Sequence record: NC_054918.1
DNA: 64,000 bases
Source of the DNA: Escherichia phage vB_EcoM_G4498
Reading direction: 5' to 3' (one strand)
Shown: one piece after another, positions 1 to 64,000 of the stretch
How positions within the stretch are numbered: the stretch's first letter is position 1
How the letters are laid out: the number at the start of each line of letters is the position of its first letter
Notes under the pieces: model-generated
Told to the model about the DNA's origin: nothing
The model's database searches: none
Seen by the model: only the letters and a program-made list of their open reading frames with translations
Position numbers and translations under genes: made by a program

Positions 1-2
1 TT

Positions 3-851
<849 letters not shown>

Positions 852-879
852 TATTAAAGCATATTAAAGAGGATTAAAA

Positions 880-2859
880 ATGACTTTATTATCTCCGGGC
901 ATTGAGCTCAAAGAAACTACGGTTCAAAGCACCGTGGTTAATAACTCTACTGGTACAGCAGCTTTGGCCGGTAAATTCCAGTGGGGTCCTGCTTTTCAGA
1001 TTAAACAGGTTACAAACGAAGTAGATTTAGTTAATACTTTTGGTCAACCTACAGCTGAAACTGCTGACTATTTTATGTCTGCAATGAATTTCTTACAATA
1101 TGGAAATGATTTGCGAGTTGTGCGCGCTGTCGATAGAGATACCGCTAAAAACTCATCTCCGATTGCTGGTAATATTGAATACACAATTTCTACCCCAGGT
1201 AGTAACTACGCGGTTGGAGATAAAATCACGGTCAAATATGTTTCAGAAGATGTTGAAACAGAAGGTAAAATTACCGAAGTAGATGCTGATGGAAAAATTA
1301 AGAAAATTAATATTCCTACTGCAAAAATTATTGCTAAAGCTAAAGAAGTTGGCGAATACCCAACATTAGGTTCTAACTGGACTGCAGAAATTTCTTCATC
1401 TTCTTCCGGTTTAGCTGCAGTAATAACTCTTGGAAAAATTATTACTGATTCCGGTATTTTATTAGCTGAAATCGAGAGCGCTGAAACTGCTATGACAGCA
1501 GTTGATTTTCAGGCAAATCTTGAAAAATATGGAATTCCAGGAGTAGTAGCTCTCTATCCAGGCGAATTAGGCGATAAAATTGAAATTGAAATCGTATCTA
1601 AAGCTGACTATGCGAAAGGCGCTTCTGCATTACTGCCAATTTATCCAGGTGGTGGTACTCGTGCATCTACTGCCAAGGCAGTATTTGGATATGGGCCGCA
1701 GACTGACTCACAGTACGCTATTATAGTTCGTCGAAATGATGCTATTGTTCAAAGCGTTGTTCTTTCAACTAAGCGTGGTGAAAAAGATATTTACGATAGT
1801 AACATCTATATTGATGACTTTTTCGCAAAAGGTGGTTCAGAATATATTTTCGCAACTGCGCAAAACTGGCCAGAAGGCTTCTCTGGAATTTTAACTCTGT
1901 CTGGTGGATTATCATCAAATGCTGAAGTAACAGCAGGAGATTTGATGGAAGCTTGGGACTTCTTTGCTGACCGCGAATCTGTTGACGTTCAGTTGTTTAT
2001 TGCGGGTTCTTGTGCCGGTGAATCTCTTGAAACAGCATCTACTGTCCAAAAACATGTTGTTTCAATTGGTGATGCTCGTCAAGATTGCTTAGTATTGTGC
2101 TCACCTCCGCGTGAAACTGTAGTTGGAATTCCTGTAACTCGTGCAGTAGATAATTTAGTTAACTGGAGAACTGCAGCAGGTTCATACACTGATAATAACT
2201 TTAATATCAGTTCAACCTACGCAGCAATTGATGGTAACTACAAATATCAGTATGACAAATATAATGATGTGAATCGTTGGGTTCCATTAGCAGCTGATAT
2301 TGCTGGTTTATGCGCAAGAACTGATAACGTATCTCAGACTTGGATGTCTCCAGCTGGTTATAATCGTGGCCAGATTCTTAACGTTATTAAACTTGCTATT
2401 GAAACTCGCCAAGCTCAGCGCGACCGTTTATACCAAGAAGCTATTAATCCAGTAACTGGTACAGGTGGCGATGGTTACGTATTGTATGGTGATAAAACAG
2501 CTACTTCTGTTCCTTCTCCATTTGATCGTATTAACGTTCGTCGTCTGTTTAATATGTTGAAAACGAATATCGGACGTAGTTCAAAATATCGTTTGTTCGA
2601 ATTAAACAACGCGTTTACTCGTTCATCATTCCGCACAGAAACTGCCCAATACTTACAGGGAATTAAAGCTCTCGGTGGAATTTATGAATATCGTGTAGTT
2701 TGCGATACAACAAATAACACTCCGTCAGTAATTGATAGAAATGAGTTTGTTGCAACATTCTACATTCAACCGGCTAGAAGCATTAACTACATTACCTTGA
2801 ACTTCGTAGCAACTGCTACTGGTGCAGATTTCGATGAGTTAACTGGTCTTGCTGGTTAA
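880..2859 (+). CDS. 18: contractile tail sheath protein
   Basis: 659 aa, MTLLSPGIELKETTVQS..., same length and N-terminus as T4 gp18; ATG start. Confidence 0.95.
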   Translation: MTLLSPGIELKETTVQSTVVNNSTGTAALAGKFQWGPAFQIKQVTNEVDLVNTFGQPTAETADYFMSAMNFLQYGNDLRVVRAVDRDTAKNSSPIAGNIEYTISTPGSNYAVGDKITVKYVSEDVETEGKITEVDADGKIKKINIPTAKIIAKAKEVGEYPTLGSNWTAEISSSSSGLAAVITLGKIITDSGILLAEIESAETAMTAVDFQANLEKYGIPGVVALYPGELGDKIEIEIVSKADYAKGASALLPIYPGGGTRASTAKAVFGYGPQTDSQYAIIVRRNDAIVQSVVLSTKRGEKDIYDSNIYIDDFFAKGGSEYIFATAQNWPEGFSGILTLSGGLSSNAEVTAGDLMEAWDFFADRESVDVQLFIAGSCAGESLETASTVQKHVVSIGDARQDCLVLCSPPRETVVGIPVTRAVDNLVNWRTAAGSYTDNNFNISSTYAAIDGNYKYQYDKYNDVNRWVPLAADIAGLCARTDNVSQTWMSPAGYNRGQILNVIKLAIETRQAQRDRLYQEAINPVTGTGGDGYVLYGDKTATSVPSPFDRINVRRLFNMLKTNIGRSSKYRLFELNNAFTRSSFRTETAQYLQGIKALGGIYEYRVVCDTTNNTPSVIDRNEFVATFYIQPARSINYITLNFVATATGADFDELTGLAG

Positions 2860-2953
2860 TACGGTGCATTCTAAAGGCCTGTTTCGGCAGGCCATATAAA
2901 TACACTATATCCTTAATTCTTTAATTCTATATGCCCTAGGTTAAACATAGGGA

Positions 2954-2961
2954 TATAAATA
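2954..2961 (+). promoter_or_regulatory. late promoter TATAAATA for gene 19 (second copy at 2895-2902)
   Basis: Two exact TATAAATA boxes in the 18-19 intergenic region. Confidence 0.5.
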
Positions 2962-2975
2962 CTACAGAGGCTAAT

Positions 2976-3467
2976 ATGTTTGTAGATGATGTAACACGAG
3001 CGTTTGAATCTGGTGATTTTGCTCGACCTAACTTATTCCAAGTAGAAATTTCTTATCTTGGACAAAATTTTACATTCCAATGTAAAGCCACTGCTTTACC
3101 AGCTGGTATTGTAGAAAAAATTCCAGTCGGATTTATGAACCGTAAAATTAACGTAGCAGGCGATCGTACATTCGATGACTGGACTGTTACAGTAATGAAC
3201 GATGAAGCTCATGATGCTCGCCAGAAGTTTGTTGATTGGCAAAGCATTGCTGCTGGTCAAGGAAACGAAATTACTGGTGGAAAACCTGCAGAGTATAAAA
3301 AGAGCGCTATTGTTCGTCAATATGCTCGTGATGCTAAAACAGTAACAAAAGAAATTGAAATTAAAGGTCTGTGGCCTACTAACGTGGGTGAACTTCAATT
3401 AGATTGGGATTCAAACAATGAAATCCAAACCTTTGAAGTAACTCTTGCTCTCGATTATTGGGAATAA
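2976..3467 (+). CDS. 19: tail tube protein
   Basis: 163 aa, same length as T4 gp19; follows sheath gene; late promoters upstream. Confidence 0.95.
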   Translation: MFVDDVTRAFESGDFARPNLFQVEISYLGQNFTFQCKATALPAGIVEKIPVGFMNRKINVAGDRTFDDWTVTVMNDEAHDARQKFVDWQSIAAGQGNEITGGKPAEYKKSAIVRQYARDAKTVTKEIEIKGLWPTNVGELQLDWDSNNEIQTFEVTLALDYWE

Positions 3468-3499
3468 AATGAATGGGGAGAAATCCCCATCCTGCTTAA

Positions 3500-5124
<1,625 letters not shown>

Positions 5125-5125
<1 letters not shown>

Positions 5126-5364
5126 TGGAAGGTTTAATTGAAGCTATTAAATCAAACGACCTCGTAGCCGCTCGTAAATTATTTGCTGAAGCCATGGCTG
5201 CAAGAACGACTGATTTAATTAAAGAAGAAAAAATCGCTATCGCTCGTAATTTCTTAATCGAAGGTGAAGAACCTGATGACGAGGATGATGACGAAGACGA
5301 GGATAGTGATGATAAAGACGACAAAAAAGACAAAGACTCTGACGAAGACGAGGATGATGAATAA
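5125..5364 (+). CDS. 67: prohead core protein, acidic C-terminal tail
   Basis: 79 aa with poly-Asp/Glu tail; ATG overlaps gene 20 stop (TAATG). Confidence 0.9.
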
Positions 5365-5789
5365 TGCTTCTGATCCCTGAAACTCATGAATTAGTTCTCG
5401 AGAATGTCGAAGCACTTATTCCTGAAGCACAGGGTCGCTTTGACGAATTGTCTTCTGCTTTAAATAAAGACGATATAAATACAATTGTCGAGAATATGCT
5501 TGATGATGAAACTGATTTAGCGGTTGCATTAGCTTCTATTAATGAAAATATGCCGTTAAATGAATTTATCGTTAAACATGTTTCTGCCCGTGGTGAAATT
5601 ACTCGCACTAAAGATCGCAAAACCCGCGAACGTAATGCATTTCAAACTACCGGGTTGTCTAAAGCAAAACGTAGACAAATTGCTCGTAAAGCTACCAAAA
5701 CGAAGATTGCCAATCCAGCAGGTCAATCTCGTGCTCAGCGTAAGCGTAAAAAAGCTCTTAAACGCCGTAAAGCATTAGGATTAAGCTAA
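5364..5789 (+). CDS. 68: prohead core protein
   Basis: 141 aa, basic C-terminus, position between 67 and 21. Confidence 0.9.
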
Positions 5790-6427
5790 TGAATGAACCC
5801 CAATTACTAATTGAAACTTGGGGTCAACCTGGCGAAATTATTGATGGCGTACCAATGCTTGAATCTCATGATGGAAAAGACTTAGGTTTAAAACCGGGTT
5901 TATACATCGAAGGAATATTCATGCAAGCGGAAGTCGTCAATAGAAATAAACGTCTTTATCCAAAACGTATATTAGAAAAAGCGGTAAAAGACTATATTAA
6001 TGAGCAAGTTTTAACTAAACAAGCTCTCGGAGAATTAAATCATCCTCCACGCGCTAATGTTGACCCGATGCAAGCCGCTATCATTATAGAAGATATGTGG
6101 TGGAAAGGAAATGACGTATACGGACGAGCTCGTGTTATTGAAGGTGACCACGGTCCTGGAGATAAATTAGCAGCTAATATTCGTGCCGGATGGATTCCAG
6201 GAGTTTCTTCTCGTGGATTAGGTTCATTGACTGACACAAATAAAGGTTATCGTATCGTAAACGAAGGATTCAAATTAACTGTAGGTGTTGATGCAGTATG
6301 GGGTCCAAGTGCTCCAGATGCATGGGTAACTCCTAAGGAAATTACCGAATCACAGACGGCGGAAGCCGATACAAGTGCCGATGACGCCTATATGGCTCTC
6401 GCAGAGGCCATGAAAAAAGCGTTATAA
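5789..6427 (+). CDS. 21: prohead core protease
   Basis: 212 aa, same length and position as T4 gp21. Confidence 0.93.
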   Translation: MNEPQLLIETWGQPGEIIDGVPMLESHDGKDLGLKPGLYIEGIFMQAEVVNRNKRLYPKRILEKAVKDYINEQVLTKQALGELNHPPRANVDPMQAAIIIEDMWWKGNDVYGRARVIEGDHGPGDKLAANIRAGWIPGVSSRGLGSLTDTNKGYRIVNEGFKLTVGVDAVWGPSAPDAWVTPKEITESQTAEADTSADDAYMALAEAMKKAL

Positions 6428-6430
6428 ATA
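6423..6430 (+). promoter_or_regulatory. late promoter TATAAATA for gene 22
   Basis: Exact box overlapping gene 21 stop. Confidence 0.5.
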
Positions 6431-6457
6431 TTATTATCTAAACAACAGGACTACAAA

Positions 6458-7267
6458 ATGCTTAAAGAACAACTGATTGCCGAAGCGCAGAAAATTGATG
6501 CTTCCGTTGCTCTTGATAGTATTTTCGAATCAGTTAATATTTCTCCGGAAGCAAAAGAAACTTTCGGCACTGTATTCGAAGCTACCGTCAAGCAGCACGC
6601 CGTTAAATTAGCTGAATCTCATATCGCTAAAATTGCTGAAAAAGCAGAAGAAGAAGTAGAAAAAAATAAAGAAGAAGCAGAAGAAAAAGCTGAGAAGAAA
6701 ATCGCTGAGCAAGCTTCTAAATTCCTTGACCATCTTGCAAAAGAATGGCTCACTGAAAATAAATTAGCAGTAGATAAAGGTATCAAAGCCGAACTGTTTG
6801 AATCCATGCTTGGTGGATTGAAAGAGCTCTTCGTTGAACACAACGTTGTTGTTCCAGAAGAATCAGTTGATGTTGTAGCTGAAATGGAAGAAGAACTGCA
6901 AGAACATAAAGAAGAATCAGCTCGTCTGTTCGAAGAACTCAATAAGCGTGACGCATATATCAATTATGTGCAGCGTGAAGTGGCATTGAGCGAAAGTACT
7001 AAAGATCTGACTGAGTCTCAAAAAGAAAAAGTCTCTGCTCTGGTCGAAGGTATGGATTATTCAGATGCATTCTCAAGTAAATTGAGTGCAATCGTAGAAA
7101 TGGTGAAGAAATCTAATAAAGATGAAAGCACTATTACTGAGAGTATAAATACTCCTGATACTGAAGCAGCCGGACTGAATTTCGTCACTGAAGCTGTAGA
7201 AGATAAATCTGCACAAGGTGCAGAAGATATTGTAAGTGTATATGCGAAAGTCGCATCTCGTTTCTAA
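6458..7267 (+). CDS. 22: prohead core scaffold protein
   Basis: 269 aa, highly charged coiled-coil-like (EEAEEKAEKK...), position before gene 23. Confidence 0.93.
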   Translation: MLKEQLIAEAQKIDASVALDSIFESVNISPEAKETFGTVFEATVKQHAVKLAESHIAKIAEKAEEEVEKNKEEAEEKAEKKIAEQASKFLDHLAKEWLTENKLAVDKGIKAELFESMLGGLKELFVEHNVVVPEESVDVVAEMEEELQEHKEESARLFEELNKRDAYINYVQREVALSESTKDLTESQKEKVSALVEGMDYSDAFSSKLSAIVEMVKKSNKDESTITESINTPDTEAAGLNFVTEAVEDKSAQGAEDIVSVYAKVASRF

Positions 7268-7285
7268 TTTTAAAGGTTAACACAA

Positions 7286-8851
7286 ATGACTATCAAAACT
7301 AAAGCTGAACTTTTGAACAAATGGAAGCCATTACTGGAAGGTGAAGGTTTACCGGAAATTGCTAATAGCAAACAAGCGATTATCGCTAAAATCTTTGAAA
7401 ACCAGGAAAAAGATTTCCAGACAGCTCCGGAATATAAAGACGAAAAAATTGCTCAGGCATTCGGTTCTTTCTTAACAGAAGCTGAAATCGGTGGTGACCA
7501 CGGTTACAATGCTACCAACATCGCCGCAGGTCAGACTTCTGGCGCAGTAACTCAGATTGGCCCAGCTGTTATGGGTATGGTACGTCGTGCTATTCCTAAC
7601 CTGATTGCTTTCGATATTTGTGGTGTTCAGCCAATGAACAACCCGACTGGCCAGGTATTCGCGCTGCGCGCAGTATATGGTAAAGATCCAATCGCTTCCG
7701 GCGCTAAAGAAGCATTCCACCCAATGTATGGTCCAGATGCAATGTTCTCTGGTCAGGGTGCTGCTAAGAAATTCGCTGCTTTGAAAGCAAGTGATACTCT
7801 TGAAGTCGGAACTATTTACACTCACTTCTTCCAGGAAACTGGTACAGTATATCTGCAAGCTACAGCAGCTAAACAAATTGATTCAGGCGCATCTGACGCA
7901 GACAAATTAGATGCTGAAATTAAGAAACAAATGGAAGCTGGTGTACTGGTAGAAATCGCTGAAGGTATGGCTACTTCTATCGCTGAACTTCAGGAAGGTT
8001 TCAACGGTTCTACCGATAACCCATGGAATGAAATGGGCTTCCGTATCGATAAACAAGTTATCGAAGCTAAATCTCGTCAGCTGAAAGCTGCTTACTCTAT
8101 TGAATTAGCACAAGACCTTCGCGCTGTTCACGGTATGGATGCTGATGCTGAACTGTCTGGTATTCTGGCTACCGAAATTATGCTGGAAATCAACCGCGAA
8201 GTTGTTGATTGGATTAACTACTCCGCTCAGGTTGGTAAATCTGGTATGACCCTGACTCCGGGTTCTAAAGCTGGTGTATTTGACTTCCAGGACCCAATCG
8301 ATATTCGTGGTGCTCGCTGGGCAGGTGAATCCTTTAAAGCTCTGTTGTTCCAGATTGACAAAGAAGCAGTTGAAATTGCTCGTCAGACTGGTCGCGGCGA
8401 AGGTAACTTCATTATCGCTTCCCGTAACGTAGTTAACGTTCTGGCTTCAGTTGATACCGGCATTTCTTATGCTGCACAAGGTCTGGCTACTGGCTTTAAC
8501 ACTGATACTACCAAGTCAGTATTTGCTGGTGTTCTGGGTGGTAAATACCGTGTATATATCGACCAGTATGCTAAACAGGATTATTTCACCGTAGGTTATA
8601 AAGGTCCGAACGAAATGGATGCTGGTATTTACTATGCTCCATATGTAGCTCTGACTCCGCTGCGTGGTTCTGATCCGAAGAACTTCCAACCGGTAATGGG
8701 ATTCAAAACTCGTTACGGTATCGGTATCAACCCATTTGCAGAATCCGCTGCTCAGGCTCCGGCTTCTCGCATCCAGAGCGGTATGCCTTCTATTCTGAAT
8801 AGCCTTGGTAAAAACGCTTACTTCCGCCGTGTATATGTTAAAGGTATCTAA
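7286..8851 (+). CDS. 23: major capsid protein
   Basis: 521 aa, MTIKTKAELLNKWKPLLEGEGLPEIANSKQ..., near-identical to T4 gp23 as remembered. Confidence 0.97.
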   Translation: MTIKTKAELLNKWKPLLEGEGLPEIANSKQAIIAKIFENQEKDFQTAPEYKDEKIAQAFGSFLTEAEIGGDHGYNATNIAAGQTSGAVTQIGPAVMGMVRRAIPNLIAFDICGVQPMNNPTGQVFALRAVYGKDPIASGAKEAFHPMYGPDAMFSGQGAAKKFAALKASDTLEVGTIYTHFFQETGTVYLQATAAKQIDSGASDADKLDAEIKKQMEAGVLVEIAEGMATSIAELQEGFNGSTDNPWNEMGFRIDKQVIEAKSRQLKAAYSIELAQDLRAVHGMDADAELSGILATEIMLEINREVVDWINYSAQVGKSGMTLTPGSKAGVFDFQDPIDIRGARWAGESFKALLFQIDKEAVEIARQTGRGEGNFIIASRNVVNVLASVDTGISYAAQGLATGFNTDTTKSVFAGVLGGKYRVYIDQYAKQDYFTVGYKGPNEMDAGIYYAPYVALTPLRGSDPKNFQPVMGFKTRYGIGINPFAESAAQAPASRIQSGMPSILNSLGKNAYFRRVYVKGI

Positions 8852-8866
8852 TCTTTGACGATTTAA

Positions 8867-8890
8867 GGGACCTTCGGGTCCCTTTAGTTG
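8867..8890 (+). terminator. rho-independent terminator after gene 23
   Basis: GGGACCTTCGGGTCCC hairpin followed by T-rich run. Confidence 0.6.
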
Positions 8891-8899
8891 TTTTTATGG

Positions 8900-8907
8900 T
8901 ATAAATA
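8900..8907 (+). promoter_or_regulatory. late promoter TATAAATA for gene 24
   Basis: Exact box downstream of gene 23 terminator hairpin. Confidence 0.55.
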
Positions 8908-8934
8908 AATCATATAAACTGAAAGGAAAGCGCA

Positions 8935-10218
8935 ATGGCTAAAATCAACGAACTTCTGCGCGAATCAACCACAACGAATAGCAACTCAATCGGTCGCCCA
9001 AATCTCGTTGCTTTGACTCGCGCTACCACTAAATTAATATATTCTGACATTGTAGCAACGCAAAGAACTAATCAACCTGTTGCTGCTTTTTATGGTATCA
9101 AATACCTTAACCCGGATAACGAATTTACATTTAAAACTGGTGCTACTTACGCCGGCGAAGCTGGATATGTAGACCGAGAACAAATCACAGAATTAACAGA
9201 AGAGTCTAAATTAACTCTCAATAAGGGCGATTTATTCAAATATAATAATATCGTTTATAAAGTATTAGAAGATACACCATTTGCTGATATTGAAGAAAGC
9301 GATTTAGAATTAGCTCTTCAGATTGCAATTGTTCTTTTAAAGGTTCGTCTATTTTCTGACGCAGCGTCAACAAGCAAATTTGAAAGCTCTGATAGTGAAA
9401 TTGCGGATGCTAGATTCCAGATTAATAAATGGCAAACCGCAGTTAAATCTCGTAAACTTAAAACTGGTATCACAGTTGAATTAGCACAAGATTTAGAAGC
9501 AAATGGATTCGATGCTCCTAATTTCTTGGAAGATTTGCTTGCAACTGAAATGGCAGATGAAATCAATAAAGATATTCTGCAGTCTTTGATTACAGTGTCA
9601 AAACGCTATAAAGTTACAGGAATTACTGATACTGGATTCATCGATTTGAGTTATGCATCTGCACCTGAAGCTGGTCGTTCATTATACCGAATGGTATGTG
9701 AAATGGTTTCGCATATCCAAAAAGAATCAACTTATACAGCAACGTTCTGTGTTGCTTCAGCTCGTGCTGCTGCGATTCTTGCTGCATCAGGTTGGTTAAA
9801 ACATAAACCAGAAGATGATAAATATCTTTCACAAAATGCCTATGGGTTCTTAGCTAATGGTTTACCGCTTTATTGCGATACTAACAGCCCATTAGATTAT
9901 GTAATCGTTGGTGTAGTAGAAAATATCGGTGAAAAAGAAATTGTTGGATCAATTTTCTATGCTCCGTATACAGAAGGTCTTGACTTAGATGACCCTGAAC
10001 ATGTAGGTGCATTTAAAGTTGTAGTTGACCCAGAAAGTTTGCAGCCATCTATCGGTTTATTAGTTAGATATGCTTTATCAGCAAATCCTTACACTGTAGC
10101 AAAAGATGAAAAAGAAGCAAGAATAATTGATGGTGGAGACATGGATAAAATGGCGGGTCGTTCAGATTTGTCTGTTTTATTAGGTGTTAAGCTACCAAAA
10201 ATTATCGTTGATGAATAA
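8935..10218 (+). CDS. 24: capsid vertex protein
   Basis: 427 aa, gp23-paralogue position and length. Confidence 0.95.
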   Translation: MAKINELLRESTTTNSNSIGRPNLVALTRATTKLIYSDIVATQRTNQPVAAFYGIKYLNPDNEFTFKTGATYAGEAGYVDREQITELTEESKLTLNKGDLFKYNNIVYKVLEDTPFADIEESDLELALQIAIVLLKVRLFSDAASTSKFESSDSEIADARFQINKWQTAVKSRKLKTGITVELAQDLEANGFDAPNFLEDLLATEMADEINKDILQSLITVSKRYKVTGITDTGFIDLSYASAPEAGRSLYRMVCEMVSHIQKESTYTATFCVASARAAAILAASGWLKHKPEDDKYLSQNAYGFLANGLPLYCDTNSPLDYVIVGVVENIGEKEIVGSIFYAPYTEGLDLDDPEHVGAFKVVVDPESLQPSIGLLVRYALSANPYTVAKDEKEARIIDGGDMDKMAGRSDLSVLLGVKLPKIIVDE

Positions 10219-10224
10219 AACAAA

Positions 10225-10245
10225 GGGACCTTTCGGTCCCTTTTT
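10225..10245. terminator. bidirectional terminator between gene 24 (+) and rnlB (-)
   Basis: GGGACCTTTCGGTCCC hairpin flanked by A-run and T-run. Confidence 0.6.
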
Positions 10246-10247
10246 AT

Positions 10248-11252
10248 TTAACTTACCAATTCAATCCAAGCCGGACGAAGTACATCTTGTACCATTTTAA
10301 CTAATTCCTTTTTAACCAAAGAAGGATTATCTGCTCGAGTTAGAGTAATACCTTCACGAGAAGTTTCTTCCAAAATATCTTGAACAGTTAGTCCCATCAC
10401 CTTTCCAAAATCCTTCGGACCAATTTCACCAATTTTAGAAATAACGTTATTTACTCGGTTCAGTGTAACGTAGCAAGCTAAAATTCCCACCAATTTGTTA
10501 TCAGCTTCTGATAGTTCAACTTTAGCTTTAATAGGCTTATCAGACTTTTTCTTTTCACTAAATTTGGAATTCTTGCATTTGATGGCTACACGATTTCCAT
10601 TATGAAGCCAAGAAGGATAACAAGGTTTCAATACATATCCTTCAGCGGTAAATACTTCGCCTTTGGCTTCAGCTTTCCAAACACATTTGTTAGCGTCAAC
10701 TAATCCAGCATGGTCTACTGTAAAATTATAATCTTGGACGACAGAATCTAAATCATTTGGCAATTTAATAAGTTCTTCAAATTTACCACGACCTAAAAGT
10801 GGAGCCATTTTAAATTTAAATGTATTACAAAATGATTCCATCATATAATCATCGACATAAGTCACATCACCACTTTCTGTAGTGACAATAATGTCAAATA
10901 CATAAAAATCTTTATCGCCATAATCGACATTCTTCTGAATGCCAGGTCCAGCGAATTCGCCAAAGACTTGATAAGATACAACCGCTGAGGTTTCCATAAT
11001 ATCTTGTACTGCTTTAATAGAATCTTCGTAATTCTTTAGAATAATTTCATACCCAAAGAAATCTTCAGCAGGAAGAATCGGTCCAGTACGTTTAGCGCAA
11101 GTTACTTTATCACGCTCAATAATCAATGAGAAATTTGTGCCGTGAATCTTTTCACGAGCTACCCACTCCCCACCAGTCAATCCCAAGCTATAAAGTTTTT
11201 CAATAAATTTAGAGTTGTAATGATTTTCAAGACTGCTATACTTTTTAAACAT
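10248..11252 (-). CDS. rnlB: RNA ligase 2
   Basis: 334 aa, nucleotidyltransferase lysine motif region (EKIHGTNFS), same length as T4 Rnl2. Confidence 0.9.
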
Positions 11253-11261
11253 AATTAATCC

Positions 11262-11540
11262 TCAAAATGTAATTTCTAACCAATCACCATCACGCTGATC
11301 ACTATTGACTTTAAAGCTGAATCCTTCTTTTCTCAGCCAATCACCAATTTCTTCAGTAATCAATTTATCACGAGCAATACAATAATAACTAAAATGTGTT
11401 TTACCTTGTTCAGCTGCTTTATTAGCAAGTTCCGAAAAATCTTTAATAAAACACTCTAGCTTAAACTGTTTACTTTTAAGTGCTTTTTCGCGCAATTGAT
11501 TAGCAAAAGATTCATTTTCATAAAGATCATACTGTTCCAT
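11262..11540 (-). CDS. hypothetical protein (position of T4 24.2)
   Basis: 92 aa ORF, ATG start, tightly packed after rnlB. Confidence 0.6.
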   Translation of the reverse strand: MEQYDLYENESFANQLREKALKSKQFKLECFIKDFSELANKAAEQGKTHFSYYCIARDKLITEEIGDWLRKEGFSFKVNSDQRDGDWLEITF

Positions 11541-11742
11541 TTTTCACCTTTTTATTGATATGTCTTTTTCTATAGACGACTTTTTCTCGAGTTTCAAATT
11601 TATTTTTAGCAGTCATAGCTCGAGCCCATAATACAGCCACTTCTTTTGCCTGTAAGTTTAATTCACGAGCAATTTCAATGAATGACTTTCCAGACTCATG
11701 AAGAGTAAACACCACAACCTCAGTTCTCATAATCAATCTCAT
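11527..11742 (-). CDS. hypothetical small protein with helix-turn-helix-like segment (position of T4 24.3)
   Basis: 71 aa, ATG start, SFIEIARELNLQAKEV resembles an HTH. Confidence 0.55.
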   Translation of the reverse strand: MRLIMRTEVVVFTLHESGKSFIEIARELNLQAKEVAVLWARAMTAKNKFETREKVVYRKRHINKKVKNGTV

Positions 11743-11810
11743 GTTATCGAGTTGGTGCCATTATATACATCATTTTCTGATTGTGTTTTGTGTGCTTTCA
11801 AAATGAAGAA

Positions 11811-11826
11811 AGGGGCCGAAGCCCCT
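11811..11826 (-). terminator. hairpin after hoc
   Basis: AGGGGCCGAAGCCCCT stem-loop immediately downstream of hoc stop. Confidence 0.4.
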
Positions 11827-11831
11827 TATGA

Positions 11832-13250
11832 TTATGGATAGGTATAGATGATACCAGTTTCTAAAGCAGTTTTATGAATGATGTATCCATTACGCGATTC
11901 TTGAACATCAACTTCTGGATAGTCTTTCATCATCTTCTGAAGAGTGTAACGATGTAGGTAATATTTACTATCTGGGTCGTCAGTTTTCCAATCTTTACCT
12001 TCTTCGGTCATTTTTTGGATTTCATCCATAACCCACCAACCGCACCAGATATAAGCTGAAGTACGATGTGGAAGAGGATGAACATAAGGTAGTTCACCTT
12101 CTGGTTCTGGAGCAACTTTATCAGTTACCTGAACTTGACCTTCTGCTGTAATAGTTTTGCTATCGTAATCAGTTGCAGTAACGACAGCAGTAACTTCAAT
12201 AGTTTGACTTCCAACAGATGAGGTATCGACAGTATATACGTTAGTTGACCCTTCTACAGGAGAAGAATCTTTCTTCCATGAGTAAGTAATTTGTGCTTCT
12301 TCTGGAGCACCCGTAACATTAGCCGTAAATGTAGCCGAAGCATCTTGCTGAACATTAATAGAAGGAGGAGTCAATGTAACCTGTGGATTCATTGTCTTCT
12401 TATTAACTGTCAATGATACTTCATTAGAAGTAACTTCCTTTTCATTGTAATTTTCAGCAGTTACTTGGGCTACGCATTTAATTCTTTTTACTCCACTTGT
12501 AGTTGGAGTATAGCTAAATGTAGAGTTAGTTTCTCCACCAACTTGTGAATCATCTACATACCACTGATACGTAGCAGACGCTCCATCAGGTTGAGAAGCT
12601 AAGGCAGCAGTAAATTGAACTGGGGTTCCGATTACTCCCGCTGGAGGACTATCAGGAGTTACTGCCAAAGTAGTTGTCTGCGTCTTTTTATTAACAGTCA
12701 GTGACACTTCATTGGAAGTAACTTCCTTTGTATCATAATCTGTCGCGGTTACTTGAGCTACGCACTTAATTGTTTTAACTCCGCTTGCGTCAGGAGTGTA
12801 ATTGAATGTAGTGCTAGTTGCTTCGCCCACAGGAGAACCGTCAACGTACCATTGATACGTAGCGTTTGCACCTGATGGCTGTGAAGCTAAGGCAGCGGTA
12901 AATTCAATTGGAGTTCCAATCACTCCAGCATCAGGGCTACCAGGAGTTACTGCCAAAGTAGTTGTTTGTGTCTTATTTTGAACTGTGATAGTTGTACTAA
13001 TTTCAGCTGTTTCAGGTTCAGATTCTGCAACTTGATTGGTTGCAACTACTTTAATAGTCTTTTGACCGGCAGGTCCTTTTAGTACATAACTAAAAGTTGC
13101 TGACGTTTCTTCCTGTGGAGCGTCGTCTACAGTCCAAGCATATGTAATAGTTCCGCCTCCAGTTTCACCACTGGGTGTAGCAGTAAACTGCTTAGTTTCA
13201 TCAATAACCCCTGTCGGTGTTTTAGGAGTTATATCAACTGTAAAAGTCAT
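11832..13250 (-). CDS. hoc: highly immunogenic outer capsid protein Hoc, with an extra Ig-like domain
   Basis: 472 aa; N- and C-termini match T4 Hoc; two consecutive ~96 aa domains starting TQTTTLAVTP...SNEVSLTVNKK. Confidence 0.9.
   Translation of the reverse strand: MTFTVDITPKTPTGVIDETKQFTATPSGETGGGTITYAWTVDDAPQEETSATFSYVLKGPAGQKTIKVVATNQVAESEPETAEISTTITVQNKTQTTTLAVTPGSPDAGVIGTPIEFTAALASQPSGANATYQWYVDGSPVGEATSTTFNYTPDASGVKTIKCVAQVTATDYDTKEVTSNEVSLTVNKKTQTTTLAVTPDSPPAGVIGTPVQFTAALASQPDGASATYQWYVDDSQVGGETNSTFSYTPTTSGVKRIKCVAQVTAENYNEKEVTSNEVSLTVNKKTMNPQVTLTPPSINVQQDASATFTANVTGAPEEAQITYSWKKDSSPVEGSTNVYTVDTSSVGSQTIEVTAVVTATDYDSKTITAEGQVQVTDKVAPEPEGELPYVHPLPHRTSAYIWCGWWVMDEIQKMTEEGKDWKTDDPDSKYYLHRYTLQKMMKDYPEVDVQESRNGYIIHKTALETGIIYTYP
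12414..12990 (-). repeat. tandem ~288 bp direct duplication inside hoc (two Ig-like domain units, ~80% DNA identity)
   Basis: Two consecutive DNA blocks share long identical runs (e.g. gttactgccaaagtagttgt, ccattgatacgtagc); coordinates approximate. Confidence 0.7.
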
Positions 13251-13259
13251 AAGTTATCC

Positions 13260-13940
13260 TTATTTTAATGTTACGAAAGAAGAGTTGCGTGTTTCACGAA
13301 TTAGAACTGATCCGTCACGGTTAATGTAATAAATTAAGCTAAATAAAGTTTGGTGTGCTGACGCATGTTCAAAACTAGTTGGGTGAGATTTCCAATCAGG
13401 AGTTTCAGCAATCCATTGATAAATCCACCAAGGAACAGTACAGAATCCTGGATTTTTTCCAATCAACTGAAGATTCGGGCTAAAGTTTTCCGGAAGAGTA
13501 AATACAGACGGCTTTTCAGATTCAATAATCTCAGCTACAGCCTGTTCAAATTTTTCTTCAACAAATGGAGTATCTTCAATCAAAACATCGGTATTTTCAG
13601 GAATTTTATCTGTTTCTACTACTTCAATTTTAATGTCAGATTTAACCGGAGAATCAATCAAAAGTGCTGCTTCTGGATTGACTTCTTCATCGTCATATTT
13701 TAACCCCTCTGCAGCATCAGCAGCATCAATTAAGTCTTTAATAGATAACCCATCAGTCTCCGGCATAGGTTCACTAGCGAGCTTCTGGAGAGCTTCTTCA
13801 ATATCATTAACGATATTATCAAAAGATTTATTCTTTTTGACCTTTATACCAAACTGTTCAGCATATTCAGCTAATTTAGCTTTAGCTTCTTTATTATCAT
13901 CAAGAGCCTTCAGCTCTGCAATATAATCTTTATCTATCAT
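13260..13940 (-). CDS. inh: inhibitor of prohead protease
   Basis: 226 aa, same length and position as T4 Inh. Confidence 0.85.
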   Translation of the reverse strand: MIDKDYIAELKALDDNKEAKAKLAEYAEQFGIKVKKNKSFDNIVNDIEEALQKLASEPMPETDGLSIKDLIDAADAAEGLKYDDEEVNPEAALLIDSPVKSDIKIEVVETDKIPENTDVLIEDTPFVEEKFEQAVAEIIESEKPSVFTLPENFSPNLQLIGKNPGFCTVPWWIYQWIAETPDWKSHPTSFEHASAHQTLFSLIYYINRDGSVLIRETRNSSFVTLK

Positions 13941-13953
13941 AATATTTCCTCAG

Positions 13954-13961
13954 TATAAATA
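13954..13961 (+). promoter_or_regulatory. late promoter TATAAATA for uvsW
   Basis: Exact box ~30 nt upstream of uvsW ATG. Confidence 0.5.
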
Positions 13962-13990
13962 TAGATATATTTATTACATGGTATTTAGAC

Positions 13991-15502
13991 ATGACTGACA
14001 TTAAAGTACATTTTTATGATTTTAGTCACGTGAGAATTGATTGCGAAGAAAGTACATTTCATGAACTCCGTGATTTCTTTAGCTTTGAAGCTGATGGGTA
14101 TCGTTTTAATCCGAAGTACAAATATGGCCACTGGGATGGACGAATTCGTCTTTTAGATTATAATCGCCTTCTTCCATTCGGTTTAGTCGGGCAAATTAAA
14201 AAGTTCTGCGATAACTTTGGCTATAAAGCCTGGATTGACCCACAGATTAACGAAAAAGAAGAATTATCAAGAAAAGATTTTGATGAATGGCTTTCTAAAT
14301 TAGAAATCTATTCAGGAAATAAAAGAATTGAACCGCATTGGTATCAAAAAGATGCAGTGTTCGAAGGATTAGTTAATCGTCGTAGAATTCTTAATCTTCC
14401 AACATCCGCTGGTAAATCGTTAATTCAAGCTTTGCTTGCGCGATATTATTTGGAAAATTATGAAGGTAAAATTCTTATCATTGTTCCAACAACTGCTCTA
14501 ACAACTCAGATGGCTGATGACTTCGTTGACTATCGTTTATTCAGTCATGCAATGATAAAGAAAATTGGTGGCGGAGCATCAAAAGATGATAAATATAAAA
14601 ATGATGCACCAGTCGTTGTTGGTACATGGCAAACTGTAGTAAAACAACCGAAAGAATGGTTCTCACAGTTTGGAATGATGATGAATGATGAATGCCATCT
14701 TGCTACAGGAAAAAGTATTTCATCTATCATATCAGGTTTAAATAACTGCATGTTCAAATTTGGTCTATCTGGTTCATTACGTGATGGCAAAGCCAATATC
14801 ATGCAGTATGTTGGAATGTTTGGTGAAATATTTAAGCCAGTAACGACTTCTAAGTTAATGGAAGATGGACAAGTAACTGAGCTAAAAATTAATAGTATTT
14901 TTCTTCGCTATCCCGATGAGTTCACTACTAAATTAAAGGGAAAAACTTATCAAGAAGAAATAAAAATTATTACGGGGCTTAGTAAAAGAAATAAATGGAT
15001 CGCTAAATTGGCTATTAAGCTTGCACAAAAAGATGAAAACGCTTTTGTCATGTTTAAACATGTATCACATGGTAAAGCTATTTTCGATTTAATTAAAAAT
15101 GAATACGATAAAGTTTATTACGTATCAGGGGAAGTTGATACCGAAACCCGCAATATAATGAAAACCTTAGCTGAAAATGGTAAAGGAATAATTATAGTAG
15201 CTAGTTATGGTGTATTTTCTACTGGTATTTCAGTTAAAAATCTGCATCACGTTGTTTTAGCGCACGGTGTTAAATCAAAAATCATTGTATTACAAACAAT
15301 CGGTCGTGTATTACGTAAGCATGGTTCTAAAACAATCGCAACAGTCTGGGACCTCATAGATGACTGTGGTGTCAAGCCAAAATCTGCTAATACTAAAAAG
15401 AAATATGTTCACTTGAACTATCTTTTAAAACACGGCATTGATCGTATTCAGCGCTACGCAGATGAAAAATTTAATTACGTAATGAAAACAGTTAATTTAT
15501 AA
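13991..15502 (+). CDS. uvsW: UvsW DNA/RNA helicase
   Basis: 503 aa, SF2 helicase motifs (PTSAGKS Walker A, DECH box). Confidence 0.93.
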   Translation: MTDIKVHFYDFSHVRIDCEESTFHELRDFFSFEADGYRFNPKYKYGHWDGRIRLLDYNRLLPFGLVGQIKKFCDNFGYKAWIDPQINEKEELSRKDFDEWLSKLEIYSGNKRIEPHWYQKDAVFEGLVNRRRILNLPTSAGKSLIQALLARYYLENYEGKILIIVPTTALTTQMADDFVDYRLFSHAMIKKIGGGASKDDKYKNDAPVVVGTWQTVVKQPKEWFSQFGMMMNDECHLATGKSISSIISGLNNCMFKFGLSGSLRDGKANIMQYVGMFGEIFKPVTTSKLMEDGQVTELKINSIFLRYPDEFTTKLKGKTYQEEIKIITGLSKRNKWIAKLAIKLAQKDENAFVMFKHVSHGKAIFDLIKNEYDKVYYVSGEVDTETRNIMKTLAENGKGIIIVASYGVFSTGISVKNLHHVVLAHGVKSKIIVLQTIGRVLRKHGSKTIATVWDLIDDCGVKPKSANTKKKYVHLNYLLKHGIDRIQRYADEKFNYVMKTVNL

Positions 15503-15527
15503 GGGCTTCGGCCCTTTGGAGAAAAAG

Positions 15528-15758
15528 ATGTTACTAGAATTTAAACAATTTCTTTATGAAGCTTCTATTGATGAATTTATGGGTAAAATTGCCTCTTGTC
15601 AAACATTAGAAGGTTTAGAAGAACTTGAAGCTTATTATAAGAAAAGAGTTAAAGAAACTGAATTAAAAGATACTGATGACATCTCAGTCAGAGATGCTTT
15701 GGCAGGAAAAAGAGCTGAATTAGAAGATTCAGACGATGAAGTAGAAGAAAGCTTTTAA
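15528..15758 (+). CDS. uvsW.1: UvsW.1 small acidic protein
   Basis: Track ORF starts TTG at 15516; ATG at 15528 after GGAGAAAAAG gives 76 aa MLLEFKQFLYEAS... Confidence 0.8.
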   Translation: MLLEFKQFLYEASIDEFMGKIASCQTLEGLEELEAYYKKRVKETELKDTDDISVRDALAGKRAELEDSDDEVEESF

Positions 15759-15813
15759 ATTAAAAAAGGCCCAACCAAAAAGGAAGGGCCAAAACTATAG
15801 ACTAAAGGTCACA

Positions 15814-15981
15814 CTATAGCAAAAGTTGGGTTTCATTTAATTGTTCTTCCGAACTTTCTGAAACTGGTAGTTCTTTAATGTAATTATAGCAAGGCCCAGG
15901 ATGTACAGGACCTTTGTCTGTTTCAACAACCAATGCAGAATCGATTGGAGTTTTACAGACAACACAAATCTTATCTGACAT
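15814..15981 (-). CDS. small Cys-containing protein (position of T4 uvsY.-2)
   Basis: 55 aa ORF below track threshold, MSDKICVVCKTPIDS...PCYNY, hand-translated from minus strand. Confidence 0.55.
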   Translation of the reverse strand: MSDKICVVCKTPIDSALVVETDKGPVHPGPCYNYIKELPVSESSEEQLNETQLLL

Positions 15982-16009
15982 GATTGTCTCCTCTGAATTA
16001 TATATCTAT

Positions 16010-16234
16010 TTATACAACTCTCATATGCATATCAATGCCCATATCTTTAGAATAAAAATATTCATCAAGATATCCGGCAAATTTTCCTTTAATATAAAGA
16101 ACATCTTCACCGCACGGGTGGTCGGCCAGGATACGAATATCCTGACGCTTAAGATTATGCTTTTTCATTAAGAATTGAATTTCCGTTTCAAATTCTTCTT
16201 CATAATTAAAAGCATCATCAATGTTATATCTCAT
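16010..16234 (-). CDS. hypothetical protein (position of T4 uvsY.-1)
   Basis: 74 aa, ATG overlaps uvsY stop. Confidence 0.7.
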   Translation of the reverse strand: MRYNIDDAFNYEEEFETEIQFLMKKHNLKRQDIRILADHPCGEDVLYIKGKFAGYLDEYFYSKDMGIDMHMRVV

Positions 16235-16647
16235 TATTTTCCAGCCTCAAATGCTCGCATGTCTTGAATATGCTTAATAGCAAATCCACGTGATTTAATA
16301 GCATCAAGAGCTCCGCTACAGAAATCTAATAAAATCCCCCAATACTGTAACGAGGTATCAACCTTTAAAACATCCTTATCAGCTGATAGAACTGTCTTCA
16401 TTTCTGATTTCTCGTAACGATCCATACTAAATTCATCACCATCTCCTCGTCCCGAGTAGTAGTCTAATTTAGCTTTAAGAGCAACTTTTTTCTGTGCTTC
16501 AATTCTAAGCATTTCCTTTTTAATACTTGAATGCTTATTAAGCCATTTACTATATAACATCACATTATTAGCTGCTTCATACTGTAATTTAGTCGAATCT
16601 ATAAACACATCTTTCTTCAATTCTTCTTGAAGATCTTCTAATCTCAT
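16234..16647 (-). CDS. uvsY: recombination mediator protein UvsY
   Basis: 137 aa, MRLEDLQEELKKDVFIDSTKLQYEAANN..., same length as T4 UvsY. Confidence 0.93.
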   Translation of the reverse strand: MRLEDLQEELKKDVFIDSTKLQYEAANNVMLYSKWLNKHSSIKKEMLRIEAQKKVALKAKLDYYSGRGDGDEFSMDRYEKSEMKTVLSADKDVLKVDTSLQYWGILLDFCSGALDAIKSRGFAIKHIQDMRAFEAGK

Positions 16648-16687
16648 ATTGTTCTCTATTCAATTGTTATTGGATGGACTTAGATTC

Positions 16688-16716
16688 ATTATACCACGTT
16701 TATACGTGAAGCATTA
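16688..16716 (-). promoter_or_regulatory. middle (MotA-dependent) promoter for uvsY
   Basis: Minus strand MotA box ATAATGCTTCA, 13 nt spacer, then TATAAT. Confidence 0.45.
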
Positions 16717-17112
16717 TACTCTATTACTGGAAGCCAGTTGTAGTTTTATCTGCTCAATATCATCAGGGTTATCGATGACTGAAAAGCGTATTTCTACTAT
16801 CAAAGTATAATCATCATAAACCGGTATTACATTAACTGCTAATTTATCAATACGTGGCTCATAGTTTCTTACTGCGCTTTCGATATTACGCTCAACCGTG
16901 TCAGCAGTAAGAGGAGTCATATTCTCAAAAAGTTGGTCAGATAAATCGCATCCAAATTCAGGGTCAAACGGTCTTGAACCTTTTCTTGTTGTAATAATTC
17001 CTAAAAGACTATTTTTAATTGACCTTAATCCAAGTGATCTTGAAACGTCTTTGTTCCAATCCATTTTCATCTCTGGGTCAATATCAGAATAAAGCTTATT
17101 AATATTTGCCAT
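16714..17112 (-). CDS. 25: baseplate wedge protein
   Basis: 132 aa, GPW/gp25 family, same length as T4 gp25. Confidence 0.9.
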   Translation of the reverse strand: MANINKLYSDIDPEMKMDWNKDVSRSLGLRSIKNSLLGIITTRKGSRPFDPEFGCDLSDQLFENMTPLTADTVERNIESAVRNYEPRIDKLAVNVIPVYDDYTLIVEIRFSVIDNPDDIEQIKLQLASSNRV

Positions 17113-17738
17113 TACAATAGCTCAAAGAATTCTTTGAGTCCTCTTATTACATGAGCGTGAGTTTTTCCACACTCTGGACATTTAATTGGAACAGCCAAAT
17201 AAACAGTAGGCTTTAAAAGCATATCTTTTATAGCTACAATATCTGACTCTGTGATGATAGAATATAAATCTTCTAGTTCCTTTTCATTTAAGTCTTCAAC
17301 TGGAATGCTTTCCCCGTTAGCATGAATCGTTTCTATACATGATACTATCATGTGGGCTATATTTTTATCATCAAAAATTTTAGGGTATCGGAATTTAATT
17401 TTAATGTCACCCAGTGTATACCAAAGGTCTTCTGGTGCATCTATTTGTGTATGTAATAGATTTATATGGGTTGGTATTTCAGTTCCGCAGGTGCACTTCC
17501 AGGAGTTTTCGTGATTAACTTCTCCAAGAGAATGCGCCCATAAATGAATCAACAATAGTTCTGATTCTTGGCGATTTAAATCTTTTGCATTTGTGCAGTC
17601 TTTGATTAGCTTTTTAACAATTACTTCTACAGAACCATTATTTTTGGCAGTAATAAGTTCTAGATATTCTTTAAGAGTAAATGCGCGACAGTTGATTATT
17701 TTAGAACCAACTCTCACATCAAATTTGTATTCATACAT
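17112..17738 (-). CDS. 26: baseplate hub protein
   Basis: 208 aa, position and length as T4 gp26. Confidence 0.88.
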
Positions 17739-17763
17739 ATTTAGCTCCTTTATTTATCATATT

Positions 17764-17771
17764 TATAAATA
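17764..17771 (+). promoter_or_regulatory. late promoter TATAAATA for gene 51
   Basis: Exact box in divergent 26/51 intergenic region. Confidence 0.5.
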
Positions 17772-17788
17772 GAATAAAAGGAGCATCT

Positions 17789-18538
17789 ATGGCAAACATT
17801 ATTCGTTGTAAATTACCAGATGGTGTTCATCGTTTTAAACCATTTACGGTAGAAGATTATCGAGATTTTTTGTTAGTTCGAAACGATATAGAGCATCGGT
17901 CACCACAAGAACAAAAAGAAATAATTACTGATTTAATTGATGATTATTTTGGAGACTATCCGAAGACTTGGCAACCATTTATATTTTTGCAGGTATTTGT
18001 AGGTTCAATAGGTAAAACTAAAGTACCAGTCACATTTGTATGTCCAAAATGTAAAAAAGAAAAGACAGTTCCATTTGAAATATATCAAAAAGAATTAAAG
18101 GAACCTATTTTTGATGTAGCTAATGTTAAAATTAAATTAAATTTTCCTTCTGAGTTTTATGAAAATAAAGCAAAGATGATTACTGAAAATATTCATTCTG
18201 TTCAAGTAGATGAAATGTGGTATGATTGGAAGGAAATTAGTGAATCGAGTCAAATAGAACTTGTTGACGCCATCGAGATAGAAACATTAGAAAAAATTCT
18301 CGATGCAATGAATCCTATTAATTTAACATTGCACATGTCGTGTTGTGATAAGTACATTAAAAAATACACTGATATAGTAGATGTGTTTAAGCTATTAGTT
18401 AATCCAGATGAGATATTTACTTTTTATCAAATTAATCACACGCTTGTAAAAAGTAATTATAGCTTAAATTCAATAATGAAAATGATTCCTGCCGAGCGCG
18501 GATTCGTATTAAAACTGATTGAGAAGGATAAACAATAA
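17789..18538 (+). CDS. 51: baseplate hub assembly catalyst
   Basis: 249 aa, divergent from gene 26 with late promoter upstream. Confidence 0.88.
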
Positions 18539-19710
18539 TGAGTATGTTGCAACGCCCCGGATATCCAAATCTCAGCGTTAAATTATTTGAGAGTTATGAC
18601 GCTTGGAGTAATAATAGATTTGTTGAATTAGCTGCTACTATTACCACATTAACTATGCGGGATTCTCTTTATGGTCGAAATGAAGGAATGCTACAATTTT
18701 ATGATTCTAAAAATATCCATACAAAAATGGATGGAAATGAAATAATTCAGATTTCTGTAGCTAATGCAAACGATATTAATAATGTTAAAACAAGAATTTA
18801 TGGATGTAAGCATTTTTCTGTATCTGTAGATTCAAAAGGTGATAACATCATTGCTATTGAATTGGGAACTATTCATTCTATAGAAAATCTTAAATTTGGT
18901 AGACCATTTTTCCCTGATGCAGGTGAATCTATAAAAGAAATGCTTGGTGTCATTTATCAAGACCGCACATTATTAACTCCAGCAATAAATGCTATAAATG
19001 CTTATGTTCCTGATATTCCATGGACTAGCACATTTGAAAACTATTTGTCATATGTAAGAGAAGTTGCTCTAGCGGTAGGAAGCGATAAGTTCGTATTTGT
19101 ATGGCAAGACATCATGGGAGTTAACATGATGGACTATGATATGATGATAAATCAAGAACCATATCCAATGATTGTAGGTGAGCCAACTTTAATAGGTCAA
19201 TTCGTCCAAGAATTGAAATATCCATTAGCATATGATTTTGTTTGGTTGACTAAATCAAACCCGCATAAACGTGATCCAATGAAAAATGCTACTATCTATG
19301 CTCATTCATTTTTAGATTCTTCATTACCAATGATTACTACAGGAAAGGGTGAAAACTCTATTGTAGTGTCAAGGTCAGGTGCTTATTCTGAAATGACTTA
19401 TAGAAATGGATATGAAGAAGCTATTCGTCTTCAGACTATGGCGCAATATGACGGCTATGCTAAATGTTCTACTGTCGGTAATTTTAACTTGACTCCTGGC
19501 GTTAAAATTATTTTTAATGATAGTAAAAACCAATTTAAAACAGAATTTTACGTTGATGAAGTTATTCACGAATTATCAAATAATAATTCCGTAACTCATC
19601 TATATATGTTCACTAATGCAACGAAACTGGAAACAATCGACCCAGTTAAGGTTAAAAATGAATTTAAAACTGATACTACCACTGAAGAAAGTAGTTCTTC
19701 CGATAAGTAA
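18538..19710 (+). CDS. 27: baseplate hub protein
   Basis: 390 aa, position and length as T4 gp27. Confidence 0.9.
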
Positions 19711-20191
19711 TAAAGAAGTTTCTATTCCTAAGATGGGTCTTAAACATTATAACATTTTAAAAGATGTTAAAGGTCCTGATGAAAATTTAAAGCTTCTTAT
19801 TGATTCTATTTGTCCAAATTTATCACCGGCAGAAGTTGATTTCGTTTCTATTCATTTATTGGAATTTAATGGAAAGATTAAATCTCGTAAAGAAATAGAT
19901 GGCTATACTTATGACATTAATGATGTTTATGTATGCCAAAGATTAGAATTTCAATACCAAGGAAATACATTTTATTTTAGACCTCCTGGAAAATTTGAAC
20001 AATTTTTAACGGTGAGCGATATGTTATCTAAATGCTTGCTTAAGGTCAACGATGAAGTTAAAGAAATTAATTTTCTTGAGATGCCAGCATTCGTTTTAAA
20101 ATGGGCAAATGATATTTTTACAACTTTAGCAATTCCTGGCCCTAATGGTCCAATAACTGGAATTGGCAATATTATTGGATTATTTGAATGA
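19658..20191 (+). CDS. 28: baseplate hub distal subunit
   Basis: Second in-frame ATG at 19658 gives 177 aa as in T4 gp28; overlaps 3' end of gene 27 by ~50 nt. Confidence 0.8.
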
Positions 20192-21960
20192 AAAAGCCAC
20201 AAGAAATGCAAACGATGCGTAGAAAAGTTATTTCAGATAATAAACCAACACAGGAAGCGGCTAAATCCGCTTCCAATACTTTATCTGGACTTAATGACAT
20301 TTCTACAAAATTGGATGATGCTCAAGCTGCTTCTGAATTAATAGCTCAAACCGTTGAAGAAAAATCGAATGAAATAATTGGAGCAATTGACAATGTAGAA
20401 AGCGCAGTGAGTGATACTACTGCTGGTTCTGAGTTAATTGCTGAAACTGTCGAAATTGGCAATAATATTAATAAAGAAATCGGTGAATCGCTCGGAAGTA
20501 AATTAGATAAATTAACGAGTTTACTCGAGCAAAAAATCCAGACAGCCGGAATTCAACAAACAGGAACTAGTTTAGCTACGGTTGAAAGCGCTATTCCTGT
20601 TAAAGTTGTTGAGGACGATACAGCTGAATCCGTGGGTCCTTTATTACCAGCTCCTGAAGCAGTTAATAATGATCCTGACGCTGATTTTTTCCCTGCCCCT
20701 CAACCAGTTGAACCTAAGCGAGAGTCACCGGAAGAAAAACAGAAAAAAGAAGCATTTAATTTAAAATTATCTCAAGCTTTAGATAAATTAACAAAGACTG
20801 TTGATTTTGGATTTAAAAAATCCATTTCAATTACTGATAAAATATCAAGCATGCTATTTAAGTATACTGTCAGTGCTGCTATTGAAGCTGCTAAAATGGT
20901 TGCATTAATAATGGCTGTTGTTATTGGAATAGACCTACTGATGGTTCATTTTAAATATTGGTCAGATAAATTTTCAAAAGCCTGGGATTTGTTTAGCACT
21001 GATTTTAAAACTTTTTCAAGCGAAACCGGAACTTGGGGTCCTTTATTACAGAGCATCTTTGAATCTATTGATGAAATTAAAAAGTTCTGGGAAGCGGGAG
21101 ATTGGGGCGGTTTGACGGTAGCTATTGTAGAAGGGCTTGGAAAGGTTCTTTATAATTTAGGAGAACTTATTCAGCTTGGAATGGCTAAATTATCAGCAGC
21201 AATTCTTCGAGTTATTCCTGGTATGAAAGATACTGCTGACGAAGTAGAAGGAAGAGCACTGGAAAATTTCCAAAATTCTACTGGAGCATCTCTCAATAAA
21301 GAAGACCAGGAAAAAGTTGCGAATTATCAAGATAAACGAATGAATGGAGACCTTGGTCCGATAGCAGAAGGACTAGACAAAATTGCGAACTGGAAAACTC
21401 GTGCATCTAACTGGATTCGTGGTGTTGATAATAAAGAAGCATTGACAACTGATGAAGAACGCGCAGCAGAAGAAGAAAAATTAAAGCAGCTTTCACCAGA
21501 AGAAAGAAAAAATGCTTTAATGAAGGCTAATGAAGCCCGTGCCGCGATGATTCGTTTTGAAAAATATGCTGATTCAGCTGATATGAGTAAAGACTCAACG
21601 GTTAAATCAGTTGAAGCTGCCTATGAAGACCTTAAAAAACGAATGGATGACCCGGATTTAAATAATTCACCGGCAGTTAAAAAAGAACTTGCTGCTAGAT
21701 TTTCTAAAATTGATGCTACTTATCAAGAGCTCAAGAAAAATCAGCCTAATGCCAAACCTCAAACTTCTGCTAAATCGCCAGAAGCAAAACAAGTCCAGGT
21801 AATAGAAAAGAACAAAGCACAGCAAGCTCCTATTCAACAAGCATCTCCTTCAATCAATAATACTAATAATGTTATTAAGAAAAATACTGTCGTTCATAAT
21901 ATGACACCCGTAACGAGCACGACTGCTCCTGGTGTATTTGATGCGACTGGAGTTAATTAA
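20188..21960 (+). CDS. 29: baseplate hub / tail length determinator
   Basis: 590 aa, tape-measure-like, same length as T4 gp29. Confidence 0.9.
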   Translation: MKKPQEMQTMRRKVISDNKPTQEAAKSASNTLSGLNDISTKLDDAQAASELIAQTVEEKSNEIIGAIDNVESAVSDTTAGSELIAETVEIGNNINKEIGESLGSKLDKLTSLLEQKIQTAGIQQTGTSLATVESAIPVKVVEDDTAESVGPLLPAPEAVNNDPDADFFPAPQPVEPKRESPEEKQKKEAFNLKLSQALDKLTKTVDFGFKKSISITDKISSMLFKYTVSAAIEAAKMVALIMAVVIGIDLLMVHFKYWSDKFSKAWDLFSTDFKTFSSETGTWGPLLQSIFESIDEIKKFWEAGDWGGLTVAIVEGLGKVLYNLGELIQLGMAKLSAAILRVIPGMKDTADEVEGRALENFQNSTGASLNKEDQEKVANYQDKRMNGDLGPIAEGLDKIANWKTRASNWIRGVDNKEALTTDEERAAEEEKLKQLSPEERKNALMKANEARAAMIRFEKYADSADMSKDSTVKSVEAAYEDLKKRMDDPDLNNSPAVKKELAARFSKIDATYQELKKNQPNAKPQTSAKSPEAKQVQVIEKNKAQQAPIQQASPSINNTNNVIKKNTVVHNMTPVTSTTAPGVFDATGVN

Positions 21961-21968
21961 GGAATAAT

Positions 21969-23063
21969 ATGGCAATTGTTAAAGAAATAACTGCTGATTT
22001 AATTAAAAAGTCCGGTGAGAAAATTTCAGCCGGACAGAGTACTAAATCAGAAGTAGCAACTAAAACATACACTGCCCAGTTTCCAACTGGGCGTGCTAGT
22101 GGTAATGACACTACAGGGGACTTCCAGGTAACAGATCTATATAAGAATGGATTATTATTTACTGCATACAATATGTCATCTAGGGATTCTGGAAGTCTTA
22201 GAACGATGAGATCTAACTACTCTTCTTCATCTTCGAGTATTTTACGTACAGCCAGAAACACTATCAGTAATACAGTATCAAAACTATCAAATGGACTAAT
22301 ATCAGATAATAATTCAGGAACAATAAGTAAAGTTCCTGTTGCAAATATTCTTTTACCTAGATCTAAATCTGACGTCGATACGTCATCACATAGATTTAAT
22401 GATGTTCAAGATAGTCTTATTACAAAAGGTGGAGGTACTGCTACTGGTGTGCTAAGCAATATGGCTTCAACCGCAGTATTTGGAGCGCTGGAAAGTATAA
22501 CACAAGGTATAATGGCTGATAATAATGAACAGATTTATACGACAGCCAGAAGCATGTACGGCGGTGCTGAAAATAGAACTAAAGTGTTCACTTGGGATTT
22601 GACTCCGCGCTCAACAGAAGATTTAATGGCTATTATTAATATCTATCAGTATTTTAACTATTTTTCTTACGGTGAAACTGGTAAATCTCAATATGCTGCT
22701 GAAATAAAAGGATATCTAGATGAGTGGTACCGTTCTACTTTTATTGAGCCGTTAACTCCAGAAGATGCAGTTAAAAATAAGACGTTATTTGAGAAAATGA
22801 CATCGAGTTTAACTAACGTTCTTGTAGTTTCAAACCCGACAATTTGGATGGTGAAAAACTTTGGTGCAACATCTAAGTTTGATGGAAAAACGGAAATATT
22901 CGGTCCATGTCAAATCCAGAGTATCAGATTTGATAAAACACCTAATGGTAACTTTAACGGATTAGCTATTGCTCCAAATCTCCCTAGTACATTTACTCTC
23001 GAGATTACTATGAGAGAAATTATCACGTTAAACCGTGCTTCTTTATATGCGGGGACTTTTTAA
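21969..23063 (+). CDS. 48: baseplate tail tube cap
   Basis: 364 aa, same length and position as T4 gp48. Confidence 0.9.
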   Translation: MAIVKEITADLIKKSGEKISAGQSTKSEVATKTYTAQFPTGRASGNDTTGDFQVTDLYKNGLLFTAYNMSSRDSGSLRTMRSNYSSSSSSILRTARNTISNTVSKLSNGLISDNNSGTISKVPVANILLPRSKSDVDTSSHRFNDVQDSLITKGGGTATGVLSNMASTAVFGALESITQGIMADNNEQIYTTARSMYGGAENRTKVFTWDLTPRSTEDLMAIINIYQYFNYFSYGETGKSQYAAEIKGYLDEWYRSTFIEPLTPEDAVKNKTLFEKMTSSLTNVLVVSNPTIWMVKNFGATSKFDGKTEIFGPCQIQSIRFDKTPNGNFNGLAIAPNLPSTFTLEITMREIITLNRASLYAGTF

Positions 23064-24028
23064 TGTATTCTTTAGAGGAATTTAATAATCAAGCAATAAA
23101 CGCAGATTTCCAACGTAATAATATGTTCAGCTGTGTTTTTGCTACAACTCCATCAACTAAAAGCTCTTCGTTGATAAGTTCAATTAGCAACTTTTCTTAT
23201 AATAACTTGGGCCTAAATTCAGATTGGTTAGGATTAACTCAAGGCGATATTAATCAGGGAATTACTACGCTAATTACAGCTGGCACACAAAAACTGATAA
23301 GAAAATCAGGGGTTAGTAAATATCTTATTGGTGCCATGAGTCAACGTACAGTTCAAAGTTTATTAGGCTCATTTACAGTTGGTACATATTTAATTGACTT
23401 CTTTAACATGGCATATAACTCATCTGGATTGATGATATACTCTGTAAAAATGCCAGAGAATAGATTATCCTATGAAACTGACTGGAACTATAATTCTCCT
23501 AATATTCGTATAACTGGGAGAGAATTAGACCCTTTGGTTATTTCATTCAGAATGGATTCAGAAGCTTGTAACTATCGTGCAATGCAAGACTGGGTTAACG
23601 CTGTTCAAGACCCAGTAACTGGATTGCGTGCTTTGCCGCAAGATGTCGAGGCTGATATTCAGGTTAATCTTCATTCTCGCAATGGATTACCACATACTGC
23701 GGTGATGTTCACTGGATGCATTCCAGTGTCCGTAAGCGCTCCTGAGTTATCATATGATGGAGATAACCAAATAACTACATTTGATGTTACTTTTGCGTAT
23801 AGAGTCATGCAGGCTGGAGCAGTTGATAGACAAGCTGCGCTTGAATGGCTTGAATCTGCTGCTATAAATGGTATTCAAAGCGTTCTCGGAAATAGTGGAG
23901 GTGTCACTGGACTATCTAATTCGCTTTCACGACTTAGTAGATTAGGGGGAACTGCAGGAAGCATTTCAAATATTAACACTATGACAGGAATTGTCAATTC
24001 GCAAAGTAAAATATTAGGAGCAATATAA
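23063..24028 (+). CDS. 54: baseplate tail tube initiator
   Basis: 321 aa, tube-protein-like, position after 48. Confidence 0.9.
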   Translation: MYSLEEFNNQAINADFQRNNMFSCVFATTPSTKSSSLISSISNFSYNNLGLNSDWLGLTQGDINQGITTLITAGTQKLIRKSGVSKYLIGAMSQRTVQSLLGSFTVGTYLIDFFNMAYNSSGLMIYSVKMPENRLSYETDWNYNSPNIRITGRELDPLVISFRMDSEACNYRAMQDWVNAVQDPVTGLRALPQDVEADIQVNLHSRNGLPHTAVMFTGCIPVSVSAPELSYDGDNQITTFDVTFAYRVMQAGAVDRQAALEWLESAAINGIQSVLGNSGGVTGLSNSLSRLSRLGGTAGSISNINTMTGIVNSQSKILGAI

Positions 24029-24032
24029 CAAT

Positions 24033-24050
24033 GGGGACCTTTCGGTCCCC
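24033..24050. terminator. hairpin between convergent gene 54 and the 96-aa ORF
   Basis: GGGGACCTTTCGGTCCCC perfect stem. Confidence 0.5.
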
Positions 24051-24056
24051 ATATTT

Positions 24057-24347
24057 TTATTTACGGAATGAAATGAAAGCAGCAACTGAAGCAACTAAAC
24101 TGTCTTCAATATAAACTTCAATTTTTACCGGAGCTTCTGACTCAAATTTACCTGTTACTACACCCTGAAAAATACTTTCAGTCTGTTCTGGCTTTGAAAA
24201 ATTTTCAGAAGGAAAAATTCCGAACTTTTTATCTGTTCCAAAAATTTTGATAAATTCATCGTAAACTGCTTCATTAAAAGCATTATCAGCAGGAATAACG
24301 CCTTCAACTACAAGTTCTTGACCTAAAAAGCGCAAAGAAGATTTCAT
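24057..24347 (-). CDS. hypothetical early protein
   Basis: 96 aa, ATG with GAGGAA 8 nt upstream; directly downstream of a strong early-type promoter. Confidence 0.65.
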   Translation of the reverse strand: MKSSLRFLGQELVVEGVIPADNAFNEAVYDEFIKIFGTDKKFGIFPSENFSKPEQTESIFQGVVTGKFESEAPVKIEVYIEDSLVASVAAFISFRK

Positions 24348-24355
24348 TTTGTGTT

Positions 24356-24408
24356 CCTCATGTTATGTCAGTAAGACTACTATAACACAACACGAGGGAC
24401 TTGTAAAC
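24356..24408 (-). promoter_or_regulatory. early promoter plus 5' leader cassette (GTTTAC -35, TATAGT -10, GAGGA SD), copy A
   Basis: Minus strand GTTTACAAGTCCCTCGTGTTGTGTTATAGTAGTCTTACTGACATAACATGAGG just upstream of the 96-aa ORF. Confidence 0.6.
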
Positions 24409-26465
24409 TACATCTTGAACTTTTTAGACATTCCGTTGATGTTAACCAAAGAAGCTAAGATTTGAGAAACTTCGTTTTCCTCTTCTTTTGATTCTTCTAC
24501 AAGGAATTGATTAAATCCAGCCATTGGACGAACTTCACCAGTTTCCATTAGATGGTCGCCATCATATACTGATTCTTCTAATTGTTCAGAAGGAGGAACG
24601 ATTGTACCTTCGATTAGATACTTGTTATAAGCAGTTTCTTTCATAAAGTAAGTACTTACTTTATTAATCTTCAGTAAAATTCCACGTGGTAGAATAACTT
24701 CAGCTTCTGACGGAAATCCTGATAAATGACCCGGAACGATAACTTTGATTCGCTCAGCTCCTTTAATTACCATACCCACGCTAGTTTCAGCATCTTCATT
24801 AGCATATGTAGAATGACTACCCATATGCATCAAATCTTCTGCATCAACGGAACCTTCTCCTTCACCAGAAAATACTGCGCCGGAATCATCTAGAGCCATA
24901 TAGTTTTTACCATGCTCACCGAAGATATTTGGTTTAAGCGATGTGGATACGAAGTTCTTGAAATAGAACATTTTATTTTCAATGTTATGACGCAAAGTTT
25001 TAAAGGTAACTTCTTGTCCACGGTAAAGTGTAGTTCCTGGAGGAAGAACTGAACCTTTAGCGAATGCAGAATCAAGCGTCTCAATATGTTTAATAGCTCG
25101 TTCCATATATTCTTCACGGGTAGAATCTGGTTTACCCAAAAGGAACGAGTTCATTTCAACATATGAATCTGCACAATAATCTTCAATTACATCAGATTCA
25201 GCTTGAGTTAATCCTTTTGGAGTTACTTCAGTGCTTGCGTATTCATATGCCTGAGCAGCAGATTCATTAATCAATTTATAAATGCCATTCATGACAAATT
25301 GAATAATAGCTGTCTTTTCATCTGGCGTAGCTTTAGAACCTTTAACCAAATCATTGATAATTTTCTTAATAACATCAAAGCTATTAGAAATATTAATATC
25401 AGCAAGATCGCTTAAAATTTTATCAGTCTTATAATCAAAGAATTCTTTATTCTTTAAATATTCTTGAGAACCTTGATATGTTATATCGCTCTGTAACTTG
25501 ATAGATGGATCACGTAAACGTGCATGGGCTAATGCAATATGATTTCGGAAGCTTTCGAGTTCATAATCACTAGATTTAAAACGAGAAGCGCTTCTCATAC
25601 CGCCTATAGCTCCTTTGCTGAAGTTTGAACCAATTTGAATAACGCCAGAGTTCATTGGTCCTTCTGCTTTATACACCGGAACTTTAGATTCAAACTCTTG
25701 ATATTTCTTAGCAGCGAAGCTATCACCCTGAAGTGAAGCATCAACAGTAGAATATTGAGCTTGTGCTGCTAATCGACGACTAATTTTAGTTTTCTGAATA
25801 ACAGCTTGGTCCGTGCGCTTATCATTTTCTAAAGCAATAGAAGCAGCAACAGCAACAGCTTTAGGAACAGCATTACCTGTTTTAACATCTACATAAACAT
25901 CACCAACCTTTGATTCAACTTTTGTGAATAACTCAGTTGAAATAGGAGGTACACCTGGAATGTCTTCTAAATTGGCATTTTTACGATAAACCATAATATA
26001 TGCGTACTTTTTATCATAATCCCAGATTTCCTTTAAAAGAACATATCGACCTGCTCCTTTAGTACGTACTAAACGGTCAGCAATAACTTGCATTTGACGA
26101 GCAGCGCCATTTGTTTTACTCTTTAGTACGCGGAATAAGCATGCATCAATTTTATACTGTTTCATTGTTTGAAGAGCAGTATCAAAAACAGCGTTAATGA
26201 CGCCAATTGGATTTCCACCCAAGTTTCTAAGTTTAACCAGTGATAATTTCTCGTTGACACCTATCATTACGATATGCATCATTTTATCGCCCGGCTTAAC
26301 GTTTTTATTTGTATCACCTCCAGAGGTGTATGTACAAAATCTAAATCCAGGAAGCACGCTTTCTTCGCCGGCTTGAATAGCAAAAATTTGAGGTATTTTA
26401 TGCTTAGGATTTAAGTTAACAACCGGCGCCGAAGCGCCGTCAAATAATTCTGTAATAAGTTCCAT
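24408..26465 (-). CDS. Alt-like ADP-ribosyltransferase paralogue (predicted capsid-packaged)
   Basis: 685 aa; N-terminus MELITELFDGAS; R-S-E ART signature (LYRGQ, YFKNFVSTSL, EVILPRG); ~75% identical to neighbouring Alt over first ~235 aa. Confidence 0.8.
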   Translation of the reverse strand: MELITELFDGASAPVVNLNPKHKIPQIFAIQAGEESVLPGFRFCTYTSGGDTNKNVKPGDKMMHIVMIGVNEKLSLVKLRNLGGNPIGVINAVFDTALQTMKQYKIDACLFRVLKSKTNGAARQMQVIADRLVRTKGAGRYVLLKEIWDYDKKYAYIMVYRKNANLEDIPGVPPISTELFTKVESKVGDVYVDVKTGNAVPKAVAVAASIALENDKRTDQAVIQKTKISRRLAAQAQYSTVDASLQGDSFAAKKYQEFESKVPVYKAEGPMNSGVIQIGSNFSKGAIGGMRSASRFKSSDYELESFRNHIALAHARLRDPSIKLQSDITYQGSQEYLKNKEFFDYKTDKILSDLADINISNSFDVIKKIINDLVKGSKATPDEKTAIIQFVMNGIYKLINESAAQAYEYASTEVTPKGLTQAESDVIEDYCADSYVEMNSFLLGKPDSTREEYMERAIKHIETLDSAFAKGSVLPPGTTLYRGQEVTFKTLRHNIENKMFYFKNFVSTSLKPNIFGEHGKNYMALDDSGAVFSGEGEGSVDAEDLMHMGSHSTYANEDAETSVGMVIKGAERIKVIVPGHLSGFPSEAEVILPRGILLKINKVSTYFMKETAYNKYLIEGTIVPPSEQLEESVYDGDHLMETGEVRPMAGFNQFLVEESKEEENEVSQILASLVNINGMSKKFKM

Positions 26466-26468
26466 GAT

Positions 26469-28517
26469 TTATCCTTGAACGAACTTGTAAGGCATGTTTG
26501 TAATATCTATGCAAGACGCAATAATTCCAAGAGATGATTCTACTTTCTGTTTAACATTTGATGAAACAAATGATGCAAAGTCAACTCTATCTTCTATATC
26601 ACCTGTCATTGTAACTACTTCGCCGGTTTCCATTAAACGGTCACCGTCATAAATTACTGATTCGGTGAGTTCTTCGGTGGTCATAACTTCAGCTTGAATA
26701 AGCTTGTTGTTAGTTTTGACTGTTCCATCATTGTAAGATGCATCAGTTATTTTATTAACTTTGACCATTAATCCACGTGGCAAAATGACTTCCATTTCAT
26801 TTGAAGGCGCTAAACTTCCACCGGGTAAAACAACATTGACTTTATCAGCCCCAGTAATAACCCATCCAATTCCGACTAAATTATCGCTAGAATTAACAAG
26901 CCCTTCATCATTTTTATCGATAGAAATGTTTAGACGCTTTTCATCTGGTAAAACACCAACAGCTGAATCAGTCATCCAAGTACCAAAAATGTTTGGATAT
27001 AATGATGTTGATACAAAATTTCTAAAATAAAAAACTCGATTTTTTACCATTGCTTCGTATATTGAAGGTAACATTCGTTGTGAACGATACAAAGTAATAC
27101 CTTTTGGTAATCGTTCACCATTTTTAAAGGCTGAATCTAAATTATCAATAGCTTTTTCTATGTCAGATGCTGTCAAAATACTTGTACGCTCATCTGGATT
27201 ATATAATCCCAAAAGAGCATTATTTATGTCTACATATCCTGAACCTACGTATTCACGAATTCCGCGTTTTTGTGCTGGTGTGTATTTAGATGAATCTTTA
27301 TTTTCGACTATAGGATGTAATGACCATCCAGCTGTAAGAGCATATCCACGTAATTCTCTTCGAATAATCTTTGTTTTTATTGCATTCCAAGAATTTTGTA
27401 CTAACTCATTTGCAGCATCTTGGTTTAAATGCGAATGTTTGTTAATATTTCTTTCAAACCAAGCACCTTTATATTTTTCTAAAGTATCATCGACGATAGA
27501 AGCAATAGTTTCTAAAGTTTTTATTGAAGTAATAGATTCTTTTCGTAATTTTTCTAAAGCTTTATTTTTTATTTCTGCATTAATAATGGATTCTTTATCT
27601 TCAGGAATTATAGAAGCTTCTCTGAATGCCATCCCAGCTGTAACACTGCTAAGAGCATTCTCTAGTGCAAATCCTGAAGTAGAAATTACCGTTAATTCAT
27701 TAGAATCAGAAATTAAAGGCGCATCAGCGGGTTTATTTAATTCTGCTGCTGAAGCCTCAAATTTTTGAAACATCGGTGTTTCAAATCTAGAAGATTCCAA
27801 TGACTGACTTTGTGCAATTGCTCTACGGGAAATTTTAACTTTAACGATTACAGCTTGGTCAGAACGTTTATCATTTTCTTGTGCAATAGATGCTGCAATT
27901 GCCTCATTTTTGGTTACTTGAGCTCCGGTATCTTTATTGATATAAACATCACCGACCTTCGATTCAACTTTAGTAAAGAGCTCGGTACTAATTTCCGGAA
28001 CTCCTGGAATGTCTTCTAGTGATACATTTTTGCGATGTATAAGAATATATGCATACTTTTTATCATAATCCCAGAGTTCCTTAAGAAGGACGTATCTGCC
28101 ACCTGAACGACTACGGATAAGTCTATCAGCAATAACTTGAATTTGTCGAGCTTGACCAGCGGTTTTAGACTTAAGAATACGAAGCATACAAGCATCAATT
28201 TTATACTGACGCATTGTTTGCATTGCAACAGTAAAAACTGAATTGATATAATTAATTGGGCTTGGACCAAGACCTTTTAATTTAGCAATTGAACCTTTAG
28301 CGGTTAATGTAAAAGGAACAATATGCATCATTTTATCGCCCATTTTTAAATCGCGATTAGTATCACCTCCAGATGTATAGGTACATAAACGAAAGCCTGG
28401 TTGTTCAATTGCATCATCAACATGAACTGAAAAAATTTGCGGTATTTTCTTCTTTGGATTTAAGTTTGTAATCGGAAGAGTAGTATCTTCGTCAAATAAT
28501 TCTGTAATAAGTTCCAT
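26469..28517 (-). CDS. alt: Alt ADP-ribosyltransferase (injected internal head protein)
   Basis: 682 aa from second ATG; MELITELFDEDTTLPITN...; ART motifs LYRSQ, YFRNFVSTSL, EVILPRG; next to ligase as in T4. Confidence 0.88.
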   Translation of the reverse strand: MELITELFDEDTTLPITNLNPKKKIPQIFSVHVDDAIEQPGFRLCTYTSGGDTNRDLKMGDKMMHIVPFTLTAKGSIAKLKGLGPSPINYINSVFTVAMQTMRQYKIDACMLRILKSKTAGQARQIQVIADRLIRSRSGGRYVLLKELWDYDKKYAYILIHRKNVSLEDIPGVPEISTELFTKVESKVGDVYINKDTGAQVTKNEAIAASIAQENDKRSDQAVIVKVKISRRAIAQSQSLESSRFETPMFQKFEASAAELNKPADAPLISDSNELTVISTSGFALENALSSVTAGMAFREASIIPEDKESIINAEIKNKALEKLRKESITSIKTLETIASIVDDTLEKYKGAWFERNINKHSHLNQDAANELVQNSWNAIKTKIIRRELRGYALTAGWSLHPIVENKDSSKYTPAQKRGIREYVGSGYVDINNALLGLYNPDERTSILTASDIEKAIDNLDSAFKNGERLPKGITLYRSQRMLPSIYEAMVKNRVFYFRNFVSTSLYPNIFGTWMTDSAVGVLPDEKRLNISIDKNDEGLVNSSDNLVGIGWVITGADKVNVVLPGGSLAPSNEMEVILPRGLMVKVNKITDASYNDGTVKTNNKLIQAEVMTTEELTESVIYDGDRLMETGEVVTMTGDIEDRVDFASFVSSNVKQKVESSLGIIASCIDITNMPYKFVQG

Positions 28518-28540
28518 CATAGCCTCTCTAGTGTTTATTC

Positions 28541-28548
28541 TATTTATA
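28541..28548 (-). promoter_or_regulatory. late promoter TATAAATA (minus strand) upstream of alt
   Basis: Plus strand tatttata = minus TATAAATA ~25 nt upstream of alt ATG; fits late synthesis of a packaged protein. Confidence 0.5.
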
Positions 28549-28569
28549 AAATTAAAGGCCCGAAGGCCT

Positions 28570-28758
28570 TTAGTAATCTAGTGGTAAGAGAGTACGATAT
28601 ATTTCAAACTTTGGTCCTTTTTCATAGGCATCAAATGTTTCTGTAAATTTATTATAAGCGTATGCATCTACAAATTCGAGAATGACTTGTGATACAGAAG
28701 TAGAAACATCTCCACCTTCTTTTTGAGCAATGACAATTGTTTCTAAGTAAGCTTTCAT
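28570..28758 (-). CDS. hypothetical small protein, translationally coupled to DNA ligase
   Basis: 62 aa; its ATG overlaps the ligase stop (ATGA). Confidence 0.55.
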   Translation of the reverse strand: MKAYLETIVIAQKEGGDVSTSVSQVILEFVDAYAYNKFTETFDAYEKGPKFEIYRTLLPLDY

Positions 28759-30218
28759 AAACCAGTTACCTCATGAAAATCACCAAATACATCCTCGAAT
28801 GTATTAGCTTTAGTTTTATCTTCACGTAAACGAATCGCAATCGGAAGAAATAATTTAACGTAATCAGTGCGGCCATCAGATTTTAACCAACCGTTGCATT
28901 CGCACTCTAGAATTTTTCCAATATAATAATTTTGGTTTTCCATAATGCGAGTACGGTCAAGTTCATGCGATTTTACACCGGCTTTATCTTTTAAGCCTGA
29001 ACCAGCATTTACCTTAATTTTTCCACACTCTGATTCAAGAATAAATCCACCCGCTTTAGTAGGGTCTTTACGGTGAGGATAAATTCCTACAATTTTTAAA
29101 TCAACATCAATTACTTCTTTAAATTTATAGAGATTTTTTGAACGAGCATTTTCCCACAATCCATCGGTATTTTTGAGAATAATACCTTCAAGACCTTGGT
29201 CAATATACTTTTTATAAATTACCTTAGCTTCATCTAGGTTATTTACTACCTGGTTTTCAATTAAAATTACTTTATCATAACCTGATGTCATTTGTTCTAG
29301 TTTAGAAAAACGTACATCATATTTCAAACGAAATGCAGGAAGACCGTATATTTCTACCAACGGGACATAATCCCAGACCTGAAACTTCATGCATTGAGCT
29401 TCTTTTTCAGAAATGGTTCCCTTTAAAGATTTATTGGCGATGCCATTAGATGCAGTACGTGATTCAGCTACTTCGGCGAATTCTTTAGCTTTACTAATTT
29501 CAGGATAAGCATCAAAAAGAAAATCTAGGCCTTCTGGCTCCTTTTCAACTTGCTCATGGTATACCAATTCGCCATCAATTAACACACCTTCTGGATGAAT
29601 CTGGCGAGCTTCTGCAGTCATTTTGATTAACTCTTCCTTAAGAAGATCTAATCCTAGATATTCATTACCAGCTCGTGATAAAAGACGAACATCATCTAAT
29701 TCATCACCTCTGACTTCAGCAAAACACCGAGCTCCATCAGCTTTTAACTGGGCAAAGGCTGGAAATTTGATATTCTTATTAATGCCTTTTTCATCATAAG
29801 AACTTGCAAGCATTTGAGGTTGTTCAGGAATTAAACCTGGCCAAACTTTGTTTGCAATAGATACTGAAGCACCGCATTCAAGGTCTCGCATCATCACCCG
29901 ACGCAAAACTTCAACATCATCTTTTTTACCGTCAGTAATATATCCAGTTAATTCCTCAATTGCCGCATTTCCAGTCAATTTCCGAGTAGCTAACGTGAAT
30001 TCAATGAAGTCAAGCATATCGGTAAGAGTCAACATTCCAAAACTCTGGGTAGCAATACCTGGTTTAGGCCATTTCTTGATATAATACTGTAACCCACGAG
30101 AATAAGTCAGACGATATACTCGTTTAAGCAATTCATTATCTTTATTCTTTTCAAGAATTGCTTGCTTCTGCTTAGTTGAACCAATAGATGCTATTTCGTT
30201 CAGAATTTTAAGAATCAT
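28755..30218 (-). CDS. 30: ATP-dependent DNA ligase
   Basis: 487 aa, same length as T4 ligase; adenylation lysine context (KADGARC). Confidence 0.95.
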   Translation of the reverse strand: MILKILNEIASIGSTKQKQAILEKNKDNELLKRVYRLTYSRGLQYYIKKWPKPGIATQSFGMLTLTDMLDFIEFTLATRKLTGNAAIEELTGYITDGKKDDVEVLRRVMMRDLECGASVSIANKVWPGLIPEQPQMLASSYDEKGINKNIKFPAFAQLKADGARCFAEVRGDELDDVRLLSRAGNEYLGLDLLKEELIKMTAEARQIHPEGVLIDGELVYHEQVEKEPEGLDFLFDAYPEISKAKEFAEVAESRTASNGIANKSLKGTISEKEAQCMKFQVWDYVPLVEIYGLPAFRLKYDVRFSKLEQMTSGYDKVILIENQVVNNLDEAKVIYKKYIDQGLEGIILKNTDGLWENARSKNLYKFKEVIDVDLKIVGIYPHRKDPTKAGGFILESECGKIKVNAGSGLKDKAGVKSHELDRTRIMENQNYYIGKILECECNGWLKSDGRTDYVKLFLPIAIRLREDKTKANTFEDVFGDFHEVTGL

Positions 30219-30484
30219 TGTTCATCCTTTAGAGTTTGGTTTACAGCTCTATTATAAATCAATTCATCATTAAGCTCAGTCAAAGACCTGTGGTACGTGG
30301 TTCTAACTTTATTTCCTTGCATCCAGTGCTTGACGTAAATGAAACCTTGCTCTACACATTTTTTAAAAATTCGTTCGTCTTTTTGAGCTCGGAATTCTGG
30401 ATTGCATCTAAAAAATTGATTTACGTGACCGTAATCACGTGTAGTATTACCTTCATTTTCATAAATAGTATGAACAACAAACAT
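30215..30484 (-). CDS. hypothetical protein
   Basis: 89 aa, ATG with AAGGAG 7 nt upstream. Confidence 0.65.
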   Translation of the reverse strand: MFVVHTIYENEGNTTRDYGHVNQFFRCNPEFRAQKDERIFKKCVEQGFIYVKHWMQGNKVRTTYHRSLTELNDELIYNRAVNQTLKDEQ

Positions 30485-31323
30485 TAGAATGCTCCTTGGA
30501 AAATATTATCACCACTAGTAGGTCTATTATACAAATACTCTATGCCACCAGGTTTAATATAGTTCCATGTCTGAAACGGATGTGTCTGATATGGATGATA
30601 TAGATGATTATAAGGATTAAATCCAGGAGTTCTCCAGGTAGTGTTCCAAGGAAAAGAATCGTTTTTGATCATCTTCTCAATTACATCTTTTATAGCTTTT
30701 TCACTATCAAAACTTTCTTTATTTTCCTTTGGTGAAAAAAGCTTATTTTCTACATCATTCCATGTATAAACTCGCTGTGCAGTTTTTGGAATATTGTCAC
30801 GCTCTCCTCGAGCCATCCAATAAACAGGAACATTTAATATTTCACTCGCGTGATCGCAGTGGTGAGCGAGATCGTCAATATAACAAATTACGTTATATTT
30901 CTCTTTTGCCTTTTTGAACAACTCTTCTTTTGAAGAATCATGACCACACATCAATACTTCTGAGAAGGCACCAGGAAAAAGAGCATTCAAATTAAATTGA
31001 CGATTCAGCAGAGCGTCAATAGAATCACCCAATGCTGTAACAGCTACAAAATTATAATCTTCTTTTAATTTGTTAATTACACACAGGGCATCTTTATATG
31101 GAGACAAGTAACGAATAAAATCTGAACGATTGTATTTTTCAATTAACTTGACGCCAAGTTCTTCATCACAATTAAAGAGTTTACCAGGAGAAATAAATTT
31201 CTCATCTTGGATCATTTTTAAAATATGTTCTAACGGAAGATTATATTTCTGAGCAAAATAAGGAAGGCCTGATTGCCAGCTTAAACATACTCCATCAATA
31301 TCAGTTAAAATAGTAGGCTTCAT
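30484..31323 (-). CDS. HAD-superfamily hydrolase-like protein (predicted phosphatase)
   Basis: 279 aa; N-terminal LTDIDGV (HAD motif I DxDG), later AVTALG and CYIDDLA matching HAD motifs II/IV. Confidence 0.7.
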   Translation of the reverse strand: MKPTILTDIDGVCLSWQSGLPYFAQKYNLPLEHILKMIQDEKFISPGKLFNCDEELGVKLIEKYNRSDFIRYLSPYKDALCVINKLKEDYNFVAVTALGDSIDALLNRQFNLNALFPGAFSEVLMCGHDSSKEELFKKAKEKYNVICYIDDLAHHCDHASEILNVPVYWMARGERDNIPKTAQRVYTWNDVENKLFSPKENKESFDSEKAIKDVIEKMIKNDSFPWNTTWRTPGFNPYNHLYHPYQTHPFQTWNYIKPGGIEYLYNRPTSGDNIFQGAF

Positions 31324-31778
31324 AGAGAGTCTCTTAATAGGTTTAACACATCAATAAATTCAGCTTCGGTTAATATTGTATCATCTTTTGTTAGACCACT
31401 AGCCATGCTGTGCTTCAAAACTTTTCCTTTCGAGGCGTGTAATGCATCACGAAAGCCCTTGTTTTGGATCGCTGCTTCAAAATATGCATTTGTGTATAAT
31501 TCTTTCCATGCTGGGGAGTATCTTGAAAACGGAACTCCAAGCCAGAAGAGGGTCCCACGGTCCTGAGCTCTAGCATAAGACCTTCCAGCTTGTTGGGCGG
31601 CAAGCCCGGATAACCCAAATATACGACGTTGTTGTTCAGCATTTTTCACCTTGCATCCTTGGAGGAATCCTTCAAGACCTCCGAATTGAATACCATCCAT
31701 GACGAAAGGCCATTGGGCGAAATTACTTAATGCACACGATGGCCATCTAAAATTGCTTCTAATCTCTAACTCAGACAT
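31320..31778 (-). CDS. NADAR (YbiA/DUF1768)-family protein
   Basis: Track ORF starts TTG at 31784; ATG at 31778. SNFAQWPFVMDGIQF...EGFLQGCKVK aligns by eye with E. coli YbiA SNFAAWPIKVDGKTW...EHYFQAQKF. Confidence 0.65.
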   Translation of the reverse strand: MSELEIRSNFRWPSCALSNFAQWPFVMDGIQFGGLEGFLQGCKVKNAEQQRRIFGLSGLAAQQAGRSYARAQDRGTLFWLGVPFSRYSPAWKELYTNAYFEAAIQNKGFRDALHASKGKVLKHSMASGLTKDDTILTEAEFIDVLNLLRDSL

Positions 31779-31977
31779 TTTCAATACTTATAATTTCAAC
31801 ATCAGCCCAATGACCATAGCAAGGAAGACGAAATTCAACTGGCCAGTTAGGGTCCTTTTCTAATATAATAGACTTAACTTGTGGTTCTTCATGTTCATCA
31901 GTATATGGATTTTTATCTGTTACTTTATATGTGACCTTAATGTACTGAATTCCAAAAATCTTATTAATTATATTCAT
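31771..31977 (-). CDS. hypothetical protein
   Basis: 68 aa, ATG start, overlaps neighbours by a few nt. Confidence 0.55.
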   Translation of the reverse strand: MNIINKIFGIQYIKVTYKVTDKNPYTDEHEEPQVKSIILEKDPNWPVEFRLPCYGHWADVEIISIENV

Positions 31978-32171
31978 ACTAATTCCTTTAATCCGTAGAT
32001 AGGAGATAATTCATCGCCCATACGAAGGTCTTCATTTCCATCTACCCAAGAAACAATATAAGCCTCTTTTATTTGAATACCACTCCATTTAAACGGAGGT
32101 AGAACTTTAGAAATTAATCCAGGTATACCAACTCCCTTTAATTCAACAGTTTGACCTAAAAAGAATTTCAT
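31974..32171 (-). CDS. hypothetical protein
   Basis: 65 aa, ATG start, stop/start overlap with neighbours. Confidence 0.55.
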   Translation of the reverse strand: MKFFLGQTVELKGVGIPGLISKVLPPFKWSGIQIKEAYIVSWVDGNEDLRMGDELSPIYGLKELV

Positions 32172-32458
32172 TAAAACCTCATCTGAAAACCGTGCGATTT
32201 AACATTACCGCCATTAATATCAGAACTATTAATTTCACGTGCAATTGAGGGATCAATGTCAATTTCGCGATTGAGTTTAGTGATAGCTAAAGTATCGCGC
32301 CCATTTACAGTACGGAACTCTAAAGGGCAGACTACATTAACGTAGTTTTTAATCGATTCACTGGTAGGTTGCAAATGTGCAGGAAGGTCTTTAGGCGCCT
32401 TTGAGAAAACTACTTCGCAGAAGTTTTTACGGGTATCAAAATAAGTAGTCATAAACAT
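32171..32458 (-). CDS. hypothetical protein
   Basis: Track ORF starts TTG at 32509 and includes a hairpin; first ATG at 32458 with GAGGAAAAT upstream gives ~95 aa. Confidence 0.55.
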   Translation of the reverse strand: MFMTTYFDTRKNFCEVVFSKAPKDLPAHLQPTSESIKNYVNVVCPLEFRTVNGRDTLAITKLNREIDIDPSIAREINSSDINGGNVKSHGFQMRF

Positions 32459-32498
32459 AACATTTTCCTCAGTAAGGGGCCAAAGCCCCTCATTTATT

Positions 32499-32864
32499 TT
32501 AAATATCAAATTCGTTAAGAACTACATCAAAGATTGCTTCAAGATGCTCAGGTTTAGCTCTGTTACTCAGAATATGACGAATCCAAGTTTTAACCAAAAG
32601 CTTGCGATTAACGCCATTCCAGCAAGGATGAGTCCCTAAATCGCGTTCACGGAAATCATCATCCAGAGCGATTTTAAAGTTGGAACCTTCCATCGTGATT
32701 GAAACCGTGATACCGTTTTCAAATCGCATATAAACGTAATTAGGAGTCATATACTGCTCAATTTCGCATACTGATCCATTTTGATGTTTCCAAAGGCAAA
32801 TAGTATCAATAGAACCTGCACTACCATTAGAAACATATTTACGTTCAAAGTTGATGTAGTTCAT
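32499..32864 (-). CDS. hypothetical protein
   Basis: Track ORF starts TTG at 32876; ATG at 32864 preceded by GGAGAATAAA; ~121 aa. Confidence 0.6.
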   Translation of the reverse strand: MNYINFERKYVSNGSAGSIDTICLWKHQNGSVCEIEQYMTPNYVYMRFENGITVSITMEGSNFKIALDDDFRERDLGTHPCWNGVNRKLLVKTWIRHILSNRAKPEHLEAIFDVVLNEFDI

Positions 32865-32931
32865 TTTATTCTCCAAGATGTTTAATTGCGGTACAGGTAT
32901 ATAATATCATATCCTGTACCAAAGTAAACAA

Positions 32932-33264
32932 TTATTTTACTACTTTCCAATGCTGCATGTCAAGTTTACCAACTTTTTTCATCTTCTCAATTAAGCGTTC
33001 GGCACGTTGGCGAGCTGTAACATAATACCATTCACCTAATTCATTTTGTTCAATTTTTCCAACGATTACTGTATTCAATTCATAAATCCAACCAGTAAAG
33101 AAATTATGAACTTGAATTGTAAAGGTGAAATCTGTTCCCATACCTTCTGTTGTTTCTACTTCAATAATATCACCTTCAACTGCCGTTAAGAACCACATAG
33201 TTTCATCATATTTACCATTGAAGCATTTAGTTTTAACTGCAGCGTTCAGATTAATCGTTTTCAT
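32932..33264 (-). CDS. hypothetical protein
   Basis: 110 aa, ATG with AAGGAGAATAAA upstream and early-type promoter further upstream. Confidence 0.6.
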   Translation of the reverse strand: MKTINLNAAVKTKCFNGKYDETMWFLTAVEGDIIEVETTEGMGTDFTFTIQVHNFFTGWIYELNTVIVGKIEQNELGEWYYVTARQRAERLIEKMKKVGKLDMQHWKVVK

Positions 33265-33284
33265 TTTATTCTCCTTTGTTTGTG

Positions 33285-33321
33285 TAAGATAATACTATCA
33301 CAAAGGAACCATACTGTAAAC
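33285..33321 (-). promoter_or_regulatory. early-type promoter (GTTTAC ... TAGTAT) upstream of the 110-aa ORF
   Basis: Minus strand GTTTACAGTATGGTTCCTTTGTGATAGTATTATC. Confidence 0.4.
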
Positions 33322-33350
33322 AACTTTATGCAATCTTTGGAAAATAAAAA

Positions 33351-33368
33351 GGACTCCCGAAGGAGTCC
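33351..33368 (-). terminator. rho-independent terminator after the small basic protein gene
   Basis: Minus strand GGACTCCTTCGGGAGTCC then TTTTTATTTTCC. Confidence 0.55.
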
Positions 33369-33373
33369 TCAAC

Positions 33374-33592
33374 TTATGCTTTCTGCTTACCAAAACGAGA
33401 AGCATCATCTCGAAGAACCGCACGTGCTCGGCGCATGATCTTCTCAACAGTTTGATTGATACGAGAGTTCGACCCACGCTTGTAGCCAGCGCGTTTAGAA
33501 TCACCAACTTTCTTTTCAACTGCTTTCTTTGCTTTAGCTTGTTTTGCCATTATAAATTCTCTTTTAAATGAAAATGCAGGACTTATTGGCAT
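33374..33592 (-). CDS. small lysine/arginine-rich basic protein
   Basis: 72 aa (or 58 aa from internal MAKQAKAKK at 33550); followed by hairpin plus T-run terminator. Confidence 0.55.
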   Translation of the reverse strand: MPISPAFSFKREFIMAKQAKAKKAVEKKVGDSKRAGYKRGSNSRINQTVEKIMRRARAVLRDDASRFGKQKA

Positions 33593-33948
33593 TGCCTGCG
33601 CAAGCCCTCAAGGGGAACATAGGTTTTTTGATATTTAACGACCAGGATAACCATAAACCCGTCATCATACCTTATAGCTCTTATCTGTTGCACACCGTTA
33701 GCTTAAAGGTTCCGGGTTCGATTTCTCGAGGATAAGATATATACTGATGGATATATAGGCCTTGAGGCGTACTCCCGATTGGCCATCACCTCGGGGTAGC
33801 ATGCACTTGCCGCTATAAGAATAACATTCAAGAGGTACACCGTAAAACTGCCGGGGTCTTAAAACTATAATGATTCGCAAATCATTAATCAGACAGTTCG
33901 ACGGCTCCTCGTTTTAACTTCACACTAAGGCAGTGAATCTCCAATAAA

Positions 33949-34197
33949 TTACTTCAGTGTTACCACAAAGTGACGAACTGCTTTTCGTGCAGCAGAAGCC
34001 AGAGGCTTAGCATATTTAAGTTCATCTTTTTCCTGAAGCTCAGCAGCTAATGCAGTTTGAGCAGGATTCAGATGTTTGAAATAACGCAGGATTTCAAGAG
34101 CTTCGGCTTCAACATCAATAGATGCGCCATAGTTTTCGTGACCATTATTCCATGCGTTTCGTTGCAGTTCAAGAGCGTGTTGTAATTGTTTAATCAT
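33949..34197 (-). CDS. rIII: lysis inhibition accessory protein rIII
   Basis: 82 aa, MIKQLQHALELQRNAWNNGHENYG..., same length and position as T4 rIII. Confidence 0.85.
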   Translation of the reverse strand: MIKQLQHALELQRNAWNNGHENYGASIDVEAEALEILRYFKHLNPAQTALAAELQEKDELKYAKPLASAARKAVRHFVVTLK

Positions 34198-34344
34198 TTA
34201 AAAATTCTCGTTAGAGATTAAAACTCGGTAGTCACGTTCTTCTGAATTTCATCTTCTTTCGACAGATCTCTCAGTTGTAGACTACCACATAGAATTGTTC
34301 GGTTAACTTATTATTCCGACACCAAATTCATATTATTATTTATA

Positions 34345-34680
34345 TCACTTATAAAGACACGGAATAGCTTTATAGTGACAGGTAACGAATTTTTGTTTAA
34401 TTTCTTTTGGCTGCTTAAGACCCAGAGCTACAAAAGGGTGTGGAACGTTTCGAATTTGACCAACTGGAAGAGAAGTCAAATCACCAACTTCACAGAAACC
34501 TTCAGGAACATCAGGACCGACAGAGTGAACTACACACAGTTCAGGAACTTCACCTTGAACACGTTTACCGATAATAAGTCCTGATTCTGTAACTTCTTCA
34601 TCACCGGCTTGTGCAGGTTCAGAAACTAAAATAACATATTCACCGACAGCACGAATTGGTAGCTGTTGTACTTCAGACAT
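34345..34680 (-). CDS. 31: head assembly co-chaperonin (GroES analogue)
   Basis: 111 aa, [22 protein letters not shown]..., same length as T4 gp31. Confidence 0.92.
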
Positions 34681-34704
34681 CGTTTTTCCTTTTTGTTAAC
34701 AGAT

Positions 34705-34738
34705 GAATTAATAATAACAAATAATTCTTAAAGCATTT
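34705..34738 (-). promoter_or_regulatory. middle (MotA-dependent) promoter for gene 31
   Basis: Minus strand MotA box AAATGCTTTA, 12 nt spacer, then TATTAT, ~30 nt upstream of gene 31 ATG. Confidence 0.45.
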
Positions 34739-35045
34739 ATTTACCAATAAATTGGAGCAAATGCTCAACTTTCATACCATTAACGGAAATCAATTTGTCA
34801 ATAGAAAAACCTCGCCATGCACCAAGTTCAACATCAAATACTGGAATCATATCAGTAGATTCTTTCCGAGTAGATTCAGTCAATTTACCAGTTTGCATGG
34901 TTGGCATAAAGTCAGCATCGCGAGTACCTTTCATAACACGAATAGTACCATCAGACTTTTCAAAAACTACGTTTGAAACACCCATGGACAATTTAGTTTT
35001 CAAAATTTCACGAATTGCTACTTTTTGTTCAGTCGTCAGTTTCAT
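34737..35045 (-). CDS. hypothetical protein (position of T4 31.1)
   Basis: 102 aa, ATG start. Confidence 0.6.
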   Translation of the reverse strand: MKLTTEQKVAIREILKTKLSMGVSNVVFEKSDGTIRVMKGTRDADFMPTMQTGKLTESTRKESTDMIPVFDVELGAWRGFSIDKLISVNGMKVEHLLQFIGK

Positions 35046-35282
35046 TTATTTACCTATTACAGTTTTAATATGAGTTGTTCCACGTTCTTTAAGAGTGGAA
35101 AGTAATTTTTGGCATTTTTCTAAATCAGATTTCCAACTATGTGGTCTATCAATACAAACCCAGTTTGACTTATAATACTGCTTCCATTTAGAGAAAAAAT
35201 ACTTCTTATACTCTACAGCAAATGAAATGTTCTCGTTGGAATAAGAACTAATTGCTGTGAGCTGTACCAAACGAAATTTCAT
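35046..35282 (-). CDS. hypothetical protein (position of T4 31.2)
   Basis: 78 aa, ATG start, abuts cd. Confidence 0.55.
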   Translation of the reverse strand: MKFRLVQLTAISSYSNENISFAVEYKKYFFSKWKQYYKSNWVCIDRPHSWKSDLEKCQKLLSTLKERGTTHIKTVIGK

Positions 35283-35863
35283 TATTCACCACAGAATTCG
35301 TTGATATTTTCCCAGTTTAACTTATTTAAGTTTTTCTTAGGAACATTAAACACTTCAATACCTGCATTTCGCAGAATATCATCCCAGCCAGGTTTATTTT
35401 TATCGTATGTTTCACAATAAACCAGCTTTTTAATTCCAGATTGAGCTATTGCTTTTGCACAATCTGGGCAAGGAGAAAGTGTTACATACATAGTAGCACC
35501 TTCAATTGAAGAACCGTTTCGTGCAGCAAACAAAATCGCATTTAGTTCAGCATGAATTTCATTTTTAGACGACCATTCAGAGTGCGCGCTACGATGTTCT
35601 TTCGCCAATACAAAACGATCAGTTGAACCAAACGATACACATTCAGGCTTATGACCTTGAATGATAGTATGTTTAGGCTTATTCAGCAACCAACCTTGCT
35701 CAGCAGCATAATCACAGCAGTTCACACCACCTGCAGGTGAACCATTATATCCAGTAGAAATAATACGTCCATTCTTTTCAATTACTGCTCCTACTTTCCA
35801 GGAGCAACATTTTGATTCTTGTGATACTAAATATGCAATTTGAAGTACTGTACTCGCTTTCAT
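35282..35863 (-). CDS. cd: dCMP deaminase
   Basis: 193 aa; cytidine/deoxycytidylate deaminase zinc motifs HAELNAI ... PCPDCAKAI. Confidence 0.93.
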   Translation of the reverse strand: MKASTVLQIAYLVSQESKCCSWKVGAVIEKNGRIISTGYNGSPAGGVNCCDYAAEQGWLLNKPKHTIIQGHKPECVSFGSTDRFVLAKEHRSAHSEWSSKNEIHAELNAILFAARNGSSIEGATMYVTLSPCPDCAKAIAQSGIKKLVYCETYDKNKPGWDDILRNAGIEVFNVPKKNLNKLNWENINEFCGE

Positions 35864-36198
35864 TTCATAATCACCAGATAAGCAGATTTAGCAGTTTCAA
35901 CACGATAAATTTCGTGACGAAGTTTAGTTATACTTTTAATAACAGAACTAATTATATTCTGCCCATCTTTAAAGCGGTTTTTCTTATCAATAAAAATTGC
36001 ACCAGCCATCTTTTTGTGAAGCTCAACTGGATACTTCGTCACAATAATAGCATCATACACAGAAGGATGAATACTATTCACTAGAGTATCGTTCATTAAA
36101 GTTATTCTAATGAACTGTGCTGTTTCAGAGTCAAGCGCTCTATGATCGCCAGTATCATTTTCAAGACAATTATCAATTATATCAGTTAAATTCATCAT
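35860..36198 (-). CDS. hypothetical protein
   Basis: 112 aa, ATG start overlapping neighbour stop. Confidence 0.55.
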   Translation of the reverse strand: MMNLTDIIDNCLENDTGDHRALDSETAQFIRITLMNDTLVNSIHPSVYDAIIVTKYPVELHKKMAGAIFIDKKNRFKDGQNIISSVIKSITKLRHEIYRVETAKSAYLVIMK

Positions 36199-36431
36199 AG
36201 TACGCCATACACCCTTTGTGCTTCAACTAATCCATCAAAATCCAATTTGAGATGTGTTATTTGGTCACCATCACCTGGATTCACAATTACTAATACCGAA
36301 CGAGGAGTTTCGGTAATAACACGAACCGACGTTTCAGGAAATCGTTCAGAAACCTTATTTACCAATTCTTGAGCAAATAGTTTAACTTTTTCTTGGAATT
36401 CTTTAACAGTAATTGGTTTTTCGCTTAGCAT
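36195..36431 (-). CDS. hypothetical protein
   Basis: 78 aa, ATG start. Confidence 0.55.
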   Translation of the reverse strand: MLSEKPITVKEFQEKVKLFAQELVNKVSERFPETSVRVITETPRSVLVIVNPGDGDQITHLKLDFDGLVEAQRVYGVL

Positions 36432-36952
36432 GTTGATCCTAGCTCCTTACTTTCAACATTTTTAACTAATTTGACAGAAACTAATTCAGCATCTTGGGTA
36501 ATCATTACCGGACCTTCTTCATGCTCTTCAAGATATTCTAGAGCTTTCTTTTTAGCTTCTTCCTTCGTATCAGTTTGAGCATAGATATAGAACATACAAC
36601 CAGTAATACCTACTACTTTCCACTTAATTTCTTTATCAGTTTTAATTTCAAATTTACTTACAGAATCATCTTTTTGAACTTCTTCGAAAAAAGAATATTC
36701 TAACATATAAGCAATTGAAAATAACGGGCTAACTTTATAGGATTCACCCATTACATCAACAGCTTTATACCAACAATCATCAATTTCACGTTTAATGCTA
36801 ATAACATTTTTCGCAGGATCTATTTTTACTTTAAATGAATTTTCCCCAATAAACTGGGCAATTCGTTTATTGGCCCCGCAAGTTTCATTAAAAATATCTT
36901 TATATCCAGCTTTAAAGCGATAAACCTTATCTTCTTCAAACCATTCGCTCAT
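36425..36952 (-). CDS. hypothetical protein
   Basis: 175 aa, ATG start, early-type promoter (GTTTAC...TATTAT) upstream at ~36965-37005. Confidence 0.6.
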   Translation of the reverse strand: MSEWFEEDKVYRFKAGYKDIFNETCGANKRIAQFIGENSFKVKIDPAKNVISIKREIDDCWYKAVDVMGESYKVSPLFSIAYMLEYSFFEEVQKDDSVSKFEIKTDKEIKWKVVGITGCMFYIYAQTDTKEEAKKKALEYLEEHEEGPVMITQDAELVSVKLVKNVESKELGSTC

Positions 36953-37014
36953 TTCAATTTCCTCATTTGTTTTGGTAGAGCTATAATATCACAACTCTAC
37001 CGTAAAGTAAACTA

Positions 37015-37290
37015 TTAAATTGCTTTGAATTCTGATGTCTGTGATTCAAAGCGAATGTCGCCTTTGATAACTAGCTCAGCATCAAGACCAAATACAACAA
37101 TGATATGCGCGGAACCTGGATACAACGTAATGGCAATAGAATCCACCTGGTCTGGAAGCAAAGCGTTCAATACATGAGTCACTTGAGCGTGGATTCGAAG
37201 TTCAGCTGCATTATCAAGCTTTTCAAACATGTTATTAGCGATAATTTGGCTAAACACTACTTCTACGATTTTAGAGTAAGTCGGAAACAT
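37015..37290 (-). CDS. hypothetical protein
   Basis: Track ORF starts TTG at 37320; ATG at 37290 with GAGGT 4 nt upstream gives ~91 aa. Confidence 0.5.
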   Translation of the reverse strand: MFPTYSKIVEVVFSQIIANNMFEKLDNAAELRIHAQVTHVLNALLPDQVDSIAITLYPGSAHIIVVFGLDAELVIKGDIRFESQTSEFKAI

Positions 37291-37292
37291 AT

Positions 37293-37493
37293 TTACCTCA
37301 CATAATTTTCTTCGAGCCAATCAATAACATCCAAAGCGTTATCAAAAGTTGCGCCATCTACTTTGTCTTCTGTTTCATAATCAAGAACATCTAGGCCTAC
37401 TCTTCCGTCAACAATAGGCCATAGACAAAATAGATATTTCTTTTCTTTTTCAATTTTATCACAAAGACGATAAATCTTTTCTAGGTTATTCAT
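37293..37493 (-). CDS. hypothetical protein
   Basis: 66 aa, ATG start. Confidence 0.5.
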   Translation of the reverse strand: MNNLEKIYRLCDKIEKEKKYLFCLWPIVDGRVGLDVLDYETEDKVDGATFDNALDVIDWLEENYVR

Positions 37494-37681
37494 ACGTTTT
37501 CCATGGTAAAGGCAGTTTAGTTTTCTTTACTACTAGTTCAACATCAGGATTCTTTTCTCTTAATTTAAGGCATTCCTCCCATGCTCTATTTTCACTAGTA
37601 AATACACAAAATTGCCCATTACTAGTACCAACTAAACCGCTATTTACAATAACAAAGCCCAAGTTTCATGGTGCCAAGCCA

Positions 37682-38900
<1,219 letters not shown>

Positions 38901-38904
<4 letters not shown>

Positions 38905-39131
38905 TTATTTTTCTCAACTAATGATTGAATATAATCATGCAAGTCTTTAGATGCTTTACCCCACTTATTTTGATATTCATTTTTGAGATTAGCACGTGAT
39001 TGAGCTAATAAAACATCATTAGTTGGAGGTAAAGATTCTAACCGCTGAATCTGGCGTCCATAAATCATTGCAGCCATCTCGGATTCATAAATCAATCCTT
39101 TGAGATGTTCAAATTGATGCCATGAAATCAT
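38901..39131 (-). CDS. hypothetical protein
   Basis: 76 aa, ATG start. Confidence 0.5.
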
Positions 39132-39427
39132 TTACATTTATCCTCTTTTAACTCTTGACGATAATAACATATCATAGTTTTTTGGTCATGTACATATCGT
39201 TTTACATCATTAAGCCAAATACGAAATTCCTGGGAATCTTCAAATGGCATACCGACCCAAGCTTTACCATCAATAACTTTAACTTGCCAAGATAGTTTAG
39301 CTTCATCATATGACTTTATCTGTACAGGCCAATTAGGATGAACTGTTTCTTTCTTTACTTCTAGAGGCTTTGTCGAACAACCAGCTAGAAGACCGATAGA
39401 TAATATTACTGCTGATAGTCTAATCAT
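39128..39427 (-). CDS. outer-membrane lipoprotein, o-spanin (Rz1 equivalent; T4 pseT.2 position)
   Basis: 99 aa; signal peptide with lipobox LLAG-C; C-terminal cysteines; directly downstream of and overlapping the i-spanin-like gene. Confidence 0.7.
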   Translation of the reverse strand: MIRLSAVILSIGLLAGCSTKPLEVKKETVHPNWPVQIKSYDEAKLSWQVKVIDGKAWVGMPFEDSQEFRIWLNDVKRYVHDQKTMICYYRQELKEDKCK

Positions 39428-39777
39428 TTAGAAAGGTCCTGGATGTCTTCTGCGAACTTGTTGAAGGAGTTGTTGATTTGTTTTTCAACCAATCCTGGCT
39501 TACGAGCCACCACATCCGCCTTCTTTGCATCTTTGCGCAGTTTTTCATTTTCACGCTCAATAGCAGCAATCGCCTCACGATTTTTATTATTCATCGCATC
39601 AATATAATTATACTGAATTCGCAAATTATTTAATGCTAAGGCGTTTTCATTGGCTGTTTTTGTAATTTCAGTAACTGATGTTTCTAATCTTTCTACCTTA
39701 TTTTTTAAAATAATAGATGTTCCGCCAAATGCTATTACAAGTAATAGCAATCCAGCTGTAAAATTACTTAATTGCAT
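39424..39777 (-). CDS. inner-membrane spanin subunit, i-spanin (Rz equivalent; T4 pseT.3 position)
   Basis: 117 aa; N-terminal TM helix LLLLVIAFGGTSIIL then coiled-coil-like periplasmic domain. Confidence 0.7.
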   Translation of the reverse strand: MQLSNFTAGLLLLVIAFGGTSIILKNKVERLETSVTEITKTANENALALNNLRIQYNYIDAMNNKNREAIAAIERENEKLRKDAKKADVVARKPGLVEKQINNSFNKFAEDIQDLSK

Positions 39778-40271
39778 AAAGTTTTAATAACCTCTATAAT
39801 ATCGTCTTGAGAAAGACCGTTAATTAAAATATGATGTTCAGCCGGAGATTTAGAAATTTTAAAGCATGCCTCAACATCTTCTGCCATATCCGATGCGCTA
39901 CGGTTTGGATTACTAATTCCAAGACGATGTTTTCCCGTTAAAGGATTAACGATGATATAGCATTTACAGTTGTTAATATGAACATTAGGTTGAGTCTGAT
40001 TAATGAACACATCGCAATCATATTTCGCAAGCTGATTTTCTAAAAAGACTTTCATCTCTTCAACCGCATCAGGAAGCATATCACGGGCTTGCTCAAGACG
40101 ACGATTTCGATATTCTTTAATGGTCGTTTTCCGCTTGACTTGCTTAGCTAAATCTTTCTTAAGATCGGTGATATATCCAACTCGACGGTTTCCTTTAAAT
40201 ACAGAAATCCCATCTGTAGTATCACCGTATGCTTCAACGACCATTTCAGTAGTAATGAGCTGCAAATCCAT
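39768..40271 (-). CDS. alc: Alc, inhibitor of host transcription on cytosine-containing DNA
   Basis: 167 aa from second ATG; position between spanins and rnlA as in T4. Confidence 0.8.
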   Translation of the reverse strand: MDLQLITTEMVVEAYGDTTDGISVFKGNRRVGYITDLKKDLAKQVKRKTTIKEYRNRRLEQARDMLPDAVEEMKVFLENQLAKYDCDVFINQTQPNVHINNCKCYIIVNPLTGKHRLGISNPNRSASDMAEDVEACFKISKSPAEHHILINGLSQDDIIEVIKTLCN

Positions 40272-40279
40272 CATAAAGT

Positions 40280-40332
40280 CCTCATGTTATGTCAGTAAGA
40301 CTACTGTAACACAACACGAGGGACTTGTAAAC
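40280..40332 (-). promoter_or_regulatory. early promoter plus 5' leader cassette, copy B (upstream of alc)
   Basis: 52 of 53 nt identical to copy A. Confidence 0.6.
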
Positions 40333-40335
40333 AGC

Positions 40336-41923
<1,588 letters not shown>

Positions 41924-41950
41924 AATAAAATGGGCCTTGCGGCCCACTCC

Positions 41951-43129
41951 TTAAAAGTATTTTTTAAAACTCATCATAACTTTATCATCAACATCATTAT
42001 CAATCTGTGCAACAAGATAAGATGACAGTTCTACTTCTTGTGGCGCTGATTGAACATTATCAGAATTAAGATATTCACGAATCCAAGGATATGGATGTTT
42101 AACCGGAGCATCGGTAATTGGGCATGGAAGACCGCACTGTTTCATACGAGATACAGTTAAGTAATCAATAAAGCTCCACATGCTATTTGTATTTAATCCA
42201 GGAACATCGCCATCTTTAAATAAATGAACTGCCCAATCTTTTTCTTGGCGGTTAACTTCCATGAAAATATCAACTGCTTCTTGTTCACACTCTTGAGCAA
42301 TTTTAACCCATTGATCGCCATCAGTACCAGATTGAAGTTGACGAATAATATATTGTGTACCTTTAAGATGAAGCTGCTCATCACGTGCAATGAACTTCAT
42401 AATCTTGGCATTACCTTCCATGATTTCCATGTTTTTATGGAAGTTAAAGGTACACGCAAAGGATACATAAAAACGAATAGCTTCTAATGCATTAATAACG
42501 TGCAAACAGAGGTAAAGAGATTTCATTAGCTCACGCTTCCAATATGTCTCATGCTCAATAGCATCTTCAATAACGTCTTCGTCTGCATTAATTTCTTTTT
42601 GGTATTCGATATCAGCTTTAGCGTTTTCCCAATAACGAGTTTTAATCAGAACATCATCATAATAACGTCCAATGGATTCAGCACGTTTCATAATAGCTTC
42701 ATCTAATACAATTTCATCAAATACCTTCGATGGATCAGTATAAAGATTTCGCATGATATGAGTATATGAACGACTGTGAATAGTTTCACTAAAAGTCCAT
42801 GTAGCAACCCATGTATCAAGGCTTGGGTCTGAAATTAATGACATAAGTACAGCAGATGGCGCGCGACCCTGAATGCTATCTAAAAGTGATTGATACTTCA
42901 AGTTGTTAGTAAAAATATTTTGCTGATACTGAGGAAGCTTATTAAACTGTGCAGCATCCATCATCAAGTTTACTTCTTCAGGACGCCAGAAAAATGATAA
43001 TTGCTTTTCGGTTAAATCTTCAAAAACTTTATGACGTTGAATATCATAACGCGCAATACCAAGACCTGAACCAAAAAACATAGGTTCTTTTAAAACATCA
43101 ACTGGATTTGTATTAAAAACTGTGCTCAT
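41951..43129 (-). CDS. nrdB: ribonucleotide reductase small subunit (uninterrupted)
   Basis: 392 aa continuous ORF; class I R2 ferritin-like fold with iron-ligand motifs; no intron. Confidence 0.93.
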   Translation of the reverse strand: MSTVFNTNPVDVLKEPMFFGSGLGIARYDIQRHKVFEDLTEKQLSFFWRPEEVNLMMDAAQFNKLPQYQQNIFTNNLKYQSLLDSIQGRAPSAVLMSLISDPSLDTWVATWTFSETIHSRSYTHIMRNLYTDPSKVFDEIVLDEAIMKRAESIGRYYDDVLIKTRYWENAKADIEYQKEINADEDVIEDAIEHETYWKRELMKSLYLCLHVINALEAIRFYVSFACTFNFHKNMEIMEGNAKIMKFIARDEQLHLKGTQYIIRQLQSGTDGDQWVKIAQECEQEAVDIFMEVNRQEKDWAVHLFKDGDVPGLNTNSMWSFIDYLTVSRMKQCGLPCPITDAPVKHPYPWIREYLNSDNVQSAPQEVELSSYLVAQIDNDVDDKVMMSFKKYF

Positions 43130-43180
43130 AAATTTTCCGCTTAGTTAATAGTTGGTGACTCGTCCGTGAGTCAAATTATA

Positions 43181-45445
43181 TCATAATTTACAGGATGAAC
43201 AATCTTCAGCTTTTGGAGTTTCTATTTCATAATCATCAGTACCAGAACCATCGCGGGTATTATGATAATAGAAATTTTTTCCGCCAAAATACCAAAAATA
43301 CAAAAGGTCATCAATCATTATTGACATTGGAACCTTGCCTTTAGGGAAGATTTGGGGGTCATAGTATGTATTCGCCGAAGCTGATTGACAAACCCATTTC
43401 AGCATAATAGCTACTTGCGTAAGATAAGGTTTATTACCTTTCTTAGCTAATTTCCATGTATAATCATATAGGTCTATGTTATGTTCAATATTGGGCACGA
43501 CTTGATTAAAGGAACCCTCTTTTGATTCTTTAACAGAGACTGGTCCACGTGGAGGCTCGATACCGTTTGTACTGTTAGAAACTTGGGAAGATGACTCACA
43601 TGGCATAAGTGCTGATAGTGTGCTATTACGGATGCCAAAGAGCTTAAGGTCTTCCCGCAGCGACGACCAGTCACAAACGTATTTTGGAGCTGCGATTTGG
43701 TCAATCTTTTTATTGTACCAGTCGATAGGTAATTCGCCTCGAGACCAACGAGTGTCTGAATAATATTCGCAAGGTCCTTTTTCTTTGGCGAGCTTAATGG
43801 ATGCTTTAATGAGTCCATACTGTAATCTCTCAAATAGTTCATGTGTTAAATCGTTAGCATCTTCATAAGAAGCAAAGTTACTTGCCAGCCAAGCTGCATA
43901 GTTGGTAACACCTACACCGAGGTTACGACGCTTTTTAGCTTTTTCTGCTTCAGGAACTGGATATCCTTGGTAATCCAAAAGATTATCAAGAGCACGAACT
44001 TGAACTTCTGCCAATTCATTAATTTTATCTTGGTCTTGCCAGTCAAAATTATCTAGTACGAATGCAGAGAGAGTACACAATCCAATTTCAGCATCAGGAC
44101 TATTCACATCATTTGTTGGAATAGCAATTTCACAGCACAAGTTACTCTGACGAATAGGTGCCTTTTCACGAATAAACGGAGTATAGTTATTCGTATTATC
44201 AATGAACTGTACATAAATTCTTGCTGTTCCTGAACGTTCAGTCATGAGCAATTCAAATAGTTCACGGGCTTTAATACGCTTTTTACGAATATTAGGGTCT
44301 TTTTCTGCTGCTTCGTATAATTCACGGAAACGGTCTTGGTCTTTAAAATAAGAATAATAAAGCTCTCCACCCATTTCATGCGGACTGAACAAAGTAATGT
44401 AATCGTTCTTTCCGAATCGTTCCATCATCAAATCATTCAGTTGAACACCATAATCCATATGACGAATGCGGTTTTCTTCTACGCCTTTGTTATTTTTCAA
44501 AACGAGAAGATTTTCAACTTCCAAATGCCAAATAGGATAATAAGCAGTAGCAGCGCCGCCACGAATTCCACCCTGTGAACATGATTTAACTGCAGTCTGA
44601 AAATGTTTCCAAAAAGGAATAACACCAGTATGGCGTACTTCACCCATGCCAATCTTAGAACCTTCGGCACGAATCATACCAACGTTAATACCAATTCCAG
44701 CGCGTTTAGAGATATATTCAACAATCGAAGCGGAAGCCTTATTGATAGACTTCAGCGAATCACCTGCCTCAATAACAACACATGAACTAAACTGTCGAGT
44801 CGGAGTACGACAACCAGCCATAATAGGAGTTGGTAATGAAATCTGTCGAGTAGATACTGCTTCATAAAAACGAATAACATGTTTTAATCTATCAACAGGT
44901 TCATCTTGATGCAATGCCATTCCAATAGTCATAAATGCAAACTGCGGAGTTTCATAAATTTGACCAGTGGTTTTATCTTTAACGAGATATTTTTCTTTTA
45001 ATTGCATCGCCCCGGAATAAGTAAATTCCATATCCCGTTCGTGCTTAATTTTTGATTCTAAAAATGTAATTTCTTCTGCTGAATATTTTGACAACAATTC
45101 AGGGTCATATTTACCTTCATTTACACAGTAAGAAATATGGTCAATAAATGAACGCGGTTCATACTGCCCATAAACATGCTTACGAAGAGCGAACATTAGA
45201 CAACGTGCAGCTACATATTGATAATCAGGCTCTTCAACCGAAATAGAATTCGCAGCGGCCTTAATGACAATAGTCTGAATATCATCAGTTGTCATTCCAT
45301 CACGGAGATAAGATTTAATATTTTCATATAATTCATAAGGATCTACTGATGTTCCCTCAGCTGCCCAAGATAAAACTTTAATAATTTTTTGTGGGTCAAA
45401 GCTCTGAGAAACACCACTACTTTTGATAACATTAATTAATTGCAT
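43181..45445 (-). CDS. nrdA: ribonucleotide reductase large subunit
   Basis: 754 aa, N-terminal ATP-cone, catalytic core, C-terminal CxxC tail (CSSCKL). Confidence 0.95.
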   Translation of the reverse strand: MQLINVIKSSGVSQSFDPQKIIKVLSWAAEGTSVDPYELYENIKSYLRDGMTTDDIQTIVIKAAANSISVEEPDYQYVAARCLMFALRKHVYGQYEPRSFIDHISYCVNEGKYDPELLSKYSAEEITFLESKIKHERDMEFTYSGAMQLKEKYLVKDKTTGQIYETPQFAFMTIGMALHQDEPVDRLKHVIRFYEAVSTRQISLPTPIMAGCRTPTRQFSSCVVIEAGDSLKSINKASASIVEYISKRAGIGINVGMIRAEGSKIGMGEVRHTGVIPFWKHFQTAVKSCSQGGIRGGAATAYYPIWHLEVENLLVLKNNKGVEENRIRHMDYGVQLNDLMMERFGKNDYITLFSPHEMGGELYYSYFKDQDRFRELYEAAEKDPNIRKKRIKARELFELLMTERSGTARIYVQFIDNTNNYTPFIREKAPIRQSNLCCEIAIPTNDVNSPDAEIGLCTLSAFVLDNFDWQDQDKINELAEVQVRALDNLLDYQGYPVPEAEKAKKRRNLGVGVTNYAAWLASNFASYEDANDLTHELFERLQYGLIKASIKLAKEKGPCEYYSDTRWSRGELPIDWYNKKIDQIAAPKYVCDWSSLREDLKLFGIRNSTLSALMPCESSSQVSNSTNGIEPPRGPVSVKESKEGSFNQVVPNIEHNIDLYDYTWKLAKKGNKPYLTQVAIMLKWVCQSASANTYYDPQIFPKGKVPMSIMIDDLLYFWYFGGKNFYYHNTRDGSGTDDYEIETPKAEDCSSCKL

Positions 45446-45762
45446 AAGTCCTCAACTTGAAAATCGTCTTTAAACAATCGGTTAACTATATGAGCTATTA
45501 TATCACCATGACACGGCTTTGGTTTACATGTGCATCCTAGCCTCATTCCACGTAAAGGCTCTAAATGTGCTTTAGTTATTTCTCCGGATTTAATTCGACG
45601 TATAAAATCTTTTTTGAATAATTCAATGGCAGCCTCCCGGCTGCCAGCATCTTTACCGACGTAATTTCCCCAAAATGTACCACGGTGAATATTAACATCA
45701 AAGTCGGATTTGTATTTATTCACTACCCGACATAGACGGCCCGCGCGGTGATAATTCGGCAT
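45436..45762 (-). CDS. hypothetical Cys/His-motif protein (position of T4 nrdA.1/nrdA.2)
   Basis: 108 aa; motif [12 protein letters not shown]; ATG start. Confidence 0.55.
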
Positions 45763-45979
45763 ATTGTTTTTCCGTTAAAACAGTAATATCGTAGTAACAG
45801 TCAGAAGAAGTTTTAACTGTGGAAATTTTATTATCAAAATACTCACGAGTCATTTTATGAGTATAATATTTTTTGCCATAAATGATAATAGGCTGATTTG
45901 GTCCTGGAACTTCTAGCTCACTTGGATTAGGAAGTGTAAAAAGAACTACACCAGAAGTATCTTTAAATCGTAAAATCAT
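45716..45979 (-). CDS. hypothetical protein
   Basis: 87 aa, ATG start; 47-nt out-of-frame overlap with downstream ORF. Confidence 0.5.
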
Positions 45980-46836
45980 ATTGCCATTTTCCCTTTAATT
46001 GCTGGATGCGATTCATAATTTTCAAGGATAAAATCTTTCGGTTTCATGTATTCAGTTAACCAGTAAAGCTGTGTTTCGGTGTCACAATTTCCAAACTCTA
46101 TAGGCCAATCAATTTTAAGTTCACATAGTTCTTTAGGCTCACGACGTAAAATTTCTTTACATTGCTCAGTATGATTCATATAGATGTGAGTATTACCACC
46201 AGAAAATATCAAATCTCCTGGGATAAGATTACACATCTTAGCCACAATATGCGTCAAGGCAGCGTACGAGGCAATGTTGAATGGCAATCCCAAGAAAACA
46301 TCTACACTTCTTTGGTACCATTGTAAATCAAGATAACCATTACGCACATTAAACTGATAGAACATATGACAGGGCGGTAATGCCATTTGATTGATTTCAG
46401 CTGGATTCCATGCTGAAACGATTTGACGTCGATCAGTTGGTAATTTTTTAATACGATCAATAGTTTCAACTAATTGATCCACACCGCCGAAATCACGCCA
46501 TTGTTTACCGTATATAGGACCAAGTTCACCACTATGATATCCTAGGTCTTTAGCCTGGTTTTCATAGTTATCGTCCCAAATAGTTTTACCTTGAATAAGA
46601 CTACCATGTGTGCGAAGACGTAAATCATTAACATTGGTAGAACCGGAAATAAACCATAGAAGCTCAGCAATGCATGCATTCCACGCAAGCTTCTTAGTTG
46701 TTACCGCAGGAAAACCTTTAGTTAAATCCCAACGTAATTTAGTACCGAACAAAGCAATTGTTCCTGTGCCTGTTCGGTCATCGGTTTCATAGCCATTTTC
46801 AAAAATGTCTTTAATTAAATCTTGGTATTGTTTCAT
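45976..46836 (-). CDS. td: thymidylate synthase (uninterrupted)
   Basis: 286 aa continuous; catalytic Cys in [12 protein letters not shown]; no intron. Confidence 0.95.
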
Positions 46837-46881
46837 TTAGTACCTTATATAAATTATAATACATTTTATGAAGCTAAATAA

Positions 46882-47229
46882 TCAATACGGTTTAGCATCA
46901 AATTTTCTCTCAATTTCAGGCGTGAAATATAATTCTTTACCGCGTTTGGAAAAGCGACCAATAATATGATAATTATTCTCATCAAACGTGATATTACCAA
47001 TATCCATAGCTTTCAACCAAATATCGATATTTCTATCCAGCTTTATGTCAAAATTCCAATACGGAGAACTATTACCGAAAATACTGCAAGCGGATTCAGT
47101 GAAACAACTGCTATAAATCTTGTCTTTAGGAACTACTAATTGATAGACACCTTTAATAAACTGAGGACCCTGCCACTTTGGCTGTTTCGTGTCTTTTTCT
47201 AATAGAATAGGGTAATAATTAAAATTCAT
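46882..47229 (-). CDS. hypothetical protein inserted between frd and td
   Basis: 115 aa, ATG start, no recognisable motif; occupies a ~410 bp interval separating frd and td. Confidence 0.6.
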   Translation of the reverse strand: MNFNYYPILLEKDTKQPKWQGPQFIKGVYQLVVPKDKIYSSCFTESACSIFGNSSPYWNFDIKLDRNIDIWLKAMDIGNITFDENNYHIIGRFSKRGKELYFTPEIERKFDAKPY

Positions 47230-47248
47230 ATTTCCGCCACGCGTTATT

Positions 47249-48075
<827 letters not shown>

Positions 48076-48086
48076 ATTGCCTCCTA

Positions 48087-48419
48087 TTAAAAAGGATCAG
48101 TAACATATCCGCTAGCTTTAATCATTTTAATTAACGTTAACATTCCTTTGTTAACTGCTCGTGAGATTTCATCAAAAACTTCATCACTAAAAAGTTCTAA
48201 CACGCCCTTCTGAACTTTTAATTTACAGCCAACAATTTCGTCATCTCCTATAGTAAATTCGCTTCCGCCAATTCCGCCGAAAAACTTAATTACGCCAGTT
48301 AACTGTCTTCCACGAGAATATGGGTCGTGTGATAAAGTAATATGAGTCACCCCAGGTACAGTTTTAAATTGGCAGCGGATGTTTACTTGAGCAATTCCAG
48401 TTACATGAATGTCAGACAT
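48087..48419 (-). CDS. hypothetical protein (frd.2 position)
   Basis: 110 aa, ATG start. Confidence 0.55.
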   Translation of the reverse strand: MSDIHVTGIAQVNIRCQFKTVPGVTHITLSHDPYSRGRQLTGVIKFFGGIGGSEFTIGDDEIVGCKLKVQKGVLELFSDEVFDEISRAVNKGMLTLIKMIKASGYVTDPF

Positions 48420-48429
48420 ATTATTTTCC

Positions 48430-48672
48430 TCAAACAGACTTTTTCACAATTTTCCAATCAGCTTTAAACTGATCAACATCAGAATGATAAATCCAGAATC
48501 CTGCGCTTTCTCCGTCTTCATAAAGAGGACATCCATCACATTCATCTTCCCATCCCATGTCACGTAAAAGATGTTCAGCTTTTTCAACAAGTTCAGAATC
48601 TTTACCGATGATATTAAAATACCATTTACCTCTAACTTCTGAATCTTTGATGCTCTGGCGTTGTAATCTCAT
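48430..48672 (-). CDS. hypothetical protein (frd.3 position)
   Basis: 80 aa, ATG with AAGGAGAATAAA upstream; CDGC motif. Confidence 0.55.
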   Translation of the reverse strand: MRLQRQSIKDSEVRGKWYFNIIGKDSELVEKAEHLLRDMGWEDECDGCPLYEDGESAGFWIYHSDVDQFKADWKIVKKSV

Positions 48673-48810
48673 TTTATTCTCCTTAGCAAGCTTTAATCAA
48701 AAGATATAAACAGACCAACATAACTGCTGCCATAATATAAGGTGCGAACATTTTCTTTTCTCCATTAGTTTTGATAGGGTAATAGTATCACACTACTACC
48801 CTGTTGTAAA

Positions 48811-49176
48811 CTACTTTTTGAAAGTTTTTCGCAAAAGTTCAATGATTTCATCTACATTATTTTCGTCAACAATGCAGTGAATTTTTGTTACGCCAGAAAC
48901 TATGTCTTCGGCTCCATCTTCTTCAGAAGTCGGTTCTTTATACTCACGAAAACAATGAAATTCGTCTTCACAAACGTTAAAGTAAAAATGCTTTCCATTT
49001 GCGCATTCAATGTGTTTTATTACTCTAAATCCATCAACAAAGAAAGCTTCTTTAACTTCAAACCATCCACCATTTTCTTGAATAATTTTAACTATCGATG
49101 AATTAGAACGTGGGCGATAATTAATAAATGTATCAATAAGTCTTGGAACAAGCTCATACTTTTTGCCAATATACAT
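48811..49176 (-). CDS. hypothetical protein
   Basis: 121 aa, ATG with GAGGAAAACG upstream; several Cys/His. Confidence 0.55.
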   Translation of the reverse strand: MYIGKKYELVPRLIDTFINYRPRSNSSIVKIIQENGGWFEVKEAFFVDGFRVIKHIECANGKHFYFNVCEDEFHCFREYKEPTSEEDGAEDIVSGVTKIHCIVDENNVDEIIELLRKTFKK

Positions 49177-49221
49177 TACGTTTTCCTCATTTTAACGGGG
49201 CTTGTAATAGCCCCTTGATAA

Positions 49222-49452
49222 TTATTGTTCAATCAATCCCATGTAAAATTCTGCGTCTTCAGAATCCATACCATCACAATATTCATTAGCCATAAAGCGG
49301 GTGAGGTCTTCAAGAGGACCTTCAATGACAATAGAAAAATTGCAATAATTGGGATCATCGTGAATACTTGTGATACTAAGTTCAGGATAACGATTACGAA
49401 TAATTTCTTCAATATATTCAAAATCAACGATGTCAATATCAACTTTAGCCAT
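49222..49452 (-). CDS. hypothetical small acidic protein
   Basis: Track ORF starts TTG at 49515; ATG at 49452 (MAKVDIDIV) with AAAGAGGAAA upstream gives ~76 aa. Confidence 0.55.
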
Positions 49453-49489
49453 ATTATTTTCCTCTTTAATTATCAGCAGTATTGCCGAT

Positions 49490-49525
49490 AGTTGTATAGT
49501 ACCATGGAAGGACAAGGATGTAAAC
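49490..49525 (-). promoter_or_regulatory. early-type promoter upstream of the 76-aa ORF
   Basis: Minus strand GTTTACATCCTTGTCCTTCCATGGTACTATAC, just downstream of gene 32 terminator. Confidence 0.4.
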
Positions 49526-49556
49526 AGTTTTGTGAAAAAATTTTTGAAATAAAAAA

Positions 49557-49575
49557 GGGGACCTCTAGGGTCCCC
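49557..49575 (-). terminator. rho-independent terminator after gene 32
   Basis: Minus strand GGGGACCCTAGAGGTCCCC then TTTTTTATTTC. Confidence 0.6.
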
Positions 49576-49597
49576 AATTAATTAGTAATATAATCTG

Positions 49598-50506
49598 TTA
49601 AAGGTCATTCAAAAGGTCATCTAGATCCGTGTCATCAGCACTAGATGAACTGCCAGAGCTTGAGCTCATAAAATCATCTTCAGTTTTTGTTTTGAAGTCA
49701 TCAACATTGAATGCATCCAAATCATCAGCAACTTTATCAGCTTTCTTAGCGGCAGTTGCAGCGGCACCACCCATTGCAGCAGTTCCCATAACTTGACTGA
49801 ACTTAGTGCTCAGTTCTTCAAATGATTTGAATTTATCTTTAGAAGTCATTTCAGAAAGGTCAACCATTTGTTCGAACAGTTCTTTCTGGAAAGATTCATC
49901 GTCAATGTTTGGAATCGCAGATTGATTCAGGAATTTAGATTCGTCGTAGTTACTAAAACCAGAAACTTGTTTAACTTTCAGTACAAAGTTAGCACCTTCC
50001 CACGGACAAGTTACATCAACCGGAGTTTCACCCATTTCAACATCAACCGCAATCATCGCGTTGATTTTATCCCAGATTTTCTTACCGAAACGATATTTAA
50101 ATACTTTACCTTCGTTTTCTGGAGCAGCTGGGTCTTTTACAACAAGAATGTTAGCCCAGTAAGAAGTTTTACGTTTAACAAGACTGTACTCTTTATTGTC
50201 AGTGTTGTACAAATCATTTTTACTGATGTACTGACATACTGGACAAGAATCGTAATCACCGTAGGTAGATGAGCATGTTTCGATATACCATTTACCATTT
50301 TTCTTGAAACCGTGATTTACAAGAAGTGCGAATGGTGCTTGTTCATCATTTTTAGACGGAAGAAAACGAATTACTGCTTGGCCGTTACCCGCATTGTCGA
50401 GTTTCAGTTTCCACTCGCCTTTATCTTCAGAAGAAAAACCACCTTTATTTCCAGCCAGTTTAGCCATTTGCGCAGCGAGTTCAGCAGTAGATTTACGTTT
50501 AAACAT
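49598..50506 (-). CDS. 32: single-stranded DNA-binding protein
   Basis: 302 aa, [17 protein letters not shown]...; zinc-binding Cys/His cluster; acidic Ser-rich C-terminus. Confidence 0.96.
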
Positions 50507-50537
50507 TTTTATTTCCTTTTTAATTTAATTAACAGTT

Positions 50538-50567
50538 GGTGCTATGACGATGTATGACCTCATAGCT
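50538..50567 (-). promoter_or_regulatory. gene 32 translational operator, pseudoknot element
   Basis: Minus strand GCUAUGAGGUCAUACAUCGUCAUAGC, then AU-rich UUAAAUUAA repeats up to the SD and ATG. Confidence 0.6.
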
Positions 50568-50590
50568 GGTCAGTGAGATAATTATAATCT

Positions 50591-50598
50591 TATTTATA
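50591..50598 (-). promoter_or_regulatory. late promoter TATAAATA (minus strand) upstream of gene 32
   Basis: Exact box in the gene 32 leader. Confidence 0.5.
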
Positions 50599-50606
50599 AT
50601 AAGCAA

Positions 50607-51260
50607 TTAATACTTGCAAGATTTCACAGTTTCAATGAAAACATTTTTAGCTTTCTGTGAATCAATATTTAAAATTTTTCTATAAGCCTTTAACTTTATA
50701 GAATAATTATTCCAGACTAAATTATCAGTCTGTTCATCATGTTTATCAATTATATTTAAAAACGAATCAAGCAAGATAAACGTTTCAAACGAAATTATAT
50801 TCGATTGAAGTAGTTTAAAAATATAACTTGATTGAACTTTTGGATTATACTCAAAGATTTCTTTAAAAGCAGAAACTTCAACTTTTTTACTAAAATAGTA
50901 AATATTGCGAATATCTTCTTCAAACTTAAATTTAATTTGCTTTAAGCGTCCGATATATTCACGATAAAACACAAGTGCATCAGCGTCAGAGATGTCACCA
51001 ATCCAAGCATCTTGGTTAGCAACCAAATTACTTATAAAAATTAAAGCAAGTTCCTTTAATTTATATTTTTCTGATAACTTCTGGAAAAAATACTTATCCC
51101 TTCGCTTTTGATAAGCGGCATCAGACACCCGCATGCACCAATTATACTTAATTACATCATACTTTCCATTCATATGCTGTTTTATCATTAAGTATAATTT
51201 ATAAACTGATTTACCATCAATGTATCTTTCACCACCAGCAGGCATGCGGAGTTTAATCAT
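50607..51260 (-). CDS. 59: helicase loading protein
   Basis: 217 aa, same length and position as T4 gp59. Confidence 0.9.
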   Translation of the reverse strand: MIKLRMPAGGERYIDGKSVYKLYLMIKQHMNGKYDVIKYNWCMRVSDAAYQKRRDKYFFQKLSEKYKLKELALIFISNLVANQDAWIGDISDADALVFYREYIGRLKQIKFKFEEDIRNIYYFSKKVEVSAFKEIFEYNPKVQSSYIFKLLQSNIISFETFILLDSFLNIIDKHDEQTDNLVWNNYSIKLKAYRKILNIDSQKAKNVFIETVKSCKY

Positions 51261-51595
51261 AGTAGAAAATCTAATGTATTAGTTTTTTCACAACGAACAA
51301 CAGAAGGACGTAAAAGATTTTCGTCAATGGCTTCTGACTGAATTTTTTCAATTATACCCGAAGGAATAAATTTAGCAAATTGAGTTTCAGGAATAGAGTT
51401 TTCTTCCAAGAATGCTGTCGTAGCTTCAAGATAACTCATTCCAAACTCTTCTACCATTTTTTCAATGATAAATCCATTTTCTTGACGATCGAGAAGCTTT
51501 GCTATTTCATCCTTTTCTTTCTTGATTGAAAGTTCTTTTTCTGAAAGACCGGTCTCATCGACCGGACGAATATCATTTAGAGAAAACTGTGTCAT
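51257..51595 (-). CDS. 33: late transcription co-activator
   Basis: Track ORF starts TTG at 51604; ATG at 51595 gives 112 aa MTQFSLNDIRPVDE... Confidence 0.85.
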   Translation of the reverse strand: MTQFSLNDIRPVDETGLSEKELSIKKEKDEIAKLLDRQENGFIIEKMVEEFGMSYLEATTAFLEENSIPETQFAKFIPSGIIEKIQSEAIDENLLRPSVVRCEKTNTLDFLL

Positions 51596-51842
51596 AAAGT
51601 TCAACTACCTCTTCAGTTTCAGCTTCAAACACATCACGATTATCTTTATGATACAAAGCTAATAGACGATTAAACATCTTACCATCAACGCCAAGTTCAT
51701 CTTTAGCACGAATTCGAATATCTTTAATCAGTTCATTATAACCGGAAATTTTCAGTTTATGATCAGATGCTTCTTTAATAAATTTAGCCAAGTCTTCGCC
51801 ATGGATAGCTTCATCAAATTCAACCATTTCTTTTTTAGCCAT
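51573..51842 (-). CDS. dsbA: double-stranded DNA binding protein
   Basis: 89 aa MAKKEMVEFDEAIHGEDLAKF..., same length and position as T4 DsbA. Confidence 0.85.
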   Translation of the reverse strand: MAKKEMVEFDEAIHGEDLAKFIKEASDHKLKISGYNELIKDIRIRAKDELGVDGKMFNRLLALYHKDNRDVFEAETEEVVELYDTVFSK

Positions 51843-51850
51843 TATTCACC

Positions 51851-52768
51851 TCAAAATTCATTAATGCTATTAGTTAATTTAGAAAGACCCGCTTTTACAA
51901 AATATGAATAAATTTTGCCACGCGGTGGTAATTTATATGAATTATAGTAATTCACAATGTTTGAAGCAATATTATCAGGAATATAATCAAAATCAATTAG
52001 AACTAAATTTTCTTTATAACGATTATATTCAGATTCTGTGAGAAGCACCTTAGCTTGCTCACGGTCATTAGCAATAGCTTCAACGATTGAAGTTTTCATT
52101 GAAGGAGTTCGTTCACCTTCAACTCTGGTAAACCAAAAGTCAGATCGTACTTTAACTGAAGCAACGTTATCCTTTTTGTCGCCTTTAAGGATTTTAGTCA
52201 TACAGTCAATTTCAGCAGAACCGCTTTTAATTTTAACCCATTTCTTATGCATCGGTGACCATTGCTTAACATTTGGATATTTGTGAAGCTGTGTAAAGTC
52301 ACCATCCGATGAAATGATTAAAATCTTATGTCCTTCTAAAGAGAACTTTTTAACAAGAACAGCAATGTGGTCATCTGCTTCATACTTATCAATATCCATA
52401 ACAATGTATGGCATATAAGCTTTCAATTCATCTATAACTTTATGGCTGGATTCAAAATAACCTTCCCAGTCCCAAGTAGATTCTTCTCGTGCTTTTCCAC
52501 GGTTTTTCTTGTAATAGTAAGCGAAATCACGACGCCAGTATCCAGATTTCGCGTTATCAATACATAGTACAATTTTAGTGTATCCAAGCGTTTTTGCTTT
52601 TTTGACATTAAACTTAATTGAGTTCAATATCAAATGACGAACCATCGATAAATTAATTTTTTCTTTATCTGGGAAGTTTACCAGAGCAGTTGAAAGAGCA
52701 ATTTGACTAAAGTCAATAAAGCAAATTCCTTCTTTGTAATCTTCATCCAGCATCATTTCTAAATCCAT
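51851..52768 (-). CDS. rnh: RNase H / 5'-3' flap exonuclease
   Basis: Track ORF starts TTG at 52783; ATG at 52768 with GAGG upstream gives 305 aa; FEN-family acidic residues. Confidence 0.92.
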   Translation of the reverse strand: MDLEMMLDEDYKEGICFIDFSQIALSTALVNFPDKEKINLSMVRHLILNSIKFNVKKAKTLGYTKIVLCIDNAKSGYWRRDFAYYYKKNRGKAREESTWDWEGYFESSHKVIDELKAYMPYIVMDIDKYEADDHIAVLVKKFSLEGHKILIISSDGDFTQLHKYPNVKQWSPMHKKWVKIKSGSAEIDCMTKILKGDKKDNVASVKVRSDFWFTRVEGERTPSMKTSIVEAIANDREQAKVLLTESEYNRYKENLVLIDFDYIPDNIASNIVNYYNSYKLPPRGKIYSYFVKAGLSKLTNSINEF

Positions 52769-52794
52769 ATGAACCTCGTTCAATTAGTGAGATT

Positions 52795-52827
52795 TCTATT
52801 ATATACTATCTAAATCTTAAAGTAAAC
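52795..52827 (-). promoter_or_regulatory. early-type promoter for rnh, overlapping the divergent gene 34 late promoter
   Basis: Minus strand GTTTACTTTAAGATTTAGATAGTATATAAT. Confidence 0.4.
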
Positions 52828-52830
52828 AGG

Positions 52831-52838
52831 TATAAATA
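52831..52838 (+). promoter_or_regulatory. late promoter TATAAATA for gene 34
   Basis: Exact box ~35 nt upstream of gene 34 ATG. Confidence 0.55.
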
Positions 52839-52872
52839 CTTATTATTGAAAACACAATAGGAGCCCGGGAGA

Positions 52873-55800
52873 ATGGCCGAGATTAAAAGAAAGTTCAGAG
52901 CAGAAGATGGTCTGGACGCAGGTGGCGATAAAATAATCAACGTAGCTTTAGCTGACCGTACCGTAGGAACTGACGGTGTTAACGTTGATTACTTAATTCA
53001 AGAAAACACAGTTCAGCAATATGATCCAACTCGTGGATATTTAAAAGATTTTGTAATCATTTATAATAATCGTTTTTGGGCAGCAACGGATAATATTCCA
53101 AAACCTGCTGGAAATTTTAATAGAATTCGTTGGAAAGCATTACGTACTGATGCCGTATATACAACCGTATCATCTGGACCATATCAATTAAAATCCGGAG
53201 AAGCAATTTCAGTAGATACATCAGTTGGCAATGACATTGAGTTTACTTTACCACCTTCTCCGCTTGATGGAGAAACCGTAATAATTCAAGATATCGGTGG
53301 AAAACCTGGCATAAATCAGGTTAAAATAAATTCTTCAAATCAGAGTATTGTCAATTTTAGAGGTGAACAGGTACGTTCAGTTTTAATGACTCATCCAAAG
53401 TCACAGATGATATTCATTTTTAATAATCGTTTGTGGCAAATGTATGTTGCTGATTATAGCAGAGAAGCTGCGATTGTTACTCCATCGACTGCGTATCAAG
53501 CACAATCTAATGATTTTATCGTACGTAGATTTACTTCTGCTGCACCAATTAATGTTAAACTTCCGAGATTTGCTAATCATGGCGATATTATTAATTTCGT
53601 TGATTTAGATAAACTGAATCCACTTTATCATACAATTGTTACTACATACGATGAAACGACTTCAGTACAAGAAGTTGGAACTCATTCCATTGAAGGCCGT
53701 ACATCGATTGACGGTTTCTTGATGTTTGACGATAATGAGAAATTGTGGAGATTGTTTGACGGGGATAGTAAAGCACGTTTACGCATTATAACAACTAATT
53801 CAAATATTCGTCCAAATGAAGAAGTCATGGTATTTGGCGCGAATAATGGAACAACCCAAACAATTGAACTTCAGCTTCCGACTGATATTTCTGTTGGTGA
53901 TACTGTTAAAATTTCCATGAATTACATGAGAAAAGGACAAACAGTTAAAATCAAAGCTGCTGGTGAAGATAAAATTGCTTCTTCAGTTCAATTGCTGCAA
54001 TTCCCAAAACGTTCAGAATATCCGCCTGAAGCTGAATGGGTAACAGTTCAAGAATTAGTTTTTAACGGTGAAACTAATTATGTTCCAGTTTTACAACTTG
54101 CTTATATAGAAGATTCTGATGGAAAATACTGGGTTGTACAGCAAAACGTTCCAACTGTAGAAAGAGTAGACTCTTTAAATGCTTCTACTAGAGCAAGATT
54201 AGGCGTAATTGCTTTAGCTACACAAGCTCAAGCAAATGCTGATTTAGAAAATTCTCCGCAAAAAGAATTGGCAATTACTCCAGAAACGTTAGCTAATCGT
54301 ACTGCTACTGAAACTCGCAGAGGTATTGCAAGAATAGCAACTACTGCTCAAGTAAATCAGAACACCACATTCTCTTTTGCAGATGACCTTATCATCACTC
54401 CTAAAAAGCTGAATGAAAGAACTGCTACAGAAACTCGTAGAGGTGTCGCTGAAATTGCTACGCAGCAGGAAACTAATACAGGTACTGATGATACTACAAT
54501 CATCACTCCTAAAAAGCTTCAAGCTCGTCAAGGTTCTGAATCATTATCTGGTATTGTAACTTTTGTATCTACCGCAGGAGCTACTCCAGCTTCTAGTCGT
54601 GAATTAAATGGTACGAATGTTTATAATAAAAACACTAATAATTTAGTTGTTTCACCTAAAGCTTTGGATCAGTATAAAGCTACTCCAACGCAACAAGGCG
54701 CAGTAATTTTAGCAGTTGAAAGTGAAGTAATTGCTGGACAAAGCCAAGAAGGATGGGCAAATGCGGTTGTAACACCAGAAACGTTACATAAAAAGACATC
54801 AACTGATGGAAGAATTGGTTTAATTGAAATTGCTACGCAAAGCGAAGTTAATACAGGAACTGATTATACTCGCGCAGTCACTCCTAAAACTTTAAATGAC
54901 CGTAGAGCAACTGAAAGTTTAAGTGGTATAGCTGAAATTGCTACGCAAGTTGAATTCGACGCAGGCGTCGACGATACTCGTATCTCTACACCATTAAAAA
55001 TTAAAACCAGATTTAATAGTACTGATCGTACTTCTGTTGTTGCTCTATCTGGATTAGTTGAATCAGGAACTCTCTGGGGCCATTATACCCTTAATATTCT
55101 TGAAGCAAATGAGACACAGCGTGGTACACTTCGTGTAGCTACACAAGTTGAAGCTGCTGCAGGAACATTAGATAATGTTTTAATAACTCCTAAAAAGCTT
55201 TTAGGTACTAAATCTACCGAATCGCAAGAAGGTGTTATTAAAGTTGCAACTCAGTCTGAAACTGTGACTGGAACGTCAGCAAATACTGCTGTATCTCCAA
55301 AAAATTTAAAATGGATTGTGCAGAGTGAACCAACTTGGGCAGCAACTACTCTGATAAGAGGGTTTGTTAAAACTTCTTCTGGTTCATTAACGTTTGTTGG
55401 TAATGATACGGTAGGTTCAACACAGCCATTAGAATCATATGAGAAAAATGGTTATGCAGTATCACCATATGAATTAAATCGCGTATTAGCAAATTATTTG
55501 CCATTAAAAGCAAAAGCTGTAGATAGTAATTTATTAGATGGTCTAGATTCGCTCCAGTTCATTCGTAGGGACATTGCACAAACAGTTAATGGTTCACTAA
55601 CCTTAACCCAACAAACGAATCTGGGTGCCCCTCTTGTATCATCTAGTACTGCTACATTCGGTGGATCAGTTTCAGCAAATAGTACATTAACTATTTCTAA
55701 TACTGGAACGGCAACTCGTCTGATTTTTGAGAAAGGACCTCAAACTGGAACAAACCCGGCTCAAACGATGACAGTCAGAGTGTGGGGAAATCAATTTAGC

Positions 55801-56742
55801 GGGGAATCAGACACAACACGTTCTACCGTATTTGAAGTTAGTGATGAAACGTCTAGTCATTTTTATTCTCAGCGTAATAAAGCTGGAAATATAACATTTA
55901 ATATCAACGGTACAGTAACACCGATAAATGTTAATGCTTCAGGAACATTGAATGCAAATGGTGTAGCAACATTTGGTAATTCAGTCACTGCAACTGGTGA
56001 AATTATTTCTCGAAGCGCAAATGCTTTCCGTGCTATTAACGGAAATTATGGTTTCATTGTTCGCAATGATGGATCAGTAACGAATTTTATGCTTACTGCA
56101 TCGGGTGATCAGACTGGTGGATTTAATGGATTACGTCCTTTAGCTATTAATAATGCATCTGGCCAAGTAACGATTGGTGAAAGCTTAATCATTGCCAAAG
56201 GTGCTACTATAAATTCAGGCGGTTTGACTGTTAACTCGAGAATTCGTTCTCAGGGCACTAAAACATCTGATTTATACACCCGCGCTCCAACATCTGATAC
56301 TGTAGGATTCTGGTCAATTGATATTAACGATTCAGCCACTTATAACCAGTTCCCGGGTTATTTTAAAATGGTTGAAAAAACTAATGAAGTGACTGGGCTT
56401 CCATACTTAGAACGTGGCGAAGAAGTTAAATCTCCTGGTACATTGACTCAGTTTGGTAACACACTTGATTCGCTTTACCAAGATTGGATTACTTATCCAA
56501 CGACCCCAGAAGCACGTACCACTCGCTGGACGCGTACATGGCAGAAAACTAAAAATTCTTGGTCAAGTTTTGTTCAGGTATTTGATGGAGGTAACCCTCC
56601 TCAACCTTCGGATATAGGAGCAATCCCATCTGATAATGGAATAATAGGTAATCTTACTATTCGTGATTTCTTACGAATTGGTAATGTTCGCATTATTCCT
56701 GACCCAGTGAATAAAACTGTTAAATTTGAATGGGTTGAATAA
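52873..56742 (+). CDS. 34: long tail fibre proximal subunit
   Basis: 1289 aa, same length as T4 gp34; late promoter TATAAATA upstream. Confidence 0.95.
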   Translation: MAEIKRKFRAEDGLDAGGDKIINVALADRTVGTDGVNVDYLIQENTVQQYDPTRGYLKDFVIIYNNRFWAATDNIPKPAGNFNRIRWKALRTDAVYTTVSSGPYQLKSGEAISVDTSVGNDIEFTLPPSPLDGETVIIQDIGGKPGINQVKINSSNQSIVNFRGEQVRSVLMTHPKSQMIFIFNNRLWQMYVADYSREAAIVTPSTAYQAQSNDFIVRRFTSAAPINVKLPRFANHGDIINFVDLDKLNPLYHTIVTTYDETTSVQEVGTHSIEGRTSIDGFLMFDDNEKLWRLFDGDSKARLRIITTNSNIRPNEEVMVFGANNGTTQTIELQLPTDISVGDTVKISMNYMRKGQTVKIKAAGEDKIASSVQLLQFPKRSEYPPEAEWVTVQELVFNGETNYVPVLQLAYIEDSDGKYWVVQQNVPTVERVDSLNASTRARLGVIALATQAQANADLENSPQKELAITPETLANRTATETRRGIARIATTAQVNQNTTFSFADDLIITPKKLNERTATETRRGVAEIATQQETNTGTDDTTIITPKKLQARQGSESLSGIVTFVSTAGATPASSRELNGTNVYNKNTNNLVVSPKALDQYKATPTQQGAVILAVESEVIAGQSQEGWANAVVTPETLHKKTSTDGRIGLIEIATQSEVNTGTDYTRAVTPKTLNDRRATESLSGIAEIATQVEFDAGVDDTRISTPLKIKTRFNSTDRTSVVALSGLVESGTLWGHYTLNILEANETQRGTLRVATQVEAAAGTLDNVLITPKKLLGTKSTESQEGVIKVATQSETVTGTSANTAVSPKNLKWIVQSEPTWAATTLIRGFVKTSSGSLTFVGNDTVGSTQPLESYEKNGYAVSPYELNRVLANYLPLKAKAVDSNLLDGLDSLQFIRRDIAQTVNGSLTLTQQTNLGAPLVSSSTATFGGSVSANSTLTISNTGTATRLIFEKGPQTGTNPAQTMTVRVWGNQFSGESDTTRSTVFEVSDETSSHFYSQRNKAGNITFNINGTVTPINVNASGTLNANGVATFGNSVTATGEIISRSANAFRAINGNYGFIVRNDGSVTNFMLTASGDQTGGFNGLRPLAINNASGQVTIGESLIIAKGATINSGGLTVNSRIRSQGTKTSDLYTRAPTSDTVGFWSIDINDSATYNQFPGYFKMVEKTNEVTGLPYLERGEEVKSPGTLTQFGNTLDSLYQDWITYPTTPEARTTRWTRTWQKTKNSWSSFVQVFDGGNPPQPSDIGAIPSDNGIIGNLTIRDFLRIGNVRIIPDPVNKTVKFEWVE

Positions 56743-56750
56743 GAGGTATT

Positions 56751-57866
56751 ATGGAAAAATTTATGGCAGAGTTTGGACAAGGATACGTCCAAACGCCATT
56801 TTTATCGGAAAGTAATTCAGTAAGATACAAAATAAGCATAGCGGGTTCTTGCCCGCTTTCTACTGCGGGGCCATATGTTAAATTTCAGGATAATCCCGTT
56901 GGAAATCAAACATTTAGTGCAGGTCTTCATTTAAGAGTTTTTGACCCTTCTACGGGAGCATTAGTTGATAGCAAGTCATATGCTTTTTCTGCTTCAAACA
57001 ATACAACATCTGCCGCTTTTGTCAGTTTCATGAATTCTTTGTCAAACAATAGACTTGTTGCTATATTAACTAGCGGAAAGGTTAATTTTCCTCCTGAAGT
57101 GGTATCTTGGTTAAGGGGAGCAGGAACTTCAGTTTTTCCATCAGATTCAGTATTGTCAAGATTTGACGTATCATATGCTGCTTTTTATACTTCTTCTAAA
57201 AGAGCTATTGCATTAGAGCATGTTAAACTAAGTAATAGAAAAAGCACAGATGATTATCAAACTATTTTAGATGTTGTATTTGATAGTTTAGAAGACGTCG
57301 GAGCGACAGGATTTCCAAAAAGAACTTATGAAAGTGTAGAGCAATTCATGTCAGCAGTTGGTGGAACTAATAACGAAATTGCGCGATTGCCAACTTCAGC
57401 TGCTATAAGTAAACTTTCTGACTATAATTTAATTCCTGGTGATGTTCTTTATCTTAAAGCACAGTTATATGCTGATGCTGATTTACTTGATCTTGGAACT
57501 ACAAACATATCCATTCGTTTTTATGATGCATCAAATGGATATATTTCCTCGACCCAATCTGAGTTTACTGGGCAAGCTGGGTCTTGGGAATTAAAAGAAG
57601 ACTATGTAGTTGTTCCAGAAAACGCCGTAGGATTTACGATATATGCACAAAGAACTGCTCAAGCAGGTCAAGGCGGCATGAGAAATTTAAGTTTTTCTGA
57701 AGTATCAAGAAATGGCGGCATTTCAAAACCTGCCGAATTTGGCGTCAACGGTATTCGCGTTAATTATGTCTGTGAATCGGCTTCACCTCCAGATATAATG
57801 GTACTTCCTACACAAGCCTCTTCTAAAACTGGCAAAGTGTTTGGACAGGAATTTAGAGAAGTTTAA
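56751..57866 (+). CDS. 35: long tail fibre hinge connector
   Basis: 371 aa, MEKFMAEFGQGYVQTPFLSESNS... Confidence 0.92.
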   Translation: MEKFMAEFGQGYVQTPFLSESNSVRYKISIAGSCPLSTAGPYVKFQDNPVGNQTFSAGLHLRVFDPSTGALVDSKSYAFSASNNTTSAAFVSFMNSLSNNRLVAILTSGKVNFPPEVVSWLRGAGTSVFPSDSVLSRFDVSYAAFYTSSKRAIALEHVKLSNRKSTDDYQTILDVVFDSLEDVGATGFPKRTYESVEQFMSAVGGTNNEIARLPTSAAISKLSDYNLIPGDVLYLKAQLYADADLLDLGTTNISIRFYDASNGYISSTQSEFTGQAGSWELKEDYVVVPENAVGFTIYAQRTAQAGQGGMRNLSFSEVSRNGGISKPAEFGVNGIRVNYVCESASPPDIMVLPTQASSKTGKVFGQEFREV

Positions 57867-57870
57867 ACTG

Positions 57871-57896
57871 AGGGAGCCTTCGGGTTCCCTTTTTCT
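57871..57896 (+). terminator. rho-independent terminator after gene 35
   Basis: GGGAGCCTTCGGGTTCCC hairpin then TTTTTCTTT. Confidence 0.6.
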
Positions 57897-57897
57897 T

Positions 57898-57905
57898 TAT
57901 AAATA
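57898..57905 (+). promoter_or_regulatory. late promoter TATAAATA for gene 36
   Basis: Exact box between gene 35 terminator and gene 36 ATG. Confidence 0.55.
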
Positions 57906-57928
57906 ATATTAAAATAAAGGGGCATATA

Positions 57929-58579
57929 ATGGCTGATTTAAAAGTAGGTTCAACTGTGGGTGGATCTGTCATTTGGCATCAAGGAAATTTTCCATTGAAT
58001 TCAGCCGGTGACGATGTACTCTACAAATCATTTAAAATATATTCAGAATATAATAAACCACAGGCAGCTGATAACGATTTCGTTTCTAAAGCTAATGGTG
58101 GTACTTACGCCGGTCCAATTACTATTAATTACGGGGTAAATAGTTATCTTCAATTAAGTAATAATGAAACCCCTATCCGAATTCGTTCTGGTGGCGGCAC
58201 TGGTAATACTCTTGTAGTTGGCGGCTCTTCCGGTGGTATTAGTTTTAGACCTGCAGGTAGTGAAATCACTACTGGACAAATTACTATTACGCCAGAAGGT
58301 TTGACAACATTTACCAGGGCTGTAACGGCTCCATCGGTAACTGTTACATCTACTCCTTCCGCAGCATCTGATGTTACTCGCAAAGATTATGTTGATGGAG
58401 CAATAAATACTGTTACAGCAAATGCAAACTCTAGGGTATTACGCTCTGGAGACACTATGACAGGAAATTTAACTGCGCCAAACCTTTTTTCACAGAATCC
58501 TGCATCTCAACCTTCACACGTTCCACGATTTGACCAAATCGTAATTAAGGATTCTGTTCAAGATTTCGGCTATTATTAA
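57929..58579 (+). CDS. 36: long tail fibre distal connector
   Basis: 216 aa, position between 35 and 37. Confidence 0.9.
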
Positions 58580-58587
58580 GAGGACTT

Positions 58588-61533
58588 ATGGCTACTTTAA
58601 AACAAATACAATTTAAAAGAAGTAAAACTGCAGGTCAACGTCCTGCTGCTTCAGTATTAGCCGAAGGTGAATTGGCTATAAACTTAAAAGATAAAACAAT
58701 TTTCACAAAAGATGACTCAGGTAGTGTTATAGAATTAGGTTTAAAATATGGAGGAACAATTGATGGTTCTTTAACTGTTAATGGAAACATAATTGGAAAT
58801 TTAACAGGTAACGCTGCAACTGCAACGAAATTAAAAACAGCACGAAAAATTAATGGTATATCCTTTGATGGGTCAAAAGATATCACGCTAACTCCATCTG
58901 ACATAAATGTCAATAGCACAACGTTTATAAAAAATAACGGCGAATTACCTGTTGATGCTAATTTAGATGAGTATGGGCCTGTTGAAGAATATCTTGGAGT
59001 TTGGTCGAAAGCAACTTCAACCAACGCTCAACCAGCAAATAAATTTCCAGAAGAAAATGCTGTAGGTGTTCTAGAAGTATTTGTGGCCGGTCAATTTGCT
59101 GGTACTCAGAGATATACAACTAGATACGGAAATGTTTATATTCGTTCCTTGACTGCTACATGGAACGGAGTAAACGGTCCGTGGAGTGCGTGGCGAAATA
59201 TTCAATCTGGTACTCGTCCACTGTCAACAACGATTGATCTTAATGATCTAGGAGGCGCTGAACACCTTGGTTTGTGGCGAAATAGTTCAAATTCCATTGC
59301 TACCTTTGACAGAAATTTCCCAGAAGAAGGATCGTCCGCTCAAGGACTTTTAGAAGTATATGAAGGTGGAAACTATTCTCGCACACAGAGATATACGACC
59401 AGATTTGGTGTTGTTTATACTCGTTGTCTTGCTGCTGCGTGGGATGCTTCTGCGCCTAAATGGGGACCTTGGCAACAAGTCGGTAATGTCACACCGGCGA
59501 CTTTCTATGACGGAGATCTGAATGATTTTAAAACTCCTGGGTTATATAATATTTTAGGCACTGATGCCGTTATTAACTGTCCTACCGGTGAAGGTTTACC
59601 AGCCGTTATTGTTGGTTTGCTGGAAGTTAAACAGCGTGCTTCTGGCGGTGCTATTTTCCAAAAATTTACTACTGCCGGAACGGGTGCAACTACTCGCGAT
59701 CGTATTTTTGAGCGTGCATATACTGGTGGTGTGTGGGGTGCATGGAACGAAGTATATACATCTTATTCCCTGCCAATTACTTTGGGTATGGGTGGTATTA
59801 AAACTCAATTAGCGGAGTTAGATTGGCAAACCTTTGATTTTGTCCCTGGTAGTATGTTTAGTGTTCCTTTGAACAAAATAAAGAATATGCCAGCAAATAT
59901 GGATTGGGGCACGATTGATGGAAACCTGGTTATGTTTTCCGTTGGTCCTAGCGAACACACTAGCACAGGACGTACTGTTCAGATTTGGCGCGGCACCGTA
60001 TCCCAGACAAACTACCGTTATTTCGTTGTTCGTATCGCTGGTAATCCAGGAAGTAGGACTAATACTTGTCGCCGTGTTGTTCTTGAAGACGGATCACATA
60101 CTTGGACTGCTCAACAAAACTTTAGGGGATTGCTGAATATCACTGCTGCTGTTAATCTTGGTGCTAATCAGAAAATTTCACTTGCTCCAGGAGCATATAT
60201 TCAAGCCCCTGCTAGCGGTTCTGGTTCTAATACTTACGCAAATCAGAATACTACCATTGCGCCATTATATCAGGCTATTGACGATTCAAATAAAAACCAG
60301 TTTGCGCCAATTGTTAAACAGAAAAATACTGTAAGTAATATCACCTTTGCCACTGGTATGGCTATAGGTACATCCGAATATAAGATCATTGCTCAGGGTG
60401 ATTTATCCGCTGATGGAACAGCAGATGGGTTAAAACAGTGGACTTTCATGCCGTCAGGTTATTTTAAATCTCCAGGGCGTGTATATGTCGGTGATGCGTT
60501 CCTTAATACAGATGGTAATATTGCCGGTTCAATCTGGAAGAAATATAACAATGCGACAAATTTAGATGCTGCCTTGAATACTCGCGTAGGTAAAGGCGGT
60601 GATACGATGACAGGTCGGTTAACAATCAATGCACCTAATGATTCTATTGTATTATCAACGACTGCTAGTAATTCTTTGCATATTCGTGGTGACATAGACG
60701 GGACTGGTAACTGGTATATTGGTAAGGGTGGTGCTGATAATTCGCTAGCATTTTATAGCTATGCTTCTCAGGCGGCAGTACATATCACAAACAATGGTGA
60801 GATTGCGTTAAACCCGCAAAATACCGCAATGGTTAACGTTAACCGTGACCGTGTACACATTAACGGTTCTGGATGGATTGCTAGACAACCGGGTGATTGG
60901 GGCAACCAATGGCGAGTAGAAGCTCCATTATTCGTTGATCATGGTTATGTTTCACAGGATTGTTATTATCCTATTCTTAAAGCAAGAAGCGTTATAACCA
61001 ATCAAGGATATAGCACCGCTGTTGACTTTGGTATGCGTCGTATTCCATCACAGTGGGGGCAAGCAATCATTCGTGTCGGATCCACGGAGGCTTCTCCTGA
61101 TGCTGGACACCCACAAGCTGTGTTTGAATTCCATCATGATGGATTCTTTTATACACCAGGAAATGGTAGCTTTAGCGATGTGTATATTCGTTCTGACTCC
61201 CGTCTCAAGATTAATAAAGAAGAATTAGAATATGGAGCGGTCGAAAAAGTTTGCCGACTGAAAGTTTATATTTACGATAAAGTTAAGTCTATTAAAGACC
61301 GTAGTGTTATTAAACGTGAAGTTGGTATTATTGCTCAGGACCTTGAAAAGGAATTACCGGAAGCTGTATCTAAAGTTGAAGTTGATGGATCTGATGTTCT
61401 GACAATTTCTAACTCTGCTGTGAATGCTCTTTTAATTAAGGCTATTCAGGAAATGAGTGAAGAAATTAAAGAATTGAAAACGCCTCTCTTTACTAAAATT
61501 GCTCGCAAAATTAGTAAATATTTTAAATTCTAA
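58588..61533 (+). CDS. 37: long tail fibre distal subunit with C-terminal intramolecular chaperone (autoproteolytic) domain
   Basis: 981 aa; conserved N-terminus [22 protein letters not shown]; C-terminal ~110 aa starts [15 protein letters not shown] (S74/CIMCD-like). Confidence 0.92.
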
Positions 61534-61539
61534 CAACAA

Positions 61540-61557
61540 GGGGGAAATGCCCCCTTT
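61540..61557 (+). terminator. terminator-like hairpin after gene 37
   Basis: GGGGGAAATGCCCCC then TTT, between genes 37 and 38. Confidence 0.5.
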
Positions 61558-61569
61558 GGAGTATAAATT

Positions 61570-62352
61570 ATGGCAGTAGTTGGTGTTCCTGGTTGGATTG
61601 GAAGTTCAGCCGCAAATGAAACAGGACAACGCTGGATGAGTCAAGCGGCTGGTCAATTAAGATTGGGTGTTCCTTGCTGGATGAGTCAATTTGCAGGTCG
61701 CTCACGAGAAATTATTCACACGCTTGGAGCAGACCATAACTTCAATGGTCAATGGTTCCGAGATAGATGTTTTGAGGCAGGTAGTGCACCTATAGTGTTT
61801 AATATTACAGGTGATTTAGTATCATATTCTAAAGATGTTCCTTTATTCTTCATGTACGGAGATACACCAAATGAATATGTTCAGTTAAATATACATGGCG
61901 TAACGATGTATGGTCGTGGAGGTAATGGTGGTAGCAATAGTCCTGGCTCAGCTGGGGGTCATTGTATTCAAAACGATATTGGTGGGAGACTAAGAATTAA
62001 TAATGGCGGAGCTATTGCAGGTGGCGGCGGAGGCGGTGGCGGCGGATATTATTCTCCTTTTTCACAAATGAGATTGACCTTTGGCGGCGGTGGCGGTCGT
62101 CCTTTTGGTGCGCCAGGCGGATCTATTGATATGCAATCAGGCGCGACTGGTGGTACTATTTCTGCACCTGGCTCAGGATCCGTGAATGGTATCTATAATG
62201 GCGGAAACGGTGGTGAAGTAGGTTCCGCGGGAGGTAGATGCAATATTCGCGGTCAAGGATCTGAATATGATGGCGGTGCTGCTGGTTATGCTGTCATAGG
62301 GTCCGCTCCAACATGGCAAAATGTTGGAGCAATATATGGTCCAAGAGTATAA
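61570..62352 (+). CDS. 38: receptor-recognising adhesin gp38 (T2/T6 type, glycine-rich motifs)
   Basis: 260 aa with poly-Gly blocks ([28 protein letters not shown]) flanking variable segments; unlike the 183-aa T4 chaperone form. Confidence 0.88.
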
Positions 62353-62382
62353 TGTGAATAAATACCCTTAAAAGGAGGGTCT

Positions 62383-63039
62383 ATGGCAGCACCTAGAATA
62401 TCATTTTCGCCCTCTGATATTCTATTTGGTGTTCTAGATCGCTTGTTCAAAGATAATGCTACCGGGAAAGTTCTTGCTTCCCGGGTAGCTGTCGTAATTC
62501 TTTTGTTTATAATGGCGATTGTTTGGTATAGGGGAGATAGTTTCTTTGAGTACTATAAGCAATCAAAGTATGAAACATACAGCGAAATTATTGAAAAGGA
62601 AAGAAATGCACGCTTTGAATCTGTCGCCCTGGAACAACTCCAGATAGTTCATATATCATCTGAGGCAGACTTTAGTGCGGTATATTCTTTCCGCCCTAAA
62701 AACTTAAACTATTTTGTTGATATTATAGCATACGAAGGAAAATTACCTTCAACAATAAGCGAAAAATCACTTGGAGGATATCCTGTTGATAAAACTATGG
62801 ATGAATATGCAGTTCATTTAAATGGACGTCATTATTATTCCGACTCAAAATTTGCTTTTTTACCAACTAAAAAGCCTACTCCCGAAATAAATTACATGTA
62901 CAGTTGTCCATATTTCAATTTGGATAATATCTATGCTGGAACAATAACCATGTACTGGTATAGAAATGATCATATAAGTAATGACCGCCTTGAATCAATA
63001 TGTTCTCAGGCGGCCAGAATATTAGGAAGGGCTAAATAA
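62383..63039 (+). CDS. t: holin
   Basis: 218 aa; single N-terminal TM helix (VAVVILLFIMAIVWY) and large periplasmic domain, as T4 holin T. Confidence 0.92.
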   Translation: MAAPRISFSPSDILFGVLDRLFKDNATGKVLASRVAVVILLFIMAIVWYRGDSFFEYYKQSKYETYSEIIEKERNARFESVALEQLQIVHISSEADFSAVYSFRPKNLNYFVDIIAYEGKLPSTISEKSLGGYPVDKTMDEYAVHLNGRHYYSDSKFAFLPTKKPTPEINYMYSCPYFNLDNIYAGTITMYWYRNDHISNDRLESICSQAARILGRAK

Positions 63040-63312
63040 TTATTTGTTTGTATACATCTCTAGATATCGATATACACCCTCAAAACCCTCGTTGAATTCG
63101 TCGATGAGGGTTTTCTTATCTTCTTGGGTTAATTCAGAAACAATTTTACGGAATGAATTCTGATTTAACTTTCTACCTTCATGCGTTACTCCAATCTCAT
63201 TCAGAAATGCAATAAAATTAGCACGATTCTCAACAATATCTTCTCTGGAAAATTTAATCAAAATAGACGCAACAGTAATAATTTCACGAACTGTATCAAT
63301 GTTTTTATTCAT
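63040..63312 (-). CDS. asiA: anti-sigma-70 factor
   Basis: 90 aa MNKNIDTVREIITVASILIKFSRED..., same length as T4 AsiA. Confidence 0.92.
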   Translation of the reverse strand: MNKNIDTVREIITVASILIKFSREDIVENRANFIAFLNEIGVTHEGRKLNQNSFRKIVSELTQEDKKTLIDEFNEGFEGVYRYLEMYTNK

Positions 63313-63324
63313 TAACTATACCAC

Positions 63325-63477
63325 TCAATTAGTTGACTTTATTATAATATCATCAGACGCTTGATTTGTAAACTGGTCTGTGTTATTTTCTTCAAAAATT
63401 TTTTCTACGAATTCCTTGAACGACTCGCGTTCCTGAGCTACATTATGCTCGATTACTTTTTCAAGATTATGACTCAT
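63325..63477 (-). CDS. hypothetical small acidic protein
   Basis: 50 aa ORF below track threshold (MSHNLEKVIEHNVAQERESF...); its ATG overlaps the arn stop region. Confidence 0.4.
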   Translation of the reverse strand: MSHNLEKVIEHNVAQERESFKEFVEKIFEENNTDQFTNQASDDIIIKSTN

Positions 63478-63752
63478 TCGAAATAATCTTCAATTTCATA
63501 ATCATGGACATAAATCATTATAGTTTTTAATACATCATCAATACTTTTTCCTGGAGCTGGAATTACGTAAAAATATCCTGCTTTTGAGAGGTCTTTATAA
63601 GTTCCAACCAAGAAATCATTATTCTCGAGATGTAATTCTTCAACTAATTCATTAACAATTGAATGGTATAAATTTGGTAGAAACTTATATAGCTTTTCTA
63701 GAATATCAATTTTGATTGTATATTGAACCACAGATTGAGAATCAATAATCAT
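63474..63752 (-). CDS. arn: anti-restriction nuclease (McrBC inhibitor)
   Basis: 92 aa acidic protein MIIDSQSVVQYTIKIDILEKLYKF..., same length and position as T4 Arn. Confidence 0.8.
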   Translation of the reverse strand: MIIDSQSVVQYTIKIDILEKLYKFLPNLYHSIVNELVEELHLENNDFLVGTYKDLSKAGYFYVIPAPGKSIDDVLKTIMIYVHDYEIEDYFE

Positions 63753-63861
63753 AGACCTTCCCCTTATGTTTCTGTTTGCGATTAGATTCTTTAAACGCTT
63801 TCTTCTTATCCTTATGAACAGAAGCTTTATTAAAATTATGTTTTGCGACTAAATTGTTCAT
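63742..63861 (-). CDS. possible small basic ORF
   Basis: 39 aa hand-translated ORF (MNNLVAKHNFNKASVHKDKKKAF...); stop overlaps arn start; no strong SD. Confidence 0.25.
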   Translation of the reverse strand: MNNLVAKHNFNKASVHKDKKKAFKESNRKQKHKGKVYDY

Positions 63862-64000
63862 AGTGCTGAATTACCTCTCTCAAACATTTGCATGTGAATG
63901 AAAACTTTTTAGCTACACCACATTCAAATATATGTTCTCTTAAATCACGTGTGTCAGTATATCCCATCTCAACAATAAAATGTCGTATTAGATTTTTATC
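63836..64000 (-). CDS. hypothetical protein, 3' end only (5' end outside window)
   Basis: Minus-strand frame open from window edge to TAA at 63836-63838 (...EHIFECGVAKKFSFTCKCLREVIQHYEQFSRKT). Confidence 0.4.
   Translation of the reverse strand, partial: DKNLIRHFIVEMGYTDTRDLREHIFECGVAKKFSFTCKCLREVIQHYEQFSRKT

Follow-up and report, generated by a model that had tools for sequence, protein, structure and literature searches.

The hoc gene in the window analyzed here, a 64,000-nt stretch of Escherichia phage vB_EcoM_G4498 (NC_054918.1), encodes a protein that is longer than its T4 counterpart and carries a tandemly repeated segment. This raises the question of whether the locus represents a new variant of this capsid protein, as the original prediction implied when it pointed to an internally duplicated Ig-like domain, or a state shared by many T4-like phages, and by which process it came about. 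The gene itself is the hoc of a Tequatrovirus, that is, of a T4-like coliphage. The CDS for this highly immunogenic outer capsid protein (minus strand, 11832..13250; five-domain allele) was recognized by its open reading frame, by phmmer and by the existence of an identical deposited gene, and the search against PDB sequences matched T4 Hoc (5vf3_Z) at E = 1.7e-222. The window is 99.3% identical across 25 kb to the Tequatrovirus Escherichia phages G29 and G4500, and its gene order is that of T4: the ORFs of 334, 92 and 71 aa, hoc and the ORF of 226 aa correspond to rnlB, 24.2, 24.3, hoc and inh, which places the gene between inh and 24.3/24.2/rnlB, the genomic position of hoc in Tevenvirinae. 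The phmmer match and the inh and 24.3 neighbors uphold the name hoc given to the gene from the sequence alone, and the lengths then quoted for this Hoc (472 aa) and for T4 Hoc (376 aa) agree with the ORF and with the reference entries (PDB 5vf3 chain Z; NP_049793; 1131 nt for hoc in NC_000866).

In T4, Hoc is encoded by the equivalent gene in an identical setting (inh-hoc-24.3-24.2-rnlB) but lacks a 96-aa unit of domain-2 type which, in the window, lies between domain 1 and the T4-like domain 2. As two collinear phmmer pieces cover T4 Hoc (residues 1-114 on T4 1-114, and 189-472 on T4 93-376), the 472-aa protein contains exactly one additional 96-aa unit. The distal Ig-like domain 1 (aa 1-92; 12975..13250, minus strand like all features of the protein) was delimited from the translation, from its alignment with T4 residues 1-92 and from the strands of the AF2 model (residues 4-91, pLDDT ~90). 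It is followed by repeat unit 1 (aa 93-188; 12687..12974), an A-like domain-2 paralogue that constitutes the extra domain relative to T4, and by repeat unit 2 (aa 189-284; 12399..12686), a B-like domain-2 paralogue that is the counterpart of T4 domain 2. Domain 3 in T4 numbering (aa 285-380; 12111..12398), here the fourth Ig-like domain, was identified by Pfam hits and aligns with T4 residues 189-284, and the capsid-binding domain at the C terminus (aa 381-472 together with the stop codon; 11832..12110) is nearly identical to T4 residues 285-376. Within the N-terminal 380 residues, Pfam detected PKD (E = 1.2e-11) as well as Ig_2 and PKD_3 above the cut-offs, with Ig_3, I-set and PKD_4 just under them; the PKD match covers residues 195-267, in unit 2, while Ig_3 and I-set fall on residues 289-373. 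The AF2 model, with a mean pLDDT of 83, shows four beta-sandwich domains (pLDDT ~90 over residues 1-378) and a C-terminal domain of low confidence (pLDDT ~40-60), owing to a shallow alignment. Foldseek returned as best PDB matches four-Ig-domain fragments of Sidekick, Dscam (Dscam1) and ICAM-5. The capsid end of the protein is well conserved, as residues 377-472 align almost identically with T4 residues 281-376 and the T4 residues reported to contact the capsid (Y293, H295, R300, W309, W310, D313 and the E355-S-R-N-G359 loop; Fokine et al. 2023, PMC10385173) are all kept at an offset of +96; T4 D246 corresponds to D342. The 472-aa Hoc thus consists of four Ig-like domains plus the capsid-binding domain, compared with three plus one in T4, and the five domains originally counted are borne out by Pfam, AF2, Foldseek and the alignment with T4.

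The repeat search located head-to-tail 288-nt copies at 12394-12681 and 12682-12969 with 77% identity, and TRF reported a period of 288, 2.0 copies, 78% matches and a score of 708. When placed in domain register the two units are in frame, share 76.7% of their nucleotides and 79% of their amino acids and differ at 67 of 288 positions; an in-frame tandem repeat of this length and identity is far beyond chance. The repeat had been placed at about 12414-12990 with ~80% identity; the repeat stands, with coordinates some 16-20 nt away and an identity of 77%, both trivial corrections. Also as predicted, the translation shows consecutive domains that start with TQTTTLAVTP and end with SNEVSLTVNKK: each unit opens with KTQTTTLAVTP and closes with SNEVSLTVNK, followed by K. 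The NEVSLT motif consequently occurs twice, at aa 180-185 (12696..12713) and aa 276-281 (12408-12425), both on the minus strand, and a GTT-NAW-AAW-AAGAC context is common to all three domain boundaries. Unit 1 shares 90% of its nucleotides with the first unit of phage FJ1, and its identity ranges over 90-100% when the first units of G4500, HP3 and FJ1 are considered, compared with 78% (80% in amino acids) for T4 domain 2. Unit 2 shares 90% of its nucleotides and 92% of its amino acids with T4 domain 2 and is 90-99% identical to units of ESCO58, T4 and FJ1.

This five-domain Hoc is an old, common and ordinary allele, carried by about a third of the sequenced relatives. At least two other GenBank phages, Yersinia phage PYps5T and Salmonella phage UAB_60, carry the complete 1419-nt gene with 100% identity, and Escherichia phages G9062, Ptacy1496 and JK23 carry it with 99.8-99.9% identity, so that none of these five genes differs substantively from the window hoc over all 1419 nt. 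Their annotations vary among Hoc, PKD domain protein, and capsid and scaffold protein. Frequencies were estimated on 60 records taken at even spacing from the 677 GenBank phage records that matched, which as a collection are biased in favor of isolates. The five-domain form (match span of ~1419-1425 nt) was present in 20 of them, AR1, wV7, PST and phiD1 included, the four-domain form (~1131 nt) in 30, including T4, T6, RB10 and PNJ-6, two carried longer forms and the remaining eight were partial or distant matches. Outside these sampled examples, HP3 also has the 1419-nt form. The unusualness implied by the original prediction therefore does not hold. Among the best 120 protein clusters of a metagenome-scale database, 82 measured 371-378 aa, 30 measured 468-472 aa and eight measured 568-570 aa.

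Altogether, the hoc genes of Tequatrovirus possess one, two, three or four units, that is, 376, 472, 568 or 664 aa (1131, 1419, 1707 or 1995 nt). Three-unit alleles were found in UGKSEcP1, YUEEL01, T4_ev151 and about 12 others, and four-unit alleles in slur03, FJ1 and Sfk20. The number varies by whole units even among close relatives, with one- and two-unit alleles in genomes that are 99.1-99.2% identical over 25 kb. A match in KNP5 spanning 2072 nt was considered as a longer array and discarded, as the RefSeq record contains a gap of 990 N placed exactly over the domain-2 units. GenBank contains many hoc genes that are frameshifted or split: the match spans of FriedrichMiescher, PST, T6 and UFV05 deviate by 1 nt and most of these records show split or multiple CDS, and G29 hoc contains a 55-nt duplication. 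The gaps and split CDS in some records are attributable to the hoc repeat.

What the number of units means for the phage can be approached from what is known of T4. The four domains of T4 Hoc form a fibre of 180 A whose C-terminal anchor sits at the hexamer centre (PMC10385173). The Ig-like domains of Hoc bind mucin glycans weakly, through critical residues that vary between phages, and residues S183/L184/T185 of the NEVSLT motif have been reported as MUC2-binding residues in PNJ-9 Hoc (PMC11853027). Judging from motif conservation, the mucin-related positions are also present in the 472-aa protein, which contains NEVSLT twice together with E29, G33 and D342. By analogy with the T4 fibre, the extra unit would add ~45 A of reach, roughly a quarter of the T4 length, and the second NEVSLT site would add glycan-binding valency, so that the number of domains may affect both the reach of the fibre and its adherence to mucus.

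A serious alternative, to which we assign somewhat less than even chances, is that copy number is near-neutral, with the extra domain lacking a meaningful effect on adherence and the array drifting by recombination in a dispensable gene. The gene is indeed non-essential (PMC10580926), frameshifted or split copies are common in GenBank (G29, FriedrichMiescher, PST, T6, UFV05), and one- and two-unit alleles coexist in 99% identical backgrounds. In contrast, a dN/dS of ~0.13 per unit indicates that the units matter when present, and residues of the Ig-like domains measurably affect mucin binding in the Hoc proteins of T4, PNJ-6 and PNJ-9 (PMC11853027).

Four alleles of 376 aa, those of ESCO58, APTC-EC-2A, C2-3 and D5505, give an indication of how the number of units changes. 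All of them are identical to the window at 567 of 567 nt across domain 3 and the C-terminal domain, and their single units are unit-1-like 5' and unit-2-like 3' of one breakpoint. This description accounts for 67 of 67 informative sites in each of ESCO58 and APTC-EC-2A, with the breakpoint within unit nt 9-35, for 60 of 64 sites in C2-3 (nt 78-93) and for 65 of 66 sites in D5505 (nt 245-270). The three breakpoint intervals include the three longest runs of identity between the two units. The first, of 25 nt (unit nt 10-34; 12941..12965, minus strand, partner 12653..12677), would be the site of the ESCO58/APTC-EC-2A crossover; the second, of 14 nt (unit nt 79-92; 12883..12896, minus strand, partner 12595-12608), that of the C2-3 crossover, and the 55-nt duplication of G29 also starts at this block; the third, of 15 nt (unit nt 246-260; 12715..12729, minus strand, partner 12427-12441), that of the D5505 crossover. 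Since the 5' part of unit 1 is joined to the 3' part of unit 2, an unequal homologous crossover that lowers the copy number is the process indicated, and the ESCO58 and APTC-EC-2A events would be recent, as these two genomes match the window with 99.1-99.2% identity along 25 kb. The four 376-aa alleles thus look like collapses of a window-type allele, a direction that we infer by parsimony. Regarding the suggestion that the repeat is a substrate for expansion or contraction by recombination, these natural collapse products support contraction, whereas clean expansion products of the window allele were not found.

The segE homing endonuclease gene, which adjoins inh in T4 and is absent from the window, was considered as a driver of the collapses through double-strand-break repair beside hoc. 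It lies between inh and uvsW in T4 and ESCO58; however, segE is missing from the collapsed D5505, APTC-EC-2A and C2-3 as well as from the window and G4500, which are uncollapsed, and we discarded this possibility.

The same four alleles can be read in the opposite direction, with 376-aa alleles as the parents and the two-unit allele built up from an A-only (D5505-like) and a B-only (ESCO58-like) allele joined illegitimately at the linkers. Single-unit alleles of types A, B, C and D are all known, and the GTT-NAW-AAW-AAGAC context shared by the boundaries could supply the microhomology. Nevertheless, end-to-end joining would leave the units intact, and what is found is that the first two informative sites of the ESCO58 unit show the bases of unit 1, the D5505 unit ends in unit-2 bases at its 3' side and the C2-3 unit switches midway. 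Moreover, all switches fall within the longest runs of identity, the signature of copy-reducing homologous unequal crossover, and we therefore regard a build-up from single-unit parents as improbable. Microhomology at the junctions may still have been used when the array first arose, long ago.

The age of the units was estimated from synonymous divergence (Nei-Gojobori). Unit 1 and unit 2 of the window are separated by a dS of 1.03 and a dN of 0.137, and the paralogous units within other alleles by a dS of 0.5-1.6. These values far exceed those between orthologues, since domain 1, domain 3 and the C-terminal domain of 16 other alleles show a dS of 0-0.49 relative to the window and units of the same type in other phages a dS of 0.19-0.33. 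The paralogues are therefore older than the diversification of the Tequatrovirus hoc alleles sampled here, and the dN/dS of ~0.13 between them shows that purifying selection acts on each unit. The dS of ~1.0 between the copies contradicts a duplication that is recent or specific to the lineage. As an explanation of the locus, a recent duplication private to the lineage of the window phage, which would make its Hoc a new and unusual variant, has in its favor only the head-to-tail layout and the contrast with the T4 reference. The divergence between the copies, 3-10 times the genus-wide orthologous divergence, the counterparts of either unit in many phages and the presence of two units in about one third of the sampled relatives leave it very little probability.

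The comparison of each unit with its nearest relatives in 19 alleles at the DNA level showed that relatives sort by position. Alleles of the A-B-C-D type are those of slur03, FJ1 and Sfk20, the four units being 74-84% identical in nucleotides to one another in FJ1/slur03. Three-unit alleles are A-C-D in UGKSEcP1 and YUEEL01 and A-B-D in T4_ev151, and two-unit alleles are A-B-like in the window, G4500 and the IMG/VR locus L004 and A-D in HP3. A single B-like unit is present in ESCO58, APTC-EC-2A and T4 and a single A unit in D5505, and single-unit alleles exist for each of the types A, B, C and D. A stricter reading, in which all alleles are ordered subsets of A-B-C-D, holds for these 19 alleles; at the protein level it fails in 11 out of 39 clusters with several units, their first units being mosaic and matching no type well, with small classification margins. 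Mosaics also occur among the alleles compared here, as unit 2 of the window combines B and C (92% B, 86% C) and the single T4 unit, although 90% like unit 2, is mosaic; the single-unit state of T4 may be either ancestral or the result of a secondary reduction. On the basis of these comparisons, the units are best described as position-associated, recombining families.

Lastly, although repeats may confuse assemblers and the 990-N gap of KNP5 sits on the domain-2 units, there is practically no chance that an assembler mis-expanded the repeat in the window, given that the 67 of 288 differences between the copies allow reads to map uniquely, the frame is intact, the 1419-nt gene recurs with 99.8-100% identity in at least five independent assemblies from different groups and hosts, and similar two-unit genes are found in about 20 of 60 sampled records.

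Taken together, these results make it very probable that the locus contains ancient paralogous domain-2 units, with a genus-wide polymorphism of one to four of them whose number changes through unequal homologous crossover. Hoc would act as a dispensable decoration fibre whose C-terminal domain sits on the centre of the major-capsid-protein hexamer with the string of Ig-like domains projecting outward. The two in-frame 96-aa copies of domain 2 are ancient, their separation preceding the diversification of the hoc alleles sampled in Tequatrovirus, and both are kept by purifying selection. Misaligned units would then cross over at short blocks of perfect identity, presumably through the T4 recombination machinery, with the resulting change in copy number, and the window allele would represent the parent type of several independently collapsed 376-aa alleles. 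It is tempting to go further and speculate that the domain-2 array behaves as a domain-level variable-number tandem repeat, in which one to four ancient units are repeatedly lost, and perhaps gained, at the three identity blocks, giving phage populations a standing variety of fibre lengths and glycan-binding valencies that interconvert quickly and tune adherence to mucus or other surfaces in the way of a contingency locus; we consider this extension possible but doubtful.

In bacterial surface adhesins made of Ig-like repeats, the copy number of tandem domains varies through unequal crossover. The hoc array may be compared to them in its head-to-tail in-frame repeats, in the variation of copy number among close relatives and in its chimeric junction units. 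Unlike the repeats of those adhesins, the hoc units are only 74-84% identical, which restricts their crossovers to a small number of short blocks of identity.

Both a variable number of Ig-like domains in Hoc and the exact gene of the window are already known, the former from publications and the latter as a deposited and annotated sequence. Hoc homologues carry from one to 10 Ig-like domains (Fokine et al. 2023, PMC10385173), with 10 in Serratia phage Muldoon and one in PG7 (PMC10385173), and PNJ-9 Hoc has three domains (PMC11853027), a three-domain Hoc being described by Fu et al. 2024. These proteins share with the Hoc of the window a conserved capsid anchor and a variable number of Ig-like domains; however, PNJ-9, Muldoon and PG7 are distant phages, whereas in the case presented here one 288-nt unit is gained or lost in register among phages that are otherwise ~99% identical. 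Klebsiella phage PMBT63, which is retained on mucin, encodes a 468-aa Hoc-like protein with an extra Ig-like domain (Ewertz et al., PMC13435897), although this protein is only ~46% identical to T4 Hoc. The Hoc of Klebsiella phage Marfa (471 aa) has a tandem repeat of its own involving a different domain, with a period of 94 aa from about residue 186 and 81% identity, which was measured by an offset-identity scan, self-BLASTP having given no off-diagonal internal repeats; in its relatives the match spans are ~1358-1410, 1076 and 794 nt. Since the repeated unit sits elsewhere than in the Hoc of the window, the duplication in the PMBT63/Marfa lineage is independent. At IMG/VR loci of more distant T4-like phages, hoc encodes ~279-282, 367-378 or 471-472 aa, plus one ORF of 726 aa. 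Domain gain and loss in Hoc is thus recurrent. The literature search on hoc domain number returned general statements on variation and the PMBT63 case only, with no account of a unit-level polymorphism, recurrent collapses, the 472-aa Tequatrovirus form or unequal crossover in hoc. An array of one to four units that collapses at identity blocks is, nonetheless, hardly surprising for tandem repeats in so recombinogenic a phage.

T4 is the reference for the structure of Hoc, for its use in vaccine display and for the model of mucus adherence. A large share of natural T4-like coliphages, including the therapy candidate HP3, nonetheless carry one to three extra Ig-like domains in Hoc, and results obtained with the 376-aa T4 protein may therefore not apply as such to longer forms. 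Even though the practical value of this observation is modest, the near-isogenic natural pairs formed by the window type and ESCO58, APTC-EC-2A, C2-3 or D5505 are suited to test the effect of domain number on mucin binding and gut persistence.

Some expression signals could also be recognized around the gene. The T4 late promoter TATAAATA has zero copies on the hoc strand in the searched interval 11700-14100, where its sole copy lies at 13954 on the plus strand, upstream of uvsW. A Shine-Dalgarno sequence, AAGGA (13257..13261, minus strand), lies 6 nt upstream of the ATG of hoc, where it overlaps the stop codon of inh (13260-13262). Past the other end of the gene, 4 nt beyond the hoc stop codon, there is an intrinsic terminator (11810..11827, minus strand) formed by a strong hairpin, AAGGGGCTTCGGCCCCTT, and a T-rich tail, and a terminator is annotated at the equivalent place in D5505 and G4500.

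The number of copies of the 288-nt (96-aa) domain-2 repeat unit, two in the hoc gene of the window, varies among related phages, and similar tandem repeats are found beyond its close relatives. The 568-aa hoc product of Escherichia phage T4_ev151 (LR597660) carries three units in the order A-B-D, following the unit families named after the four-unit alleles of FJ1 and slur03, whereas T4 hoc possesses a single unit; at this locus, T4_ev151 thus either does not simply derive from T4 or has gained its allele by recombination. In the Klebsiella phage Marfa (MN044033), Hoc contains a tandem repeat with a period of 94 aa starting at about residue 186 and with 81% identity, and the match spans in its relatives imply five-, four- and three-domain hoc alleles. 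In these Klebsiella T4-like phages, however, the duplicated Ig-like domain of Hoc differs from that of the window.

Several records contain an apparently broken hoc gene. Escherichia phage G29 (MK327940) shares first place as the genome nearest to the window, with 99.3% identity across 25 kb. Its hoc is that of the two-unit close relative G4500, the sole difference being a stretch of 55 nt in unit 1 (hoc nt 355–409) that is perfectly duplicated in tandem; the duplication begins at the 14-nt block identical between units 1 and 2. This duplication causes a frameshift that splits the gene into two annotated CDS. Either it is an error of assembly, or the gene was knocked out, in nature or in the laboratory. 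Smaller differences in length are widespread. The hoc matches in GenBank measured 1420 nt in FriedrichMiescher and PST, 1418 nt in UFV05 and UPWr_E2, 1132 nt in T6 and 1117 nt in T2, and many matches deviated from the length of the intact gene by a single nucleotide, in one direction or the other. In most such records hoc is annotated in pieces or as several CDS (“Hoc part 1 / part 2”, “x2”); in PST it is a single CDS. The pattern points either to frameshifts that arise often in a dispensable gene or to homopolymer sequencing errors. In the RefSeq record of Shigella phage KNP5 (NC_055713), a gap of 990 N (at about 1730–2720 of the extracted locus) stands in place of the end of the N-terminal Ig-like domain and of the hoc repeat units, and the Hoc-like head decoration annotation covers only the 3' 588 nt.

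Next to hoc, inh (13260–13940, minus strand) and uvsW (13991–15502, plus strand) are separated by 50 nt (13941–13990). The GIY-YIG homing endonuclease gene segE lies between these two genes in T4 and ESCO58, and only the 50-nt gap is present in the window, G4500, D5505, APTC-EC-2A and C2-3; among these seven phages, no correlation was observed between the number of hoc units and the presence of segE. An exact T4 late-promoter motif, TATAAATA, is located on the plus strand at 13954, and uvsW begins 37 nt downstream of it; no copy of this motif was detected on the hoc strand from 11700 to 14100. Two plus-strand ORFs of 112 and 97 aa (13365–13703 and 13633–13926), antisense within inh, are of low complexity and most likely spurious.

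Some record labels are at odds with the sequences they describe. MG010123 (“Staphylococcus phage SAJK-IND”, 32 kb) harbors a complete Tequatrovirus hoc gene with 93% identity, probably because the entry is mislabelled or contaminated, and the taxonomy line of the 168-kb T4-like Escherichia phage HP3 (NC_041919) reads “Rosemountvirus”. One cluster of 472-aa Hoc proteins is named “endonuclease [Shigella sonnei]”, and many others bear the name “PKD domain-containing protein [Escherichia coli]”, the latter indicating phage sequence within bacterial assemblies.

Follow-up and report, generated by a model that had tools for sequence, protein, structure and literature searches.

An intact, divergent paralogue of the ADP-ribosyltransferase Alt encoded in tandem with alt in Escherichia phage vB_EcoM_G4498

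The Alt protein (gpAlt) is a textbook case of an enzyme that is injected by a phage along with its DNA. It is a late-expressed NAD:arginine ADP-ribosyltransferase (ART), present at about 40 copies per phage head, and its substrates are the RNA polymerase alpha subunit (Arg265) and other host proteins. Phage ARTs are now also tied to anti-defence, with Alt acting against MazF and Mokosh type I and with RNAylation by ModB, a T4 enzyme that also transfers NAD-capped RNA, while CmdTAC and DarTG are ART-based defences of the host. The C2/C3-like mono-ART toxins of the R-S-E clade (Vis, iota/CPILE-a, C2-I, VIP2, C3, SpvB, ExoS, HopU1 and Certhrax) share the ART fold, the Arg, the Ser-Thr-Ser motif and the Glu-x-Glu of the ARTT loop with the Alt paralogue described here, Alt2, and it is well established that the E-x-E motif and the Vis, iota-like, C2/VIP2 and SpvB folds are associated with arginine-specific protein ARTs. 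These toxins are delivered by binary toxin or secretion routes, whereas Alt and, as argued below, probably Alt2 travel in the phage head and are injected with the DNA; the N-terminal 415 residues of Alt2 are unrelated to the toxin adaptor domains. A second point of comparison is provided by the T4 internal proteins IPI, IPII and IPIII. These head proteins are injected and non-essential; gp21 removes an N-terminal propeptide from them at (L/I)-x-E, their effector bodies are variable and their loci are polymorphic between T-even phages. They resemble Alt and the predicted behaviour of Alt2 in these respects, but they are small and carry a targeting peptide of about 10 residues, in contrast to the 6-residue propeptide, large conserved N-terminal domain and C-terminal propeptide of Alt and, by prediction, Alt2. 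Mass spectrometry of T4 heads has shown that Alt is cut at ITE-6 and LTE-619 (PMC5694885).

The source phage is a Tequatrovirus (T4-like), and the window analysed here is a 64,000-nucleotide stretch of its genome (NC_054918.1). The initial annotation described two adjacent minus-strand genes, 3 bp apart and both beginning MELITELFD, and the open reading frame list and direct reading of the sequence bear this out: alt and Alt2 are tandem paralogous ART genes, and both are intact. The features of the locus are as follows.

24031..24052, scored on both strands: terminator-like hairpin between the convergent genes 54 and alt.-3
24057..24347, minus strand: alt.-3, 96 aa, DUF5498, identical in sequence to T4 Alt.-3 (PMC11618068)
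24379..24407, minus strand: sigma-70 or T4-early-type promoter (TTTACA, 17 nt, TATAGT, extended TG), right after the Alt2 stop
24408..26465, minus strand: Alt2, 685 aa, intact Alt paralogue (open reading frame list, Pfam, database matches)
26469..28517, minus strand: alt, 682 aa, canonical Alt (open reading frame list, Pfam, alignment to T4 Alt)
26472..26476, minus strand: Shine-Dalgarno-like AAGGA for Alt2, read directly in the last alt codons, 6 nt before the Alt2 ATG
26701..27789, minus strand: alt centre, codons ~243-605, comprising the helical middle and the ART core; diverges from T2
28541..28548, minus strand: T4 late-promoter box TATAAATA, 23 nt upstream of the alt ATG
28553..28572, minus strand: terminator-like hairpin (TAAAGGCCTTCGGGCCTTTA and a T-run) after alt.1; a terminator is annotated at the same spot in phage G4507
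28570..28758, minus strand: alt.1, 62 aa, PF24647 Phage_blade, between the ligase gene and alt

The upstream open reading frame is listed as 683 aa (26469..28520, minus strand) because it opens ATGATG, with an extra in-frame ATG at 28520; counted from the second ATG (28517), alt has 682 codons, matching the annotation of T4 alt. Its TAA stop (26471-26469) and the Alt2 ATG (26465-26463) are separated by the three bases ATC. The ligase-proximal protein had been taken for canonical Alt, and the alignment agrees, with 672 of 682 residues (98.5%) identical to T4 Alt from end to end, the central substrate region included. Its catalytic residues are R478, S503-T-S505 and E574-M-E576. When the ITE-6 and LTE-619 cuts are applied to it, the mature form comes to 613 aa and 68.2 kDa, equal to the published mass (PMC5694885). 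In a DNA-level comparison with phage T2, identity drops to 41-82% over positions 26701..27789 of alt, against mostly 93-100% elsewhere in the 4.8-kb locus (where the lowest 60-nt bin, at 87%, lies in alt.1). The centre of alt separates phages with a T4-type Alt from those with a T2-type Alt.

The copy of TATAAATA at 28541..28548 is the only one on the minus strand within 17767-34337, and none precedes Alt2. Since there is no second copy, a single late transcript would cover both alt and Alt2, as far as the promoter motif can tell. The hairpin at 28553..28572 would shield alt from early transcription coming from upstream, and the promoter at 24379..24407 would drive alt.-3 separately. The hairpin at 24031..24052 has a clear T-rich tail on the plus strand only (ATTTTTATTT, against TGTTATATTG on the minus strand); it is likely to mark the end of the alt-Alt2-alt.-3 transcripts.

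Alt and Alt2 are built alike: an N-terminal domain of about 235 aa is followed by a helical middle and then by the R-S-ExE ART domain, and the C-terminal tail is acidic. In Alt2 the parts, all on the minus strand, are as follows.

25755..26465: N-terminal module (aa 1-237), with the MELITE propeptide, gp21 site ITE-6 and alpha/beta domain PF26846 Tevenvirinae_ADPRT; putatively a prohead-core targeting module
25221..25754: helical central region (aa 238-415), ~17% identical to that of Alt; putatively a substrate-recognition region
24573..25220: ART catalytic domain (aa 416-631), with R482, S507-T-S509 and E587-A-E589, ending at the predicted gp21 site LEE-631
24408..24572: acidic C-terminal segment (aa 632-685, pI 4.6) and stop codon

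Pfam finds PF03496 in both proteins (3.1e-36 and 5.8e-20), so their resemblance is not due to chance, and phrog_802, 'Alt-like RNA polymerase ADP-ribosyltransferase', covers both end to end (2e-256 for Alt2, 4.6e-262 for Alt). PF26846 and PF03496 are also precomputed on the cluster representative P0001, 99% identical to Alt2, and PF26846 is found on related loci as well. By these matches Alt2 is a member of the Alt family of Tevenvirinae ADP-ribosyltransferases. The motifs TLYRSQ / TLYRGQ, YFRNFVSTSL / YFKNFVSTSL and EMEVILPRG / EAEVILPRG occur in the pair, and the R-S-E signature claimed for both genes is upheld. Loss of the catalytic Arg or Glu from the paralogue was looked for by alignment; the residues are kept. 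R482, S507, S509, E587 and E589 do not vary among 13 sequences, and across 56 diverse representatives their conservation is 90% or higher. In a PDB sequence search Alt gave a single, weak match (CdtA, E 0.008) and Alt2 gave none, and aa 238-415 of Alt2 had no match in Pfam or the PDB. The AF2 model of Alt2 is of moderate confidence and leaves unmodelled aa 517-554, the loops likeliest to set specificity; this stretch is an acidic insert after the STS motif, of low model confidence and different from that of Alt.

Alt2 resembles T4 Alt (NP_049811) in its length, MELITELFD start, N-terminal domain, R-S-ExE residues, gp21-site positions, acidic tail and late promoter. The N-terminal identity of the tandem copies is high, although not the ~75% over ~235 aa first estimated: residues 1-235 share 159 positions (67.7%), and dN/dS between the two N-terminal domains is 0.23. 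Overall identity is 41%, falling to about 37% in the ART/C-terminal part and to about 17% in the centre (aa 238-415), where the initial annotation had noted strong divergence. These overall and central values rule out Alt2 as the orthologue of T4 Alt proper. The N-terminal domains of tandem copies look homogenised within genomes, and on two metagenome contigs the N-terminal module of Alt is fused to the body of Alt2, in two independent natural events from which the N-terminal modules appear to be interchangeable.

We consider it probable that the locus encodes two arginine-type mono-ARTs, of which Alt2 is made late, packaged, trimmed by gp21 and injected, and acts on substrates of its own. Both genes would be transcribed late in one message from the TATAAATA promoter upstream of alt, and translation of Alt2 would use a separate ribosome-binding site, AAGGA. 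Through the N-terminal module that they have in common, both proteins would enter the prohead scaffolding core, where gp21 would trim Alt2 after ITE-6 and LEE-631 to a mature form of about 69 kDa. Mature Alt2 would then enter with the DNA and ADP-ribosylate arginines of host proteins in the first moments of infection. Plausibly its substrate set differs from that of Alt, since its central region and active-site loops are unrelated to those of Alt and the divergence is old; by analogy with the action of Alt against MazF and Mokosh, a component of host defence or stress could be among the targets.

Alternatively, Alt2 could be a redundant second dose of Alt, packaged and directed at the same substrates so that more activity is injected. 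The architecture, catalytic residues and N-terminal module that it shares with Alt would fit such a role, as would the lack of an obvious laboratory phenotype in T4, which is without Alt2. However, beyond the low identity of the centre and ART, dS between Alt and Alt2 is saturated, and the separation of the Alt2/altb and Alt/alta lineages, maintained ever since, predates the split between Tequatrovirus and Dhakavirus. Purifying selection on Alt2 is strong: against the T2 orthologue dS is 0.152, dN 0.003 and dN/dS 0.02, and against a 74%-identical orthologue dN/dS is 0.13. Purifying selection on each gene argues for separate functions and not for dosage. Even variants of Alt are not interchangeable against Mokosh type I, from which infection is rescued by T4 Alt but not by Bas37 Alt (bioRxiv 10.1101/2025.11.20.689424). 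A redundant dose is therefore unlikely.

The initial annotation took the ITE motif to imply that both proteins are packaged. It was right in that ITE-6 is an experimentally known gp21 site of T4 Alt, but the motif by itself is weak evidence: each protein contains 7-8 copies of [LI]-x-E, about the chance level by a rough composition estimate, so that position is what counts, and the predicted cleavage of Alt2 is drawn solely from position and conservation. Alt2 carries ITE-6 and, in the column aligned with LTE-619 of Alt, LEE-631, and the P1 glutamates E6 and E631 show conservation of 90% or more across 56 diverse family members. Its C-terminal segment corresponds to the C-terminal propeptide of 63 residues that is cut from T4 Alt (PMC5694885). 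The Alt-type N-terminal domain, both gp21-site positions and the single late promoter of alt together suggest that Alt2 is packaged in the capsid. It could instead be made late and left unpackaged, acting in the producing cell, by late modification of host or phage proteins, or as an assembly factor. The cleavage motifs are short and common, and our literature searches found no virion proteomics covering Alt2, nor enzymology, a knockout or a study of its function. Against this, Alt2 keeps the whole N-terminal domain, which among its orthologues is the most constrained part of the protein (dN/dS 0.03) and is joined to an ART in 54 of 56 representatives. The two aligned gp21 sites, an acidic tail of the type removed from Alt inside the head (PMC5694885) and the natural fusions of the Alt N-terminal module to the Alt2 body point the same way, making an unpackaged Alt2 quite unlikely.

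The acceptor might also be something other than protein (RNA, DNA or a small molecule), or Alt2 might transfer NAD-capped RNA as ModB does. The sequence does not fix the acceptor, the specificity loops are divergent and unmodelled, and the acceptor type has changed repeatedly among ARTs of the R-S-E clade; but the E-x-E motif, like the nearest folds (Vis, iota-like, C2/VIP2, SpvB), is typical of arginine-specific protein ARTs, and we regard this alternative as very unlikely. That Alt2 is a decaying or catalytically dead duplicate, heading towards the T4 state, is effectively refuted by its intact frame in about 400 records, its conserved catalytic residues and the dN/dS of 0.02 against T2, as well as by orthologues in another genus, even though T4 and 91 of 496 related records have only a remnant.

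In T4 there is no intact Alt2. The genes alt.-1 and alt.-2 (NP_049810 and NP_049809; phrog_23015 and phrog_15247), 3 bp after alt, match residues 1-54 and 62-117 of Alt2 almost residue for residue, and the two families hit Alt2 (aa 1-56, 2.1e-40; aa 62-117, 1.1e-37) more strongly than Alt. They are a frameshifted, truncated remnant left by a deletion of about 1.7 kb, equivalent to ~24428-26117 of the window, with its junction at the short repeat CTAAA[A/G]AGT; in the phage studied here the gene is whole. The Alt2-specific centre is present at 95% identity or more in 400 phage records, and about 400 records, T2 among them, carry the gene with an intact 685-codon frame; presence in T6 is read solely from a junction match that is split. 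Of the relatives sequenced, about four fifths have Alt2. The T4-type junction is present in 91 of 496 records, and T4 and about 18% of relatives lack Alt2, so that any function of Alt2 is conditional, and its loss from T4 indicates that it is dispensable in laboratory hosts. The gene is already known at the annotation level, as Alt/Alt2 or alta/altb pairs in hundreds of phage genomes, and the pair is not a new kind of system. It is named Alt2 in BASEL records (bas35_0031, bas36_0031, bas42_0031), which with EcT2_00208 of T2 are 97-100% identical to Alt2 (DNA or protein) with no difference seen, and altb in IME08. The altb of the Dhakavirus phages IME08 and JS10 occupies the same tandem position and is 45-59% identical in the centre and ART (about 49% in the centre), but its acidic insert is longer, and in its N-terminal module it is closer to alta of its own genome than to Alt2.

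More tentatively, and at somewhat less than even chances in our judgement, the T-even alt locus could be a modular locus for injected effectors, with Alt2 aimed at a separate host target or defence. A delivery frame, made of the conserved N-terminal domain of about 240 aa and the C-terminal tail, would carry interchangeable middle-plus-ART cassettes of at least three types (T4-Alt, T2-Alt/alta and Alt2/altb). Exchange of cassettes between phages is suggested by positions 27789-26701 of the window, which differ from T2 between largely identical flanks. The N-terminal modules of tandem copies would be homogenised in each genome, and unequal recombination would give rise to Alt::Alt2 fusions or delete one copy, as in T4.

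Nearly all work on Alt has been done in T4, which is among the minority of relatives that lost Alt2. In nature the majority of T-even phages, T2 and apparently T6 included, probably inject a pair of distinct ADP-ribosyltransferases, and Alt2, being intact and strongly conserved, is a cheap and well-defined experimental target. If the alt locus is indeed modular, T4 under-represents the natural arsenal of injected ARTs.

In the vB_EcoM_G4498 window, the minus strand carries DNA ligase (gene 30), alt.1, a 682-aa gene, a 685-aa gene and alt.-3, in that order, and beyond alt.-3 the plus-strand genes 54 and 48 converge on this alt block. The features of the locus are as follows.

26469-28517, minus strand: alt, 682 aa, 672 of 682 residues shared with T4 Alt
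24408-26465, minus strand: Alt2, 685 aa, starting 3 bp past the alt stop, with AAGGA before it
24379-24407, minus strand: early-type promoter of alt.-3, TTTACA-17-TATAGT with TG, directly after the Alt2 stop
24057-24347, minus strand: alt.-3, 96 aa, DUF5498, identical to T4 Alt.-3

Over positions 24000-28800 the window shows 100% identity with Escherichia phages FL08, G4500 and G29, and identity above 97% with scores of further T4-like phages. The initial annotation described two tandem Alt-family genes here, the ligase-proximal one being canonical Alt, and this reading is essentially right and the finding real. Both products match Pfam PF03496 (3.1e-36 and 5.8e-20) and, over their full length, phrog_802, 'Alt-like RNA polymerase ADP-ribosyltransferase'. 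The shared N-terminus MELITELFD and the 3-bp gap were also read correctly, and both proteins contain the quoted motifs LYR(S/G)Q, YF(R/K)NFVSTSL and E(M/A)EVILPRG of the R-S-E ADP-ribosyltransferase (ART) signature. The two proteins are 41% identical overall. N-terminal identity, put at about 75% in the initial annotation, is 67.7% over aa 1-235; the strong central divergence that it noted amounts to about 17% identity in aa 238-415, and the ART and C-terminal part stands at about 37%. The start of alt has two in-frame ATGs in succession (28518-28520, minus strand), such that a mechanical ORF call from 28520 gives 683 aa (MMELITE...); the T4 alt annotation and the published numbering of the ITE-6 cleavage are both based on the second ATG. 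An antisense ORF of 202 aa inside alt (27160-27768, plus strand) is without support and is most likely a composition by-product of the opposite strand.

It had been left in doubt whether T4 has an intact paralogue of this kind. It does not: after alt and a 3-bp gap come alt.-1, of 61 aa, and alt.-2, of 67 aa, which the T4 annotation itself attributes to an ancient duplication of alt's first part. These align almost residue for residue to Alt2 residues 1-54 and 62-117, and their PHROG families score far better on Alt2 than on Alt. At the DNA level T4 keeps window positions 26600-26118 and 24427-24012, and about 1.69 kb between them is missing; T4 therefore holds the wreck of Alt2. The deletion junction in T4 (5085-5135 of locus L001; window ~26118 / ~24427) falls within CTAAA[A/G]AGT, an imperfect repeat of short length, and the two repeat copies that it joins are consistent with a microhomology-mediated deletion. 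Intact Alt2 is the common state among relatives. The Alt2-specific central 236 aa are matched with an identity of at least 95% by 400 phage records, T2, RB27, RB68 and the Yersinia phages PST and phiD1 among them, and the T4-type junction is seen in 91 of 496 records from related phages. T2 has an alt of 697 aa and a 685-aa second gene. T6 matches the T4-type junction only as a split match with 55% coverage, as expected of an intact Alt2, which T6 would then have.

Alt2 is under strong purifying selection. Against its T2 orthologue dN is 0.003 and dS 0.152 (dN/dS 0.02), and against a 74%-identical orthologue on metagenome contig L007, likewise part of a tandem pair, dN/dS is 0.13. Alt2 keeps the catalytic Arg and Glu: an alignment of 13 sequences shows no variation at R482, S507, S509, E587 or E589, and among 56 representatives clustered at 50% these residues are conserved to at least 90%. 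An E-x-E motif is typical of enzymes specific for arginine. Structural and profile searches with the N-terminal alpha/beta domain and the helical middle, the latter being the divergent region singled out by the initial annotation, returned no informative match, and PDB sequence searches gave nothing for Alt2 and only a weak match, to CdtA, for Alt. Residues 1-11, 517-554, 607-612 and 630-663 of the Alt2 model were predicted with low confidence. The second of these segments (24804-24917, minus strand) is an acidic insert that follows the STS motif and precedes the next core strand; Alt2 orthologues differ greatly in its length, the altb proteins of JS10 and IME08 having a much longer, Asp/Glu-rich version, and it is possibly a specificity or regulatory loop.

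T4 Alt is cleaved by the prohead protease gp21 after ITE-6 and after LTE-619, as determined by mass spectrometry (Ali et al. 2017, PMC5694885), the latter cut removing 63 C-terminal residues and giving a 68.2-kDa product (PMC5694885). Applied to Alt of the window, the two cuts give exactly 613 aa and 68.2 kDa. Alt2 has ITE-6, and LEE-631 in the column aligned to LTE-619, which predicts a mature protein of 625 aa and 69.1 kDa together with an acidic 54-residue C-terminal peptide. Each protein contains 7-8 [LI]-x-E motifs, which by our own estimate is about the chance frequency; we therefore rejected the motif count as evidence of cleavage and placed weight on positional conservation only. Glu6 and Glu631 are nearly invariant family-wide. 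Other genera keep (L/I/M)-x-E at the N-terminal site (MENLNE, MNLLNE, MEILNE) and have LNE, LSE, IDE, LDE, IQE or MDE at the C-terminal site. Within Alt2, constraint is strongest on the N-terminal domain (dN/dS 0.03). From these sequence features, together with the late promoter described next, we infer that Alt2 is packaged.

The T4 late-promoter box TATAAATA lies at 28548-28541 (minus strand), 23 nt upstream of alt and preceded by a terminator-like hairpin. It is the only minus-strand copy near the locus and none precedes Alt2, so that alt and Alt2 probably share one late transcript. The early-type promoter of alt.-3 probably sets that gene apart from the late alt/Alt2 message. Mutations giving a C-terminal extension of T4 Alt.-3 allow escape from the CmdTAC ADP-ribosyltransferase defence (PMC11618068). 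In the best-supported model, Alt2 would be a second enzyme made late beside Alt, processed by gp21 and injected, which would act as an arginine ADP-ribosyltransferase on substrates of its own, unlike those of Alt.

The duplication is old. Alt2 is 45% identical to altb of Dhakavirus IME08 in the centre and 59% in the ART region, and Alt is 33% and 62% identical to alta in the same regions; these groupings place the duplication before the split of Tequatrovirus and Dhakavirus. The N-terminal 237 residues show the reverse pattern, copies within a genome being 66-68% identical and orthologues across the two genera 42-46%, which suggests that this module was homogenised within each genome in the past by concerted evolution of the tandem copies. 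Recent gene conversion was rejected as the source of the N-terminal similarity, dS between Alt and Alt2 over aa 1-237 being 1.25, near the value for the rest of the gene, and the homogenisation was thus not recent. The two genes are identical over their first 27-28 nt only (28491-28517 and 26439-26465, minus strand; ATGGAACTTATTACAGAATTATTTGAC), the background being 68% identity in nucleotides with synonymous divergence close to saturation. This shared start could reflect nucleotide-level selection, on the translation start or the propeptide, or a micro-conversion. The idea that the N-domain serves generally to deliver effectors of other types is unsupported, since it turned up in only 69 clusters when 1.84 billion representatives were scanned in full with HMMER, and of the 56 N-domain representatives scanned, 54 had PF03496 and no other Pfam domain; the N-domain is confined to the Alt family and tied to ART domains.

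Two metagenome contigs, L003 (SRR24155011, 65 kb; 5001-7055) and L004 (SRR19633722; 5001-7061), have just one gene separating alt.1 from alt.-3, in which the Alt N-module is joined to the centre and ART domain of Alt2, with different crossover points (about nt 546-558 and 657-669). The crossovers fall in identity runs shorter than the longest shared run (27 nt), and we judged it unlikely that the fusions are assembly artefacts. The arrangement is absent from all of the 15 best-matching isolate genomes listed, which leaves metagenomes as the only source of the fusions. Phages with such a fusion would be without Alt's own catalytic part.

Variation is also seen within alt itself. Across the 4.8-kb locus the window is mostly 93-100% identical to T2 (lowest 60-nt bin 87%, within alt.1), with the exception of about 1.1 kb at 26701-27789 (minus strand; alt codons ~243-605), where identity is 41-82%. 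T4-type and T2-type phages therefore differ in the central part of alt, and in this stretch T2 Alt is nearer to alta of Dhakavirus (64% and 86%) than to its T4 counterpart, which looks like a cassette exchange inside the gene. Infection against Mokosh type I is reported to be rescued by T4 Alt and not by Bas37 Alt (preprint 10.1101/2025.11.20.689424), and Alt variation therefore matters functionally.

The gene pair is already widely annotated, as 'ADP-ribosyltransferase Alt' and 'ADP-ribosyltransferase Alt2' in BASEL phage records, as tandem 'alta' and 'altb' in the IME08 record, and in RefSeq as 'Alt-like RNA polymerase ADP-ribosyltransferase' for both genes, and the annotators of T4 had recognised what is left of it there. 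Duplications of alt in T4-like phages, one of them full-length in 44RR, were listed by Nolan et al. (2006, PMC1524935). Literature searches (Alt2, altB, paralogue, virion proteomics) found no study of Alt2 function, packaging or substrates. The pair offers a clear lead that is easy to test, and it is a reminder that T4 is atypical at the alt locus.

Follow-up and report, generated by a model that had tools for sequence, protein, structure and literature searches.

Gene 30.3 (adfN) of Escherichia phage vB_EcoM_G4498 and the predicted HAD phosphatase gene 30.2 beside it: neighbours with probably separate roles

The T4 protein gp30.3 was placed in the NADAR superfamily in 2012. Work from 2024–2025 identified it as AdfN, for anti-DarT factor NADAR (Johannesman et al., 2025, PMC11825919): it is a DNA ADP-ribosylglycohydrolase that is specific for guanine and acts against the DarTG1 defence (PMC11825919, PMC11125620). 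The T4 enzyme has been characterized by genetics, by E36A and K43A mutagenesis and by an in vitro de-ADP-ribosylation assay (PMC11825919), and independent in vitro work found activity on guanine-ADPr and none on thymidine-ADPr (PMC11125620). AdfN from T4 does not relieve the toxicity of DarT1 in cells that are not infected (PMC11825919, PMC11125620) and is reported to need another T-even factor for full activity (PMC11825919). A histidine in the last strand, replacing Glu or Asp, is the mark of the gp30.3-type subfamily (PMC11125620), and an intact C-terminal helix, truncated and lost in the inactive RB69 allele, is required (PMC11825919). The NADAR half of the locus considered here is already among the better-understood phage counter-defence enzymes, and the main finding about it is already known. 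For gp30.2, one of roughly 100 T4 proteins whose genes have no assigned function, literature searches yielded no functional study and no nucleotidase assay.

The DNA analysed is a 64,000-nt stretch of Escherichia phage vB_EcoM_G4498 (NC_054918.1), hereafter the window, and all positions are those of this stretch. A preliminary description of it had proposed two neighbouring genes, HAD-phosphatase-like and NADAR, within 30484–31784; both open reading frames were found at the positions that it gave, on the minus strand. The features discussed below are as follows.

31771–31977, minus strand: homologue of T4 gene 30.4, 68 aa, whose stop overlaps the adfN ATG by 8 nt.
31320–31778, minus strand: adfN (T4 gene 30.3), predicted 152-aa NADAR-superfamily DNA (guanine) ADP-ribosylglycohydrolase of the gp30.3/His subfamily.
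31320–31323, minus strand: ATGA stop/start overlap of 30.3 and 30.2, read directly from the sequence.
30484–31323, minus strand: gene 30.2 open reading frame, 279 aa.
30724–31323, minus strand: residues 1–200 of gp30.2, HAD Rossmannoid core with a helical C1-type cap (about residues 16–86).
31294–31302, minus strand: gp30.2 motif I, D8/D10.
31036–31038, minus strand: gp30.2 motif II, T96.
30928–30930, minus strand: gp30.2 motif III, K132.
30871–30876, minus strand: gp30.2 motif IV, D150/D151.
30484–30723, minus strand: residues 201–279 of gp30.2 and the stop codon, variable tail.
30215–30484, minus strand: gene 30.1, DUF3045, 89 aa (PF11243, E = 2.9e-64).
28755–30218, minus strand: gene 30, ATP-dependent DNA ligase, as annotated in near-identical phages and in T4.

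Genes overlap at every junction of this chain (30.4/30.3, 30.3/30.2, 30.2/30.1 and 30.1/30). The 30.2 stop and the 30.1 ATG overlap in the sequence TAATG, and a weak AGAGA purine tract lies 6–7 nt upstream of the 30.2 ATG. The ATGA overlap from which translational coupling of 30.3 and 30.2 had been proposed is present, but since all junctions from 30.4 to 30 overlap, it is a generic property of the chain and is not specific to this pair. A consensus scan for promoters and terminators found such sites to be no commoner than in shuffled sequence and is thus uninformative on operon structure.

The product of 30.3 is identical to T4 gp30.3 at 149 of 152 residues (98%) in an end-to-end alignment, the three substitutions (A47V, H114Q and M125I) being conservative, and the two proteins share their length, residues E36, K43 and H123, and the position of their genes between 30.4 and 30.2. 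In the program-made list the frame opens at a TTG (31320–31784); T4 and a 99.9%-identical phage are annotated with the ATG at 31778 as the start, giving 152 residues. The catalytic residues E36 (31671–31673) and K43 (31650–31652) belong to an N-terminal E..Q..K motif, in a region that aligns with SEHYFQAQK of YbiA, and are invariant and at least 90% conserved, respectively, among 51 homologues of 29–57% identity. The subfamily histidine, H123 (31410–31412), lies in the last strand and is invariant in the homologues, and the C-terminal helix is full length (residues 140–153 in the model of the 154-aa open reading frame). From the identity to T4, the full length and the intact E36, K43 and H123 we infer that the vB_EcoM_G4498 allele has AdfN activity, which predicts DarTG1 resistance of this phage and nothing more. 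Host DarT1 would ADP-ribosylate guanines in the replicating phage DNA, and AdfN would hydrolyse the N-glycosidic bond between guanine and ADP-ribose, releasing ADP-ribose; its removal would restore replication and make the phage resistant to DarTG1, as has been shown for the T4 protein. That the NADAR enzyme might reverse ADP-ribosylation and counter DarT-type defences had been anticipated in the preliminary description, and is established experimentally for the 98%-identical T4 AdfN (PMC11825919, PMC11125620). Its statement that the function appears unassigned is therefore incorrect for 30.3, and holds for 30.2 only.

At the level of family models, gp30.3 matches PF08010 (Phage_30_3; E = 1.7e-69, 232 bits, gathering cut-off 36) and gives no match to the NADAR domain PF08719 at E ≤ 1; unlike the YbiA/PF08719 family, it falls below the threshold of the latter and is covered by a separate model. 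The last strand carries Glu in E. coli YbiA and Asp in DarT1-linked NADARs of the PF08719 family, whereas gp30.3 has His, and the N-terminal extension of the DarG1-type NADAR antitoxins (Schuller et al., 2023) is absent from gp30.3. The likeness to YbiA, initially seen by eye, is real yet weak in sequence: YbiA (2b3w) was the sole match in a single-sequence search of the PDB (E = 1.3) and the best match of a ten-sequence profile (E = 0.054). PF08719 is also matched by 10 of 57 multi-domain PF08010 proteins at E ≤ 1e-3; the five scanned individually scored about 18–19 bits against it, under the gathering score. The fold adopted by gp30.3 is exclusively that of NADAR and, by fold, catalytic residues and profile chaining, gp30.3 is a NADAR/YbiA-superfamily enzyme.

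In the 279-aa protein, the strings TDIDGV (residues 7–12), AVTALG (94–99) and YIDDLA (148–153), previously pointed out as HAD motifs, are present and do fall on such motifs. Across 33 homologues, the most distant with 35% identity, residues D8, D10, V12, T96, K132, D150 and D151 are either invariant or conserved in at least 90%, W16, eight residues past the nucleophile, is invariant, and the protein has a Rossmannoid HAD core fold. At E ≤ 1 it matches no Pfam and no NCBIfam family, PF06941 and the curated HAD profiles included, its sole family match being PHROG 420, labelled 'unknown function'. The profile check suggested in the preliminary description thus gave no match to PF08719 for gp30.3 or to HAD models for gp30.2, an outcome that, taken by the letter, it had named as speaking against both assignments; the catalytic residues and the fold are kept, however, and together with profile chaining they place both proteins in their superfamilies despite the missing matches. 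On these grounds gp30.2 is a phosphatase-like enzyme of the HAD superfamily whose catalytic set is intact and which is apparently active. Its fold and motifs suggest an Mg2+-dependent phosphomonoesterase, in which D8 would act as the nucleophile and D10 as the general acid/base; the phosphate would be held by T96 and K132, and the metal bound by D150 and D151.

Indications of the substrate come from the NT5C nucleotidases, which are among the nearest sequence and structure matches for gp30.2. The gp30.2 family profile had a single match in the PDB, the 5'(3')-deoxyribonucleotidase 2jao (E = 0.099), in which DxDGVxxx[W/F]xSGL is aligned, and an hhalign comparison with PF06941-positive NT5C domains gave E = 2.6e-5 and a probability of 75% over motifs I–II only; these matches are sub-threshold and cover just motifs I–II and the cap, in the N-terminal half. 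Several structural neighbours of gp30.2 in BFVD are phage proteins named 5' nucleotidase. The HAD core, a small helical cap and the motif-I context are common to gp30.2 and NT5C (PF06941; human mdN/cdN; PDB 2jao, 6g2n and 3bwv), whereas gp30.2 has a longer cap, an extra tail of about 80 residues and no PF06941 match. The 3'-phosphatase domain of T4 Pnkp (PDB 1ltq and 5uj0), in contrast, is capless and acts on nucleic-acid 3' ends; gp30.2 has a C1 cap that would cover the site, pointing to a small substrate. We consider gp30.2 to be probably an NT5C-like, nucleotide-directed phosphatase and, since its motif-I signature and best profile matches are NT5C-like, the substrate would most probably be a nucleoside monophosphate or a similar sugar phosphate. 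Knowledge of this substrate would extend the known phage nucleotide or ADP-ribose metabolism by one step.

A published T4 transposon screen, HIDEN-SEQ (a single preprint with one DarTG1 allele, used here through its supplementary tables), distinguishes the two genes. On DarTG1 hosts insertions in 30.3 are lost (log2FC −7.25) and those in 30.2 are neutral (log2FC −0.12, p = 0.61), the only other significant gene being 30.4 (log2FC −1.79, padj 0.014). The value for 30.2 on M9 versus LB is −0.10, and on K-12 insertions were recovered at 72 of its 72 TA sites; 30.2 is non-essential, whereas the ligase gene is essential. No 30.2 phenotype was therefore seen in the screen conditions examined (DarTG1, M9 versus LB, and K-12), and redundancy could mask a contribution on DarTG1. 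As the genes abut, gp30.2 was an attractive candidate for the T-even factor that boosts AdfN, but was dropped as the leading idea given the neutrality of its insertions on DarTG1; gene 30.4, whose stop overlaps the adfN start and whose product has no Pfam match, is a better lead for such a helper. The silence of 30.2 in the screen and the lack of a curated HAD profile match would also fit a HAD-fold protein without catalytic activity that serves in binding or as a scaffold, an explanation that we find hardly credible, as the conservation of the catalytic residues of motifs I–IV down to 35% identity is not expected of a pseudo-enzyme.

The explanation that we favour, and hold with good but not full confidence, is that 30.3 is adfN and 30.2 encodes a HAD phosphomonoesterase, both being early T4-type genes of one overlapping chain with separate jobs. 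Gene 30.2 would then be dispensable for the phage and for the anti-DarTG1 role of AdfN, and tied genomically to the ligase rather than to NADAR. Of 77 viral loci, 71 have a DNA ligase gene downstream of the 30.2 homologue, and in T4-like phages no gene is linked to 30.2 more consistently than ligase gene 30. A NADAR gene was found within 4 kb of the 30.2 homologue in 36 of the 77 phage loci, abutting it in 22, while at least 12 T4-like contigs with 30.2 have their NADAR about 55–60 kb away; 30.4 co-occurs only with an abutting adfN (14 of 77 loci). Among 80 other gp30.3-type NADAR loci, a gp30.2-like or NT5C-like gene was detectable within 3 kb in 13, 11 of which belong to T4-like phages. The pairing of 30.2 and NADAR is not conserved across T4-like phages.

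The preliminary description had read the two genes as a functional module. In such a module gp30.2 would dephosphorylate an ADP-ribose-derived product, for example ADP-ribose-1''-phosphate, or AMP or ribose-5-phosphate that the phage Nudix enzyme NudE forms from the released ADP-ribose, and together with AdfN would clear adducts and breakdown products. The ATGA overlap, the 22 loci in which the genes abut and the reported dependence of T4 AdfN on an extra T-even factor (PMC11825919) speak for this arrangement, which we nevertheless regard as unlikely: insertions in 30.2 cost no fitness on DarTG1, about half of the 30.2-bearing phages lack the pairing and have their NADAR elsewhere, and no phosphatase step is chemically required because NADAR hydrolysis leaves intact DNA and free ADP-ribose. 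The early identification of one HAD and one NADAR enzyme thus stands, but their union in a joint module is not supported, given the different behaviour of 30.2 and 30.3 on DarTG1 and the inconstant pairing.

HAD 5'-nucleotidases coupled to ADP-ribosylglycohydrolases have been described, and further processing of the released ADP-ribose was proposed (Iyer et al., 2022, PMC9503650); to this class belong NADAR–NT5C fusions and ARH–phosphatase–NT5C neighbourhoods of Bacteroidales, with the same two folds that are adjacent here. Proteins in which gp30.3-type NADAR is fused to NT5C (PF08010 and PF06941; P0135, P0140, L079 and L080) occur in gut Bacteroidales, including Hallella and Prevotellamassilia (P0135, L079 and L080), and the NT5C recurs, at 99% identity, at locus L082, behind an NrtR-Nudix gene and a gene for ARH-phosphatase-ARH. 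Rare as they are, these fusions indicate that gp30.3-type NADARs can have phosphatases of this kind as partners, and they may point to a link between 30.2 and 30.3. On the other hand, a HAD-like domain is present in only about 4 of the best 150 gp30.3-type representatives, the HAD halves of the fusions went undetected at E ≤ 10 in a gp30.2 family HMM search, and gp30.2 is linked to the fused NT5C domains by profile–profile comparison only. The fusions also differ in being bacterial single polypeptides, with a bona fide PF06941 domain just remotely similar to gp30.2, and are accompanied by DSP-type phosphatases and Nudix regulators, which T4 lacks at the 30.2/30.3 locus. The paper on NARP3 has no bearing on this locus.

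Also unlikely is that gp30.2 is a dedicated phosphatase for an ADP-ribose- or NAD-derived small molecule, so that the T-even phages would clear ADP-ribose by a pathway with a second arm that does not depend on DarTG1, with ADP-ribose-1''-phosphate or NudE-made AMP and ribose-5-phosphate as candidate substrates. Its role would then be visible only on hosts with other ADP-ribosylating or NAD-consuming defences, and the NADAR–NT5C fusions of gut Bacteroidales would be a fused form of the same two-step pathway.

gp30.2, a catalytically intact predicted phosphatase, is kept beside the ligase in very distant T4-like phages. As a ligase-associated enzyme it might take away AMP, the product of ligation that pushes the reaction backwards, or clean 3'-phosphate ends like the HAD domain of T4 Pnkp, and its tail might bring it to the replisome; we give this little chance. 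The 71 loci with the ligase directly downstream include those of distant Acinetobacter, Aeromonas and Vibrio-type T4-like phages, but synteny alone is weak since T4-like genomes are strongly collinear, the closed C1 cap speaks against DNA-end substrates, and the essential ligase is paired with a non-essential gene.

The tail itself comprises one predicted helix (residues 205–220) and is otherwise predicted to be disordered, with pLDDT values of 40–59 from about residue 200 save for one block at 86 (residues 211–220). At about residues 259–269 it carries G-G-I-E-Y-L-Y-N-R-P-T, and the motif G(T/G)G-IEY(L/W)-xx-(Q/R)PT recurs in enterobacterial homologues. Its IEYLY resembles LDFLF, by which the ligase binds the gp45 sliding clamp, a resemblance that would favour a role with the ligase. 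A clamp-binding function is not supported: the motif does not co-vary with that of the ligase across phages, its fifth position is non-aromatic in most homologues, the close T4 relatives L004 and L005 keep the ligase LDFLF yet differ in the tail sequence, many homologues are tailless, ending near residue 200–230, and a window this large would, by our estimate, hold the pattern about once by chance.

No meaning has been demonstrated for the nearness of the pair to alt, to which significance had also been attached. What Alt modifies is arginine in host proteins, whereas AdfN strips the ADP-ribose that host DarT1 places on DNA guanine.

The two overlapping genes described at this locus are both present, and the observation is confirmed. 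The 2.2 kb around them share 99.9% identity with Escherichia phage APTC-EC-2A and 98% with T4-type phages, and match 658 phage records, nearly all of Tequatrovirus. The minus-strand order is that of T4 (alt, alt.1, 30 encoding DNA ligase, 30.1, 30.2, 30.3, 30.4 and onward), and the two products are identical to the T4 proteins at 274 of 279 (gp30.2) and 149 of 152 residues (gp30.3); the two reading frames are therefore T4 genes 30.2 and 30.3. The mechanical reading frame of 30.3 begins at TTG 31784, while the annotated start is ATG 31778, giving 152 aa.

Genes and junctions of the locus:
31771-31977, minus strand: homologue of T4 gene 30.4, 68 aa; its stop and the adfN start share 8 nt
31320-31778, minus strand: gene 30.3 (adfN), NADAR superfamily
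30484-31323, minus strand: gene 30.2, HAD-phosphatase-like, 279 aa
30.4/30.3 junction, minus strand: 8-nt overlap ATGTCTGA, read from the sequence
30.3 stop/30.2 start, minus strand: overlap ATGA, read from the sequence
30.2/30.1 junction, minus strand: overlap TAATG, read from the sequence
30.1/30 junction, minus strand: 4-nt overlap, from ORF coordinates

Since the neighbouring junctions overlap too, overlap is a trait of the whole densely packed early-gene chain, and that between 30.3 and 30.2 is no mark of a special gene pair. Within adfN, a 75-aa ORF in another frame (31415-31642, minus strand) is the intact counterpart of T4 gene 30.3', annotated as 'internal translation, in a different reading frame'. 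Farther along the minus strand lie two tandem full-length Alt-type ADP-ribosyltransferase genes (about 24408-26465 and 26469-28520), the upstream one annotated as NAD(+)--arginine ADP-ribosyltransferase in a near-identical phage; in T4 its place is taken by small ORFs only, alt.-1 to alt.-3.

The role of gene 30.3 is already published, as is the main content on this locus. In Pfam, gp30.3 matched PF08010 ('Phage_30_3', E = 1.7e-69) and not PF08719, the NADAR model named in the preliminary description. Against PDB sequences, the single protein matched only E. coli YbiA (E = 1.3), with LSNFAQWPFVMDGIQFGGLEGFLQGCK paired with FSNFAAWPIKVDGKTWPTSEHYFQAQK, and a ten-sequence profile again placed YbiA first (E = 0.054). 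An exhaustive profile search gave 1,450 gp30.3-type cluster representatives; across 51 diverse ones, Glu36 and His123 are invariant and Lys43 is at least 90% conserved. In the literature, gp30.3 proteins are recognised as a NADAR subfamily with a last-strand histidine (de Souza and Aravind 2012, cited in PMC11125620). T4 gp30.3 removes ADP-ribose from guanine, not thymidine, in vitro (PMC11125620). Johannesman et al. 2025 (PMC11825919) named it AdfN, and reported that it de-ADP-ribosylates DNA, is necessary and sufficient for T-even resistance to the DNA-ADP-ribosylating defence DarTG1, and is impaired by E36A, K43A and an RB69-like C-terminal truncation. HIDEN-SEQ, an independent T4 transposon screen, gave 30.3 a log2FC of -7.25 on DarTG1 (bioRxiv 10.1101/2025.11.20.689424). 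The earlier guess that this gene reverses ADP-ribosylation and counters DarT-type defence was thus correct. In the mechanism shown for T4, DarT1 ADP-ribosylates guanine in phage DNA and AdfN hydrolyses the adduct via Glu36 and Lys43, allowing replication to resume; 98% identity and an intact protein suggest that the same holds in vB_EcoM_G4498.

The product of gene 30.4 had no Pfam match. The gene was present only where adfN abuts it, in 14 of the 77 IMG/VR loci encoding a gp30.2 homologue that formed the synteny set. It was the only other significant DarTG1 gene in HIDEN-SEQ (log2FC -1.79, padj 0.014; bioRxiv 10.1101/2025.11.20.689424), and AdfN reportedly needs a T-even factor (Johannesman et al. 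2025, PMC11825919). The effect of 30.4 is either polar or translational coupling on adfN, or 30.4 is a candidate for that factor.

For gp30.2, no Pfam or NCBIfam model matched at E <= 1, and its PHROGs family (PHROG 420) is of 'unknown function'. The 100 homologues listed come only from T4-like phages or metagenomes, and keep the first ~200 residues, with the tail variable or missing. Among 33 homologues, down to 35% identity, Asp8, Asp10, Trp16 and Lys132 are invariant and Thr96, Asp150 and Asp151 at least 90% conserved; Asp8, Asp10, Thr96, Lys132, Asp150 and Asp151 correspond to HAD motifs I-IV. In the AlphaFold model, confidence is high for residues 1-190 and mostly low from about residue 200, apart from one predicted helix (205-220). 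Curated models aside, the evidence for a HAD enzyme is strong. Several leads point toward the 5'(3')-deoxyribonucleotidase (NT5C, PF06941) branch: the family profile matched only 2jao in the PDB (E = 0.099, through DxDGVlxxWxSGL), hhalign against PF06941-positive domains gave E = 2.6e-5, and several BFVD neighbours bear the source name 5' nucleotidase. As all fall below the curated threshold, the protein is termed NT5C-like and not a member. By the established HAD cap classification, the helical cap inserted after motif I would imply a small-molecule substrate for gp30.2. We infer an Asp-nucleophile, Mg2+-dependent phosphomonoesterase, probably acting on a small, nucleotide-like substrate. It is legitimately an unassigned enzyme, yet nothing surprising about it was found.

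One cluster of homologues (P0037, 302 aa) joins gp30.2 to a PF11243 (DUF3045, gp30.1) domain in one polypeptide, pointing to occasional fusion of 30.2 with 30.1 or to read-through, or possibly to an assembly or frameshift artefact. The gp30.2 tail carries IEYLY (residues 261-265; 30529-30543), the only match to [LIVM][DE][FYW][LIM][FYW] among window ORFs of at least 50 aa from the first Met besides the ligase (28755-30218), whose residues 231-235 keep LDFLF, the motif published as binding the gp45 clamp. IEYLY and LDFLF show no co-variation across the phages compared, so a shared clamp-binding role is unsupported.

The preliminary interpretation is partly supported, its proposed phosphatase-NADAR module having drawn a no, or a not necessarily, from genetics, synteny and reverse search. 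T4 30.2 is non-essential (72 of 72 TA sites disrupted; HIDEN-SEQ supplementary tables), and its disruption is neutral both on DarTG1 (log2FC -0.12, p = 0.61) and when M9 is compared with LB (-0.10); only 30.3 and 30.4 are significant on the DarTG1 sheet (bioRxiv 10.1101/2025.11.20.689424). We infer for 30.2 a physiological role other than DarTG1 escape. DNA ligase lies just downstream of the gp30.2 homologue in 71 of the 77 loci, and a gp30.3-type NADAR within 4 kb upstream in 36, abutting in 22. In the reverse search, made with the NADAR alignment, just 13 of 80 NADAR loci had a gene resembling gp30.2 or NT5C within 3 kb. At least 12 of the T4-like genomes without an adjacent NADAR carry it about 55-60 kb off, amid unrelated small ORFs. 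Many T4-like phages have this distant NADAR amid small hypothetical ORFs close to tRNA-like or nrd genes (loci L099, L100, L107, L126, L134, L136, L139, L143, L152, L154 and L156; compare L016-L073), so that the gene has either changed place or been acquired independently in genomes that are otherwise collinear.

That 30.2 and 30.3 form a true functional module is improbable; in its favour, HAD nucleotidase-like enzymes recur beside ADP-ribose glycohydrolases, as seen in Bacteroidales fusions and neighbourhoods. Of 57 multi-domain gp30.3-type proteins, two contain an NT5C domain (PF06941), and the C-terminus is HAD-like in one or two others. A genome scan assigned the NADAR-NT5C fusions to Hallella faecis and Prevotellamassilia timonensis, both gut Bacteroidales, in which the fusion follows a gene for a DSP-type phosphatase. 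A stand-alone NT5C, 99% identical to the fused one, directly follows an NrtR-type Nudix regulator and an ADP-ribosylglycohydrolase-phosphatase-ADP-ribosylglycohydrolase (ARH-DSP-ARH) gene in another Bacteroidales MAG.

Bacteroidales loci from the database scans:
L080: 4926-5933
L079: 51-890
L082: 1405-5465
L083: 3518-5501

It appears that the NT5C unit has been shuffled among modules for ADP-ribose removal, some ARH-based and others NADAR-based. Iyer et al. 2022 (PMC9503650) described a class of neighbourhoods for ADP-ribose removal that these fit, with a HAD 5'-nucleotidase among the coupled phosphatases. In another genome, a stand-alone NADAR follows a microbial-PARG-domain protein.

Follow-up and report, generated by a model that had tools for sequence, protein, structure and literature searches.

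The frd–td Junction in T4 and in the Analyzed DNA

In the T4 phage, the genes encoding dihydrofolate reductase (DHFR; frd) and thymidylate synthase (TS; td) reportedly meet in an ATGA overlap, described by Purohit and Mathews in the 1980s. The original prediction had described this overlap correctly; in the T4 genome (NC_000866), frd ends at position 145109 and td starts at position 145112, giving a 4-nt ATGA overlap with no gene in between. The td gene of T4 also carries a group I intron together with I-TevI. We analyzed a 64-kb stretch of DNA (the window), which is ~100% identical to the Shigella phage JK23 (Tequatrovirus), and compared its frd/td pair with that of T4. Both pairs share the same flanking genes, order, and strand, as well as the same TATAAATGA at the frd end. 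In contrast to T4, the frd and td genes of the window are separated by 416 bp containing an additional gene, here termed X, and td is uninterrupted. The T4-type junction is the minority arrangement, being seen also in the RB69 phage.

The three genes all lie on the minus strand of the window. X (nt. 46882–47229) has an ATG start codon and encodes a 115 a.a. product (MNFNYYPILLEKDTKQPKWQGPQF...), with frd (nt. 47249–47830, 193 a.a.) directly upstream and td (nt. 45976–46836, 286 a.a., with neither a group I intron nor I-TevI) downstream. The gap from the td start to the frd stop (nt. 46837–47248) spans 412 bp and is composed of a 19-nt frd–X spacer (nt. 47230–47248; AATAACGCGTGGCGGAAAT) with a weak GGA Shine–Dalgarno-like element, the 348-nt open reading frame (ORF), and a 45-nt AT-rich X–td spacer (nt. 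46837–46881; 15.6% GC), which includes the td Shine–Dalgarno element AAGG. The ORF listing of the window thus agrees with the original prediction of a 115 a.a. ORF between frd and td. This ORF is extra relative to T4, as that prediction also stated.

The 2-kb region around X matches the JK23 phage at 100% and hundreds of other T-even genomes at 97–99%. The X protein itself is 100% identical to JK23_00231 (QEG05270.1), which is labeled a hypothetical protein in the JK23 record.

X Is a Protein-Coding Gene under Purifying Selection

With homologues conserved in 587 phage records via tblastn, X lies far beyond a chance ORF. In a comparison of the window with the F2 phage, a divergent member of Tequatrovirus, the X genes differ by 30 synonymous changes and 11 non-synonymous ones (dN/dS 0.055). 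For the same two phages, the dN/dS of frd is higher (0.20) and that of td close to that of X (0.076). Two X genes from metagenomic contigs gave a dN/dS of 0.13. The X protein also diverges more slowly than DHFR; from the window to L016, a metagenomic T4-like contig, dN amounts to 0.27 for X and 0.47 for frd. X is, therefore, a genuine protein-coding gene under strong purifying selection. In base composition, X (33% GC, 31% GC3) is not distinctive from its neighbors (37–38% and 24–28%, respectively).

Hundreds of genomes already have this gene annotated, and with its family catalogued as PHROG 1928, it is an ordinary conserved hypothetical gene; as it stands, the finding is an ordinary one and matters little.

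Occupants of the frd–td Interval across T4-like Phages

The tblastn matches to X comprised 234 records at 99% identity or above, 113 at 95–99%, 14 at 90–95%, and 226 at <60%. At 90% identity or above, X is found in ~361 phage records, including the T2, RB7, RB18, and RB51 phages. Within Tequatrovirus, X directly follows frd in both T2 and the divergent F2 phage. Across other genera and contigs, all contexts examined have an X homologue (21–66% identity) immediately after frd, including the ZX14 (Kanagawavirus), PM2 (Mosugukvirus), KP17 (Jiaodavirus), S16 (Gelderlandvirus), and P545 (Marfavirus) phages, the phage record MN095771.1 and two metagenomic T4-like contigs (L010–L012), and two further metagenomic T4-like contigs closer to Tequatrovirus (L016 and L017). 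In almost all examined contexts, the start of X overlaps the frd stop and the stop of X overlaps the start of the next gene, as is characteristic of operons with translational coupling. The frd–X spacer of the window is absent in most other genera, where the overlap of the X start with the frd stop takes its place.

In many X-bearing phages, X is immediately followed by a second gene of 102–134 a.a., here termed Y. Alignments of X and Y revealed common invariant residues (W19, G91, K95, and G97) and a further set of near-invariant ones (L9, G27, Y29, F93, and F102), and Y also matches PHROG 1928 (E 8e-33). Given these aligned residues and the shared family match, X and Y are tandem paralogues. 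A third gene, Z, encodes a 68 a.a. product unrelated to X (PHROG 9550, function unassigned) and is the alternative occupant of the interval; like Y, it is also often found downstream of X. It is present in ~135 Tequatrovirus and Dhakavirus records, with its start and stop codons overlapping frd and td, respectively, and was located at L013:3098-3304 (fPS-2), L009:3148-3354, and L016:4670-4879. Homologues of Z (~43% identical) also occur in the unrelated Phapecoctavirus myophages, and Z accordingly looks more mobile than X.

The interval holds X alone in the window, T2, and Jiaodavirus, both X and Y in Kanagawavirus, Mosugukvirus, and Gelderlandvirus, and no gene in T4 and RB69 (Mosigvirus). 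In the RB49 phage, it is occupied by unrelated small ORFs, including one of 89 a.a. that is not a member of the X family. An HMM search of all ORFs in the 64-kb window matched X itself and no second family member, and the X-family HMM gave no match in the T4 genome at 1–50 kb and 139–148 kb, or in the frd regions of RB69 and RB49. In the SHFML-11 and a48 phages (L014 and L015), X is found together with the td intron and I-TevI, such that X and the td intron occur independently of each other.

Probable Loss of X in the T4 Lineage

The state of the junction was surveyed in 60 records, spread across the 513 that match the T4 junction. Contiguous T4-type junctions were observed in four of the 60 and junctions split by X in 40, while the other 16 matched over the frd half only, being either Z-type records, or X-type records in which the td 5′ end is divergent. 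Among Tequatrovirus-like records, the X state is thus the majority (~70%), followed by Z (~25%), with the empty T4-type junction the rarest (~5–7%). The original prediction had taken X for a lineage-specific insertion, and this part did not stand: most Tequatrovirus records have X, which occupies the same slot in other genera, and the comparison of synteny across the junction that had been proposed as a check marks it as the normal resident in most T4-like phages.

The interval in the window is bounded by two copies of a 9-bp direct repeat, TAAATGAAA, both on the minus strand, of which the upstream copy (nt. 47247–47255) spans the frd stop codon and the downstream copy (nt. 46831–46839) spans the td start codon. 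Removal of the 416 bp between the two copies from the window yields exactly the ATGA junction of T4 (and RB69). Additionally, the T4 frd is closer to that of the window (95.7% nucleotide identity) than is the frd of the X-bearing F2 phage (87.4%), which places T4 among the X-bearing phages at this locus. Taken with the majority X state and the X homologues that follow frd elsewhere, the repeat-defined ends and this nesting favor a loss, and X was most likely lost in the T4 lineage via a 416-bp deletion between the TAAATGAAA repeats, as judged from sequence comparison.

The same repeat can be read the other way, as the target-site duplication of a recent insertion of X into an ancestral T4-like frd/td overlap. 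Such an event would fit the perfect 9-bp repeat flanking the 416-bp extra segment, as well as the spacers and promoter-like sequence of its own that X has here, unlike the overlaps seen elsewhere. We nevertheless consider it very unlikely, given that X is found in this very place in all the other genera and metagenomic contigs examined (at the 21–66% identity noted above), that the divergent F2 phage has X while the more similar T4 does not, that the segment is without an associated transposase, integrase, or nuclease, and that the GC and GC3 content of X is similar to that of its neighbors. The upstream repeat can also be explained as a vestige of an overlapping X start, since at the frd stop the L016 contig reads ...GCGATGAATTTT and the window ...AAATGAAATAACGCGTGGCGGAAATATGAATTTT (ATGAAT vs. 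ATGAAA).

Two observations count toward a gain and temper the polarity given above. The RB69 junction is likewise empty, which leaves as a possible alternative that the ancestor of Tequatrovirus and Mosigvirus was empty and that X was re-acquired later. Secondly, similarity in X is incongruent with that in frd: the window and L016 share 63% identity in X but only 48% in frd, with the frd and td of L016 being closer to those of Kanagawavirus and Marfavirus (61–63% and 80–90%). This incongruence points to a mosaic operon or to an old exchange inside it, leaving room for ancient lateral exchange of X as opposed to purely vertical descent. Loss in the T4 lineage remains our preferred reading. T4, the reference phage, is atypical at the frd–td junction, and its famous overlap is probably a secondary deletion, such that expectations centered on T4 are misleading at this locus.

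We also noted a two-codon mini-ORF (ATG AAA TAA; nt. 47249–47257, minus strand) overlapping the frd stop codon; the upstream TAAATGAAA copy likewise reads as this vestigial mini-ORF. The mini-ORF looks like the fossil of a start codon that overlapped the frd stop, either that of X, as found elsewhere, or that of td, as found in T4. In the F2 phage (L018:894-1511), the sequence at the stop codon of frd differs by 2 nt (TATAAAAATGAAATAG vs. TATAAATGAAATAA), which lengthens DHFR by 12 residues, such that frd overlaps the start of X.

The X Protein Family and Its Predicted Fold

The X protein matched the profile HMM of PHROG 1928, a family of unassigned function, with an E-value of 1e-35 (residues 4–111 on positions 2–125 of the 126-position profile), and carries its signature of W19, G27-x-Y29, G91-R-F-x-K95-x-G97, and F102, together with a position just after frd. 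Members of this family include JK23_00231 (QEG05270.1), XUQ82819.1 of T2, RB32ORF229c of RB51, gp155 and gp154 of S16, and gp191 and gp192 of PM2; the window X is simply another copy of this family.

This was the sole family match, in keeping with the earlier statement that X bears no recognizable motif. Pfam returned no match to the window X at an E-value of up to 10, neither NCBIfam nor PADLOC gave a match for X, and sequence and profile searches of the PDB with X gave nothing better than an E-value of 0.34; Pfam, NCBIfam, and PADLOC were similarly negative for Y and Z. Full-text literature searches on the junction, the locus tags, and the PHROG number were without a relevant result. When the X-family profile was run with HMMER against a full set of 1.84 billion representative proteins, it gave 46 matches, all but one of 95–148 a.a., and every match with a named source was a hypothetical protein of a T4-like Enterobacterales phage (Yersinia, Providencia, Morganella, and Proteus phages). 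By these sequence matches, X belongs to a small family that is confined to T4-like phages.

The AlphaFold2 model of X, built from a 63-sequence alignment, was of high confidence (pLDDT 92.6, pTM 0.85), with strands at residues 6–12, 27–34, 38–40, 48–50, and 62–64, a helix at 68–76, and further strands at 80–82, 86–96, and 99–104. X is thus predicted to fold into a small beta-barrel with a single helix, OB-like at best, which we treat as a lead and not as a classification; the OB-fold nucleic-acid-binding domains considered for comparison were HIN-200, the RecO N-domain, the Teb1/RPA OB domain, and S1. A Foldseek search of BFVD with the model recovered uncharacterized members of the same family only, and the model has no characterized structural neighbor. 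The protein is small (~13 kDa) and the family mildly basic (median pI 8.6), with R92 and K95 as its only invariant polar residues, accompanied by adjacent invariant aromatics (W19, Y29, and F93). The alignment of the X family contains no conserved His or Cys.

Homing Endonuclease Labels

Several records of the BASEL collection (MZ501066, MZ501050, and MZ501113) label X as a 'putative homing endonuclease', and X does resemble the T-even seg and mob genes and I-TevI in being small, optional, wedged between conserved genes, and variable among close relatives. Were X a free-standing homing endonuclease, or the remnant of one, it would have spread by cutting frd/td junctions lacking X, which would suit its patchy presence within Tequatrovirus and its location beside the target gene of I-TevI. 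The protein even contains a superficial 'GVY...IYS' string resembling the GIY-(10)-YIG motif; however, the second half of this pseudo-motif is not conserved in the family. Across 63 X-family members, Pfam at an E-value of up to 1 detected no GIY-YIG, HNH, LAGLIDADG, or other nuclease domain. A GIY-YIG endonuclease of the I-TevI or Seg kind was rejected on this lack of a Pfam match and an hhalign probability of 1.6% for the X-family profile against I-TevI, as was an HNH endonuclease of the Mob kind on the same lack, a probability of 0.14% against MobE, and the missing conserved His or Cys.

Other properties also set X apart from seg, mob, and I-TevI. At 115 a.a., it is much smaller than the T4 homing endonucleases compared (MobE, 141 a.a.; I-TevI, 245 a.a.), its model is an all-beta barrel, and it is fixed across genera under purifying selection, with a vertical-looking conservation (~30% identity in the same slot) that is unlike homing genes. 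A homing origin for X is thus extremely unlikely. In the ADUt and JLBYU24 records, X is instead labeled 'dihydrofolate reductase'. Both this and the homing endonuclease label are unsupported and should not be propagated.

Putative Role of X

While we are highly confident in the identity and evolutionary history of X given above, its role is a more tentative matter. The best explanation overall, which we advance with low confidence, is that X is a long-standing resident of the frd–td operon with a putative binding or adaptor role. The ancestral frd–td interval apparently carried X, often with its tandem paralogue Y and the small gene Z, and different lineages would have retained different subsets of the three. 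X would be transcribed with DHFR and TS and, in most genera, be translationally coupled to both. As a protein, it might act as a non-enzymatic binder, either an adaptor or a regulator contacting nucleic acid, a nucleotide, or a partner enzyme, and in this way support the thymidylate and dNTP supply of the phage, helpful but dispensable.

The mechanistic part of this proposal, in which X is expressed together with DHFR and TS and binds or serves as an adaptor without being an enzyme, is possible but doubtful. It is suggested by the small size of X, the lack of catalytic-looking conserved residues, and the invariant Arg and Lys plus aromatics on the barrel. The hints toward binding of ssDNA, RNA, or oligosaccharide on the barrel face are indirect only, namely the basic median pI and the invariant R92 and K95 with their aromatics. 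X, absent from T4 and RB69, has most likely been lost repeatedly and is dispensable in that sense, and since T4, RB69, and phages with Z alone make dTMP without X, any role in thymidylate or dNTP supply must be non-essential. Synteny alone can also reflect hitch-hiking of X in a tightly packed operon.

X could otherwise be, as the original prediction suggested, a counter-defense or host-takeover protein riding in the early/middle frd–td transcription unit, which would bind a host factor or its signal, for example, that of a nucleotide-depleting or nucleotide-sensing immune system. A small protein with no known domain, dispensable in T4 and RB69 and with a fold lacking characterized neighbors, is compatible with such a role, as are the variability of the slot, which X, Y, and Z fill in at least five ways, the X/Y tandem duplication, which is common for binder or inhibitor genes, and the invariant Arg, Lys, and aromatics, which could form a ligand pocket. 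However, X is under strong purifying selection with no sign of diversifying evolution, and it keeps one position, with translational coupling to metabolic genes, in every genus and contig examined, features that suit a classic arms-race gene less well. The BFVD search, moreover, gave only the family of X itself, and no likeness in sequence or fold to a characterized anti-defense protein, such as nucleotide sponges or nuclease and restriction inhibitors, was found. On balance, we regard a counter-defense role as unlikely.

A more speculative proposal, to which we give little weight, is that X and Y represent an unrecognized class of small ligand-binding beta-barrels belonging to the thymidylate module. 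They might form a non-catalytic part of the T-even dNTP-synthesizing complex, tethering DHFR and TS to the replication machinery, or act as binders that shield the phage nucleotide supply from nucleotide-targeting host defenses. If true, either variant would explain the lasting attachment of the gene to frd in every T4-like lineage examined.

Returning to X as an operon resident with a putative binding role, the residual interest in this gene lies in its strict synteny with frd, its conservation, which is tighter than that of DHFR, and its confidently predicted fold without characterized relatives. With these features, X is reasonably suited to a small experimental study in the T2 phage, which carries it.

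Promoter-like Sequences and RNA Signals

The promoter-like sequence described upstream of td in the original prediction is present in the X–td spacer, as a consensus match only. It consists of a MotA-box-like GCTTCA (nt. 46874–46869, minus strand) followed by 10 nt and TATAAT (nt. 46858–46853, minus strand) or, alternatively, by 12 nt and TAATTT. In the F2 phage, ~30 bp of the spacer are missing, the promoter-like sequence among them. A loose MotA-box pattern (GCTTNA-N10-13-TANNNT) occurs 32 times in the window, the site upstream of td included, against 19 ± 4 expected, a modest enrichment, while a generic scan for sigma-70 promoters and terminators remained at background level (12 found vs. 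11.7 expected). No Rfam family was detected in the spacers (the best match, at an E-value of 0.11, was to a fly lncRNA), and the RNA fold was not unusual, with a z-score of −1.3.

Elsewhere in the window, MotA-like sites were noted on the minus strand at nt. 16688, 30251, 35951, 50749, and 55082. Several have a perfect TATAAT at a 12–13-nt spacing, and these minus-strand sites are likely genuine middle promoters, as read from the sequence.

Neighboring Genes

Downstream of td, the window encodes homologues of nrdA.1 (DUF4326; nt. 45436–45762, minus strand) and nrdA.2 (DUF5496; nt. 45716–45979, minus strand), which overlap each other by 47 nt. The nrdA.2 homologue also overlaps the td stop by 4 nt; the arrangement is like that in T4, apart from a 20-nt gap that follows td there. 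In the teqdroes record, the nrdA.2 homologue is mislabeled as a 'putative prohead core scaffold protein' and the frd.1-like ORF as a 'putative portal vertex of the head'.

On the other side of the operon, two further ORFs lie between frd.1 and frd (nt. 47830–48075 and nt. 48087–48419, both on the minus strand), one encoding 81 a.a. (PHROG 3183) and one encoding 110 a.a. (DUF7247/PHROG 3566). Both are absent from T4, where frd.1 leads straight to frd, such that, with X, there are three genes around frd in the window that T4 lacks.
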